Assembly: GCF_028641065.1 (NCBI RefSeq) | Contig: NC_073404.1 | Location: 30,876,001-30,940,000 of the forward strand | DNA length: 64,000 bases | Reading direction: 5' to 3' | Source: Leucoraja erinacea | Lineage: Eukaryota | Shown here: positions 1-64,000 of the stretch, in pieces | How positions within the stretch are numbered: the first letter of the stretch is position 1 | How the letters are laid out: each line of letters begins with the position of its first letter | Program-made: the position numbers and the translations under genes | The notes under the pieces: generated by a model | The model's database searches: none | What the model saw: the letters and a program-made list of their open reading frames with translations, nothing else | What the model was told of the DNA's origin: nothing

Positions 1-7
1 TGCTATA

Positions 8-548
8 GTGTAGCACAGTGGTGCAGCTGGTAGAGTTGCTGCTGCCTCACAATGCTGGAGATGTGGGTTTGATCCTGATCTTGGGTGCTGTCTGTAAAGG
101 GACTGTCCCACTTACGCGACATGTTGCGGGGTGAAGCCTGTCTGGTGGTGAGTAGTCGGCCAAAGAGTCGTACCTTTTTTCTGGTTGCCGCTGGATTTTC
201 AACATGTGGAACATTTTCGGCAACCTGCTGTGACTATGAACTGTCATAGTCACAGTAAGTCACCGAAAGGTGCCAGTAAGTAAGGTGCCAGTAAGTCGCC
301 GAAAAAATTGCGTAAGTGGGGCAAGCCCTTAAGGAGTTGTACAGATTCCCATAGGTTTCCTACAGATTCTCCGGTTTCTTTCCACATCCCAAAGACGTGC
401 GGGTTTGTAGGTTAAATTGCCTCTGTAAATTTCCTCTAATGTGTCGGGAGTGGATGAGAAAGTGGGATAATTAGTGTGAACGGGTGATCGCTGGTTGGCG
501 TGGACTCTGGGCCGAAGCGCCTGTTTCAATGCCGTAACTAAACTAGAC
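8..548 (+). mobile_element. HE1-type tRNA-derived V-SINE, split by a MITE at 98-329
   Basis: Degenerate tRNA-like head, V-domain (ccggtttc..cccacatcccaaagacgtg), and gggccgaag..cctgtttc tail. Confidence 0.8.
98..329. mobile_element. PIF/Harbinger-like MITE
   Basis: TIR agggactgtcccacttacgc / gcgtaagtggggcaagccct; TAA TSD at 95-97 and 330-332. Confidence 0.8.
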
Positions 549-1707
549 TCAAAGTTCATGGCTTGTGAAACCATTCGTAGAACATTGAGCATCGAACAGT
601 ACAATACAGGAACACGCAATCTCCATGCCGCACATGATGCCAAGTTAAACAAGCTCCTCTACCTGCACATGGTCCATAACCCTCCACCAATAACCCATTC
701 AGCAATCAAACTTTTTTACAAAGGAACTATTGCAGTTCTATGTATTTGTTTGGGAAATGGCATGGCATTTCTCTTGCCTACTGTCGTTGTGATTGAGAAA
801 GGTTTTATTTCTGGAATAGTCTGCAATGTTTTTCTCTTTTTCAATCTTGCTGAGAAGGCTTGAGTTGCAAGGGCAGCTGTATCGACATTATCAGCATTGT
901 TCTGATGTTCTTTTTGCTTAAACTCTAGTAAACGACTTGCAACGGATATGGTTTATAAAACACTTTAGTATGGTACTACATAGAAGCAGACCCTCGGCTC
1001 AGTTCGTCCATACTGACCAATATAGCTCAATTAAGCTAGTTCTGTATTTGGTCCACAACCCTCAAAAACTGAGACAAAGTGCTGGAATAACTCGGCGCGT
1101 GGTCAGGCAGCATCTCTGGAGGACATGGATAAGTGATGTTTTGGGTCGGGACCCCTCTACAGTTTTCCTTTCCATGTACCTGTTGGTATGTCCTCTGGCA
1201 GCTCATTCCATACACACACACCACTCTTTGTGGAAAAAGTTGCCCCTCAAGTCTCTCTCTTCTCACTTTGAAAAAACAATGTGATATCATCGTTGCAAGA
1301 ATTAAACTGTCACCACCTGGCAACTTTGGCTTAACTTCTACATTTCAAATAGTCTTTGACGATAAGCTCTGCCGTGTACAGTTTTGTATTGTCCTGACAA
1401 TGGTTGTCATCGCTCCTACATTATCAGCTCAATAAATGTTAATTTGCAAGAAGTGAGCCTGCAGCTGAGTACGGGCACCTTGTGTTTATCACGGGGGTCA
1501 TATTCCTGAAAAGCAGCACGTAATCCAAAAATGCTTAAATTAACTATATACATTTAAACGGGCAGAAATTTGAGCACGTTATTCCAAAAATATAGTATAT
1601 ATAAAACTTTATTATAAAAGTAGGTTGGTATTAAATAAACAAGCACATTATTTCATAAAAATGTAAAATCAAATATGCATTAAATGCGAGATACCTGTAA
1701 TTATTTA

Positions 1708-1925
1708 AGAAGGAACTGCAGTTGCTGGAAAATCGAAGGTACGCAAAAAAGCTGGAGAAACTCAGCGGGTGCAGCAGCATCTATGGAGCAAAGGAAATAG
1801 GCAATGTTTAAGGAAATGGGTAACGTTTCGGGCCGAAACCCATGGGGTTTCGGCCCGAAACGTTGCCTATTTCCTTCGCTCCATAGATGCTGCTGCACCC
1901 GCTGAGTTTCTCCGGCTTTTTTGTG
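1708..1925. mobile_element. Palindromic Penelope-derived hairpin element
   Basis: Two ~95-bp inverted arms around gggccgaaaccc/gggtttcggccc; 16-bp direct repeat tacctgtaattattta at 1692-1707 and 1926-1941. Confidence 0.75.
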
Positions 1926-1954
1926 TACCTGTAATTATTTACTTGTTAATTCAT

Positions 1955-2250
1955 TGTTTAGTTAAGAGATGCAACGTGGAAACACACAGTATGCTCACCG
2001 AATCCACGTTGACCAGCGATCCCCGTACACTAACACTATCCTACGCACACTTGGGGAAATTTACAGTTTACATTAACCTACAAACCCGTGCGTCTTTGGA
2101 GTGTGGGAGGGAACCGGAGCACCCGGAGAAAACCCACGCAGTCGCAGGTAGAGCGTACAAACACCGTACAGACAGCACCCATAGTCAGGATCGAACTCTG
2201 GTCTCTGGCGTTGTAAGGCAGCAACTCTACCGCTGCGCCACCGTTTCGCC
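1955..2250 (-). mobile_element. HE1-type SINE
   Basis: Reverse complement of the head (ggtggcgcagcggtagagttgctgcc), V-domain and tail. Confidence 0.85.
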
Positions 2251-2435
2251 GCTGTTTCCAATCACCGTTTATAACGTTGTCTTCCCGTGCAATGTTTGAT
2301 GATATTCCTGAATGTAGTTTCTTGAGACAACACTACAAAATAAGTTATTGTTAGAACGGTCAAAAAAAAAAGTTGTAGTAGGCTGAATTTGTTCTGGTGT
2401 TAATAATTTGACCCCAATTATCTTTTTCTCTACAG

Positions 2436-2539
2436 TATAAGCGAGAGCTTCTTGACTGTAAAAGGTGCGGCGTTATTCCTGCCTCGAGGAAATGGCTCGA
2501 CTGCATCTCGCATCAATCATCGGCGCAATAAACATGCGG
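2436..2539 (+). CDS. SSH2: SSH2 coding exon (first in window): ISESFLTVKGAALFLPRGNGSTASRINHRRNKHAG
   Basis: Polypyrimidine tract then tacag| acceptor and |gtgagg donor. Translation matches the conserved Slingshot N-terminal SESFLTVKGAALFL motif. Confidence 0.95.
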
Positions 2540-2789
2540 GTGAGGACATTGGTTACTCTTGCCTCTTGGGTGGAATTGCAGCGACGCGGAATTAAAAAAT
2601 AAATGCAGATGCACAATTTGTGCTGCCTCGTGTAAAGCCTGACAAACATTGGCGTCATGGGGTCCATGCCGGCTTTGTGAGTGATCTCATTGACCACATT
2701 CCCCTATTGCCCTGCAACTCGACAACTTACACTCTCACATGCCCATTGATTTCTCCTCTAATTCCTTTATCTTTTAGATTGCTTTATCT

Positions 2790-3215
2790 TTGGTTTGGGA
2801 AAAGCTCCATTCAAGAAAGCAAGACAGTGCAGAGAATTATAGAGGTAGCCCAGACCATCACAAACCTAACTCCCTTCCATTCACTCCATTTATTCCCCAC
2901 ACTGCCTCAGCAAGGTCACTATCAAGGAGAGTCTCACCCCGGTCACTCCTCTCCCATCAGGCTAGAGGTACAGAAAGTGTGAAAACACACATCTCCAGTT
3001 TCAGGAACTATTTCTTCCCAGCCACTGAACCCTCATCTCACCAACTAGAGAGTGGTCAACCTCATTGAAGACCCTCAGACTATCTTTAATTCGACTTTAC
3101 TGGACGTTATCTTGCGCTAAACATTATTCCCTTTATCCTGTATCCGTCCACTGTGAACGGTGCGATTGTCTTTCCGTTTACTGTGCCTTACACGTGACAA
3201 TAAACTAAACTGAAC
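2790..3215 (+). mobile_element. Rex1/Babar-like LINE 3' fragment (decayed)
   Basis: Degenerate LQRII..AQTI..HPGH..SFRNYFFPA coding remnant plus aataaactaaact tail. Confidence 0.6.
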
Positions 3216-3554
3216 TAAAGAAAAATCCGTCAAGCAGCTACTTACAGCAGCCAATTAACCTCAAAGCACATTTTTGGAACACGGGGGCAAAGGAAAGCAT
3301 CTGGAGGAATGCTTCCATTACCCGACGTGGTAATGTCAAGTGTACGCAAACTCTGCATACGCACGGAAGTAGAGATCAGAATCGGACTTTGGTCTCTGGA
3401 GCTGAGAGGCAGCAGCACAAACCTCTATGTCATGTTACTGCAAAGGAACCTCGGTCATTATGTCCTGTTACACTGTGCTGTACAATTGCACTTGCTTTCA
3501 TAGAAGATTTGCATTCCTCAATTTAGTAGAAATTCTGCGTGGCCCAACTTGCCA

Positions 3555-4075
3555 GCGCTGATCAATCCATGCCCCTTCTACACCAGACCCACCAGCCTGA
3601 GTTTGGCCCATATCCCTCTACACCTATCTATTCCTGTGCCTGCTAAGGGTTTCTTAAACATTGTGATAATATCTGTCTCAACAAGCTCCTCCGACAGCTC
3701 GTTCCATATACCCACTACCCTTTGTGTAAAAAAAAAAAGTTGCCCCTCTTGTTTCTATTAAATAAATGCCTCTTTCCTTAAACGTATGTCCTCTGGTTCT
3801 CTATTCCCCTATTCTGGGCAAAATACTGTGTGCATTCACCATATCTATTTTCTTCATGGTTTTATACACCTCACTAAGATCACCCCTCATCCTCCTGTAC
3901 TCCAAGGAATAAAGTCCTAGCCTGCTCAACCTCTCCCTGTAGCTCAGGTCCTCGAGTCCCGACAACATCCTTGTAAATCTTCTCTGCACCCTTTCCAGCT
4001 TCACTATATCTTTCCTGTAACAGTATGACCAAATCTGAACATAAAATTCTAAATGTGGCCTCACCAATGTGAGGT
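3555..4075 (-). mobile_element. CR1/HER1-like LINE 3' fragment
   Basis: ORF 3801..4082: LVRPHLE..VQ.WS..KLERVQRRFTRM..YRERL..LGLYSLE (CR1 ORF2 C-terminus). Confidence 0.9.
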
Positions 4076-4669
4076 AACACAAGGCCAGGATCTAATAAAT
4101 ATAATGTAATTAATTAGGATTTATGAACTTCTTCATCATGTTGAGACGACTGTTTGTAAACTTGTTTGAGTTGATTGCAAGCAAAGCTATGTTTCCCCAG
4201 TTTGAAAAAGGGAAGTGAATATATACTTCTGCTTATGTGGGCAAGAACAGCGTGAGAATTTTGACTTCAGTATAAATACTGTACGTATTTGCTAATGATT
4301 TTGCAAAATATTTAATCAGATTTGGTCATCTTTCATATTTTATCAGAAGTGGTCACATCACATCTATTGCAACATATAGATTGGCCCAAGTTTTTTCCTT
4401 TGAAAGGGTTTTGGTAATTTGATGTTAACTTCTGTTCATGTCAAAGCTGAATGCTGCAGAACTAAGTCTTGAAACTTCACTTCAAAATATGGTGACGCAA
4501 GAGACTGCAGATGCTGGAATCCTGAGCAATAAACAATATGCTAGAGAAACTCAGTGGTTCAGCCAGCACCTGTGAAGGGAATGGACAGACCCGATGGTTC
4601 TTTGATGTATATCATTGAATGTCACAACTTGCCCAATCTTTACATCATATTTTATTAGCGGTATTTTAA

Positions 4670-4937
4670 AACTTTAGAGATACAGCGCGGAAACGAGCCC
4701 TTCGGCCCACAAAGTCCATGCGAATCAGTCATCCCCGTGCACTAGCACTAACCTGCACACTGGGGACAATTAACCTCCAAACCTGCAAGTCTGTGGAGTG
4801 TGGGAAGGAACCGGAGCCCCCTGAGAAAACCCACGTGGTCACGGGGAGATCGTACAAACTCCGTACAGACGCCCGTAGTCAGAATGGAATCCCGGGTCTA
4901 GGGCGCTGTGAGGCAGCAACTACCACCGTGCCGCCGT
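4670..4937 (-). mobile_element. HE1-type SINE
   Basis: Reverse-complement head, core and tail. Confidence 0.8.
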
Positions 4938-6061
4938 AAAGTCTACCATTGTTTTGACAGATTTGTGATTTCTCCATATTATTTACTTTGTTTTTCTTGC
5001 TGTTTTAGACTTCACGTGGCAGTGTAGAATTCAGGCAGTTTATGTCATGTCCATAATCACCTCTTCTTGCGTATAGCGTGCACAGCCTAGAGTTGTAGGA
5101 CAACTTGTTCTATTCAAACAGGGCGGGTTGCAATCTCCCACCCCATAATCACTAGTTTAATACCATTTGTATCTCTGTGTTATTTCTTTGCATTGGTGAG
5201 AATGGGGTACAGAAGAATATTTCCCTTTATTTCAATGCTTTAAACAGCTTCAACATTTCTGGGCCAAACTGTTTTCTTTCACCAAGTGCTTATGTATCCA
5301 AGAACAATGGGACAGTGCAGCAGTAATTTGGATCCATCCTGATTCAGCTGAAGACTTCTAGTTCCTTCAGTTCATTTTTTAACGCATTTTAAATGTTACC
5401 ATTTTAATAACTTTTTTACAAAATCCTTTTAACTATAAACTGCTGAAGCAGTAGATAATTTCACAACTTTGTCAGAATGGATCTGATGAAGCATACAATA
5501 AAATGTGACCTGGTTGCATAAATTATTTTTAAATCAGTTATTTAAGGCTTTGTTGTTGCCATTTCACAAATCCCACTTAGAATCTAGTCTGGTTTTGTCG
5601 TGATTTATTTTTCCTTGCTATTTTGTGTTGGCTGAGGTATTGCAAGTACTGACAGTTATGCTGCTCTGCACCTCTGAGGATAATCATTTGTTAGTTTTCT
5701 GATCTATGCTGACATTTCATCATCGATATGTAACCTTTTCTTCCGTGTTAATTGTGAAATCTAGATACACCCAACGTTGCAGCAGAGCTCTAGCTACCCA
5801 GCGCTGTTCCTTTCTAAACCACCAATACTTGTTGGGGGAATGAGTGTGGCCATTCTGTCAGGCTCCTAACGATTTCTAATGCTGTCAGTCCCATTCCCAC
5901 GTAACTTATTTTCTCTCGTATGCTCACCAACTCTCCTTGAGTTTTGTTCTGGTGCTTGGTTTCATTAAGGTGGCCATTTAATCTCCCAGCACATGTTTTG
6001 GATGTGGGAGGAAACGGGAACAGGCGGTGTAAACACCTGCAGTCAAGGAGAAATTGGGCAA

Positions 6062-6372
6062 GGGCGGCACGGTGGCGCAGCGGTAGAGTTGCTGCCTTGC
6101 AGCGCCAGAGACCTGGGTTCGACCCCGACTATGGGTGCTGTTTGTACGGAGTTTGTACGTTCTCCCCGTGACCGCGTGGGTTTTCTCCGAGATCTTTGGT
6201 TTCCTCCCGCTCTCCAAAGACATTCAGGTATGTAGGTTAATTGGCTTGATGTATGTGTAAATTGTCCCTAGTGTGTGTAAGATTGTGTTAATGTGCAGGG
6301 ATCGCTGGTCGGCGCAGACTCGTTGGGCCGATGGGCCTGTTTCCGTGCTGTATCTCTAAATCAAACTAGACT
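6062..6372 (+). mobile_element. Full-length HE1-type V-SINE
   Basis: A box tggcgcagcgg, B box gggttcgaccc, V-domain, and LINE-derived tail gggcctgtttccgtgctgtatctctaaa. Confidence 0.9.
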
Positions 6373-7105
6373 ACACAGGCAGCAGCGGAGATCAGGATGG
6401 ATCCAGATTACAGGAGCACTGCTATACCACTCCTCTCCCCTCGTGTGTCTATGGATTTGGAGGAGCTTTGACCGACCGATTAGTCTCTCATTATTTTATT
6501 TTAAGATTCATCAGCAGATGCATTTTTTAGGCCTCTTTTAATTGTCTTTAATGTGACCTAAATTTAAAAAAAAAGTTTTCTTTGGACTATTTAGTTTGGA
6601 GACATTGTTTTATTTACAGGACATTAGTTTAGATTGAAATATTTTATATGTAGTAATTTAATCTAAAAGATTAAAAAAACACACTAACCTTGCGGCATCC
6701 AAGTTTTTATAAATATCTGTTGGCAACGATGATATACATGGTATTTACATTCACAGCTTCCACTGCAAGTAAATGTCGAGAGACATATCTGCTATAAATT
6801 TGGCTATTTTGCAATTTTATGATTTTTTAAAATGTTGTAAATGAGGTTTGATTTATGTCAGTGCAGAGTGAATTCTCCTTTCATGTCCTCTATATTGTTC
6901 CACATGATGATAAGTGTTCATGGCCAGTGGAGCAAGTGTACCATATTACCAGTGAAATGTCGCCCATCTTCATATGGGGAACTGTGCACCATGGAGCAAG
7001 TGCCAACGTGTTCCAGTGGCCAGATAGAAAACAACACCGCTATTTACAAAATTCAGTACTCAGTGATACTTCTCTAATTCAACTTTTTTCTTAAAATAAA
7101 CTTAG

Positions 7106-7170
7106 GTGATCTCCAACAGCACCTGCAGGCAATGTTCACACTTCTTAGACCTGAAGACAACATTCGACTG
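7106..7170 (+). CDS. SSH2: SSH2 coding exon: GDLQQHLQAMFTLLRPEDNIRL
   Basis: cttag| and |gtgagt boundaries; phase fits both neighbouring exons; SSH-N domain sequence. Confidence 0.96.
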
Positions 7171-8246
7171 GTGAGTTATCCTTGTGTTGCAGACTCTTTT
7201 GTTTTTTTTGTCAAACCACATTGACTTGGATTTTCTGCTCGGGGCTGCTCTCCTGGCCAAACCAGTGAAATATTACAAAGATTAGTTGTGGTTTCCTATT
7301 CCCATGTAGCATGAAGTCAACTTGACGGTGAACACGTCTTCAGTCAGTTCTGACACTTCCTCATGCGTCATTTCTCTGGAAACACTGCCCCAACTTCCCG
7401 TTACACATTGTGAAATGGGTTTCAGATAACTCTTGATTGAGAATTTAAAAGTTGGAAAGGTACCAAGTCAGAGATTCCCTTAATGCCGACCCAGCAATGT
7501 TTGAGCTTGTCAATAGCACTCGGTTGATAAGCATTGCAACGTTTAGAAAGCAGAATGCAGAGGAGTGATTACATTGAAAAGAAGTGCATTGTAATGGAGG
7601 ACAACACCTCCATGCCACCATATCAAGGGCAGCTGTGAATGGGGATGAAATGCTTGCTTTGTCAAGCATATCCAACTCTCTCTCTCTCCCCCCCCCACCC
7701 TCCCATTCCCTTCCCAGGAGTGTAGCAGATTTTAAAATCACATTTTGCCATTCCCGATAGGTTGGCACTGTGCCTTGAAGGTCAGTACACTGAAAAAAAA
7801 AATCTGAACATTCCTGGTTTCGAAGAAGTGCAGTTAAGTTCTAGTTATTGTGAAGTTCTTTGTGCTTTCCTGATGTGGAAATGACATTGATTGTATCTTG
7901 TGTACAGGAGCAGGACCTCTATTTCAAGCTCGAGAATCCCCCCTCGGTTAGTCATAGATTGGTTTGAAAAGCTGCAACACTTAGTCGCAATTGATCACGT
8001 TATTTATCTCATTTGTTGGCTGCATTTGATTTTTAATAAATATGCAAATTTTCTCAGACAAATTGGTTTAAGATATTTTGCAAATGGAATATAACATGAA
8101 AGGCTGAGAGGAAATTTATGCAATGAGCGATTTGAAACTGATGAGAAAAATATCTTTAGCATTAACACACGGATTTGAAATGATGTGGTTTTATAGGATT
8201 CGGGTTTCAGAATGACTAATGTAGCCCTTGGGCAATGAGATTAGAA

Positions 8247-8487
8247 TTGGGGTTCCCAAACGTTTTCGTCCCGTTTACCCCCGGCAACTTTAATAGCACG
8301 TAACAATGTTATTTTACTTATTTATGAACAACTAATGATGAACAGATACCGGTAAACCAGAACCAAACACAGTCAGTAGATGAGAAAAAATACATACAAA
8401 CCCAGAATCAACAAATTTACCCCCTGGGTAGGTGAAATCTGCCCCCTGGGGGGTAAACTTAAATTTACCCCAGGCTGGGAACCTTTG
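8247..8487. mobile_element. hAT (Charlie-like) MITE
   Basis: Degenerate TIR ggggttcccaaac / gctgggaacct; 8-bp TSD gattagaa (8239-8246) / ggttagaa (8488-8495); internal tttacccc repeats. Confidence 0.65.
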
Positions 8488-8650
8488 GGTTAGAAGATGT
8501 GTGGGGATTGGGGTTAGGGATGACAACCAGGAAGAGAACCAGGACACTGGACAGAGATTGACTCTATTGTCATCGACTGTGTGCATGAATTTTGGGATGT
8601 GAGAAGTGCTGCAATGAGAATTTTTAAGTGTAAAAGGACATGTTTCTGCA

Positions 8651-8815
8651 AGGTAGACAAAAAAATTCTGGAGAAACTCAGCGGGTGAGGCAGCATCTAT
8701 GGAGAGAAGGAATAGGCGACGTTTCTTCTCTCCATAGATGCTGCCTCACCCGCTGAGTTTCTCCAGCATTTTTTGTCTACCTTCGATTTTTCCAGCATCT
8801 GCAGTTCTTTCTTAA
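8651..8815. mobile_element. Palindromic Penelope-derived hairpin element
   Basis: Inverted arms; TSD atgtttctgca at 8640-8650 and 8816-8826. Confidence 0.75.
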
Positions 8816-9839
8816 ATGTTTCTGCACGGGTTCCACACATAGCACCAGTTGCATGGGTGGTAAAACTCCATTGGGACTTGCATCTTCAGTGAAAGTCTTC
8901 TGCACAAGTGTCCCTTTCCCATCTCTAGGACACAGGCAAGTGCCCATTGCTTACATGGTATTTGCATGTGTATTGAACAGCTTTAGACATGATTATCTAC
9001 ATCCTTAGTTTAGTTTATTATTGTCATGTGTACTTGTCGAGGTACTGTGAAAAGCTTTTGTTTGCGTACTATCCAGCCAAAAAAAAATACTATCCATGAT
9101 TCCAATCGAGCCGTTCACAAGGCACAGATAAAGGGTACAACATTTAGCACAAGATAGTCTAATGAAAGCAAGTTTAAAGGTCTCAATGAGATAGATGGGA
9201 GATCTGGTCTGCAGTCTAGCTGAAGAGATGACAGTTCAGTTACCTGAAACTTCCTGATTCTGGAGGTGTGCGTTTTCAAACTTTTGTACGTCTTTCCTAA
9301 GGGGGGAGGGGAGAAGAGGGAGTGACCCGGATCTTGCCCGTAACCCAAAATCTTCCGGCCCGCGGCCGTATTTTTTTTCAATCATTTTCGCGATCTGGGA
9401 ACTGCAGCCAGTCACGAGGCGTGCAGGCCACCTGGGAACTGCAGAAAACTGATTGAAAAAAGACATGAAAACTAATGCAAAAAACAGCACCAAGTGTCAC
9501 ACTATGGCGATAGATGTGGCCCACCATCCACTCACAGGCATGGGTCCTGGCCCCTATGCAGAACAACTAGCATATCAGTTATTAGAAATCAATTTGCAAT
9601 TTCTGGAAGCAGTGAGGAAACAAACTTTATGTTGGTAGAAGGAACTGCAGTTGCTGGTATATACCGAAGATAGACTCAAAGTGCTGGAGTAACACAGCGG
9701 GTCAGGCAACATCTCTGGAGAAAAAAGTGTGGGTGACATTTCGGGTCGGGTGTGTGAAGAGGGGTTCCGACCCCTCTTTTTTTTTGGAGACGCTGCCTGA
9801 CCTGCTGTTACTCCAGTACTTTGTGTCTATCTTCAAGCT

Positions 9840-10400
9840 ATATGTTAGTCTTTATTGCAAGAGGATTGGAGTACAAAGATCAAGATGGCTTTCTCCCTTT
9901 ATTTAATGCCCTGCTACAACTGCGTCCAGAATACTGTGTGTTGTGATCTCACTACTCAAGGACAGATGCTTGTTCAATAGAGGGAGCGCAGCAACGGTTT
10001 ACCAGATTGTTTCCACACCAGATTAAGCAGCAGGTTATCTTCTGTCCTGAATGAGAAGAGATCTTGTTCAAATGTATAACATTCTTAAAGGGCTAGCTGA
10101 GTTGGATGTAGTTCAAGTCTCCGCTTACTGGTATGTCTAGAATCAAGGGTGTTAGTGTCGAGATAAGGGATTAGCCCTTTGTAACAAGAGATGAGAAATG
10201 TTTTCACCCAGAGGCAGTTAGTCCTCTGCATTCACCATGTGAGGGCTATGAAGACTGTGTTTCTGAGTACATTACTAGGCAGCTGGTATTTTTAGATGTT
10301 AAAGGAACTGAAGGATGGAGGAGTGGTGTATGGAAGTTGTATTGAGATAAAGAATTAGCAATGAGAATGAATCGAAGAGCAGGCATGAGGGCCTTCCTGC
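9840..10400 (+). mobile_element. Old decayed CR1 3' fragment
   Basis: Remnant of FIARGLEYK..EYCV..IEGAQQRFTRL reading; an older hairpin element at about 9636-9835 is inserted at its 5' side. Confidence 0.65.
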
Positions 10401-11386
10401 TTCTATTTGTTGTTTTACATCTATGTGGCAACTACGTTTAAAGGGTGGGGATGATTTGAAAGTTGTATCATTTCTGTCTTCAAGCAGTTGGGGCAAGATC
10501 AGTGTTGTCAAGTCAACATGTGTAGGAAGGAACTGCAGGTGCAGGTTTAAACCGAAGATAGGTCATGAGTAGCTAAATATATCCATTGTTGCTGCGCGGA
10601 TGCTAAGGAAGTTTGCTTTACCAGTACTCCTGGGAAAACTAAATGCAGTTCACAATATATCTTGTGATGTGACAGATGTTGAAGTGTTTTGGCTGCCAAT
10701 ATCAGCGTTTATTCTACCAACAGAATATCCAGGTATTTTGTTAACTAGTTTGGAAGTGGGGGTTGTGGCTATACATCTTTCTCCTTGCCCACTCACCCTA
10801 CAGCAAACCTGCCCCTGATATCCCAAAGACGTGTGGGTGTGTAGATTAATTGGCCCTCTGTAAATTGCCCCTCGTGGGTGGGGAATGTGGAATAACATAG
10901 AACTAGTGTGAACGGGGTATCATTGGTCGGCGTGGGCCGAAGGGCCTGTTTCCATGCAATCAGTTAGTAATTAATAATTAAAGCTCATGGAACTCAGTAG
11001 AGATGGGATTTTCTCCATCGCAGTCTGAAGAAGGATCCCAACCCGAAATGTCACCATCCCTTTTCTCCAGAGATGCTGCCAGATGCACTGAGTTACTCCA
11101 ACACTTTGACTGTCTTTAGGATTTTAGAAGCCAGAACTTCCTCCTAATTCCTTGCAAAATGTAATTTTTGAAGCACTTTTTCTACTGACAAAAATCACCT
11201 GAGCACGGGGCGTCCTGATCACTCAGCGGTTAAAATGTGACATTGGTTGGAGTGACAGTGTTTGATCCCTGTCATGAAGCTGCATAGGGATAATGTAATG
11301 GGTCAGGTTAGGGCAGTGACAAGGAGGAACTGAGGGTGATCAAGGCCCTCAGTTCATGGAGCCAATGCTATTACATTGTACCACCA

Positions 11387-12035
11387 GGGGGCGCAGCACG
11401 ATTGGCTGCCCCACCAGCAGTCTGTTTGTTTTTTCATCTTTTTTTAATTTTTAGTGTGTGTTAAAAGTTTGTTTAAATGTTCTCCGGTTTGTTTTATGTG
11501 GGGGGAGAGGGAAACTTTTTCTTACCTTGCCGGAGATGCGATTAATTTTTAGATCGCATTCTCCAGTCACTCTGCGGCCTACCAGCGATGGAGCTGGAGG
11601 CCTCCTCGGACTGACCTTGGGCTCCAGCACAGAGACGTGGACTTACATCGGAGTCGATCCCTTGCCTGGGATAGCTCCAACCGCGGCCTGCGGACTTTAC
11701 ATCGGGAGCTTGCAGTCTCGGGAGAGGCCGTGGATGTCGGGAACTCCAAGGACGTGGAAGGTTCGCCCAGCCCCGACGTGGAAGGTTCGACCAGCCCCGA
11801 CGCCGACACGGGGGAGGGGGAGCTGACATCCCCCCCGATGCAGGAGCTGATCGCCTCGACGCAGAGGTCCCGCCTTCCTGGCCTGTGGAGAGGATTGTGG
11901 AGGAGTCTCTGTGATGGATGTTTATGTTAACATGTGTTCTGTGTGTTCTGTTGCTTTTTATTTGTATGACTGACTAGGCAAATGAAATTCCTCATATGTT
12001 GTGAAACATACTTGGCTAATAAAGTATGATTGTGT
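11387..12035 (+). mobile_element. Non-autonomous LINE-tailed repeat with GC-rich tandem interior
   Basis: CpG-rich interior with 24-bp repeats (gacgtggaaggttcg.ccagcccc); tail aaatgaaattcctc..gctaataaagtatgatt resembles LINE 3' ends. Confidence 0.5.
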
Positions 12036-12603
12036 GTGATTAAACCTGCCCTGGATATCTTCCAGATCAATTTCAGGGTTGTGATCATCATGTCTAAATT
12101 TATTCTTGCAGTTCCCCCACCAAAATTGAAAGCAAACTTGTAACAGGTTAGTTTTACCAATGGTTTCATATTTACTGAACACTATAAGTAATGTATTACA
12201 GATTTAACTATAGTCTAGAGCAGAAGACCTTCAGTGTAATATTAGCATAGTAAGCACACTCTATTTGACTTTAAACATTGACCATACTTTTTTTGACCCG
12301 TCGCGATAATGAAGCCAATGACATGGATGGTATAAGTGGCAATAACTGTAAATATGGGAACAGACGTGGGTCATTTAGTCCCTTGTTCCAATCGTCAGGT
12401 TAGGAGAAAAGTGTTGTTTATGAAGGATAATTTTCAGAAATACCATCAAGTAAACAAGGATAAAATTGCAGGAGCAGCTTTATTTCATGGCAGGGTGACC
12501 TTGTCATTCACTCATTGTGTTTGGTTTGAATGAACATTGACAGCAAGTATTATTTTCTGTCGTGCGTTTAAATAACAAATTATTTTCTTTTGAATAATTC
12601 CAG

Positions 12604-12722
12604 GCTGTCCGGTTGGAAAGTGTGTATATGGACCTGACTAGATACATGGTCGTGGTTTCTACAAACGGCAGACAAGACACGGACGAGAGTATTGTTTTAG
12701 GGATGGACTTTTATAAAGATGG
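12604..12722 (+). CDS. SSH2: SSH2 coding exon: AVRLESVYMDLTRYMVVVSTNGRQDTDESIVLGMDFYKD
   Basis: ccag| and |gtaagt boundaries; conserved RYMVVVSTNGRQDT motif. Confidence 0.96.
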
Positions 12723-12860
12723 GTAAGTGTGTTACTTGATTCTAACCAATTTGTTTTCTTAAAAGTAAAAGACTTCCTTCTTTATAGGATGCACTGATTA
12801 CGTACAAGTTCAATTTTAAATTTTGAAGTCTTTCGAGTGAGGCTTGAGATAACTTCCAGT

Positions 12861-12993
12861 TCAGTCTGAGGAAGGGTCTCGACCCGAAACGTCACCCTTT
12901 CCTTCTCTCCAGAGATGCTGCCCGTCCCACTGAGTTATTCCAGCATTCTGTGTCCACCTTTGGTTTAAACCACCATCTGCAGCTCTTTCCTAC
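12861..12993 (+). mobile_element. Penelope-derived element with hammerhead-like motif at 12866-12893
   Basis: CTGAGGA-A-GGGTC-TC-GACCC-GAAAC-GTC followed by the family body and the ...catctgcagctctttcct tail. Confidence 0.7.
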
Positions 12994-13309
12994 ATACTCA
13001 ATTTTTTAGTGTAAGTTTAGTTTGTGTCACGTGTAGCGAGATACATGAAAAGCTATTTGTTGCGTGCGAACCAGTCGGCGGAAAGATAATCCACGATTAC
13101 AATCGAGCCGTCCACAGTGTACTGATACAGGATACATTTTCTCCTACATAATGTCACCTGCACTGCACACAGTAGGTCCTGCTGTCAACACGATGGAGTC
13201 AAATCCTTGCAACAATTAGTTTATCCATGCTGGGATTTTTTTTTCTGTTTGGAATACAGAGTTTTATAGTGAAATAATTTATTTGGTCGTGCTTTTATTT
13301 CTGTCAACT

Positions 13310-14270
13310 TGGTACGGCTCTATAGGACTTGGGTTAGACGGGTTTGAGTATTGTGTGCAGGTCAGGTCAGGTCAGGTCAGGTCGCCCCATTACAGGAAGG
13401 ATGCGGAGGCTATGGAGAGGGTGTAGAGGAGATTTACCAGAATGCTGTCAGGATTAGAGGGTTTCACATACAGGGAGAGGTTGGACAGACTTGGACTGTG
13501 TGTTCTGGAACGTCGAAGATTGAGGGGGGACCTGATAGAAATATAACAAATGATGAGAAGCAGAGGTAAGGTAGATGGTGGGAACCTTTTCCCCAGGGTG
13601 GGAATGTCAAACATTAGAGAGCATAGCTCTACGGCTATATATAGCGTGGGTATATGGTGAGAGGGGGCAAGTTTAATGGAGGCAACATTTTATACGGAGC
13701 CTAGAGTCAGGGGTAGGTGGTGGAGGCGGATACGATAGCGGTGTTTAAGAGGCTTTCTGATAGGGACATGGACGTGCAAGGAATAGAGGGATATGGAGCG
13801 TGTGCAGGCAGATGAGATCAGTTTGACTTGGCATCGTGTTTGGCACAAAGCATTCATCCCTTTGCTGTACTGTTCTATATCCACAAATTCTAGAAGTAGA
13901 ATTAGGCCATTCGGCCCATCAAGTCTACACCATTCAATCATGGTGATTTCTGCCTCCTAATCCCATTTTCCTGCATTCTCCCCCCATAATCCTCGACACC
14001 CATTCTGATCAAGAATTTGTCTATCTCTGCCTTAAAAATATCCACTGACTTGGCCTCCACAGCCCTCTGTGGCAATGTGTTCCACGGATTAACAACCCTC
14101 TGACTAAAGAAGTTCCATCTCACATCCTTTCTAAAGGAGCGCCCTTTCATTCTGAGGCGGTGACCTTTGGTCCTGGACTCTCTGTGTCTTTCATTATTCT
14201 GTAAGGTTCAATGAGGTCCCCCCTCAACCATCTAAACTCCAGCGAGTACAGGCCCAGTGCTGACATGTTG
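13310..14270. mobile_element. Two convergent CR1 3' fragments (+ about 13310-13880; - about 13890-14270)
   Basis: Remnants ERV.RRFTRML.GL on + and FFSQRVVN.WN.LPQ.AVEA on - (ORF 13938..14150). Confidence 0.8.
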
Positions 14271-15109
14271 AATGACATATTCTGTTTAGTTTTGGCTACC
14301 ATGGGATTATTTTGATTTTCACATTTATTTAATTAATCTAGTATCTATGATTAATAGACCTTAACTTATCCTGTTAGAAAACATTTAAAATTTGATCAGA
14401 CCGTTTATTTCAGGACCCCATCTGAAGAAGGGTCCCAACCCGAAACATCATCTATCCGTTCCCTCCACAGATGCTACCTGAGCCGCTGAGTTCCTTCTGC
14501 ACTTTCTGTTTTGTTCTTGTATAGTCTGCTAGAATTCCTCGGTATAGTGTATATAATACTCTTGTGCATTACTGCTTTAGCCAATTATTCCATGCTAACT
14601 ATTGCGCTAACTATTTTCAAATTGTGCTGAAATGGCTGGAGTGTAGTGTGCTGACTTTTGCCACAGCTGGTGTTCAGCTATTGAAACCAAAGCCATTTCA
14701 CGACGTCACAATTTGGGACTGTTAGCAGATCATTGTGCTGCAGGCTGCACAATCAATTGTGCAAAGTCCAGCTGAAAAACATGCTCATGCTGCGGTGTGA
14801 GATTGCCTTCCTGATCCTGCAGCAGGTGTAGAGCCCAACTGAGAGCCCAATTGAGTTCAGTGAGGCATGTAGAGCAAGGTCAGTCTGAAGAAGGGTCTCG
14901 AGCCGAAACGCCACCCATTCCTTCTCTCCAGAGAGTTGCTGCCTGTCCCGCTGAGTTCCTCCAGCACAAAATTCCTTTTGCTCAAAATTCCAGCATCTGT
15001 AGATTCTTGTGTCCATAAATGTTTTTTAAGTGTCTGGAATATTTCATAGATCTTTATTTAATTCAAAATATTTGAAGATGGCACTTTATTTAATTCAAAA
15101 TATTTGAAG

Positions 15110-15388
15110 ATGGCACACGGTAGAGTTGCTGCCTCACAGCGCCAGAGGCCCGGGTTCCATCCTGACTGCAGGTGCTGTCTGTACGGAGTTTGTATGTTCT
15201 CTCTGTGATCTGCGTGGGTTTTCCCTGGGTGCTCTGGTTTCCATCTACACTCCAAAGACGTACAGGTTTGTAGGTTAATTGGCTTCGGTAAAATAGTCAA
15301 TGTTCCCTGCTGTGTAGGATAGTGTTAGTGTACGGGGTGAATGCTGGGCAGTGTGGACTTGGTTTCCATGCTGTATTTCTAAAGTCTG
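15110..15388 (+). mobile_element. HE1-type SINE
   Basis: Head, core and tail. Further copies at about 16178-16390, 17065-17365, 22475-22765, 24240-24420, 27615-27710, 36310-36602, 39075-39370 (+) and 52580-52790 (-). Confidence 0.85.
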
Positions 15389-17899
15389 AAGGCAACATTT
15401 CACTACGACTGCAGATGTGACAATAAGAAATGTAAACCTGAATTTGTCAAAGATATAAAAAAATGTTTTAATCAAATAAAATTGACACAGGCCTGCCGAA
15501 CTATAAAGGCAGTGGGGGTGGGGGGGGTTCTGGGCTTGGATTTCCTCGTCTGAGCCCCTGTCACTTTCTAGACGGGGCCACTGGAATTTGGTTTGGGGAG
15601 AGGCGGGAGAATAGCCAGCACATCTAAAAAAGGCCATTGCAGGTTCTGAGTCTGGGGCGTGGGGACTGAGTCAGCGAGTCAGCGCCCATTAAACATAGAT
15701 TACCCAAAAAATGGTGATGCCTGGGTGATGCATGTAACCCTATGCCCGATATTACTGTAACGACCTAAAATAGCCTTGGGTGTACATGCAACTAGAGCTG
15801 AACGTCTTTTACAACATAAGTTGAGCCGTGTCAATAAAATCAAAATGCTCTGCAATGGAACATCAAACATTGCAGAAAATGTCACAAAATTGATAGAAAC
15901 TAGTAACCTTTCTTTTTACCTTGAAATTTAACATATCGATAAATAAATGATGCTTGGCCTTACTTATTAATACATATCACCTCTGACCCTACACATTCAT
16001 AACATTTCATTGTCACGAGGCAAGTGGAGACCATGACCAGTGATGTCCCATGTTAAAGATGCAATTGGTTTTTTTAAAGACCTTCCTGCTGTGGTTGTTT
16101 TCCAACCTGAAGATGGGGTCTTTGTTCAAAATGGATCTAATGAAAGAGCAGATTAAATGTGGATGAAGGAACTGCAGTCACGGTGGCACAACGGTAGAGT
16201 TGCTGCCTTGCAGCAAAATACAGCGCGGAGCCCCGGGTTCGATCCCGACTACGGGCGCTGACCGTATAGAGTTTGCACGTACTCCCTGTGATCTGTGTGG
16301 GTTTTCTCCAAGATCTTCAGTTTCCTCCCACACTCCAAAGACGTGCAGGTTTGTAGGTTAATTGGCTTGGTCAATGTAAAAATTGTCCAACTTCCAGTAT
16401 AGTCCTTGGTGGTCTCTTCGGAAGGTACAAGGTACAAGATGCTGATTTACACCAAAGATAGACACAAAATGCTGGGGTAACTCAATGGGTCAGGCAACAT
16501 CTCTGGAGAGAAGGAATGCCTTTTCTCCAGCGATGCTGCCTGACCCGCTGGGTTGCTGCAGCATTTTTTTGTCTGTCTGCTGAGAGAGCAAATGAGTAGC
16601 ATTGTATCTGGCGGCCCCATGCTGCTGAATGCCTGCCTGTTGCTATGTAAACAAGACAACAAGTTCCCTATTTGTGGATGGAGATTCCTGAGTGCCATAC
16701 TGTTGCATGTTGCATTTTGAAATGGCTCGAGCATGTGGCAGGGGAGGACCTAAGAATAACTCGTGATCAAAGGAAGCTTTTTTAAAAAGATTTCCATGAG
16801 ATCATTTTGTGCAGTCAACACAAGTTATTTGTGTAAACTCTCTTCCAGAGCATTGCACCAATTCTCTCCAGGGTTGCCAAGTATTGATCAGAATCAATGT
16901 GGGCTGCACAATTATTGATACATGTACATAATGTGAGAACTTAATCTGTGTCCTTGCTCCCTCTTGGGTAGGCTGGCTGAAACGTCTGCATGCTGCAAAT
17001 ACCAACATTGAATGTTGTATCCGCACCTGTTTCTGTCCAGCCTAGCTACTGTAAGGTGAACTTGGGACGGCACAGTTGTGCAGCTGGTAGTGCCGCTTAC
17101 CTCATGGCGCCAGACATCCATATTCAATCCCAACCTGTGTGGAGTTTGCAGGTTTCCCCAGTGACTGCGTGGGTTTTCTCCAGGTGTTCCGGTTTCCTCC
17201 CACATCCCAAAGACGAGCGGGTTTGTAGGTTAATAAGGCTCTGTAAATTGCCCCTAGTGTGTAGGGAGTGGATGAGAAAGTGAGATAACATAGTTGTAGT
17301 GTAACCGGCTGATGGGTGATCGTCATAGACTCAGCGTGCGGGCTGAATGGCCTGTGGTTCTCTAGGAGTACCGTCAGTCTACAAAAATAGGTTTCTTCTA
17401 TTCGTTCATTTGTTTTCTTTGAAAGAATTGCTTTTGCAGACGAATGCCTGACATTTATTGACAACCAACCATAAGCTAAATAACACGCTTTGTGTACAAT
17501 TTACCTCAACAAAGGATTTTTTCATGAGAGGATATGGGGAGAAGGCAGGCACGGGTTACTGATTGTGGATGATCAGCCATGATCACAATGAAGGGCCAAA
17601 TGGCCTCCTCCTGCACCTATTGTCTATGTTTCTATGTTCCCAACATTTCCAATCTGACAATTAGATATCAAGTTCCAAATCCTTGCCTTGTGTTTCATCT
17701 GCAAAACATGTCCACTGATACTTGGATGGCATGGAAAGGAACTCCAAATGGTGGTTATAGTAAGCCGAGTAATGACAAGTGCAAAACAGCAGTGGCACAC
17801 GGTTATCGTGCAAAATCTGAGTAGTTCAAAAGGATATTAAAGTATAAAACTGAATAACCAAATGAGTTAGAGTTAAGAGTACGTGACAGTTCAGAAGTT

Positions 17900-18660
17900 A
17901 TAAGAGCAGAATTAGGCCATTCAGCCCATCACGTCCACTCCGCCATTCATTCTTGGCTGTTCTATCTTTCTCTCTCAACCCCATTCTCCTGCCTTCTCCC
18001 CGTAACCTGACACCCGTTCTAATCAATCTCCATCGTAAAAGTATCCACTGACTTGGGCCCCGCAGCCTTCTGTGGCAATAAATTCCACAGATTCACCACC
18101 ATCTGACTAAAGAAATTCCTGCTCATCTTTCTAAAGATACGTCCTTTAATTCTGAGGCTGTGCCCTATGATCATGGAATCTCCCACTAGTCGAAACATCC
18201 CCTCCACATCTTCTCTATCCATCACCTCTGTGAATGGGGTATGAAAGATGCTTCAGGAGTAGGTTAGCATTGGGAAGAAGCTGCTCTTGAGTCTGCATGT
18301 CTGGGCTTTCTAGCTCCTGTGTGTTCTCCCAGAAGGTAGTGGAGAGAAGAGGGAATGTCCAGGAAGGTTGGATGTTGGACGTTGGAGAAGAGGGTCTGCA
18401 GCCTTCCTGATACAACGCACCGTCAATGCACTGGGTGAAAGAATGTGATGAGCCTGTGATGGCCTGGGCTGCCTTCACCGCTCTGTGCAAGTCGAGGGCT
18501 GAGCAGTTACCACGCCAGGTTGAGATGCATCCCATCAGAATACTTTGTAAAACGTATCTGTCAATGTTGGAGAGGATCCTCGTGGACAAGCTGAATCTAC
18601 CCAAACGCCTAAGAAAGCAAACACTGCTGCTGTTGTTCCTCAAGCTGGTTCTGGACTGAT
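17900..18660 (-). mobile_element. CR1 3' fragment (about 17900-18220) next to a Rex1/Babar-like fragment (about 18225-18660)
   Basis: ORF 18019..18225 (GHSLRIKG..FFSQ.VVNLWN) and ORF 18215..18802 (FLRRL..F.LS..IL...SILMGCI..W.GNCS). Confidence 0.75.
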
Positions 18661-19452
18661 TGATCATTAGCTGGAAGCATACGCAGGATTGGAGCGGGGT
18701 GGGGGTGGCTGAAATTCCCCTAGTTTGCCCCATACCTGGGCCCTGCACACATCCTTGTTTGGTTTCAATGCTCAGCTGTGTCAGTAGGGCGGGTCTAATC
18801 AAGATCAGTAGATACGAGAGTTCCCTTTGAAAAAGTAATGATTAACGGGAGACTTTCAGTGTTGGAATTCATGACTTTCTCAGCATTGTGATAGATGGGT
18901 GCTGGGTAAAAAGGATCGTAAGAGACTGTTTTAAGAGGAGCTTCACATAAGATGTCACCACTCTTTCAAACGTGCTCAACTACTGTCTGACTCTTGATAC
19001 CATACATGATTCAAAAATAAATGGTTCCAACACTGCTCCTTAGTTTGTTTGTGTGTATGTATGTCTTCTTGTAAAGTTATTGAATGTAGATGGCAAAACC
19101 TGTCCTTAGTTGTCCTGAGTTTGGTTCTGCTGCTGCGCTACTTGGATTGCTGCAATACCATGGTATTTAGAAGGAAAGGAATTGTTCACATACTGCACGA
19201 CCCAACATCGTTTTTCTTTGCTCTTGTATTGTTAATCTATTTTTTTCAATCACAAGCAAGGACATTCGGCATCACTGGTTTATTCCTTGTTACTTTAACT
19301 GTGTTTTACACTTTTCATTAATGTACTTGAACTGGGTACAGCTTGCCGTTGTTTGAGTGATTGTTTTCTCTGTAATAGTTCACTGCAGATTGCTTTCTAC
19401 AGATATCTTTGTGCACAGAATGGACACTAATTTTGGATTGTTCTCCTTGCAG

Positions 19453-19521
19453 CAGCAGTTGCACCATGGGGCTGGTTCTTCCACTATGGAGTGACACACT
19501 GATCCACTTGGATGGGGATGG
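19453..19521 (+). CDS. SSH2: SSH2 coding exon: SSCTMGLVLPLWSDTLIHLDGDG
   Basis: tgcag| (tandem CAGCAGCAG acceptor) and |gtgagt; conserved LVLPLWSDT-IHLDGDG motif. Confidence 0.95.
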
Positions 19522-21203
19522 GTGAGTACACTTGCTACCCAATGTTATAAAACCTTGAACTCCTCAACACTGGTTGAGTCAAGTCAAACGTTCTTTTCTC
19601 CAAGTTACTACATTCCAGTCAACGAAAAGTAATTTATTACTGCTGGTCAAAAGTGAGATTATCAGAGGCAAAATGATGTGAGAATCGGTGTGTATCCCTG
19701 GCCTGGCCTGGCCAGTCATGTACGATTGAATTGTGTTGTGCCAACACTGCTGATGACGACCAAAATGGTTTTGATTGTAATTATTTTCATCAATGCCCAA
19801 GACGTGGTTTGAATGAGGAGGAAGTTGAGGCAGGTACTATCGCAAATTGTAAGCAACATTTAGACAGGCACGTGGATACAATAGGTTAGAGGGATATGGA
19901 CCAAACGCAGGCAGGTGGGACTAGTGTAGATGGGACAGGTTGGTCGGTGTGTGCGCATTGGGACCAAAGCGTGTGCTTCCACAAGCTATGACCACTGTAA
20001 TCGTTGCCCCATTTCTCTCGTCAAGAACAGAATTTTTCAGAATAACACTAGTGGTCCTGAACAAACCGTCACTTTTATCTACATATCAGCCAACCTCTAG
20101 CTTTTGATATCTCGGGTGATTCAGGTGGTGATTCATCTTGGAAGGAAGTATTAAGTGAAAGAATGAAATGAAATCTAAAATACCAGATTAAGAAGAAAAG
20201 AGAAACTGAATTCCAGAAAATTGACCCAGTATTGGAATGTTTGACTGTGAACTTGGTGTGTAGGTTTGAAGGTTAAAACATGCCTAGTTAGAAGGGGGGG
20301 TGCATTTCCTGGAGCTTGCATTGAGCTTCATTGCATCATTTCAGGAGACCTCTGGCAATGTCAAGGACATTTGGGTGAAAGCCAGCACTTGCCTTTTTGT
20401 TTTTGACCATTTCCATGGACCCCAATACTCATTCTGGGTGAGCAGTGATTTACTGGCACCACCAGTTCAGTACTCACTACTTGTCTCCCTCAACACCAAA
20501 CATGAGTCACTGCAGATGCCTGCTTAAACCAAAGATAGATACAAAATGCTGGAGTAACTCAGCAGGACAGGGAGCATCTCTGCAGAGAAGGAATGGGTGA
20601 CGTTTCCGGTCGAGGCCCTTCAAACTCTGAAGTCTGAAGAAAAGTGTCGAGCCGAAACTGAGCTCTCAAAACATGTTGAAGATGGCCGGAGGTTCAGGAA
20701 GTGAAATGCTGACCATCAAATAAAGCCCGTTGCCCATCACAATAAACACAATACTATTACCATGTGACAATTGTGACATAATTGAATAAACAGAATTCAA
20801 GAGTTCTTTTAACAGTAAACGTCTCAACTGCTCTGTTAGCGTTCTATTTAGCATTTCTCCAGTCATTTGTTTCACCTTGTACAATTCCAATCAACCCCTA
20901 AGTAGTAATGGTAATAGAAATTGCCATTTCTGTTTTCCAATTCAACTTATTTTGTAACTAACTTATCATTCTGATTTGCCAACAGCTAGCACAATACATT
21001 TCCCTTGCCTTACCTATACCCTCATACTTTTTCCCTGTACTTTTTCTCACCTTTATCCTACATTCGCCCCTCCCCTTCCCAAATCTATGTATAAATCACA
21101 TTAGAGGCTGCAGGTGCACGATGGTGCTGCGGCAATTTTTACTTGTTCCTCATATTTTACATTTGCTAATAACTTTGTTGTTGCTTTGATTTTTTCACCC
21201 AAG

Positions 21204-21269
21204 TGGGTTCAGTGTGTCAACGGTGAACAGAATTCACATCTTCAAACCAGTGTCCGTACAAGCAATGTG
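21204..21269 (+). CDS. SSH2: SSH2 coding exon: GFSVSTVNRIHIFKPVSVQAMW
   Basis: ccaag| and |gtaaga; conserved HIFKPVSVQAMW motif. Confidence 0.96.
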
Positions 21270-21894
21270 GTAAGAATCTTTGTGGCATTAGCATTAACCT
21301 GTAGATTTCTAGAGACAGTTTATTAATGCTGCTTCAGTTATCAGGTGTTGTCACATTCTGAAATTAAAACAAACAGTAAAGCAGTTAATCATGTGTTTTT
21401 TGTGGCCATTGAAAGAGAGATGGTGCACAAGGTGACTGTGGCAAGTAGCAACAAGCACTACTAGTTTGGATGTGAGGCCAGCTGTAATTAGCACAAATTC
21501 AGACCAGGTATTGCTGTTCTTTGTGTAAATTAGGCAAGTTCTGACCGATTTTACGTCAATGGCCACATTAAAAAATGGTAGTTATATATTGGCATCGTTA
21601 TAACATCTGATTAAATGAAAATGCATTGATTCAAAATTCAGTGAAGGCGTAGTTGGTTAAATATTGACGTATGTGCACGTATTAAATCCAGGCGTTTGTT
21701 ATCGCTGCTGGCAAACCCTCATTTATTGAACGTCATGGTTAATTTATGGATAGGAGGGATGTGGAGGGATATGGGCCAAACGTGGGCAGGTGCGTCCAGC
21801 TTGGATGGGGTGGCATGGACGAGTTGGGCTGAAGGGCCTGTTTCCATGCTGTATGCCTCTCGTGTGACGGTGTGCATTACCTTTTGTATTTCAG

Positions 21895-22089
21895 GTCTGC
21901 TTTACAGAGTTTGCACAAAGCCTGTGAGGTTGCCAGGACCCACAACTACTACCCCGGGAGCCTGTACCTGACATGGATCAGTTACTATGAGAATCGCATC
22001 AATTCCAACCAGACTTTCATTAACGAGTGGAATGCCATGCAGGACCTGCAGTCTCATCGCCCCGATTCACCCGTGCTCTTTACTGACAT
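21895..22089 (+). CDS. SSH2: SSH2 coding exon: SALQSLHKACEVARTHNYYPGSL...QSHRPDSPVLFTD
   Basis: ttcag| and |gtacgt; lies within ORF 21872..22147; SSH2-typical sequence. Confidence 0.96.
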
Positions 22090-24742
22090 GTACGTACGCG
22101 GCCTTTACTGCCATCAGCTCTTGCCTTGTGTATTGTTAAAGTGCTGATGATAAGCTAATGTAGACAACACCAGAGCCAATCTGTACATGGCGAGATCGCA
22201 CAGCCAGCAACCTGACGATGACCCGATACGTTAACAATAAGATGAGCTATCTCTCCGCACTTCTCCAAGATGCAAGCCCACATTATGGGGTACAGCGATG
22301 GATTTGAACCCACAATGGCCCGAGTCAGAGGAAAGTACTGTCCTGAGAGTCGGACCAACCCCAAGATAATACTTCTGGGAGGGAAGCCTAAAAAGTCACT
22401 AAACAGGGTGGCTCAGCTTCCATTGTGGAATGCCTTTAGCCTCACTGCTAAATCCAAGGTACTTGAGGTGATCGGGGCGGCATGGTGGCACAGCGATTGA
22501 GTTGCTGCCTTACATCGCCAGAGGCCCGGGTTCAATCCTGACTACGGGTGCTGTCTGTATGGCGTTTGTACGTTCTCCCCGTGACCTATGTGGGTTTCCT
22601 CCTACTCTCCAAAGACGTGCAGGAGTGCAGGTTAATTGACTTGGTAATTTTGTAAATGGTCCCTAGTATGTGTGGGATAGTGTTAATGTGCGGGGATCGC
22701 TTGTCAGCGCAGACACGGTAGGCCGAAGAGCCTGTCTGCACGCTGTATCTTTTAACTGAGCTAAGTGTACATTGCATTCTAGCTGCTTCCTGCTAGACTA
22801 GAGAAATCCCTGTCCTTTGTTTGTGTTCCTGCTATTTGAACAGCAGCCTGATCAAATAGAAACAGAGTGATATCACTGATGTCCTGGCTAATGTTTATCC
22901 AGCAATAAACTTCACTGAGCTGGTTGTTATCTCATTAAAGTTTCATTATATTTTGTTCTCGAGGAGCGTGCCACTTTCTAATGGGGTGTTGCCATTCCTG
23001 CATCAATGATTATGCTCCGAACATAACGGATACAAGTGCTGGAGTAACTCAGCCGTTCATGCAGCATCTCCGGTGAATATGGATAGGTCTAATGATGCTG
23101 CCTGACCCACTGAGTTACTCCAGCACTCTGAAACGTCACCTATCCATGTTCTCCACAGATGCTGCCTGACCCACTGAGTTACTGCAGCAGCATCTATGGA
23201 GCTAAGGAACCTATCCACTGTTCTCCACAGATGCTGGAAATGACCCGATGAGGCCGAAACCCTTAGCACTCGGCCCGAAACGTCACCTATCCATGTTCTC
23301 CATAGATGCTGCCTGACCCGCTGAGTTACCCCAGCACTTTAGGACTTTTTGTGTAGACTAGTAACTGCAGTTCCTTGTTTCTGCATGCTTCTAAATCACA
23401 TATAGATACCATATAAAGGCACATCTTTCTCGAAGCATTGGCCATGCCTTGCACCAATAATCATTATGGATCATTGTGCTGTAGCTAGCCTGGTCGATGT
23501 ATTGTATGCCTAGATGATCCAATATTCATAGGCAGTTATAATCTGTCAACATAACATAGCTGAGTGGGAGATGAATATCCTTGGACGATTTCTTCAGTTG
23601 TTTCTGATGCATTACTTTGTGCAGACATATCTGAACATGCTGGTGCTAACGGTAGTTTCTCTTCAGATTAAGAAGACTATTTTTATGAGCTACGATAAGT
23701 AGTTGAGCTCCAGATAGTCAGTGGCATGCAGACTCTATTCAGCTGCCACCTTATTAGGAAGCTGATGGCTCAACCTTTTGAAGGGAGATGAGCAGAAGTA
23801 CTATTGATAGGTTTGAAATATGGGCAGCTAAGTTCATGGAGTTGTCAGGTTAAAAACTGCTGTCTTCTGGACTGCACGGCGGAATCCTAAAAGGACTGGG
23901 AAGACGGTGCAGTTTAAATAAATCAATTCCAACGTTTCAGTATTGTTAGAACCTCCAGCCTCTTGAGACATGATAAAGCAAACTTGCCCCCACCACCCTG
24001 GCATAGATCTATGTGACCATATGGATTAGTTACTAAACCGCAACTGTTATGGTTTCTTTATTGGTTGATCAGCCATTGTGAATGGGGAAAATGTACGCGC
24101 TGCTTTGTACATCTTCCATTGTCCACATCCCATCCCACACTAGATACCCCTTTGCGTGTGTTCAGACCGCCTTGCCACTTCAGCATGGGAACAGAGCCTT
24201 TAGCCTCTCTGCTAAACCCACAATAAGTGAGGCGATCAGGGGTAGCAGCGGTAGAGTTGCTGCCTTGCCGCACCTCAGACCCGGGTTCCATCCTGACCAT
24301 GGGTGCTGTGCTGTCTGTACGGAGTTTGTACGTTCTCCCTGTGACCTGTGTGGGTTTTCTCCAGGAGCTCCTGGTTCCTCCCACGCTCCAAAGACGAGCA
24401 GGTTTGTAGGTTAATTGGCTTCATTCAGCCCGTATGTCTTGTGATCTATGATCTTCTGCTTGCACGTGGCAGTGTGCAGGAGTGCATGTCCAGAACACGT
24501 TGACCGGCATGACGTCGCTCACCCTTGCTCCTTTTTGCAAACACGGGCTAAACTCAAAGCAGTCCAGCCCATTATTCATTCATCTGGTTTTCTACATTTC
24601 AGCAAATCTATTTATATGGATTAGAAGTGGAGAACTGCTTTTGAAATCGTTTTCCCAATTCAATGGCTGATCGCGATGAGAAATCAATGAGTGATGTTTG
24701 GAATCTTTGTCAGTTGGAATTGGTTTGCGCACAATACACTCA

Positions 24743-25054
24743 AGGGCCTGTCCCACTTACGCAATTTTTTTCGGCGACTATGCCGGCACCCGACATAGTC
24801 GCAGGAGGTCTCCGAAAATATTCAACATGTTGAAAATCCAGCGGCGACCAGAAAAAGGTACGACTACATTGGGCGACTGCTCACAATCATACAGGCATCG
24901 CCCCGTGAATCACAGGCCGTGAGTAGTCGCCCAAAGAGTTGTACCTTTTTCTGGCCGCCATTTTGAAAACATGTTGAACATTTTCGGAGACCTGCTGCCA
25001 CTATGACGGGAGCCGACAAGTCGCCGAAAAAATCGCGTAAGTGGGACAGGCCCT
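24743..25054. mobile_element. PIF/Harbinger-like MITE (same family as 98-329)
   Basis: TIR agggcctgtcccacttacgc / gcgtaagtgggacaggccct; interior is largely palindromic. Confidence 0.8.
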
Positions 25055-25269
25055 TGAAATGCCCTTTAGCATTTAAAAACATTTTTTTTTTTCTTCAAAA
25101 TTATGATCCAAAGAATGAATAGCATCGGAAAAATAAGAGTTCTGAAACCAATTGAAAGTTCTGAAAGGAATTTAACTTTGTACTGAAAACATTAGGAGCT
25201 CTCGTGCAATATTCTGTTTTGTATTAGAACAATTATAAATGAAGGGAATTACTTTAAAAGTAAGTGTTA

Positions 25270-25515
25270 AGGGCCTGTCCCACTTGGCGGTTTTTTTCGG
25301 CAACTGTCGGTATCATTGACTGACGTATCAGGTCCCCGAAAAAGTCGTGGAGTGACGCGGCGTGATGACGTATATTGACGCACGGTGTCTCCTCAAGTGG
25401 CGCAACTTTTTTTTGTCGTTGCTGGATTTTGAAATGTTGAATCTTTCAGTGACCCTGATACATCAGTCAATGACGCCGGCAGTCGCTGTGAAAATCGCCA
25501 AGTGGGACAGGCCCT
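25270..25515. mobile_element. PIF/Harbinger-like MITE (sister subfamily)
   Basis: TIR agggcctgtcccacttggcg / cgccaagtgggacaggccct; TTA TSD at 25267-25269 and 25516-25518. Confidence 0.85.
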
Positions 25516-25593
25516 TTACTTGGAGTTCACCAAGAAATATAAAACATAATGTGCCGAGGCTCAGCTTTGATAGTATTGTATTTATCAATGCAG

Positions 25594-25687
25594 ACCAACA
25601 GAGCGGGAACTGACTGAGAGGCAGATCAAGTCTAAACTGCGGGAAATTATGATGCAAAGGGATTTGGAAAATGTTACATCAAAAGAA
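25594..25687 (+). CDS. SSH2: SSH2 coding exon: PTERELTERQIKSKLREIMMQRDLENVTSKE (start of DEK-C-like domain)
   Basis: tgcag| and |gtaagt; phase consistent with neighbours. Confidence 0.96.
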
Positions 25688-26915
25688 GTAAGTGTCTTTC
25701 TTTATTAAATCATCAGAATTCAAAAATTCTGAATCAATCTATTGGATGGCATTGTTCTAACACAAGGATCAGAACTCAAATATTTTGGAAACGAAAGTAT
25801 TAGAAGGATGGGATTTCTTACTCTACCTTGTGAGCATTTCCAACTGTGCACTCAGAGTCATAGTCACGAAGCATAGAAACAGACCCTTAGGCCCAACTCG
25901 CCATGCATCCAAGAAACCCCATCTAATCAGGTCCCCATTTGCCCACGTTTGGCCCATATCCCTCTAAACCTTTTCCATCCATGTACCTGTCCAAATGTCT
26001 TTTAAATGCTGTAATTAGGGTTAGGGTTACCTGCCTCAACTATTTCATTTAACAGCTGATTCCACATAACGACCACCCTCTGTTGGAAAAATGTGCCCTG
26101 GGATTCCTATTTCTCCTCTTACCTGAAACCTCTGCCCTATATCTTGATTTCCCAGTCTAGGCAAAAGACTGGATTCACCCTATCTGTTCCCCTCATGATT
26201 TTGTACACCTCTTTAAGATCGCTGCTCAGCCTCCTGAGCAGCAAGGAATAAAGTCCTAGTCTGCCCACCCCTCTGCTCCCCTGGGCCCTACTGTTCACTG
26301 TGCAAGTCCTGCCCTGGTTTAACTTCACAAAAAGCAACAGCTTGTACATCTGAATTAAACATCATTTGTCATTCCTTCGCCCATGTGCCCAGCTAATCAA
26401 GATCCTGCTGTAATTCTTGGTAACCACCTTCACAGTCTACAATACCACTGTTTTAGCCTGATCCCATGTGATTTGCCTTCCCTGTGGTACCTTATCAAAG
26501 ACCTTGCTGTAGTCGATATAGAGTGTATTACTGGCCTTGCCCTCATTCTGGTTACTTCAGAAAAACGCAATCGAATTTGTGAAATATGATCCTCCATGCA
26601 ATAAATTGTGCTGTATCCCAAATTAATCCCTTTCCAAGTACTTGCATATCTTATCTACAGCCTCACCAATAACTTTCCCCCTACCATGAACGCTAGTCTT
26701 ATGGGCCTCTCCCATTTAGGCGATTTTCTTTGGGCGACTACGGGCGACAGTGGCGACAATTTTTGCTGTGGTAGGTTGTCGCCAGGTGTCATAGGTTGTG
26801 GGTAGTCATCAGTGGATTGTCATCTATCCTTGCATTTTTATACCTGCTGATTGTTTGTATATATTTTTTGTCAAAGTGTACAAGTTGCAGTGGCTGATTG
26901 TTGTATTCTCTGCAG

Positions 26916-27044
26916 ATTCGCACGGAACTGGAGATGCAGATGGTCTGTAACTTGAGAGAATTTAAGGAGTACATTGATAATGAGATGGTTGTAATCTTGA
27001 GGCAGATGGACAACCCAACGGAGATATTTGAACATGTCTACCTG
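26916..27044 (+). CDS. SSH2: SSH2 coding exon: IRTELEMQMVCNLREFKEYIDNEMVVILRQMDNPTEIFEHVYL
   Basis: tgcag| and |gtacga; lies within ORF 26898..27143. Confidence 0.96.
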
Positions 27045-27463
27045 GTACGACCCTCCCCGTGTGACGGTAACCTCTCTGCCACCTCGCCATCAAAGATGGC
27101 AGTCTTCTCTAATAGTGTGGAGTTAAGGAGAGACACTGGGTGAGAAAATAAGATGTCTCTTGCTGACATCTAAATAGCATTGGCCATCATCGACCTGTGG
27201 CAGCCTGAGATGAGGGTCTATTGGGAGAGCCAGGTGTCGCAATGTTGAGACACAGGAGACACAAAATGCTGGAGTAACTCAGCGGGCCAGGCAGCATCTC
27301 TGGGGAACATGGAGAAGAGTTAGCCAGTCTTCTAGACATTCTGTCTGAACCGCTGCATTACTCCTGCACTTTTTAATATATTTATGTCGTAAACTTTCCT
27401 TCTGTGATGAGATTATACTCATGATCTGGTAGACCTGAATCTGAACGTTGTCTCTGTTTTCAG

Positions 27464-27510
27464 GGCTCGGAATGGAACGCATCCAATTTAGAAGACTTGC
27501 AGAACAGAGG
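27464..27510 (+). CDS. SSH2: SSH2 coding exon: GSEWNASNLEDLQNRG (dual-specificity phosphatase domain)
   Basis: ttcag| and |gtaagg; conserved GSEWNASN motif. Confidence 0.96.
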
Positions 27511-28123
27511 GTAAGGCTTCTGGAATAAAACATGTTCAATTTGCCACAACCACAGAACCAAATGTCAATGAGCACAACATGTTGGGCATCAGATGTAATA
27601 TGACAGTAATGCTGTGCGCCAGACACCCCGGTTCAATCCTGACCTCCGGTGCTGTCTGTGTGGAGTTTGTACATTCTCCCTGTGACCGTGTGGGTTTTCT
27701 CTGGGTGCTCTGGTCGAGACCTGAAACGTCACCTATGCCTTCGCTCCATAGATGCTGCCTCACTCGCTGAGTTTCTCCAGCATTTTTGTCTACCTTTTGG
27801 TTATGTAACAATCATTTCTTGGCAGAATTCTTTAATCAATAACCACATTAATCTATCCTCCGAGATGATCTTAATTGCTACACCTCCACTTTCCCCCATT
27901 CTTCCAGTGTCCAGTAATGTTTGCTTTTGGTCTTGTTTTGAACCATAACTTTCAAATACCAGTATTTTAACAATGTCAGTCTTGCACAAAATATATTTAA
28001 CTTCATAGTCAAATAAATGATATTTCGTACATGATCCCATGTTCCTGTGAATGGTTGTTACACCTTCTGTATGGCTATGGTGAATCCTTATATTGTAATG
28101 ATATCTTCATTTTTCCCATTTAG

Positions 28124-28270
28124 AATCCGGTACATCTTAAACATTACCCGTGAAATTGATAACTTTTTCCCGGGCATGTTTGAATACCACAATATAAGGG
28201 TGTATGATGAGGAGGTGACAGATCTGCTTGCGTATTGGAATGATACGTACAAGTTCATCACCAGAGCAAG
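28124..28270 (+). CDS. SSH2: SSH2 coding exon: IRYILNITREIDNFFPGMFEYHNIRVYDEEVTDLLAYWNDTYKFITRA
   Basis: tttag| and |gtatgt; includes the general-acid loop (RVYDEE). Confidence 0.97.
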
Positions 28271-28649
28271 GTATGTCATCGGGTAGTAATACATGTGTCA
28301 CCTATTCCTTTTCTCCAGATATGTTGTCTGTCCCGCTGAGTTACTCCAGCTTTTTATGTCTATCTTCGATTTAAACCAGCATCTGCAGTTCCATCTCCTC
28401 TACCGAATAAATGTAAGACATTGTGTGGATGAGGCACCGTTTTTAATCATTCTGAATTTTATATTTTTTTATATTTTGTAATTGCAGTAAGTTTAGCTTC
28501 AAATGATACCTTTCTAATTGTATTTTATTGCACTATCAAAATTTGCATAGGTTGGTCACTGATTTCAGATCATTTTGTTCCAAGTTTGTTTCAAACTAGA
28601 AACTTGGAGATTTCAAAGCAAGCCTCAAGATATTCAGACCAAAAATCAA

Positions 28650-29115
28650 GCATCTTTAATTGTCATATGTAGCAGCAAGGGGACAATTAAATTCCTACTT
28701 GTGCAGCTGTACAGGCCCGTAAACACACACCATTCAAATAAATATACAATAATAATACAATACATAGTGCAAAACCAAAGTCTGTATTGCAAACAAAACA
28801 AAGCTCGCAGCAAATCATAGCTGCTGAGGTAGGGCTGGGGTTGGTGTTGTGCATTGTTCAAGAGTCTGATGGTTGCTTAGAAGAAGCTGTTCTTGAACCT
28901 GGAGGTCACAGTTTTTAGGCTCCTGTACCTTCTTCCTGATGGTAGCAGCGAGATGAGAGCGTGGCCAGGGTGGTGTGGGTCTCTGATGATGCTGGCTGCC
29001 TTTTTGAGGCAGCGCCTCCTGTAGATCCCTTCGATGGTGGGAAGGTCAGTACTGTGATGGACCTTCGATGGTGGGGGGGTCAGCACCTGTGATGAACCGG
29101 GCAGTGTCCACCACT
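28650..29115 (-). mobile_element. Rex1/Babar-like LINE 3' fragment
   Basis: ORF 28877..29143: CLKKAASIIRDPHHPGHALISLLPSGRRYRSLKTVTSRFKNSFF. Confidence 0.8.
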
Positions 29116-29169
29116 CTCTAGTCTCCTTCATTCCATCAATCATGTTAGACAGTAATCCATCAAGGTAAA

Positions 29170-29397
29170 GTATGTAGGAAGGAACTGCAGATGTTGGTTT
29201 ACATTGAAGATAGACACAAAATGCTGGAGTAACTCAGCGGGACAAGCAGCATCTCAGGAGAAAAGGAATGGGTGACGTTTCGAGTCGAGACCCTTCAGCA
29301 GTCTGAAGAAAGGTCTCAAACCAAAACGTCTCCCATTCCCTTCTCTCCAGAGGTGCTGCCTGTCCCGCTGAGTTACTCCAGCATTTTGTGTCTATCT
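29170..29397. mobile_element. Inverted-dimer Penelope-derived element retaining CTGAAGA (29303-29309)
   Basis: Two inverted arms; TSD tcaaggtaaa at 29160-29169 and 29398-29407. Confidence 0.75.
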
Positions 29398-29749
29398 TCA
29401 AGGTAAAAGTGTGGCTGCTTATCCAGTTTTAGGTTTGGGAAGCAGATGAACTGAGTTGGATGATCAGCCATGATCATATTGAATGGCGGTTTAGGCTCAA
29501 AGGGCCGAATGGCCTACTCCTGCACCTATGTTTCTATGCCTAGTTACGTTCAGTGATTTCAAATTCTGATTCTTGTGTGCTCGAGTGTTATTGCAGAAAT
29601 TCTACCTTTTTGTGTTAAGCTATTAATGTTTATAAAAATCTACAAATTGAAAGGTTAGTGTTTTCTTTAGATGCCGGCTTCCTAAGCATAACTACCAGTG
29701 TGACGATAAAATAATTTGATTCTAAATATGTCATCTTTTTACCCGTCAG

Positions 29750-29950
29750 AAATAATGGATCTAAGTGTCTAGTTCACTGCAAGATGGGCATCAGTAGGTC
29801 TGCATCCACAGTGATTGCTTATGCAATGAAAGAGTACGGCTGGAACTTGGACGAAGCTTACACTTATGTGAAGGAGAAGCGAGCAGTTACTAAACCCAAT
29901 AGTGGCTTCATGAGACAACTGGAAGAGTACCAGGGCATCCTGCTGGCTAG
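29750..29950 (+). CDS. SSH2: SSH2 catalytic exon: NNGSKCLVHCKMGISRSASTVIAYAMKEYGW...KPNSGFMRQLEEYQGILLA
   Basis: gtcag| and |gtaggt; intact HCxxGxxRS P-loop at 29775-29801. Confidence 0.97.
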
Positions 29951-31818
29951 GTAGGTGCATCGCTGTGGATTTAGTGTCTGAAGTTGGTTCAATTTATAAT
30001 GTCTGCAATGTCTTGCTTTTCTTTTGTTTTCCTGATTCACAATTTCTCTCTATTTGCCTCTCACAAACTGGATTTGGTGTGATAGAACGGCAGGCAGGGC
30101 TGCCATGTACATCTCCACGCCTTCCACAGATGGTGCTCTAGAGCCGAATGCCGCAGTGCCACCCAAGGTAGAGCCACTGCCGATTTTCCCCCTCTCTCCC
30201 AGTTAGCTGGGCACCTTGTGTCTGCACGGTCCTCAGTCACACAAACCCAGCTCGCCGCCTGTGAATGCCAGCGTCAAACTGAATTGCAATTTGAATCAGG
30301 GTCTCCCATTGTGAGAGACTCTTCCATTTGGGAGTCCCATCTCAAAATGGAAACCCAAGATGACAATCAATTGGCATTATTCTGAGCAAACCACAAACAG
30401 GCAAGTTCCATGAACTCCAGCCTCCCTGTTCTTTGTGACCTGCAGTACTCAATGTGTTCTGTAATCTTGCGCTTTTGTGGAAGGTATTATGCTGTAAAAA
30501 GACGGTGGTGTGGCTTGTGGTTGCTGTAGAACGCCTTCATATAAAACAAACCAGCTTCTTATTCCTTTACCTAAAGATTTACCTGTCATTTCTACTTTCA
30601 ATGTAAAGAGCTGTGCATAGTGGGTGTGAGACGGAGTAGAGATCTGTAGCAGGCATGCATCTAGCAAACAAAGTTGCAGCGAGTTTGCTTGTAGGTTGAT
30701 CAGAGCTTTCATCTGAGTCGTTCTGTGTCCAGACTTGGTGACAGCGGTGTATTGAAAGAATAAAGTAATCTGGAGAGCTGAGTGATCTACTGCAATTTAT
30801 TTTCCTGATTCTTCTTGGATATTCTTGAGCTTTCAACAACGTTGTCACTGTCTGCTGAACAATTGGCTTAGAACTTTGGCCAATTCCAGAAATATCGAAG
30901 CACCCAACTTGCCCTGATACAAAGCACGTTATAATAAAGAGGTTGGTGGAAAGAAACCAAAGCTCGCAGTTCTTTCCATCATTTTGGGGACATTTTGAGT
31001 CGTGCACGACTACTATCTACATCCTATTTTATTTCACTGAATCAGAGTGAATTCTTTCTCAAGATCCGTTTAGTGTAGAGTCCTAGTGTAAAGCGGATTT
31101 GTGTTTTGTATAATCTTGTTTACTGAGCATGTTCCACAGTCTTGAGCAACATAAAGTATAATTTGAAGAAGGGTCTCAACCCGAAATGTCATTTATTCCT
31201 TCTCTCCAGAGATGCTGCCTGGCCCGCTGAGTGACTCCAGCATTTTGTGTCTATCTTCAAAGTATAATTGGATCTTGACTGCCAGGTTATCATGCCTCAC
31301 CCTATCAGAGAGATTCCCTTTGTTCTACTACATCCCTCCTCAACCTCCTCAGCCGCCTGCTACTTAACGTGTCCTCTTTCCTTTTCAGTTCTGATGAAGG
31401 GTCCCAGACCTGAAATGGTCACCATTTTTTTTTCCACAGATGCTGCCTGATCTGCCAAGCATTTTGACCATTTTCTATTAGGTTCTCAACATTATTGCTC
31501 TTTAAACAGTCAGCTATGTTTATGTTATGTTACAGCAGTTCTTCCTGTGGTCTGCATTTTACTAAGTAATATGATCGACATTTATGCTTGTGCATATGGG
31601 ATGAAATTGTATCAATAAATAAAATCAGTAGTACTTCATTATCGCATGTGCCTAGGTACTGTTCTTTTGTGTACACAGTGCAGTAACAATCTGACTCTGC
31701 ACAGACAATCATACTTAAATAAAAGTCTATAGGATGATAGATTACACTGAGTCGGTACACAAGAGTTGTCACGAATCTGCCACTATTTTGTAGCATTCAA
31801 GTTGTTAAAAATGCAGAG

Positions 31819-32076
31819 TTGTAGCTTGGCCACAAAGGCAGGCAGCGGTGGGTCATAGTTGCAGGGTGGACCACAAAGGCAGCCAGCGGTGGGTCGTAGT
31901 TGCAGGGTGGGCCACAAAGGCAGGCAGCCGTGGGTCATAGTTGCAGGGTGGACCACAAAGGCAGCCAGCGGTGGGTCGTAGTTGCAGGGTGGGCCACAAA
32001 GGCAGGCAGCCGTGGGTCATAGTTGCAGGGTGGGCCACAAAGGCAGGCAGCCGTGGGCCATAGTTGCAGGGTGGGC
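31819..32076. repeat. 41-bp G-rich minisatellite (about 6 units)
   Basis: Unit gttgcagggtgggccacaaaggcaggcagccgtgggtcata, with a second variant type. Confidence 0.9.
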
Positions 32077-32369
32077 CTGGTCAGGCAACGTTGCTGCCGT
32101 TCTCCATTGGTGCTGCAAGCCAAGTCCGATCCACACGAGTCCCAGGCTGCCCATTCCACCGATGCCTTGAATTGGCCACGTCCACCACTGTGCTGTGCCC
32201 TCCCCTACATCAAGTGGTCACCAAGGCAATCCAACTGAGTGGGAACAGCGCTGAGAACTATGTCTGTTAAAACTCGGCGTTCCATGCACCCACAGTGAAG
32301 ATGTTTCCCCTCAGGTTACCATTAAAGTTGTCGCTTTTTTCTTTCCCTTAAACCCATGTCGTCAAGATT

Positions 32370-32815
32370 CATGAGAGTTTATTGTCATGGACTGATCAGA
32401 CAATGAAATTCTTGCTTTGCTTCAGCACAACAGAACATAGTAGGCATGAATACAGAACAGATCAGTGTGTCCATATCCCATTATATAAATATATACACAC
32501 ATGAATAAATAAACTGATAAAATGCAAATAAACAGATAATGGGCTATTAATGTTCAGAGTTTTGTCCGAGCCAAGTTTAATAGCCTGATGGCTGTGGGGA
32601 AGTAGCTATTCCTGAACCAGGTCGTTGCAACCTTCAGGCTCTTGTTCCTTCTACCTGAAGGTAGCGGGGAGATGAGTGTGTGGCCAGGATGGTGTGGGTC
32701 CTTGATGATATTGCCAGCCTTTTTGAGGCAGTGACTGGGATTGATCCCCTCGATGGAAGGGAGGTCAGAGCCGATGATGGACTGGGCGGTGTTTACTACT
32801 TTTTGTAGTCTATTC
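32370..32815 (-). mobile_element. Rex1/Babar-like LINE 3' end
   Basis: ORF 32554..33000: RLQKVVNTAQSIIG..DPHHPGH.L..PLPSGRR..FRNSYFPTAIRLLN, plus 3'UTR with AATAAA. Confidence 0.82.
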
Positions 32816-33989
32816 TTGATTCCCCTGCCCGGGGTGGGTAAAGATATGGAGCTGGGCAAAAGCACGGGGGATGACTCGTGTGGGTGTGCAGTGGTGGAGC
32901 AGAGGAAGAAAGTCTGAGATATTTGGAGAAGGGTAATGAAACACAAATTAGCAGACATTAAAAAAAGTTGTAATTTCTGCCTGTGTGTGGTGGACATCAA
33001 TACACCAAGCTACTGTTCTAACTTTATGTTTTTGAAGTCGGGGGTTTAGTTTCTCTAGCTAGTCTGAATTGGGGACACTGTTGATGTGTTTTCATGGTAC
33101 CAGAAGGTATCTTCCAGCACAAAAGTGTTTTAACAACAAATCCTGTGTAAAAGATTGCGTTACAAAACACCAAGATCTCTTCCCTGCTGAGCATTTGAGT
33201 TTGCTTGTCTCCGTCAATTAAATATCATTTCAGATCTCAAAATAGTTCTAATTGTGTAATGGGAAAGATGATGCTGATGCAGCCTGCATTTATTTTGATC
33301 AGCAGGGTTTCCGAACTAACAACCAAGCACTTTGGATTGGGAAATTGCATTCCTCGTTGGCTGGCTTTTTCTCAGCCGCTGTCTCTGGTGGTTCTGGTGG
33401 TGCTTTGGTACAAATAACCAAATATTAAGCAGGTGGACTTGTGATGTCTTACAGCAACATACAGGAGCTTCACGGGTTATCAGTAACCTGACCTACAGAA
33501 ATCCCACCACTCAAATCCATTTTAAAGCATTTTTCAAGCTAGCAATGATAAAATGTTTAGTGGTATTCATTAAAGGCTGGTTGCAGAATATATTCCATTA
33601 GTTTAATTCTGAGTGGTTCTAGACCGATAAATTAATGAAGTGAATTGTGTAGAACAATACCACGTTGGTCGTCTGAAGAAGGGTCTCGACATGAAATGCC
33701 ACCCACTCCTTCTCTCCAGAGATGCTGCCTGTCCCGCTGAGTTACTCCAGCACTTTGTGCCTGTCTTCAATTTAAACCAGCATCTGCAGTTCCTTCTTCC
33801 ACCACATTGGTAGTTATGGACGCCATCGAAAGTGAATGTGTGTGACTGGCTGGGAAATAGGCTTGTATAGTTCTCAGGAAGGGAATCCCTGCCTGACCCA
33901 CGCACCACCTGTATTTATGTTGATAGGATAGTGACACTATCGAGAAGATTTTATGTTTTTTTGGGTACTGCTTATGTAGAGACCCTGGT

Positions 33990-34400
33990 TCCCCACAGCA
34001 CCAGAGACCCTGGTTCGTGACCTTGGATGCTGTCTGTGCGGAGTTTGCATGTTCTCCCTGTGACCTCGTGAGTGCTCCGATGTCCACTCTCACCCCAAAC
34101 ACATGCAGGTTTGTAGGTTTAAGAAGGAATTGCAGACGCTGGAAAATCGAAGGTAGACAAAAATGCTGGAGAAACTCAGCGGGTGCAGCAGCATCTATGG
34201 AGCGAAGGAAATAAGCCGAAACGTTGCCTATTTACTTCGCTTCATAGATGCTGCTGCACCCGCTGAGTTTCTCCAGCATTTTTGTCTACCTCAGGTTTGT
34301 AGGTTAATAGGCCTCTCGAAATTACCCCTAGTGTGTAGGGAGTGGATGAGAAAGTGGGAGAATATCGAACTAATATGAACAGGTGATCGAATGTTCGACA
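33990..34400 (+). mobile_element. HE1-type SINE with a hairpin element inserted at 34120-34291
   Basis: SINE sequence caggtttgtaggtt is duplicated at 34106-34119 and 34292-34305 around the hairpin. Confidence 0.85.
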
Positions 34401-35186
34401 TGGATGTTTTCAAGAGAGAGTTAGATTTATCTCTTGGGGCTAACGGAATCCAGGGATATGGGGAGAAAGCAGGAACAGGGTACTGATTTTGGATGATCAG
34501 CCATGATCATATTGAATGGCAGTGCTGGCACGAAGGGCCGAATAGCCTACTCCTGCACCTATTTTCTATGGACTAGGTGGGACAAAGGGCCTGTTTCCAT
34601 TATGTATCAATCCAAAAAAATATCAATCTGCAATTTTCGGTGGTCGACAAAAATGCTGGAGAAACTCAGCGGGCGAGGCATCATCTATGGAGCGTAGGAA
34701 ATAGGTGACGTTTCATCACCCATTTCCTTCGCTCCATAGATGCTACCTCACCTGCTGAGTTTCTCCAGCATTTTTGTCCATCTTCAATTTTCCAGCATCT
34801 GCAGTTCCTTCTTAACCAATCTGCAATTTTAAGTCATTCACTGAATTGTGATCATCACATCTGCCATTTAATGTTGCACATGTTTATATTCTGCTGCATT
34901 GTGTAACTCTGGAGATATTGAGAAAACAACGTGCCCTTCTGCTCACTCCGAACTGTTTGTAATGCAGTGTGACTGAGGTGGAACGTGATATCAGGCTGCT
35001 GGTTACCATGTGCCCATGCTTCTGCTTGTCCTTGTGTACACGTGTCCTCTTCTACAGCACCACTGTTGCTGAGGTGCATGCATCACGAGGTTTGAGACCA
35101 GGAAATTAGTGATATCATCCGCTCAAAATAGACAATATCAAATTGTCTCTTCTTCAAAAACAAATAGGAAAAGATAAACACAAAAC

Positions 35187-35700
35187 ACATCTCCGGAGAA
35201 CATGGATAGGTGACGTTTCACAGAGTGCTGGAGTAACTCAGCGGGTCAGGCAGCATCTGTGGAGAACATGGATAGGTGACGTTTCACAGAGTGCTGGAGT
35301 AACTCAGCGGGTCAGGCAGCATCTATGGAGCTAAGGAAATAGCTCCTTTATTTCCAGAAGGATTTCGGCCCGAAAAGTTGCCTATTTCCTTAGCTCCATA
35401 GATGCTGCTGCACCATAACTCAGCGGGTCAGGCAGCATCTGTGGAGAACATGGATAGGTGACGTTTCACAGAGTGCTGGAGTAACTCAGTGGGTCAGGCA
35501 ACATCTGTGGAGAACATGGATAGGTGACGTTTCACAGAGTGCTGGAGTAACTCAGCGGGTCAGGCAGCATATCTGGAGAAATAGGATGCTCTCCCAATCC
35601 ATATTCTCTAGATCAAAATCCATGTTCTCCAGAGGTGCTGCTTGACGTGCTGAGTTACTGCAGCATTTTGTATCTATGGTGTAAACCAACATCTGCAGTT
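35187..35700. repeat. Tandem array of a 66-bp unit derived from the Penelope-type element, with an embedded cassette
   Basis: Unit cagagtgctggagtaactcagcgggtcaggcagcatctgtggagaacatggataggtgacgtttca is repeated. Confidence 0.85.
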
Positions 35701-37449
35701 CCTTTTTATTACATTTTATATAACTAGGAAGATGGTGCAAGGACACAGAGTGCTGGAGTAACTCAGCAGGTCAGGTCTGGAGAACATGGATAGGTGATGG
35801 TTCAGGTCAGGACCCTTCAAGGGTGTCGACCCGTAACATCACCCATTCATGTTCTTCACAGATGCTGCCTGACCCGCTGAGTTACTCCAGCTGCTCGTGT
35901 CCTTTTGTGTATTAATCGGCATCTGTCATTCCTTGTTTCTATGTTGCTCCAATGTTGGAGGTAGTGTGAAAAGGGAAAATGGCTGCAGATGTGTGTACAT
36001 CAGAGGAACCTCATCGGGCAGTGTTGATGCCAGCATTAAAGTTTGGTGCCAGCTCTTTTCCAGGGAGCCAACCTCACCTGCCTCTCTCAGTACTCTTGAA
36101 GTCAGGGGGGGAGAAGAAGAACCATTTGCCTCCTCTGCTCCCAAAATCAATAAACTGCTGCAGATTTCTGCAACCTAGCCTTGCCACATCTTATAAATAT
36201 TCAGACCTCTTTACTTTGTAACTGGAATTAATTACTGAATAATGATTTATTGAAAGGTAGTAGTTTTCAATATTGCAGTTAGCAGGGTCGTCGTGAGTCA
36301 ATGTTGTAGGGGGTGGCATGGTGGCACAGTTATGGAGTTGCTGCCTCACAGCACCAGAGACCCGGGTTTGATCCTGACTACGGGTGCTGCCTGCATGGAG
36401 TTTGTACGTTCTCCCCGTGACCGTGTGGGTTTTCTCCAGTTTCCTCCCACACTCCAAAGACGTGCAGGTTTGTAGGGTGATTGGCTTGGTATAATTGTAA
36501 ATTGTCCCTGGTGTGTGTAGGATAGTGTTGGTGCATGGGGATCGCTGGTCGGCACGGGCTCAGTGAACCAAAGGGCCTGTCCCTGCGATGTATCTCTAAA
36601 GTATAAGTCTGTCGTGTTCTGTTCCAAAGCACTCTTTAGGTCCAATATAACCTATCTACACACTTCTATCTAGAGATACAGCCTTGAGTGAATGATTTGA
36701 ATGCTTTAATTTCTTTGCATCAACTGGTATTCTATAAGAGGGCCAATTAAAAGGTTTTAGTGGACTGATTGCAACCTCCTGATGAGGAATGTTTTTGACC
36801 TATCCTGCTGATTTAATTGTTGATTTCCACTTTTTATGAAAATTAACGAGTTCTAATTCACTTTTACAAAAATGTATGGTATTACGTTTTAACGAACTAA
36901 GATTACTATCTTGTCTTCACCCTCCTCCTCTTTCTGCTAACGGCCAGAGAACTGGCCCATATTTCCTTAATTGCTTCGAGAATATAGGGTGGGGAGCAAG
37001 AGGCAAAAGAGTTTTAGTGCTGCTGTAAATTTAATATTGCATCAAGAGATATTGGTTTTTGTAATTTTATAGTAATTTTGTTTTTACGGACTGATTTGAT
37101 GAGATATTTAGTGTCAAATTGAAACAATTTTTTCCTGTCTCCATGTTAATTTGAGATGAATTGGATTATTGTCTGGTTCTAGGTTATAAAATTGTAGCAA
37201 CAAGCCCTTGAAGAATGTGTACAATCCAGAGCACAACAAGAGGAGTACTGTTGGTGGAATTCTTCAAATATTGAAAAGTTCAAACGCTTCTGTTTTGTCT
37301 GTTGCATTGGACAGGGTTTTCAGGGAAACAGATTCCTGAACAATCACTTTATTTCCATGTGATGTATAACCGCGTTCTGCTCTATGTGGGATAGATATCT
37401 GTGTGTGACGGTGTTTTAACTTTGAACTTTTTGTTCTCCATGAATGTAG

Positions 37450-38293
37450 CAAACAGAGGCACAATAAGCTTTGGCGCTCCCATTCTGACAGCGACCTCTC
37501 TGACCACCGCATCAATAAATCTACCGTCAACTTGAACAGGAGGGACAGCACTTCAACTACTGAGATGTCAACTGACCCACTTGCAGAACATTTATATGAC
37601 CACCAATTCCTGAATGTCCCTAGTGCAGTCTCACCCAGAGTTAATGAGGAAATGAGAGAATTCAATTTCCGTATTAATGCAAAACATGAAAAGCCTACAG
37701 ACTGTAACGCAGATCCCTTGCAGAACCGAGTGTCTTCCGCACCCATGCCAATGGCGGCTGCTTCTAGCAGTACCGCTAATGATGTCAGTTGCACATCTGA
37801 TATAATTCCTCTTCAAAACTGTCACTCTGACAAGCCAGCTTCACCGCAACAGGAACTAACGTCTTCAACTGAGCAGCCCGTGATATTGGCCGCCTTGGGC
37901 AGTGAATTAAAAGGAGAAGATAGTTTAAGCTCCAACTGCATTTCATTGCCATTACCTGAAGCTGCTGCCCCAGTGCAAGATCACACAGCTTCCCCAGAGT
38001 TGCCCCTTCCCGACTCCGCACCCAGCGGAGATGCAGCAATCTGTAGCGGCAATGCCGATCGAATTGACTTCTTCAGTGCCAGAGAAAAATTCATTGAACT
38101 TTCACAGGAGAGTGGGGTGCGAGTCCAGCCGCACGTGAAAACTGACGAACCCGGAGGATGCAAGCCATGTGCCGTGAGAGCGGCTGCTGCCCCAGACACC
38201 CTGCACAAAGAGCAGCACCTTGAGAATGGTCTGGGCCCAATGTCCATGGACAGTCTTCCCCACGCACGAGACAGCGATGGGAAACCTACTGAG
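37450..38293 (+). CDS. SSH2: SSH2 penultimate coding exon: KQRHNKLWRSHSDSDLSD...DRIDFFSAREKFIELSQE...KPTE
   Basis: tgtag| and |gtaaag; SSH2-specific motifs LWRSHSDSDLSD and DRIDFFSAxEKFxELSQE. Confidence 0.93.
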
Positions 38294-38339
38294 GTAAAGC
38301 TCACAAGTAGACACAAGCAATTGCACATGCTAGTTTACA

Positions 38340-38890
38340 AACAAAACACAGAGTGCTGGAGTAACTCAGCGGGTCAGGCAGCATCTGTGGAGAACATGGA
38401 TAGGTGACGTTTCACAGAGTGCTGGAGTAACTCAGTGTGTCAGGCAGCATCTGTGGAGAACATGGATAGGTGACGTTTCACAGAGTGCTGGAGTAACTCA
38501 GCGGGTCAGGCAGCATCTATGGAGAACATGGATAGGTGACGTTTCACAGAGGGCTGGAGTAACTCAGCGGGTAAAGGCAGCATCTACGGAGCTAAGGAAA
38601 TAGGCAACGTTTCGGGCCGAAACCCTTACGGGTTTCGGCCCGAAACGTTGCCTATTTCCAGTAGGATTTCGGCCCGAAAAGTTGCCTATTTCCTTAGCTC
38701 CATAGATGCTGCTGCACCATAACTCAGCGGGTCAGGCAGCATCTGTGGAGAACATGGATAGGTGACGTTTCACAGCAGAACCCTTCTTCAGGAGAAACGT
38801 CACCTGTCCTTCTTGTCCACACCTGCTGCTGAACCCACTGAGTTACTCCAGCACTCTGTGTCTTATTTTGTAAACCAGCATCTGCTGTTG
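38340..38890. repeat. Second 66-bp tandem array with the same embedded hairpin cassette
   Basis: At least four units, starting about 50 bp after the SSH2 donor site at 38293. Confidence 0.85.
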
Positions 38891-39828
38891 CTTGTATCTT
38901 TTTTTTTGTGGATAAAATCTATTACAATTAACCACAGATGAAGTAAGCAAAGATAATCTAAAATATTTATTTAATTGCAATGAGCTACATTTGTCCTTGA
39001 ACAAATACCATTTTTGTTCAAATTAGGCTCGTGTCCATTAACATTTGTAATCTTTCCTATTCTGTTTCCGGCGGATAGAGGTGCTGCCTCACAGCACCAG
39101 AGACCCGGGTTCAATCCTGACCTTGGGTGCTGTCTATGTGGAGTTTGCATGTTCTCCCTATAACCGCCTGGATTTCCACCAGGTGCTCCGGTTTCCTCCC
39201 ACATCCCAAAAGACGAGTGGGTTTATAGTTTAATTGTCGATCTGTAAATTGCCCTTGTGTGTAGGGAGTGGATGAGAAAGTGGGATAACATAGAACTAAT
39301 TTGAACAGGTTGTCGGTGTGGTCTCGGCGGGCCGAATGGCATCTTTCCATGCTGCAGCTTTCAATCGATCAGCGCCTGGTACTTTGATGTTGGAGTTTTG
39401 CCATTCAGCTCCTAGAACAGAATCTCATAATTCTGGGATGAATTCCAATCCTAAAACATCTTATCTGCCAGCTGTACACATGTAGAGCACACTGAATACA
39501 GTTCCTGAGGGCTTAAGGGAATGAATAGAAGATGGATTGGATCTGGACCCTTCTTCTGTCAGATTGGAGTAGGGGGGAGAAAACTGGGAGCGGGGCAAGT
39601 GATAGGTAGATATAGGTGAGCGGAGGGGTGAGTGGGAGATACGTGGAGTTACGACCTTTGTCATTATCTCCACCCAGACTGAAGAAGGGCCCTGACCCAA
39701 AACCTCACCTGTCCATTCCTTCCTCAGATGCCCCACTGAATTTCCTCCAGCATGTTGTATTTTGTGCCAGATTCTGACACCTGCAGTTCCTTGTGTCTCC
39801 AATGTAGAAACATGCTTAAGAAACTCCT

Positions 39829-40038
39829 AGGTAGACAACAGTGCTGGAGAAACTCAGTGGGTGCAGCAGCATCTATGGAGCGAAGGAAATAGGCAACTTT
39901 TCGGGCCGAAACCCCTCGGGTTTCGACCCGAAAAGTTGCCTATTTCCTTCGCTCCATAGATGCTGCTGCACCCGCTGAGTTTCTCCAGCACTTTTGTCTA
40001 CCTTCGATTTCCCAGCATCTGCAGTTCCTTCTTAAACA
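39829..40038. mobile_element. Near-perfect hairpin Penelope-derived element
   Basis: ~85-bp inverted arms plus a one-sided tail cttcgattt..catctgcagttccttcttaaaca. Confidence 0.78.
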
Positions 40039-40720
40039 CTTAAAAAAACTCCCTGCGTTTTCTTTAGTGTGATGAGATTTTTACTGTTAGTGATGTCGAA
40101 AGTAGGAGGTATTCAAATTAAGGTGTTTGCGTTGTTTAATTGACTTTCATTAACTTTTTATAGATTTTATAAAAGTTAATTTATAGAAATTAATCCTGAT
40201 TGCCACACTGGCGGAAGATAATTCAGATTCAGAAAACTTTATTGTCTGTCATAACAGAAAATCTTCTTTGACGTGGCTCAACATACAGACAGGACAATGT
40301 ACTGATAAGCAGTCATACAGCACAGATTTCTGCGACCACACACAGTGTGTATCGATCTTAAAAGCCAATATAAAGATTAAAAACTGTAAAAATAGACAAG
40401 ATAAAAGTTGTGGATACGTGTAAAGTGACAATGCGTCAGGGTTAATTTGTCCATTGTTCATTTTTTATTTAAGCTGTTTATGGCAATGGGTATGAATGAG
40501 TTTTTGTGGATGTTTTTCTTGGATAGGGGGACTTTATATCAGCGGCCTGATGGCAGAAGTTGGAAAGACTTGTGCAGGGGGTGGGTGGGATCCTGTGTAA
40601 TGAGATTGGCTTTCCTTTTAACTGCCTGGGTGTGGAGTACTGATAATTGATTTTGAGTTTTGCCAGTTATTTGTTATAATATTGATGTTTTAAGAATCCA
40701 ATTATCTTGTCTTTCTGCAG

Positions 40721-42787
40721 GAAAATCTGGCATCCTTATCTTTCAGCAAGAAGTCTTCCTTAACCAGGTCCCAGTCTTTAAATGTCATTTCTGTGAAAGA
40801 AATAGTGACGGGGATAGAGTCCAACCAGAATACTGGTGTGTTGCAGACAAAGGCAGAGAATGTCACCAGTGTCCAGAGCCAAATGCCAAAGAGGAATACA
40901 GTTCATGAACTATCTGCAGATTTCCACTGGCCTTCTGAAAACGGCATTGCTGCAAACAAAATTGGTGCAAGCAAGTCTTTAGTTGACGACGGTGAGGTCA
41001 AGCAAAATGGCGGTCTTTGGGTAAACGTACCTGTCGAGAGCTGTGATGATTGCCAGGGGGCAACTTTGGAGAAGTCTGGGCAGGATGAGCTCTTGGGCCA
41101 CCAGCAGGTTGCTAAATGGTGCCCTGGGTCAGTGAGACGTGCGACCAAGGAGTTTGAGGAGCGACTGAAGCAAGAGCACGAACAACAGCCGTGTGTGGCC
41201 ACAGCGTTGCCCACGCGCAAACCTTCTCGTGCCGACGGGGACGCGGCTGGTGACGCCGCGGTGACCAGCAAGAGCGGCGAGGTCTCTCCTGAAGCCTGCT
41301 TGTTGCCGGATAGAGAACAGGGAAGTATCACTATCGGATGCAATGAGCTTCTGAATCCAGAACCAGCCCCGGAGATGCTGTCCAATGTGATCGGGCTCCC
41401 ACTGCAACCCAAAGTAGACCAATTGCAGACTGCGCCTGGCTCTGTGAGCGCTGTAGAACACAGGGTGGTCCATGCTTTTGAAACTTTAGAGGGTTTTGAT
41501 TCATACGCCCAGCTTCCGAAGAAAATTGAGATAATTGAATATACCCATATATTTAAATCAGCAACTCCGCAAGTAGGCATGGATGATAAGAGAGACGAAA
41601 AGATGAAGCGTGAATCTCCAGCAACAGAAAGTGACCTTGCCATACTTTCTATCACTGAAGATGAATCTCCAGCCAAGGAAAATGAAGATACCAGCAAGTC
41701 TCCCGGCGATCTACAGATGGTAGAGGTTCCTTCCACCGATGCTCAGCCACAGCCGCATCTCTGGCCATTATTGGATCCTGCAGGTTTAGCCCCACAAGAC
41801 AGTGCAGAAAGTGAAGCCATGACCTTGCCGATTGCTAGTCCTTTGGGTGAGATAACCCACGTCCCATCAGAATGTGAGGTTGCTGCATTTGACCATCACA
41901 GTGCCCACTTGCCAGTAGACGGATGCCCAACCCCAGTCCTCCACCTGGGAGGTGTCACCCTGTCAAGTACGGATACCGACGCAGAAATCCCTGATGAGGA
42001 AACTTGCCATTTGGAGCTTCAAGATGTCAGCCAAGGAATGGCACGTTTACAAAGCACAGATGTCGGCTGCACAATACTCACCCCTGACGATTTAGAACGC
42101 AGCTTCAGCAGGTTTGACCAGAGTGTCCGAGAGATGCAGAAGATGCTAAGTTTCTCGTACCTTGATCACAATCTTCCGCACCGCTGCAGCAATGACAGTC
42201 TAAACCACCTGAGTGGTCCCCTGGCGTGTGGGAGCCAGCAGGCGGAGGAGATTGGAGCAAAGATAAGACGAGCTGGTCTCACGACACCGTCTCAGATGAA
42301 GCGGTCAGCATCGATCGCCAAGCTGGGTTGCCTCGAACTCTCCACGGATGAGTTATGCAAGACCATGGATCCGACCACGGCACTCCAAGCACTTTGTGAT
42401 TGCGGGCAAGACCCAGCGTGGACTGTGGGAAGGACAGGGGAGGTGAGAACGGGGTGCGCTGGGGAAGAGGAGCCCAACAAAAAGAAGTGTGTTTCCCTCT
42501 CCGTCCTCCACGACGGGCAGACGGAGCAAGGTGAAAGATCTGAGAGCAAAGCTGCGGAGAATCCTCCAATACAACATGCCAAAGACAGCGAGCCTGCCCC
42601 TCATGGTTTAGTGAGAGCAAGGCCCAACCTTTCCCAGCTGGAGCCTTCTGACACAGACCCACCTTGTCTCACATCATTGACACCCTCAAAGCCTCATCAC
42701 AACCATCACAGAAATCATCCGTTAAAGCAAATCAAATCAGCCGGTGGGAGGAAGTGGACTGCAAGTCCTCTGTATAACACCATGTAA
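40721..42787 (+). CDS. SSH2: SSH2 last coding exon: ENLASL...ISVKEIV...KWCPGSVRRATKEFEERL...LPKKIEIIEYTH...MKRSASIAKL...SPLYNTM*
   Basis: ttctgcag| acceptor is in frame with ORF 40793..42787; SSH2-specific motifs and C-terminal YNTM*. Confidence 0.95.
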   Translation, partial: ENLASLSFSKKSSLTRSQSLNVISVKEIVTGIESNQNTGVLQTKAENVTSVQSQMPKRNTVHELSADFHWPSENGIAANKIGASKSLVDDGEVKQNGGLWVNVPVESCDDCQGATLEKSGQDELLGHQQVAKWCPGSVRRATKEFEERLKQEHEQQPCVATALPTRKPSRADGDAAGDAAVTSKSGEVSPEACLLPDREQGSITIGCNELLNPEPAPEMLSNVIGLPLQPKVDQLQTAPGSVSAVEHRVVHAFETLEGFDSYAQLPKKIEIIEYTHIFKSATPQVGMDDKRDEKMKRESPATESDLAILSITEDESPAKENEDTSKSPGDLQMVEVPSTDAQPQPHLWPLLDPAGLAPQDSAESEAMTLPIASPLGEITHVPSECEVAAFDHHSAHLPVDGCPTPVLHLGGVTLSSTDTDAEIPDEETCHLELQDVSQGMARLQSTDVGCTILTPDDLERSFSRFDQSVREMQKMLSFSYLDHNLPHRCSNDSLNHLSGPLACGSQQAEEIGAKIRRAGLTTPSQMKRSASIAKLGCLELSTDELCKTMDPTTALQALCDCGQDPAWTVGRTGEVRTGCAGEEEPNKKKCVSLSVLHDGQTEQGERSESKAAENPPIQHAKDSEPAPHGLVRARPNLSQLEPSDTDPPCLTSLTPSKPHHNHHRNHPLKQIKSAGGRKWTASPLYNTM

Positions 42788-45700
42788 CTCTTGTCGGTTT
42801 CTGGACAAGAGGCAGATGGGTTTATTCAGAAGGAACATGCACTTTACAATTTGTTTTCTATATGTGAAATGCGTGTTTTATTTTGTGACGACTGCATGTG
42901 AACCTTGGGCTTTCTGTAGTTGGTTTTGATTTGAAATTGTCCTGTTTAAACCCATTGTTAAAGAGCGCACCAACCAACACAGATCAAGTTTGTGATTCAC
43001 AAGCCCCCTCGAAACCAAAATCAGGGAAACGCTGCTCTTTGTGAAACATTTCATATTGTACAAACTTAACGTCACTTTTGTAACTTTTGCATTGCTTACC
43101 GTTCATAATGTGTTTGGACTGAATTCCCTGATGCCCGTCAGAAGGAAAACATGAGTGCAGCTGATCCTTCGGCCCATGCCATTCTCTCGCTTGTCGTGCA
43201 GGGAATGATGGAAGGCACCANNNNNNNNNNNNNNNNNNNNNNNNNNNNNNNNNNNNNNNNNNNNNNNNNNNNNNNNNNNNNNNNNNNNNNNNNNNNNNNN
43301 NNNNNNNNNNNNNNNNNNNNNNNNNNNNNNNNNNNNNNNNNNNNNNNNNNNNNNNNNNNNNNNNNNNNNNNNNNNNNNNNNNNNNNNNNNNNNNNNATTA
43401 CCGATCTATTCCCTGCTGGCTGGCTTTCACACACACTGTTGGATGCATCATTTTAACCTACGCAACGTGCTGAAAATGTTCAGAGTGAAATTGGTTTACA
43501 TATGTTTTGTCAGTTTGTATTTTCCCTGTAAGATGGTCTGCTTTCAGGGTGAATGTGAATTATTACTTGAACTCTGCACTGAGCGATTCCTCAGCCCCTC
43601 CATATCAGTGTCTGGAGGAGTCCTCCTTGCAACTGGCATCTGCTCTTTATTACTCTGTGTACCCTGTCTGGTTTGCAGGCAGACGTAAATGCACCTGAAC
43701 CATAACGGAGTCACTTTTCAAAAGTGCTATATCCTTCAAAGATGCTCCCTTTTCATTCATTTTATAAATTGCTGATTTGGATTTATTTTTTTTGCATTTT
43801 TGTTAAAAGACGTTTGTTCCTGTTTAATAAAACAACTTTCCCCTCTTTCCTGCTCCTTCCCACTTCTTGCTTGAAAGAACAATTTGATAAAGACTAAATT
43901 ATTTAATTTAACTGGAATTATCTTTGTTCCAGCCTAATAAAATTCAACAGGTGGTTTCCCCTCTTCTCTCCCCACCCTTTTCTTGCTTGAGAGCACACTT
44001 TGATACGGATTAAATGATTACATGAAACTGGAATTAATTGCAATCTGCTATCTATTTCAATGTGGTGGGTTGTCAGGATCGCCCGCCATCCTCGTATCTG
44101 CACACCTCCGTGCCGTGAAGAATAATATCGGTGATACCCAAACTCCAGGTTGTACTGGAAACTTGTGGCCAACAAGCTGAAGATGTCAGTAATATTCTTG
44201 TAATTATTTTCTCTCCCGTCATTCTCACCGTAGCTCGTGGACGTTCTCTGCCATATCCAGAGTGCACAGTTCTTTGAATAACTGCAAGGATTTTTGTGCT
44301 GTGTGTGTGTGTGTGTGAGAACAAACGCCTGGTTTTAAAACGGTGACACCCAAACTATACCGGACATCTGTTGCTGTTAGGAATGTGGTCTGGGTTAGCT
44401 GGAAATAAGCATCTTTTTTACAAATTGAACAGTAAACTACTGGCACTGACCAAGCAGAAATGTTGTTATAAGATTCAGCAAATGGTCATCATCATGAGAA
44501 ATGATTATTATGGGGGGGAAATGGAAAAGTCTAAAACAAGATTTGGAACATTAATTAAGAATATATTTGCTATAGTCATAGTCTAAATTATAAAGTAGAA
44601 TTTCACATTGTTATTATAACTAGTGTTCTTGTCTAGTCCCGTGAAATTGTATTTGGGCAAATGGGCAATTCATACATTTCTTAAACATGCAAAAAGATTC
44701 TCCCCGTCCAACTTCCCATGTCTAGAAACACTACTGCAACTTTCTTGGAGGAACAGTGCTGGGTTCAATCTCTTCCCACTGTATAGGGCAGGTTTATAGT
44801 GCTCTCATCACTCCCTGTGTCTCTGTAGTGCGAGTGTGGATTCCTGTATCCCTTATTCTCCCTGCCCCAGTCCTCTGCTGCTTTAATGTGTACGAAGGAA
44901 CTGCAGATGCTGGTTAAAACTGAAGATGGACACAAAACGCTGGAGTAACAGCGGGTCAGGCAGCATCTCTGGAGAGGAGGAGTGATGAGAGATGCTACCT
45001 ATCCCGCTGTGTTACTCCAGCTTTCTGTGTCTATCGCTGCTGTTGTAACATGCTGAGCCTTGTAACCTTATTCACACCCGCCTGTTGGTCTGTTTAGGCT
45101 GCTGGTCTGTTTGACTTCACAATCCCTGCAGTTAGGAAACTAAAAAAAAAATAGCTGGGATGTTCAGGATTGGGCTGTTCCGGATTGGAATTGCTGTAGG
45201 CCTTAATTCAGTTGTAACCTTCAAAAACATAGCCTCAATGTATACGATATGATTTTTAATAAAATCACCATCTGCCCATGCCTGTAGCAATACTGCATTG
45301 TCCACTTTTCATTTAATGACCGCCCCTATTGTAAATTGTTCAGGATTGGGCTGTAACGTTTGAATTCCTGTACGTCCTAGTTCAGTCGTAACTTTCAAGA
45401 ACGTAGCTGGGATGTTCACGATAAGCTTTGTATGTAAGATCTCCCCGTGCCTGTAGTAATATTGCATTGCCCACTGTCCATTTAACCGACGCCCCCCCAT
45501 TGTAAATAAAAGGGAGAGTTGACGACTTTGTGTATCTTGCCTGGAACATGTGAAATAGTGTAGCTGACGGGCTAGGCGGGAAACCATTAAACATAGATGT
45601 CACCAGTCTCTGGACCTCTGCTGTTGCAAAGTTACTTTTGAAGCCACTGCTGTTAACAACTTTGAAAGGGCATTTTTGTACAAAGTGAGTCTTTTATAAC

Positions 45701-46400
45701 TGGGATCATTATTGTTTACATTGTGAATATTTGAGCTGTACATTTTCTGAATTTGTAGATGCAGCCAGTGTGCTCCTGCCTTGGCATTCGCTTTTCATTC
45801 ATTGGTTTGTAATTGTCAAACTGATTTTTACACTTTTTTTAAAACCAATGTACATTACGTGACTGCATGTGTCATATGGGGGGGGGGTGGGGGGGGTGAG
45901 GCTGCGGGAGAAGCTTCATTCTTAATAGTTTTTGTAAGATGGGAGCGAGTACCACCGTTTTTTAAAATCGGGTGGTACGTTTGCATTAGCCTTATATATT
46001 GCCACCGTACCATATAAATGTGACATTCACAGTAAAGGACATATGGCACAAGACAAGACAGTGCCTTCTGATGAATTAGGATTACACCACACTTGAGGTA
46101 GATCTGTTAGCGACGTGTGACATTGGGGTTTTATTCCACAGCCTCTGTCGCTAACACTGTGTGGTTCCCAATTGGGTGAGTTCTCACATGAAGTTTGATC
46201 AGTCCACCTGGCCAGAGGCAGTGTGTGGCCCTGGGCCCACTCTTCATGTTAGACTGTTACTGGACGCTGTTTCTCATGATGGCGAACCCCGCTGTACAAA
46301 TGGATTTTTATTGCGAGTGTGCTCAGTTGCTTAATGTGAAGTAATGCACTGTTGTATTAAGTACAATGTTCTTGTTACAAAATTAATAAATTTTTATTTT
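42788..46400 (+). other. SSH2: Probable long SSH2 3'UTR (contains a gap at 43221-43396)
   Basis: Follows the stop codon; AT-rich and nearly free of the LINE/SINE copies that flank it; several AATAAA hexamers. Confidence 0.65.
46385..46390 (+). terminator. Candidate distal polyadenylation signal AATAAA
   Basis: AATAAA with an upstream TGTA and downstream T/GT-rich tracts, just before repeat density rises sharply. Alternative AATAAA near 43826, 43936 and 45258. Confidence 0.55.
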
Positions 46401-46525
46401 GGAGAATGGTATTTTTTGGAATACATGGATAGTTAGAGATGTAAAATTGCAAATGGAAGCACTATACGGCCATTCAATTAATATATAAAACAGGAAGATT
46501 TAACACTTTGGTAATAATCATATTT

Positions 46526-47451
46526 CATAGAAACATAGAAAATAGGTGCAGGAGTAGGCCATTCAGCCCTTCGAACCTGCACCGCCATTCAATATGATCA
46601 TGGCTGATCATCCAACTCAGTATCCTGTACCTGCCTTCTCTCCATACCCCCTGATCCCGTTAGCCACAAGGGCCACATCTAACTCCCTCTTAAATATAGC
46701 CAATGAACTGTGGCCTGAACTACCTTGTGTGGCAGAGAATTCCACAGATTCACCTCTCTGCGTGAAAAATGTTTTCCTCGTCTCGGTCCTAAAAGACTTC
46801 CCCCTTATCCTTAAACTGTGACCCCTTGTCCTGGACTTCCCCAACATCGGGAACAATCTTCCTGCATCTAGCCTGTCCAACCCCTTAAGAATGTTGTAAG
46901 TTTCTATAAGATCCCCCCTCAATCTTCTAAATTCTAGCGAGTACAAGCCGAGTCTATCCAGTCTTTCTTCATATGAAAGGCCTGACATCCCAGGAATCAG
47001 TCTGGTGAACCTTCTCTGCACTCCCTCTATGGCAAGAATGTCTTTCCTCAGATTTGGAGACCAAAACTGTACGCAATACTCCAGGTGTGGTTTCACCAAG
47101 ACCCTGTACAACTGCAGTAGAACCTCCTTGCTCCTATACTCAAATCCTTTTGCTATGAATGCTAACATATCATTTGCTTTTTTCACTGCCTGCTGCACCT
47201 GCTTGCCTACTTTCAATGACTGGTGTACCATGACACCCAGGTCTCGTTGCATCTCCCCTTTTCCTAATCGGCCACCATTTAGATAATAGTCTACTTTCCT
47301 GTTTTTGCCACCAAAGTGGATAACCTCACATTTATCCACATTACACTGCATCTGCCATGCATTTGCCCACTCACCCAGCCTATCCAAGTCACCTTGCAGC
47401 CTCCTAGCATCCTCCTCACAGCTAACACTGCCCCCCAGCTTCGTGTCATCG
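46526..47451 (-). mobile_element. Young CR1 LINE, 5'-truncated (end of RT plus 3'UTR)
   Basis: ORF 46617..47387 (256 aa, CR1 ORF2 C-terminus); DDTKLGG remnant at the truncation; (tttctatg)n tail. Confidence 0.92.
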
Positions 47452-48656
47452 GCAAGATGTCATTTTGCTTTGTTAATGTTACACTTCAGGCTCTTTTTTA
47501 ATTCCAGTTCAGTTAGTTTATTGTCACGTGTGTCAAAGAACAATTAAAAGCTTCTGTTGCGTGCTAACCAGTCAGTGGAAAGACAATACATGATTACAAT
47601 CGATCCATTTACAGTGTACAGATAGATAACTTGTTTTTCTTCAAGACAGCAAGGGATCGGAATAGAGGGTAGACAAAAGTTGCCTATTTCCTTTGCTCCA
47701 TAGATTTCCTTTGCTCCATAGATGCTGCTGCACCCGCTGAGTTTCTCCAGCACTTTTGTCTACCTTCGATTTTCCAGCATCTGCAGTTCCTTCTTAAACA
47801 AGGGATTGGAATACCCTACCAGCCAGCATCAGGGATCTCCAAAACATCAACACATACAAAGATGCAACTCCAAAAGTATCGACTAGCATGTCCGACACCA
47901 TCATAGTGCTGAGTGATTCTCTACCTAGAGCTGTCCAGCGTATTACATCCAGATCTAGGTACATAATAAGGGAATAATGGTTAAACCAGCAATGTCTAAT
48001 CAAGGATAGTTCGAGGGTCATCAATGATAATAGAATTATAGACTTGCAGAGCTGAGCAGCACGGAAACAGGCCATTCAGCCCACCTTGTGCATGCTTTCA
48101 CACCTCTGCATCAGTTATAATGTTGTAAACATGAAACAAGCCCTTCGGCCCACCTTGTCCATATCAACCAAATTGCCATTCTTGGCTGGTTCCATTTGCC
48201 CGTAGCCCTCTAAAACCTTTCTATCCAAATATCAGCGTGAATATCTTTGGAAAAGTCATAATTATATCCGCTTTTACAGCTTCCTCTGGCAGCTCGTTCC
48301 AGATACCGACTGCACGCTAAGTGGAATAAGTTGAGTTTAGTTTATTGTCACGTGTACCGAGGTACAGTGAAAAGCTTTTGTTGCATGCTGACCGGTTAGC
48401 AGGAAGACAATCCATGATTACAATCGAGCCGTCCGAGTTGTGTACAGATACATGATAAAGGGAATCATGTTTAGTGCAAGGTAAAGTCCGATCTCTGCTA
48501 GTCCAAAAGTCTCCAATGAGGTAGATAATAGTTCAGAACCGCTCTCTAGTAGTTGGTAGGATGGTTCAGTTGCCTGATAACTTGCCCCTGAAGTTTCTCA
48601 TCATTCTCTCTCCTCTCACCTAAAGCTGATGCCCTCTAGCTTTAGAATTCTCTACC

Positions 48657-48700
<44 letters not shown>

Positions 48701-49166
48701 GAATTAGTATATTCGGCCCATCGAGTCTACCCCACCATTCACTCATGGCTGATCTATCTCTCCCTCCTAACCCCATCCTCCTGCCTTCTCCACATAACCC
48801 CTGACACCTGTACTAATCTATCTGCTTTAAAAATATCCATTGACTTGGCCTCCACAGCCTTCTGTGGCAAAGAATTCCACAGATTCACCACCCTCTGACT
48901 AAAGAAATTCCTCTTCATCTCCTTTCTAAAGGAACGTTCTCTTCAGATTGTATTTGCCTTCCTTACTAACACTCGCACGTGCAAATTAACCCTTGGGGAA
49001 CTCTGCACCAGCATTCCCATGTTCCTTTGTGGAATCATCCTCTCCACATCCCGTCTACCTCCTATTATCCGGCTCCTCCATTCATCTGGACAAAATTACG
49101 AGAAAGCACTTAAAATCCCCCCGGAAATGTGGTGCCCAGGCCGGGTGAGATGGCCGATCTCATCGA

Positions 49167-50540
49167 AACAGAAAAATAGGTGCAGGAGTAGGCCATTCGG
49201 CCCTTCGAGCCAGCACCACCGTTCAATATGATCATGGCTGATCATCCAAAATCAGTGCCCTGTTCCTGCTTTTCCACCATATCTCTTGATTCCGTTAGCC
49301 CTAAGAGCTTTATCTAACTCCCTTGAAAACATCCAGTGACTTGGCCTCCACTGCCTTCTGTGGCAGAGAATTCCACAGATTCACCAACCCTGCGTGAGGA
49401 AGGTTTTCCTCATCTCAGTCCTATATGGCCAACCCCTTATTTTTAAACTGTGAGCCCCTGGTTCTGGACTTCCCCAACATCGGGAATGTTTTTCTTGCAT
49501 CTAGCTTGTCCAATCCTTTAAGAATTTTATATGTTTCTATAAGATATCCTCTCATCCTTCAAAATTCCAGTGAATACAAGCCTAGTCGACCCATTCTTTC
49601 AGCATATGTCAGTCCTGTCATCCCGGGAATTAACCTAGTGAACCTACGCTGCACTCCCTCAATAGCAAGAATGTCCTTCCTCAAATTAGGAGACCAAAAT
49701 TGCACACAATACTCCAGGTGCAGTCTCACCAGGGCCCTGCGCAACTGCAGTAGGACCTTGCTTCTAAACTCAAATCCTCTTGCAATGAAGGCTAGCATGC
49801 CATTAGCTTTCTTCACTGCCTGCTGTACCTGCATGCTTACTTTCAGTGACTGACATACAAGCACACATAGGTCTCGTTGCACCTCCCTTTTCCTAATCTG
49901 ACACCATTCAGATCATAATCTGCCTTCCTGTTCTTGCCACCAAAGTGAATAACCTCACATTTATCCACATTATACTGCATCTGCCACGCATCTGCCCACT
50001 CACCCAACCTGACCAGGTCACCCTGCAGCCTCATAGCATCCTCCTCGCAACTCACATTTCCACCCAACTTTGTGTCATCTGCAAACTTGGATGTCACATT
50101 TAATTCCCACTAAATCGTTAATATATATTGTAAATAATGGGTCAATAGACAATAGGTGCAGGAGCAGGCCATTCGGCCATTCAATGTGATCATGGCTGAT
50201 CATCCCCAATCAGTACCCCGTTGCTGCCTTCTCCCCATATCCCCTGACTCCGCTATTTTTAAGATCCCTGTCTAGCTCCCTCTTGAAAGTATCCAGAGAA
50301 CCGGCCTCCAACCGGTCCCAACACCGAGCCTTGCGGCACCCACTAGTCACTGCCTGCCATTCTGAAAAGGACCCATTAATTCCTGCTCTTTGCTTCTTGT
50401 CTGCCAACCAGTTCTCTATCCATGTCGATACCCTCCCCCCAATAACATGTGCTCTAATGTTGCACACTAGTCTCTTGTCCTCCTCAGCACAGCTACCAAT
50501 TTGGTTGGCCCAATCTATATGTAGATTGAAGTCAGGCATG
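49167..50540 (-). mobile_element. CR1 LINE fragment with another CR1 3' end nested at about 50143-50310
   Basis: ORFs 49843..50097 (KFADDTKLGG), 49559..49882 and 50210..50647 (WIENWL..KQR.GINGSFSEW..VTSG). Confidence 0.88.
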
Positions 50541-50729
50541 ATAACTGCGCATGGGTATTTCCGCGGCTGATTGGCGGGTGGACTCTGCCCTCTGCGGCCG
50601 AGGCTCATGAACTCTGACCTTGCCGGAGCCGGCAGATACGTTCCCATGGCCGATTTTGCGGCCGGTATCTCGGCCCCTCCCCTTGGCGGTCAAGGCGGAA
50701 CGATCCGGTACCGTTGGACTCGTCACGGA

Positions 50730-62589: not shown

Positions 62590-64000
62590 GGCATTTGGAT
62601 GGGCAAGGGCTGATTAGGGATAGTCTGCATGGTTCTGTATGTGGGAGGTCGTGTCTCACAAATTTGATTGATTTTTTTTTAAGACGTGACCAAAAATGTT
62701 GATGAGGGCAGAGCTGTAGATGTTGTGTACATGGACTTCAATAAGGCGTTCAACAAGATTCTGCATGTAGGCTGCTCTGGAAGGTTAGATCGCATGGGAT
62801 CCAAGATGAGATATCTGAAAGGATAACAAATTGGCTCCATGGAAGGAAGCAGAGGGTGATGGTGCAAGGTTGCTTCTCAGACTGGAGGCCTGTGACCAGT
62901 GGTGTGCCTCAGAGTTTGGGCCCGTTACTGTGTGTCATCTACATCAATCATTTGGATGAGAACATACAGGGCAAGGTTAGCAAGTTTGCTGATGATACAA
63001 AAGTTAGTGGTTTTGCAGATAGTGAAGATGGTTGTAAATGATTGCAGCTGGATCTGGATCAATTGGCCAGGTGGGCGGAGGAATGGTTGATGGAATTTAA
63101 TACAGAGAAGTGTGAGGTGTTGCATTTTGGGACGTTGAACAAGGGCAGGACCTACACAGTAAATGGTAGGCCTCTGGGTAGTGTTGTAGAGCAGAGTGAT
63201 CCAGGAGTACAAGGGCATGGTTTCTTGAAGGTTGAATCGCAGGTAGATAAGGTGGTCAAAAAGGCTTTTGGCACTTTGGCCTTCGTCAGTCAGAGTATTG
63301 AGAATAGAAGTTGGGAGGTCATGTTGCAGTTGTATAAGACGTTGGTGAAACCACATTTCGAATATTAACCATATAACCATATAACAATTACAGCACGGAA
63401 ACAGGCCATCTCGGCCCTACAAGTCCGCGCCGACACAACTTTTTTCCCCTTAGTCCCCATCTGCCTGCACTCATACCATAACCCTCCATTCCCTTCTCAT
63501 CCATATGCCTACCAAATTTATTTTTAAATGATACCAACAAACCTGCCTCCACCACTTCCACTGGAAGCTCATTCCACACCGCTACCACTCTCTGCGTAAA
63601 GAAGTTCCCCCTCATGTTACCCCTAAACTTCTGTCCCTTAATTCTGAAGTCATGTCCTCTTGCTTGAATCTTCCCTATTCTCAAAGGGAAAAGCTTGTCC
63701 ACATCAACTCTGTTTATCCCTCTCATCATTTTAAAATATTGTGTTCAGTTCTGGGCACCATGTTATAGGAAATATATTGTCAAGCTTGAAAGGGTTCAGA
63801 AAAGATTTACGAGGATGTTGCCCGGACTAGAGGGTGTGAGCTATAGGGAGAGGTTGAGTAGGCTGGGTCTCTATTCCATGGAGCGCAGGAGGATGAGGGG
63901 AGATCTTATAGAGGTGTACAAAATCATGAGAGGAATAGATCGGGTAGATGCACAGAGTCTCTTGCCCAGAGTAGGAGAATCTAGGCCCAGAGAAGGTCAG
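62590..64000 (+). mobile_element. CR1 RT fragment running off the window end, interrupted at 63367-63734
   Basis: VDVVYMDFNKAF, VTSGVPQ, KFADDTK, then LVKPHFEY | CVQFWAPCYRK. Confidence 0.9.
63367..63734 (-). mobile_element. HER1-like CR1 3' end nested in the CR1 above
   Basis: ORF 63388..63729; TSD aatatt at 63361-63366 and 63735-63740; (ggttatat)n tail. Confidence 0.88.

What the first reader, a model, noticed from the sequence alone, without database searches (positions are those of the whole stretch)
1692..1941. MITE-looking hairpins have long, variable TSDs and a one-sided tail, implying retrotransposition
Seen: the palindromic elements are flanked by direct repeats of differing length and sequence. 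These are 16 bp (1692/1926), 11 bp (8640/8816), 10 bp (29160/29398), 14 bp (34106/34292), 14 bp (34624/34817), 15 bp with one mismatch (47650/47799) and 8 bp (54279/54472); a single-arm copy has 11 bp (31153/31259). In each hairpin one arm stops near tgtctacc while the other runs about 35-40 bp further (..catctgcagttccttcttaaaca). Established: cut-and-paste MITEs have fixed-length TSDs and symmetric ends, whereas Penelope elements form inverted terminal repeats with a short tail extension and variable TSDs. Inference: a hairpin-shaped, RNA-mediated non-autonomous element that annotation could mislabel as a DNA transposon.
Basis: partly seen in the sequence, partly recalled or inferred. Interest (0 to 1): 0.75.

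Follow-up and report, generated by a model that had tools for sequence, protein, structure and literature searches.

The report
Penelope retroelement hairpin insertion scars
These short hairpin-shaped repeats with flanking duplications of varying length are real, and they are likely heavily truncated head-to-head insertions of a Penelope-like retroelement, a pattern already described, rather than DNA transposons or a new kind of element.

Summary
All 8 claimed direct repeats (8-16 bp) are present exactly; only 1 of 240 cross-paired junctions reaches 8 bp, and no single duplication length fits. The arms are copies of one ~130-nt unit. In 13 of 14 simple hairpins one arm carries the tail and the other does not. 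Centres differ from copy to copy, a single-arm copy has its own duplication, and young arm pairs share private variants (2 of 720 permutations). So the hairpins are likely built at insertion from one template, not copied as hairpins. This is the published PLE 'inverted truncated copy plus one-sided 30-40 bp tail' architecture in miniature, and this scan has already noted it 19 times in at least 5 other genomes. Not shown: a link to an RT+GIY-YIG gene, and empty sites. Retrotransposon origin is supported, MITE rejected, a hairpin-shaped master unlikely. Ordinary; interest 0.2.

The parts
1692..1707 (.). left target-site duplication, 16 bp (7-16 after allowing for junction microhomology)
1708..1841 (-). 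long arm: sense unit from hammerhead stem II to the tail end; tail about 1708-1741; 19-nt internal duplication 1791-1828
1842..1844 (.). 3-nt loop at the head-to-head turn, just upstream of hammerhead stem II (the CUGAAGA half of the core is absent from both arms)
1845..1925 (+). short arm, ending at the short 3' end, no tail
1926..1941 (.). right target-site duplication
8640..8826 (.). hairpin copy, 11-bp duplication, short arm left and tailed arm right
29160..29407 (.). hairpin copy of subfamily A, 10-bp duplication, damaged hammerhead core in both arms
31153..31269 (+). single-arm copy from hammerhead core to the short 3' end, 11-bp duplication
34106..34305 (.). hairpin copy, 14-bp duplication
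34624..34830 (.). hairpin copy, 14-bp duplication
47650..47813 (.). tailed arm with only an about 18-nt inverted short arm, 15-bp duplication (1 mismatch)
54279..54479 (.). hairpin copy, 8-bp duplication
9637..9835 (.). older hairpin, long plus short arm, degenerate duplication
16437..16577 (.). older hairpin, long (partly lost) plus short arm, no duplication found
44886..45033 (.). older hairpin, long plus short arm, no clear duplication
52393..52560 (.). older hairpin, long plus short arm; turn at the palindrome of the hammerhead core
12862..12996 (+). single tailed arm with an intact minimal hammerhead motif (12866-12893)
14881..15012 (+). single arm with a hammerhead motif from 14885 and a different (C-type) tail
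33669..33800 (+). single tailed arm reaching the hammerhead core

Best explanation
Each hairpin is two head-to-head copies of one ~130-nt hammerhead-bearing unit, one with and one without a ~35-nt tail, between direct repeats of 8-16 bp, and is likely a single, extremely 5'-truncated insertion of a Penelope-like retroelement built at the moment of integration. Inferred steps: the RT/GIY-YIG protein nicks both target strands about 8-15 bp apart. One 3'-OH primes reverse transcription at the tail site and the other at the short site about 35 nt upstream, most simply on the same RNA. Both cDNAs stall at or within the hammerhead region, their ends join through 2-6 nt of inverted microhomology, and repair fills the staggered nicks to give the variable duplication. 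Shown here: the repeats, the motif, the long-plus-short pairing, the differing centres and the shared arm variants. Not shown: the enzyme, the RNA, the order of steps.
For: Duplications exact, and above chance (8 of 35 units versus 1 of 240 controls); no common length after microhomology correction. Hammerhead pattern: 4 exact matches versus 0.14 expected, agreeing with the published consensus for PLE minimal hammerheads, including the unpaired base before helix II, its opening G-C pair and the palindromic CG before the cleavage triplet (PMC4209133). One long plus one short arm in 11 of 11 aligned hairpins (0.5^11 = 0.0005 if ends were independent coin flips) and 13 of 14 when 47650, 35741 and 27257 are added. 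Single arms end at either site (short: 31153, 27718; long: 12860, 33670, 28297). In the 6 younger hairpins both arms share 13 derived states; 2 of 720 arm re-pairings reach that. Centres differ in all 14 units printed, and 6 read by eye as 2-6 nt overlaps (8640, 16455, 34106, 47650, 52399, 54279). Published: inverted 5'-truncated copy plus 30-40 bp tail at one end (PMC8557442); 8-10 bp duplications around inverted pLTRs (PMC3846280); a lizard PLE protein nicks and extends both strands, starts at two internal sites that bound the tail, and is predicted to be a dimer (PMC11167929).
Against: No RT or GIY-YIG coding sequence is linked: none in the window (motif scan; Pfam on 8 of 38 listed ORFs), none in microbial or viral collections, and the arm peptide found only 2 proteins without PLE domains. 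Empty sites were not examined. The shared-variant signal is absent in the 5 older hairpins (40 of 120 permutations), and it could also come from gene conversion between arms or from a hairpin master. Centre microhomologies would also result from later deletions in a longer palindrome. The two 3-nt centres (1692, 39812) turn at the same place. 27257 looks short plus short and the complex unit at 38311-38895 has tail-like ends on both sides. No covariation supports the proposed RNA stems (0 of 16 pairs). 27 of 35 units have no duplication of 8 bp or more.
Confidence: 0.8

Rival explanations
1. Same PLE origin and same insertion-time assembly, but by fold-back: one nick primes at the tail site, the cDNA stalls near the hammerhead, self-primes on a short inverted match and copies itself back as far as the short site, then joins the second nick. 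This is a sub-variant inside the 0.8 of the best explanation; I put about 0.45 on two primers and 0.35 on fold-back.
For: Explains shared arm variants and centre microhomology without two RTs on one RNA; self-priming at inverted junction palindromes is proposed in PMC3846280.
Against: Short-ended single arms, one with its own duplication (31153), suggest the short site is itself a priming site, as in vitro for the lizard element. Fold-back after a short-site start should give short-plus-short hairpins; only 1 of 14, a degraded one, looks so.
Confidence: 0.35
2. A hairpin-shaped non-autonomous master is transcribed and retrotransposed as a hairpin; differing centres arise later by deletion in unstable palindromes.
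For: All 7 subfamily-B units with a duplication are hairpins or partial hairpins; 1692, 39812 and the complex loci near 38600 and 53171 turn at the same point before stem II; no arm extends more than about 5 nt upstream of the core.
Against: Loop sequences differ (3, 3 and 4 nt, unlike each other); both orientations of truncation and single arms with either end exist; the same long-plus-short architecture recurs in three subfamilies. Two outside proteins translate through a B-type arm and continue upstream in residues compatible with the core, suggesting B arms extend beyond this turn elsewhere (inference from peptides only).
Confidence: 0.13
3. A MITE (non-autonomous DDE transposon) with terminal inverted repeats.
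For: Near-perfect 165-230 bp palindromes.
Against: Duplication length varies from 8 to at least 12-13 after correction; no shared target motif; ends are asymmetric by about 35 nt; hammerhead motif; single arms with duplication.
Confidence: 0.02
4. The hairpins are assembly or library artefacts (fold-back chimeras, gap filling through a high-copy repeat).
For: The assembly has 7 N gaps, and five complex loci share near-identical scrambled interiors (94-98% over 230-287 nt among three of them).
Against: The simple hairpins have locus-specific duplications, arms diverged by 3-22% and distinct centres, which artefacts would not give. The artefact reading may hold for the complex loci only, which were excluded from counts.
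Confidence: 0.03

Closest known systems
Insertion units of endonuclease-bearing Penelope-like elements (Penelope/Poseidon type): inverted 5'-truncated copy, one-sided tail (PMC8557442 passages; PMC3846280 passages)
   Same: Head-to-head inverted copy, 30-40 bp tail at one end only, duplications of varying length (8, 9, 10 bp reported), short palindrome or overlap at the inverted junction.
   Different: Here both copies are cut to 20-135 nt, with no ORF and no direct pLTR; duplications run to 16 bp; the long-plus-short pairing is nearly strict, where the papers say 'often' or 'optionally'.
Poseidon of Anolis carolinensis, PAc (PMC11167929, first two of four parts read)
   Same: Hammerhead followed by two start sites that bound the tail; both strands nicked and extended; AT-rich targets (duplications here 69% AT versus 56% in the window).
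   Different: PAc's ORF starts in the hammerhead; here the sense arm keeps no frame across subfamilies. 1-5 nt junction matches are common here, while PAc starts without homology. No sequence comparison was possible (no text hit in its 3 supplements).
Minimal hammerheads of metazoan PLEs (PMC4209133, parts 1-2 and supplement file 2 parts 1-2)
   Same: Core, unpaired base before helix II, G-C opening pair, palindromic CG, cleavage triplet; solitary motifs genome-wide and pairs 100-700 bp apart on opposite strands are reported there.
   Different: No cartilaginous fish among its 56 examples (0 hits for shark or skate; file 1 not searchable). Helix I here is only about 2 bp in what remains, and most hairpin arms have lost half the core.
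Metazoan non-LTR retrozymes (PMC7229834 passages)
   Same: Short, non-coding, type I hammerhead, longer duplications.
   Different: Retrozymes are head-to-tail tandem repeats of 150-450 bp with canonical ribozymes; these are head-to-head with minimal, mostly broken motifs.
MITEs (general knowledge, recalled)
   Same: Size and palindromic look.
   Different: Fixed duplication and symmetric ends are both absent.

Membership tests
EN+ Penelope-like element insertion | Single ORF with telomerase-like RT and GIY-YIG endonuclease linked to the repeat end | tested here: inconclusive
   No such ORF in the 64-kb window; no whole genome held; microbial and viral collections hold no relatives; arm peptide search gave 2 proteins without PLE domains. 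Absence is expected for truncated copies.
EN+ Penelope-like element insertion | Minimal type I hammerhead near the 3' terminus | tested here: met
   4 exact core matches versus 0.14 expected; 13 arms reach the core with mismatches (one duplicate row dropped from 14); matches published consensus. Helix I weak; cleavage untested.
EN+ Penelope-like element insertion | Inverted, head-to-head 5'-truncated copy | tested here: met
   14 simple hairpins with both 3' ends outward.
EN+ Penelope-like element insertion | 30-40 bp tail at one end only | tested here: met
   11 of 11 aligned, 13 of 14 overall.
EN+ Penelope-like element insertion | Variable target-site duplication | tested here: met
   8-16 bp raw, no common length after correction; not confirmed at empty sites.
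EN+ Penelope-like element insertion | Direct pseudo-LTR / partial tandem with ORF | not testable with these tools
   Needs a full-length copy; none in the window.
MITE / TIR DNA transposon | Fixed-length duplication | tested here: not met
MITE / TIR DNA transposon | Symmetric terminal inverted repeats | tested here: not met
   One end extends 19-42 nt beyond the other in 11 of 11.
Non-LTR retrozyme | Head-to-tail repeats, each with a whole canonical hammerhead | tested here: not met
   Hairpins are head-to-head; the only tandem arrays (66 nt) lack the first half of the core and may be assembly products.
Self-propagating hairpin family | Copies share one centre junction | tested here: not met
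   14 of 14 centres printed differ; two share the turn position only; later deletion not excluded.

The most novel reading that the evidence does not exclude
The template is a dedicated ~130-nt SINE-like RNA that begins at the hammerhead core, and the nearly strict long-plus-short pairing of arms from one lineage is the genomic footprint of a PLE dimer priming both target strands on one RNA molecule at the two start sites. Thousands of such miniature insertions in cartilaginous fish genomes would then be a ready dataset for the unresolved second-strand step of PLE integration.
Probability: 0.3. Interest if true: 0.5.

Novelty: new member of a known kind. Interest (0 to 1): 0.2.

Why it matters
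Modest. For annotation: abundant palindromes of this kind should be classed as Penelope-type retroelement ends, not MITEs; I found no paper on such mislabelling (search 48 listed 2 unrelated papers) and did not test how pipelines label them. For mechanism: how PLEs form inverted copies and finish the second strand is stated as open, and these small, numerous insertions record both start sites and the joint, so a genome-wide count could separate two-primer from fold-back models. The repeat is also read into gene models: a little skate protein record contains a translated arm.

Tried and rejected
No whole genome is held, so no genome-wide table was possible. Rfam: 31 weak matches, all below gathering score, mostly miRNA-type hairpins; no hammerhead family hit; rejected as matches to any palindrome. 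Motif scans of metagenome, viral and prokaryote collections: 0, 0, 0; a shorter motif gave 81 loci, of which 5 had weak profile hits confined to the motif region in coding-looking DNA, judged chance. Public runs of 6 coded organisms hold 0.25-0.79 of the words of a 9.5-kb stretch (20 of 24 rows), but no reads were laid, so this is no evidence on empty sites. Sense-arm folding: z from -1.07 to +0.22 in 5 of 5 arms; the stem between arm core and tail is paired in 94% of cells but has no compensatory change; not used as evidence. Conserved ORF in the arm: rejected, frames differ between subfamilies. Hammerhead cleavage site as the turning point: rejected as a rule; turns lie upstream of the core, before stem II, at the core palindrome and downstream. 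Literature: the arm motifs occur in no held paper nor in the searched supplements of three PLE papers; searches listed no paper on this skate or shark family or on twin priming in PLEs; subscription papers and Repbase/Dfam were not searchable. Five complex loci (23030, 35188, 38311, 53018, 54700) and the one-sided remnant at 20509 were left out of the long/short count.

Full report
Observation. The focal unit at 1692-1941 is a 218-bp imperfect palindrome between two exact 16-bp repeats. With one search box applied to 35 repeat units, 8 had a flanking repeat of 8 bp or more, against 1 of 240 cross-paired junctions. A ninth, about 13 bp with an A-run slip, flanks the hairpin at 39828-40038. The unit at 47650 has only an 18-nt inverted arm. 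Some repeat ends also match the element's own continuation (0-5 nt), so true staggers are ranges. These run from 7-8 (54279) to 12-15 (47650) and about 13 (39812), so no single length fits (with 1692 and 34106 corrected by eye).

Anatomy. A profile built from six window copies finds 72 arm matches. In sense, the unit begins with a hammerhead core, stem II and the second half of the core, runs about 65-70 nt to a short 3' end, and a further 35 or so to a tail end. The core pattern occurs 4 times exactly where 0.14 is expected and agrees with the consensus for minimal hammerheads of Penelope-like elements (PMC4209133). None of the 8 listed copies has an exact core. Three subfamilies differ mainly in the tail. 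Thirteen arms reach the core (14 rows, one duplicate); they share about 5 nt upstream and nothing beyond, apart from hairpin partners. The host is probably a skate or ray: the arm peptide occurs at 84% identity in a little skate protein record. This is an inference.

Architecture. Hairpins are head to head with both 3' ends outward. In 11 of 11 aligned hairpins one arm ends 9-18 nt and the other 34-53 nt past a common anchor. Adding 47650 and 35741 (long plus short) and 27257 (degraded, short plus short) gives 13 of 14. Five complex loci and one remnant were left out; one of these, 38311-38895, has tail-like ends on both sides. Single arms end at either site, and 31153 has a short end and its own 11-bp duplication. 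All 14 printed centres differ, and six read as 2-6 nt overlaps. In the six younger hairpins the two arms share 13 derived states, reached by 2 of 720 re-pairings; in the five older ones there is no signal (40 of 120).

Mechanism. Shown: the repeats, the motif, the two ends, the pairing, the centres. Taken from papers: PLE insertions often carry an inverted 5'-truncated copy and a 30-40 bp tail at one end (PMC8557442, passages), with 8-10 bp duplications (PMC3846280, passages). The anole Poseidon protein nicks and extends both strands, starts at two internal sites that bound the tail, and is modelled as a dimer (PMC11167929, parts 1-2 of 4). Inferred: two staggered nicks prime at the tail site and the short site, most simply on one RNA; both cDNAs stall around the hammerhead, join by inverted microhomology, and repair makes the duplication. 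I give 0.8 to insertion-time assembly by a PLE, split about 0.45 for two primers and 0.35 for fold-back; 0.13 to a hairpin-shaped master; 0.02 to a MITE; 0.03 to artefact.

What is not shown. No RT or GIY-YIG sequence could be tied to the arm, so membership rests on the motif and the architecture. Empty sites were not examined, so the duplications rest on within-window statistics. Shared arm variants can also come from gene conversion, and centre overlaps from later deletion. The RNA stems show no covariation.

Comparison and novelty. It works like, and is very probably, the miniature form of the known EN+ PLE insertion unit; it fails both MITE tests and the retrozyme test. I found no paper describing this particular family (subscription literature and repeat databases not searchable; one supplement file of PMC4209133 could not be searched). 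This scan has noted the same pattern 19 times in at least 5 other genomes; those are unchecked AI notes and are not counted as support. A curation guide lists inverted pLTRs and short 3' extensions as known peculiarities (PMC8969392, passages). Verdict: real, new member of a known kind, interest 0.2. The one point worth a genome-wide count is the nearly strict long-plus-short pairing with a hard 5' limit at the hammerhead.

Noticed in passing
window 35188-35712, 38311-38895, 53018-53430 (also 23030-23381, 54700-54875): Complex loci with 66-nt head-to-tail arrays of a partial arm and the same scrambled interior, 94-98% identical over 230-287 nt including identical junctions, set inside older, dissimilar arms. 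Either gap-filling artefacts of a short-read assembly or a composite unit copied whole.
   Followed up: partly
window 37409-38407 and 40694-42787 (+): Two large open frames that look like the last exons of a slingshot phosphatase (SSH2-like) gene; the name is recalled from the C-terminal residues, and Pfam gave no hit. The hairpin at 39815 lies between them.
   Followed up: no
window 46617-47459, 53628-54191, 59603-60604: 3' fragments of a CR1-like LINE ORF (label recalled; no Pfam hit for the two scanned); two share exact 40-mers.
   Followed up: no
window 50571-51782 (+): 403-codon open frame resembling the C-terminal part of an L1/Tx1-type ORF2 (label recalled; no Pfam hit).
   Followed up: no
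window 18215-18841 and 32554-33009 (-): Degenerate LINE-like C-terminal fragments (L2/Rex-type, recalled).
   Followed up: no
window 1978-2150: A SINE-like repeat typical of fishes and sharks begins about 35 bp after the focal element (recalled likeness).
   Followed up: no
window 1791-1828 and 47686-47723: 19-nt and 18-nt tandem duplications inside long arms at the same pyrimidine-rich stretch after the hammerhead, perhaps polymerase slippage.
   Followed up: no
protein P0003: A little skate nmrA-like protein record contains a translated arm of this repeat, preceded by residues compatible with a tiny inverted short arm, as at 47650; probably a gene-model error or exonisation.
   Followed up: partly
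window 56565-56860 and 24781-25018: Two other inverted-repeat elements unrelated to this family (44-nt arms 98% complementary; 51-nt arms 88%), candidates for true MITEs.
   Followed up: no

What the first reader, a model, noticed from the sequence alone, without database searches (positions are those of the whole stretch)
12866..12893. Dispersed minimal hammerhead-ribozyme motif in an abundant short repeat family
Seen: CTGAnGA + short stem-loop + GAAAC + GTC/ATC recurs at 12866 (CTGAGGA A GGGTC TC GACCC GAAAC GTC), with variably decayed copies at 11025, 14422, 14885, 29303, 31391 (CTGATGA AGG..CCT GAAA), 33673, 39679, 62528 and on the - strand near 54725-54758. Established: CUGANGA...GAAA...UH is the hammerhead catalytic core. 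Penelope-like retroelements carry minimal type-I hammerheads whose helix III is reduced to a short palindrome (here ACGU), thought to work as dimers. Inference: these are non-autonomous, ribozyme-bearing Penelope derivatives (retrozyme-like), about ten of them in 64 kb, most on the sense strand of the SSH2 pre-mRNA. Caveat: helix I is only 2-4 bp and many copies have an A-C mismatch at the base of helix II.
Basis: partly seen in the sequence, partly recalled or inferred. Interest (0 to 1): 0.85.

Follow-up and report, generated by a model that had tools for sequence, protein, structure and literature searches.

The report
Penelope-type repeat with decayed hammerhead motif
A very common 135-letter mobile repeat in this fish genome carries at its front end the minimal hammerhead-ribozyme motif known from Penelope-like retrotransposons, but almost all copies are decayed and self-cutting looks doubtful, so it is an ordinary new member of a known kind.

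Summary
The motif is real: 12866-12893 reads CUGAGGA-A-GGGUCUCGACCC-GAAA-CG-UC. It heads a ~135-nt repeat with 77 fragments (9.9% of the window). Twelve of 21 aligned heads keep CUGANGA. Only 1 (strict) or 2 (lenient) keep every hammerhead feature.

The family shows the structure the literature treats as peculiar to Penelope-like elements:
- variable 9-16-bp target duplications;
- 17 head-to-head inverted pairs;
- a one-sided 29-41-nt 'tail' in 6 of 6 duplication-bounded fold-backs, with the motif about 70 and 100 nt upstream of two alternative 3' ends.

So 'Penelope-derived, non-autonomous' is supported, although no Penelope RT/GIY-YIG gene lies in the window. 'Retrozyme-like' is not supported: there are no tandem units carrying the motif.

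Self-cleavage is doubtful:
- helix I is 2 bp;
- a competing stem is about 10 kcal/mol more stable;
- no Rfam hammerhead model matches, even at E<=10;
- core columns are no better conserved than the rest;
- RNA reads show no ends at the predicted site (also true of a proven Penelope hammerhead).

This is a known kind with a new member. The scan has already flagged the same family many times elsewhere in this genome.

The parts
12862..12998 (+). Full-length solo copy of the ~135-nt repeat. It starts at CAGT-CTGA and ends ...CTTTCCTACATACT.
   Evidence: (model 2-118)
12866..12872 (+). CUGANGA box (C3-A9). 12873 is the unpaired A between A9 and G10.1.
12874..12885 (+). Helix II hairpin GGGUC-UC-GACCC (effectively 4 bp plus a CUCG loop), with a G10.1-C11.1 base pair.
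12886..12893 (+). GAAA (G12-A15.1), C15.2 G16.2 (the ACGU palindrome that stands in for helix III), and U16.1 C17. Predicted cut after 12893.
11025..11052 (+). Decayed head: helix II broken, GAAATGTC.
14422..14449 (+). Decayed head: GAAACATC.
14885..14912 (+). Decayed head: GAAACGCC, U16.1 lost.
29303..29330 (+). Decayed head: G12 changed to A. It lies in the right arm of a fold-back.
31391..31420 (+). Decayed head: CTGATGA, one extra base in helix II, GAAATGGTC.
33670..33800 (+). Solo copy bounded by a 10-of-11 target duplication ACCAC(G/A)TTGGT. Its 5' end is 3 nt before CTGA, and the head is decayed (GAAATGCC).
39679..39706 (+). Decayed head (AAAACCTC). This copy extends further 5' into a pyrimidine-rich stretch.
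62528..62555 (+). Decayed head (GAAACATC), joined head-to-tail to a 3' piece of another copy (62482-62526). This is the only partial tandem seen.
54737..54764 (-). Head with all core boxes intact but one internal mismatch and a G-U in helix II.
38764..38791 (-). Head with intact boxes and a broken helix II.
1708..1928 (.). Head-to-head fold-back with a 13-of-13 target duplication and a 31-nt one-sided tail. The arms meet at helix II, so there is no CUGANGA.
8653..8815 (.). Fold-back with a 12-of-13 target duplication and a 35-nt one-sided tail.
29170..29395 (.). Fold-back with an 11-of-12 target duplication and a 40-nt one-sided tail.
34122..34291 (.). Fold-back with a 15-of-16 target duplication and a 29-nt one-sided tail.
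34638..34814 (.). Fold-back with a 15-of-16 target duplication and a 36-nt one-sided tail.
54287..54477 (.). Fold-back with an 8-of-9 target duplication and a 41-nt overhang on one side (5 nt on the other).

Best explanation
The site is the front end of a ~135-nt non-coding retroelement. This element is the terminal cis-acting module of a Penelope-like element (PLE).

In PLEs the minimal hammerhead lies at the pseudo-LTR/ORF junction. The reverse transcriptase starts copying at two internal sites roughly 100 nt downstream of it. A severely 5'-truncated or non-autonomous copy therefore consists of [hammerhead motif + ~70 or ~100 nt]. That is the layout seen here.

- The motif's anatomy.
- The family: 77 fragments, 9.9% of the window.
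- Variable 9-16-bp target duplications.
- Head-to-head pairs whose outer ends are one 'short' and one 'long', differing by 29-41 nt.

Inferred:
- A Penelope RT/GIY-YIG enzyme encoded elsewhere in the genome copies the RNA by target-primed reverse transcription.
- It primes on both DNA strands, or snaps back, which makes the fold-backs.
- In the source elements the hammerhead would process multi-copy transcripts, probably only with protein help.

The copies in this window are neutral, CpG-decaying relics, and nearly all are catalytically dead. Even the intact one (12866) is unlikely to cut efficiently by itself.
For: Motif anatomy. 12866-12893 matches four features that Cervera & De la Pena 2014 list as emerging beyond their search descriptor: the core boxes in type I order, an unpaired nucleotide between 9 and 10.1, G10.1-C11.1, and palindromic 15.2-16.2. 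That paper also reports a Drosophila virilis Penelope variant with a 2-bp helix I.

[quoted passage not shown] Observed here:
- 17 head-to-head pairs, my tally from the nhmmer table (junction flanks).
- 6 of 6 duplication-bounded fold-backs carry a one-sided overhang of 29, 31, 35, 36, 40 or 41 nt.
- Fragment 3' ends cluster at model positions >=116 (27 of 77) and 93-101 (14 of 77).

Frangieh 2024 explains the tail as two adjacent internal RT start sites, located ~85-92 nt past the hammerhead cut site in the anole Poseidon element. Here the two ends lie ~70 and ~100 nt past the predicted cut.

Retrotransposition. Target duplications are 9-16 bp and variable in length (7 elements), there is no poly(A), and 5' truncation points vary.

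Helix II. The two subfamilies differ at two helix II positions, and both changes keep pairing only as G-U on the motif strand.
Against: - No Penelope RT or GIY-YIG coding sequence is in the window. Pfam on 20 of the 38 ORFs >=120 aa found only a weak zf-RVT hit. A six-frame regex found no GIY..YIG. The only two YxDD hits are KFADDTK motifs, which I recall as CR1/L2-type. The link to an autonomous partner is therefore inferred from insertion structure alone.
- No Rfam hammerhead family matches at gathering score, or at E<=10 on 101 nt or on the whole window.
- Helix II is 5 bp, against the 6-8 bp described. Helix I is 2 bp.
- The hammerhead-like fold of 12866 is worth -3.9 kcal/mol against an MFE of -13.7. 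The helix II pair probability is ~0.
- The competing stem (UCUG/CAGA plus AGAAGGG/UCCUUCU) is as well kept across 11 long copies as the hammerhead helices: 82.6% against 78.5% of cells paired.
- No covariation exceeds shuffles.
- Column identity of the motif part is 0.85, against 0.83, 0.85 and 0.81 for the rest of the repeat.
- Copy termini are not at the predicted cut site. Solo copies start 3-4 nt before CUGA, and fold-back junctions scatter over model positions 2-45.
- Family-wide RNA reads (85% likeness, depth ~9,300 in run X24) show no begin or end pile-up at 12893/12894 (table 6).
Confidence: 0.7

Rival explanations
1. Chance look-alike. The repeat is a SINE mobilised by some LINE. Under this reading CUGAAGAAGG...GAAAC is conserved because it forms one strand of a long element-specific hairpin, a structure recognised by the enzyme, and not because it is or was a ribozyme core.
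For: - The competing stem that uses the CUGA and AGAAGG letters is ~10 kcal/mol more stable than the hammerhead fold and is kept in 82.6% of cells.
- The core is no better conserved than other blocks of the repeat.
- Rfam hammerhead models do not match.
- Helix I is only 2 bp.
- CR1-like LINE pieces are frequent in the window.
- About 100 of ~1,650 loose-ended reads in X24 join the module to an antisense CR1-like 3' end.
Against: - A full match to core order, bulge, G10.1-C11.1 and the ACGU palindrome is expected 0.045 times per 64 kb, yet here it is the ancestral state of the family.
- The one-sided 29-41-nt tail and the inverted partners are reported as absent from LINE-type insertions.
- The module's 3' end does not resemble the CR1-like tail seen in the window.
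Confidence: 0.15
2. Active retrozyme system. The repeats would be transcribed, cut by paired hammerheads, circularised, and spread through small circular RNAs.
For: - The family is heavily represented in RNA reads.
- A 2026 preprint argues that animal retrozymes derive from Penelope pseudo-LTRs.
Against: - No tandem units carry the motif. The 66-bp arrays span model positions 16-83 only.
- At most 2 of 21 heads are intact, and they lie on opposite strands 42 kb apart.
- No read ends fall at the cut site.
- Copy ends do not coincide with the cut site.
Confidence: 0.05
3. DNA-transposon fold-back or MITE family. The long inverted arms would be terminal inverted repeats.
For: Many copies are near-perfect long hairpins, and they score as generic miRNA-precursor-like hairpins in Rfam below threshold.
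Against: - Target duplications vary from 9 to 16 bp.
- One arm always carries an extra 29-41 nt.
- The junction position between arms differs from copy to copy.
- Solo single-arm copies have their own target duplication (33670-33800).
Confidence: 0.03
4. The head is a minimal HDV-like ribozyme that cuts at its own 5' end, which would explain the discrete 5' boundary. This is another first-stage note on this genome (s1-910247).
For: At least 7 solo copies begin within 8 nt upstream of CTGA with unrelated flanks. One has a target duplication abutting the start.
Against: No HDV-like, CPEB3 or related Rfam family matches at E<=10. I could not draw a nested double-pseudoknot. The boundary sequence TCAGTC also reads as an initiator-like start site (my recollection of the consensus).
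Confidence: 0.03

Closest known systems
Minimal hammerheads of Penelope-like elements (Cervera & De la Pena 2014, PMC4209133)
   Same: - Type I order of the core boxes.
- No helix III, only the A15.1-C-G-U16.1 palindrome, read as a dimerisation helix.
- An unpaired nucleotide between 9 and 10.1, and a G10.1-C11.1 pair.
- Copies mostly dispersed as single, often truncated, elements, some close together on opposite strands.
   Different: - Helix II is 5 bp, against 6-8 bp.
- Helix I is 2 bp, against 4-5 bp.
- Cartilaginous fishes are not named in the parts of the main text I read (parts 1-2 of 4).
Drosophila virilis Penelope hammerhead variant (same paper)
   Same: [quoted passage not shown]
   Different: The fly motif has a bulge within helix II and a 2-nt palindromic insertion in helix III. 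Its copies are nearly identical (97 of 130 identical), whereas these copies are heavily decayed.
Poseidon element of Anolis carolinensis, PAc (Frangieh et al. 2024, PMC11167929)
   Same: - The hammerhead lies ~100 nt upstream of two adjacent internal RT start sites whose spacing gives the 30-40-nt 'tail'.
- The enzyme cuts and extends both DNA strands.
- No RNA-seq reads begin or end at the hammerhead cut site.
- Cleavage needs the element's protein and is not required for insertion in vitro.
   Different: PAc is autonomous, and its ORF starts at stem II. The module here has no long ORF, and no RT gene is nearby.
Non-LTR retrozymes of animals (Cervera & De la Pena 2020, PMC7229834; Li, Clavereau & Pollet 2026 preprint)
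   Same: A non-coding hammerhead-bearing retroelement thought to depend on Penelope enzymes.
   Different: Retrozymes are tandem 150-450-bp units with canonical type I hammerheads and circular RNA products. Here the copies are dispersed or inverted, the motif is minimal, and no tandem unit carries it.

Membership tests
Penelope-type minimal hammerhead (Cervera & De la Pena 2014) | Core boxes CUGANGA ... GAAA ... UH in type I order around a helix II hairpin | tested here: met
   12866-12893. CUGANGA is kept in 12 of 21 aligned heads and GAAA in 14 of 21.
Penelope-type minimal hammerhead (Cervera & De la Pena 2014) | [quoted passage not shown] | tested here: met
   A at 12873. The column is A in 19 of 21 copies.
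Penelope-type minimal hammerhead (Cervera & De la Pena 2014) | G10.1-C11.1 base pair | tested here: met
   G-C in 11, G-U in 6 and unpaired in 4 of 21 copies.
Penelope-type minimal hammerhead (Cervera & De la Pena 2014) | Palindromic 15.2-16.2, so that two copies can build helix III | tested here: met
   C-G at 12890-12891. C-G in 9 and U-G in 4 of 21 copies. The modelled dimer with a 4-bp intermolecular helix III scores -12.7 kcal/mol, against a dimer MFE of -35.7.
Penelope-type minimal hammerhead (Cervera & De la Pena 2014) | Long helix II (6-8 bp) and helix I of 4-5 bp (2 bp in the D. virilis variant) | tested here: not met
   Helix II is 5 bp, or 4 bp plus a tetraloop. Helix I is 2 bp, and a descriptor requiring >=3 bp finds 0 sites. 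These are descriptive rather than strictly defining features.
Penelope-type minimal hammerhead (Cervera & De la Pena 2014) | Location in the pseudo-LTR of an element encoding a telomerase-like RT and a GIY-YIG endonuclease | not testable with these tools
   No such ORF is in the window.
Penelope-type minimal hammerhead (Cervera & De la Pena 2014) | Self-cleavage after C17 | tested here: inconclusive
   No read begin or end pile-up at 12893/12894 in three raw-read RNA runs. The same negative result is reported for the active anole element.
Penelope-like element insertion structure (Craig 2021; Frangieh 2024) | An inverted 5'-truncated copy abutting the 5' end | tested here: met
   17 head-to-head pairs among 77 fragments, my tally from the nhmmer table (junction flanks).
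Penelope-like element insertion structure (Craig 2021; Frangieh 2024) | A 30-40-bp 'tail' extension at one end only | tested here: met
   One-sided overhangs of 29, 31, 35, 36, 40 and 41 nt in 6 of 6 duplication-bounded fold-backs. 3' ends are bimodal.
Penelope-like element insertion structure (Craig 2021; Frangieh 2024) | Partial tandems forming pseudo-LTRs | tested here: inconclusive
   One head-to-tail junction (62482-62526 joined to 62528-62575). The 66-bp arrays are internal pieces.
Non-LTR retrozyme (Cervera & De la Pena 2020) | Tandem repeats of 150-450 bp, each unit carrying a type I hammerhead | tested here: not met
   Tandem Repeats Finder lists no such array. The 66-bp units lack CUGANGA and helix II.
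Non-LTR retrozyme (Cervera & De la Pena 2020) | Canonical helices with loop 1-loop 2 tertiary contacts | tested here: not met
   Helix I is a 2-bp open stem with no loop 1.
Rfam hammerhead families (types I, II, III, HH9, HH10) | Covariance-model score at or near the gathering threshold | tested here: not met
   No hammerhead family is listed at gathering score or at E<=10.
MITE / DNA-transposon fold-back | Target duplication of fixed length and symmetric terminal inverted repeats | tested here: not met
   Duplications are 9, 11, 12, 13, 13, 16 and 16 bp, and the arms are unequal.

The most novel reading that the evidence does not exclude
The hammerhead core may be kept in the source elements as part of the RT-loading structure, or as a strictly protein-assisted switch, rather than as a self-cutter.

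Independent full-length insertions start only 3-4 nt before CUGA, at an initiator-like TCAGTC. The element's own RNA therefore cannot form helix I at all, and the core letters are locked in an ~11-bp competing stem.

If this reading is right, the family would be a natural case of a ribozyme scaffold turned into a protein-binding platform, with cutting possible only in read-through multi-copy transcripts. Under the same reading, the strict 'one short end, one long end' rule in fold-backs (6 of 6) would reflect a dimeric enzyme priming on both target strands from two different start sites.
Probability: 0.15. Interest if true: 0.5.

Novelty: new member of a known kind. Interest (0 to 1): 0.25.

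Why it matters
The finding shows that about a tenth of this stretch is made of the terminal module of a Penelope-type retroelement. It gives a clean natural illustration of the two-start-site 'tail' and the both-strand priming recently shown in vitro for one reptile element. That helps repeat annotation: these hairpins can be mistaken for MITEs or miRNA precursors. It adds no new ribozyme class and gives no evidence that host transcripts are cut.

Tried and rejected
- **tRNA-derived SINE on the opposite strand.** The reverse complement has A-box-like and B-box-like strings by eye. ARAGORN finds 0 tRNAs, and Rfam lists no tRNA match at E<=10. The fold-back geometry (tails outward, one complete arm) fits only the motif strand as the RNA sense.
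- **CR1-tailed composite SINE.** Read joints (13927 to 12861 and to 14880; 12922 to 13904) link the module to the antisense 3' end of a CR1-like LINE. This concerns roughly 100 of ~1,650 loose-ended reads in X24. The window's own copies show unrelated contexts. I treat these as nested insertions.
- **Longer 5' extension.** RNA reads continue upstream of 12861, 14880 and 11021 into a pyrimidine-rich consensus (agreement only 0.44-0.70). Three window copies (39683, 53424-, 61916) resemble it by eye, but blastn finds no repeat among them. The extension does not lengthen helix I.
- **Cleavage-defined ends.** 5' ends and fold-back junctions do not pile up at model position 24/25.
- **Consensus folding.** RNAalifold on 11 long copies gives only -1.04 kcal/mol.
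- **Reaching the rest of the genome or relatives.** Two metagenome scans and one viral scan gave 0 hits. A full-text search for a 20-mer found 0 papers.
- **Paper searches.** The searches for hammerheads or Penelope in cartilaginous fishes gave nothing specific. I saw only the listings. I therefore cannot say whether this family is in print under another name. Repbase and the supplementary files of the 2014, 2020 and 2026 papers were not visible and may hold it.
- **Strand of the RNA.** The single-cell runs X22 and X23 put about 6 times more reads on - than on + over 12874-13014. I could not establish the library chemistry, so I draw no conclusion.
- **Host gene.** The Atlas gives only 0.83 'Slingshot-like' for the 664-aa ORF at 40793-42787 (+).
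Full report
**Observation.** The window reads CTGAGGA A GGGTCTCGACCC GAAA CG TC at 12866-12893, followed by ACC. In hammerhead numbering this is:
- C3-A9
- one unpaired A
- a helix II hairpin closed by G10.1-C11.1
- G12-A15.1
- C15.2 and G16.2
- U16.1 and C17

There is no helix III loop, so A-C-G-U is a four-letter palindrome.

The loose pattern CTGANGA-N4-30-GAAAC occurs 8 times against 1.17 expected, and 0 of 100 shuffles reach 8. A strict descriptor that I wrote finds one site only, 12866-12893. That descriptor requires the boxes, a 0-1 nt bulge, helix II of at least 4 bp, paired 15.2/16.2 and UH. First-order Markov resamples of the window give a mean of 0.045 such sites (200 resamples).

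**The family.** Iterated nhmmer from 12850-13000 finds 66, then 74, then 77 fragments. Of these, 42 are on + and 35 on -, and together they cover 6,062 of 61,510 non-N bases, or 9.9%.

A full unit runs from CAGT-CTGA... to ...CTGCAGTTCCTT plus a short subfamily-specific end (CCTACA.., CTTAAA.. or GTGTCT..). That is about 135 nt, with no poly(A).

The motif therefore sits at the extreme 5' end of the unit. Upstream of CAGT, the solo copies share nothing except where the upstream DNA is an inverted partner.

Among 21 aligned heads:
- 12 keep CUGANGA.
- 14 keep GAAA.
- 9 keep C-G at 15.2/16.2.
- Only 12866 keeps everything. 54764 on the minus strand also qualifies if one internal helix II mismatch is allowed.

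The losses are mostly CpG-type transitions such as GAAATGTC, GAAACATC and CAAAAC. This is neutral decay of old copies.

**What kind of element it is.** Seven elements have clear target duplications of 9, 11, 12, 13, 13, 16 and 16 bp. Variable length argues for target-primed reverse transcription and against a DNA transposon.

I count seventeen pairs of fragments lying head-to-head, tallied from the nhmmer table (junction flanks). Their junctions fall at different model positions, from 2 to 45.

In all 6 fold-backs bounded by a target duplication, the self-complementary part reaches one duplication. At the other end an unpaired 29, 31, 35, 36, 40 or 41 nt remains. Over all 77 fragments, 3' ends cluster at model positions >=116 (27 fragments) and 93-101 (14 fragments).

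The literature gives this as the hallmark of Penelope-like elements:
- Craig et al. 2021 (passages) describe high 5' truncation, an inverted 5'-truncated copy abutting the 5' end, and a 30-40-bp tail often present at one end only. They state that these are not seen in LINE-type insertion.
- Frangieh et al. 2024 (parts 1-2 of 4 read) show for the anole Poseidon element that reverse transcription starts at two adjacent internal sites whose spacing is the tail.
- In that element the enzyme cuts and extends both DNA strands, and the hammerhead lies ~85-92 nt upstream of the first start site.

In the present family the predicted cut site lies ~70 nt before the short end and ~100 nt before the long end. 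The module is thus best read as the minimal terminal piece of a Penelope-type element: the hammerhead motif plus the region the enzyme binds and starts from.

The geometry, with tails pointing outward and one arm complete, also fixes the motif strand as the RNA sense.

**What could not be shown.** No Penelope enzyme gene is in the window:
- Pfam on 20 of the 38 ORFs of at least 120 aa gave only a weak zf-RVT hit.
- A six-frame regular-expression scan found no GIY...YIG.
- That scan found two YxDD sites, both KFADDTK, which I recall as CR1/L2-type.
- Exact-pattern scans of metagenome contigs (2) and viral contigs (1) returned nothing, so I could not look at relatives.

An earlier follow-up on another piece of this genome (s1-878683) states that the repeat is the 3' end of a Penelope-like element. 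I could not check that statement directly. My support for it comes from the insertion signature only.

**Does the ribozyme work?** The evidence is mostly negative.
- *Helix I.* It is U-A plus G-C only. The next two positions pair in 6 and 4 of 21 copies, and 40.5% of helix I cells are paired. With helix I of at least 3 bp the descriptor finds nothing.
- *Upstream sequence.* The longer upstream sequence seen in RNA reads is pyrimidine-rich and does not extend helix I.
- *Folding.* For 12858-12904 the hammerhead-like fold is worth -3.9 kcal/mol, against -13.7 for the MFE. In the MFE, GAGGAAGGGU pairs with ACCCUUUCCUUC. The ensemble probability of the helix II pairs is about 0. A dimer built on the 4-bp ACGU helix scores -12.7, against a dimer MFE of -35.7.
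- *Competing stem.* The same competing stem (UCUG/CAGA plus AGAAGGG/UCCUUCU) appears in most copies. It is paired in 82.6% of 121 cells across 11 long copies, against 78.5% of 65 cells for the hammerhead helices. Neither exceeds shuffles in covariation.
- *Rfam.* It lists no hammerhead family at gathering score, at E<=10 on 101 nt, or at E<=10 on the whole window.
- *Conservation.* Mean column identity is 0.85 for the motif part and 0.83, 0.85 and 0.81 for the three following thirds (non-CpG columns). The core is well conserved, but no more so than other blocks.
- *DNA ends.* Neither solo 5' ends nor fold-back junctions gather at the predicted cut.
- *RNA ends.* Reads from three raw-read RNA runs were laid at 85% likeness. 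They pile up on the module: depth about 4,350 + 4,950 in X24 over 12874-13014. No position in it shows begins or ends reaching a fifth of the local depth (table 6).

This last negative carries little weight. Most family members are dead. The libraries are oligo-dT or single-cell. Frangieh et al. report the same absence for an element whose hammerhead does cleave, but only with its protein, and whose cleavage is dispensable for insertion in vitro. Cervera and De la Pena likewise found low activity in vitro, and only for dimers.

**One point in favour of an RNA structure on the motif strand.** The two main subfamilies differ at two helix II positions (GGGUCUCGACCC against GGGUUUCGGCCC). Both changes keep pairing as G-U on this strand and would be C-A on the other. 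Two changes are too few to weigh heavily.

**Comparison with known systems.** The motif meets four of the features that the 2014 paper lists as arising beyond its descriptor. It shares the 2-bp helix I with the Drosophila virilis Penelope variant.

[quoted passage not shown] No tandem unit carries the motif, and the 66-bp arrays at 35188-35586 and 38316-38627 span model positions 16-83 only.

The preprint found non-LTR retrozymes in its one cartilaginous-fish genome, with mean consensus length 363 bp. It does not name the species in the text I searched.

I found no paper that describes this particular family. Supplements and Repbase were not visible.

**Verdict.** The Penelope origin is supported by structure (confidence 0.7) but not yet by an enzyme link. 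The 'retrozyme-like' label and an active ribozyme are not supported.

This is a new member of a known kind. The same family has been noted many times by this scan on other pieces of this genome: 324 notes hold the words hammerhead, Penelope and ribozyme. Interest is low to moderate.

Noticed in passing
window 13891-14270 (+); also 17905-18182, 48700-48936, 49309-49391, 53850-54265, 56071-56153, 59541-59939, 62053-62452: Copies of the 3' end of a CR1-like LINE. At 13891-14270 it is antisense. The minus strand carries ORF2 C-terminal ORFs (70 and 51 aa), a GGCC..GGCC hairpin and an 8-mer microsatellite tail. The CR1 naming is recalled, not computed. RT bits with KFADDTK lie near 62985 (+) and 50085 (-).
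   Followed up: partly
window 35188-35586, 38316-38627, 53260-53430: 66-bp tandem arrays made of an internal piece of the same repeat (model positions 16-83), joined ...CTCTG|TGAAACGTC. They are combined with small hairpins of the GGGTTTCGGCCC subfamily, and the same composite recurs at three loci. They lack CUGANGA and helix II, and how they arose is unexplained.
   Followed up: partly
window 12861-12866, 14880-14885, 11021-11025, 33670: Independent solo copies begin within a few bases of the same point, at a TCAGTC that looks like an initiator element. RNA reads from other copies run on upstream into a pyrimidine-rich stretch. This may be a transcription start in the source element.
   Followed up: no
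window 12874-13014, 14848-14988, 13861-14142: In the two single-cell RNA runs, reads lie on the minus strand about 6-8 times more often than on the plus strand over the module, and 2.6-5.6 times more often over the neighbouring CR1-like piece. The bulk oligo-dT run is symmetric. The library chemistry is unknown, so the sense of the RNA was not assigned.
   Followed up: no
window 49425-52213: Plus-strand ORFs of 142, 403 and 122 aa, with a weak zf-RVT match in the 403-aa one, are followed by an A53 run at 52161-52213. This looks like a poly(A)-tailed LINE fragment unrelated to the repeat studied.
   Followed up: no
window 31828-32077: A 41-bp tandem repeat with 6.1 copies and 92% matches.
   Followed up: no
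window 10850-10990 (-), 11041-11181, 11887-12027: Other high-copy repeats with RNA read depth in the hundreds to thousands at 85% likeness. One contains GGCCCTTCGGCCC-type hairpins. They were not classified.
   Followed up: no
window 39855-39978, 54347-54454, 34170-34273, 8671-8762, 38600-38657: The fold-back copies score as miRNA-precursor-like or generic hairpins in Rfam, below every gathering score (45 bits or less against 55-81). This is a likely source of false miRNA calls in this genome.
   Followed up: no
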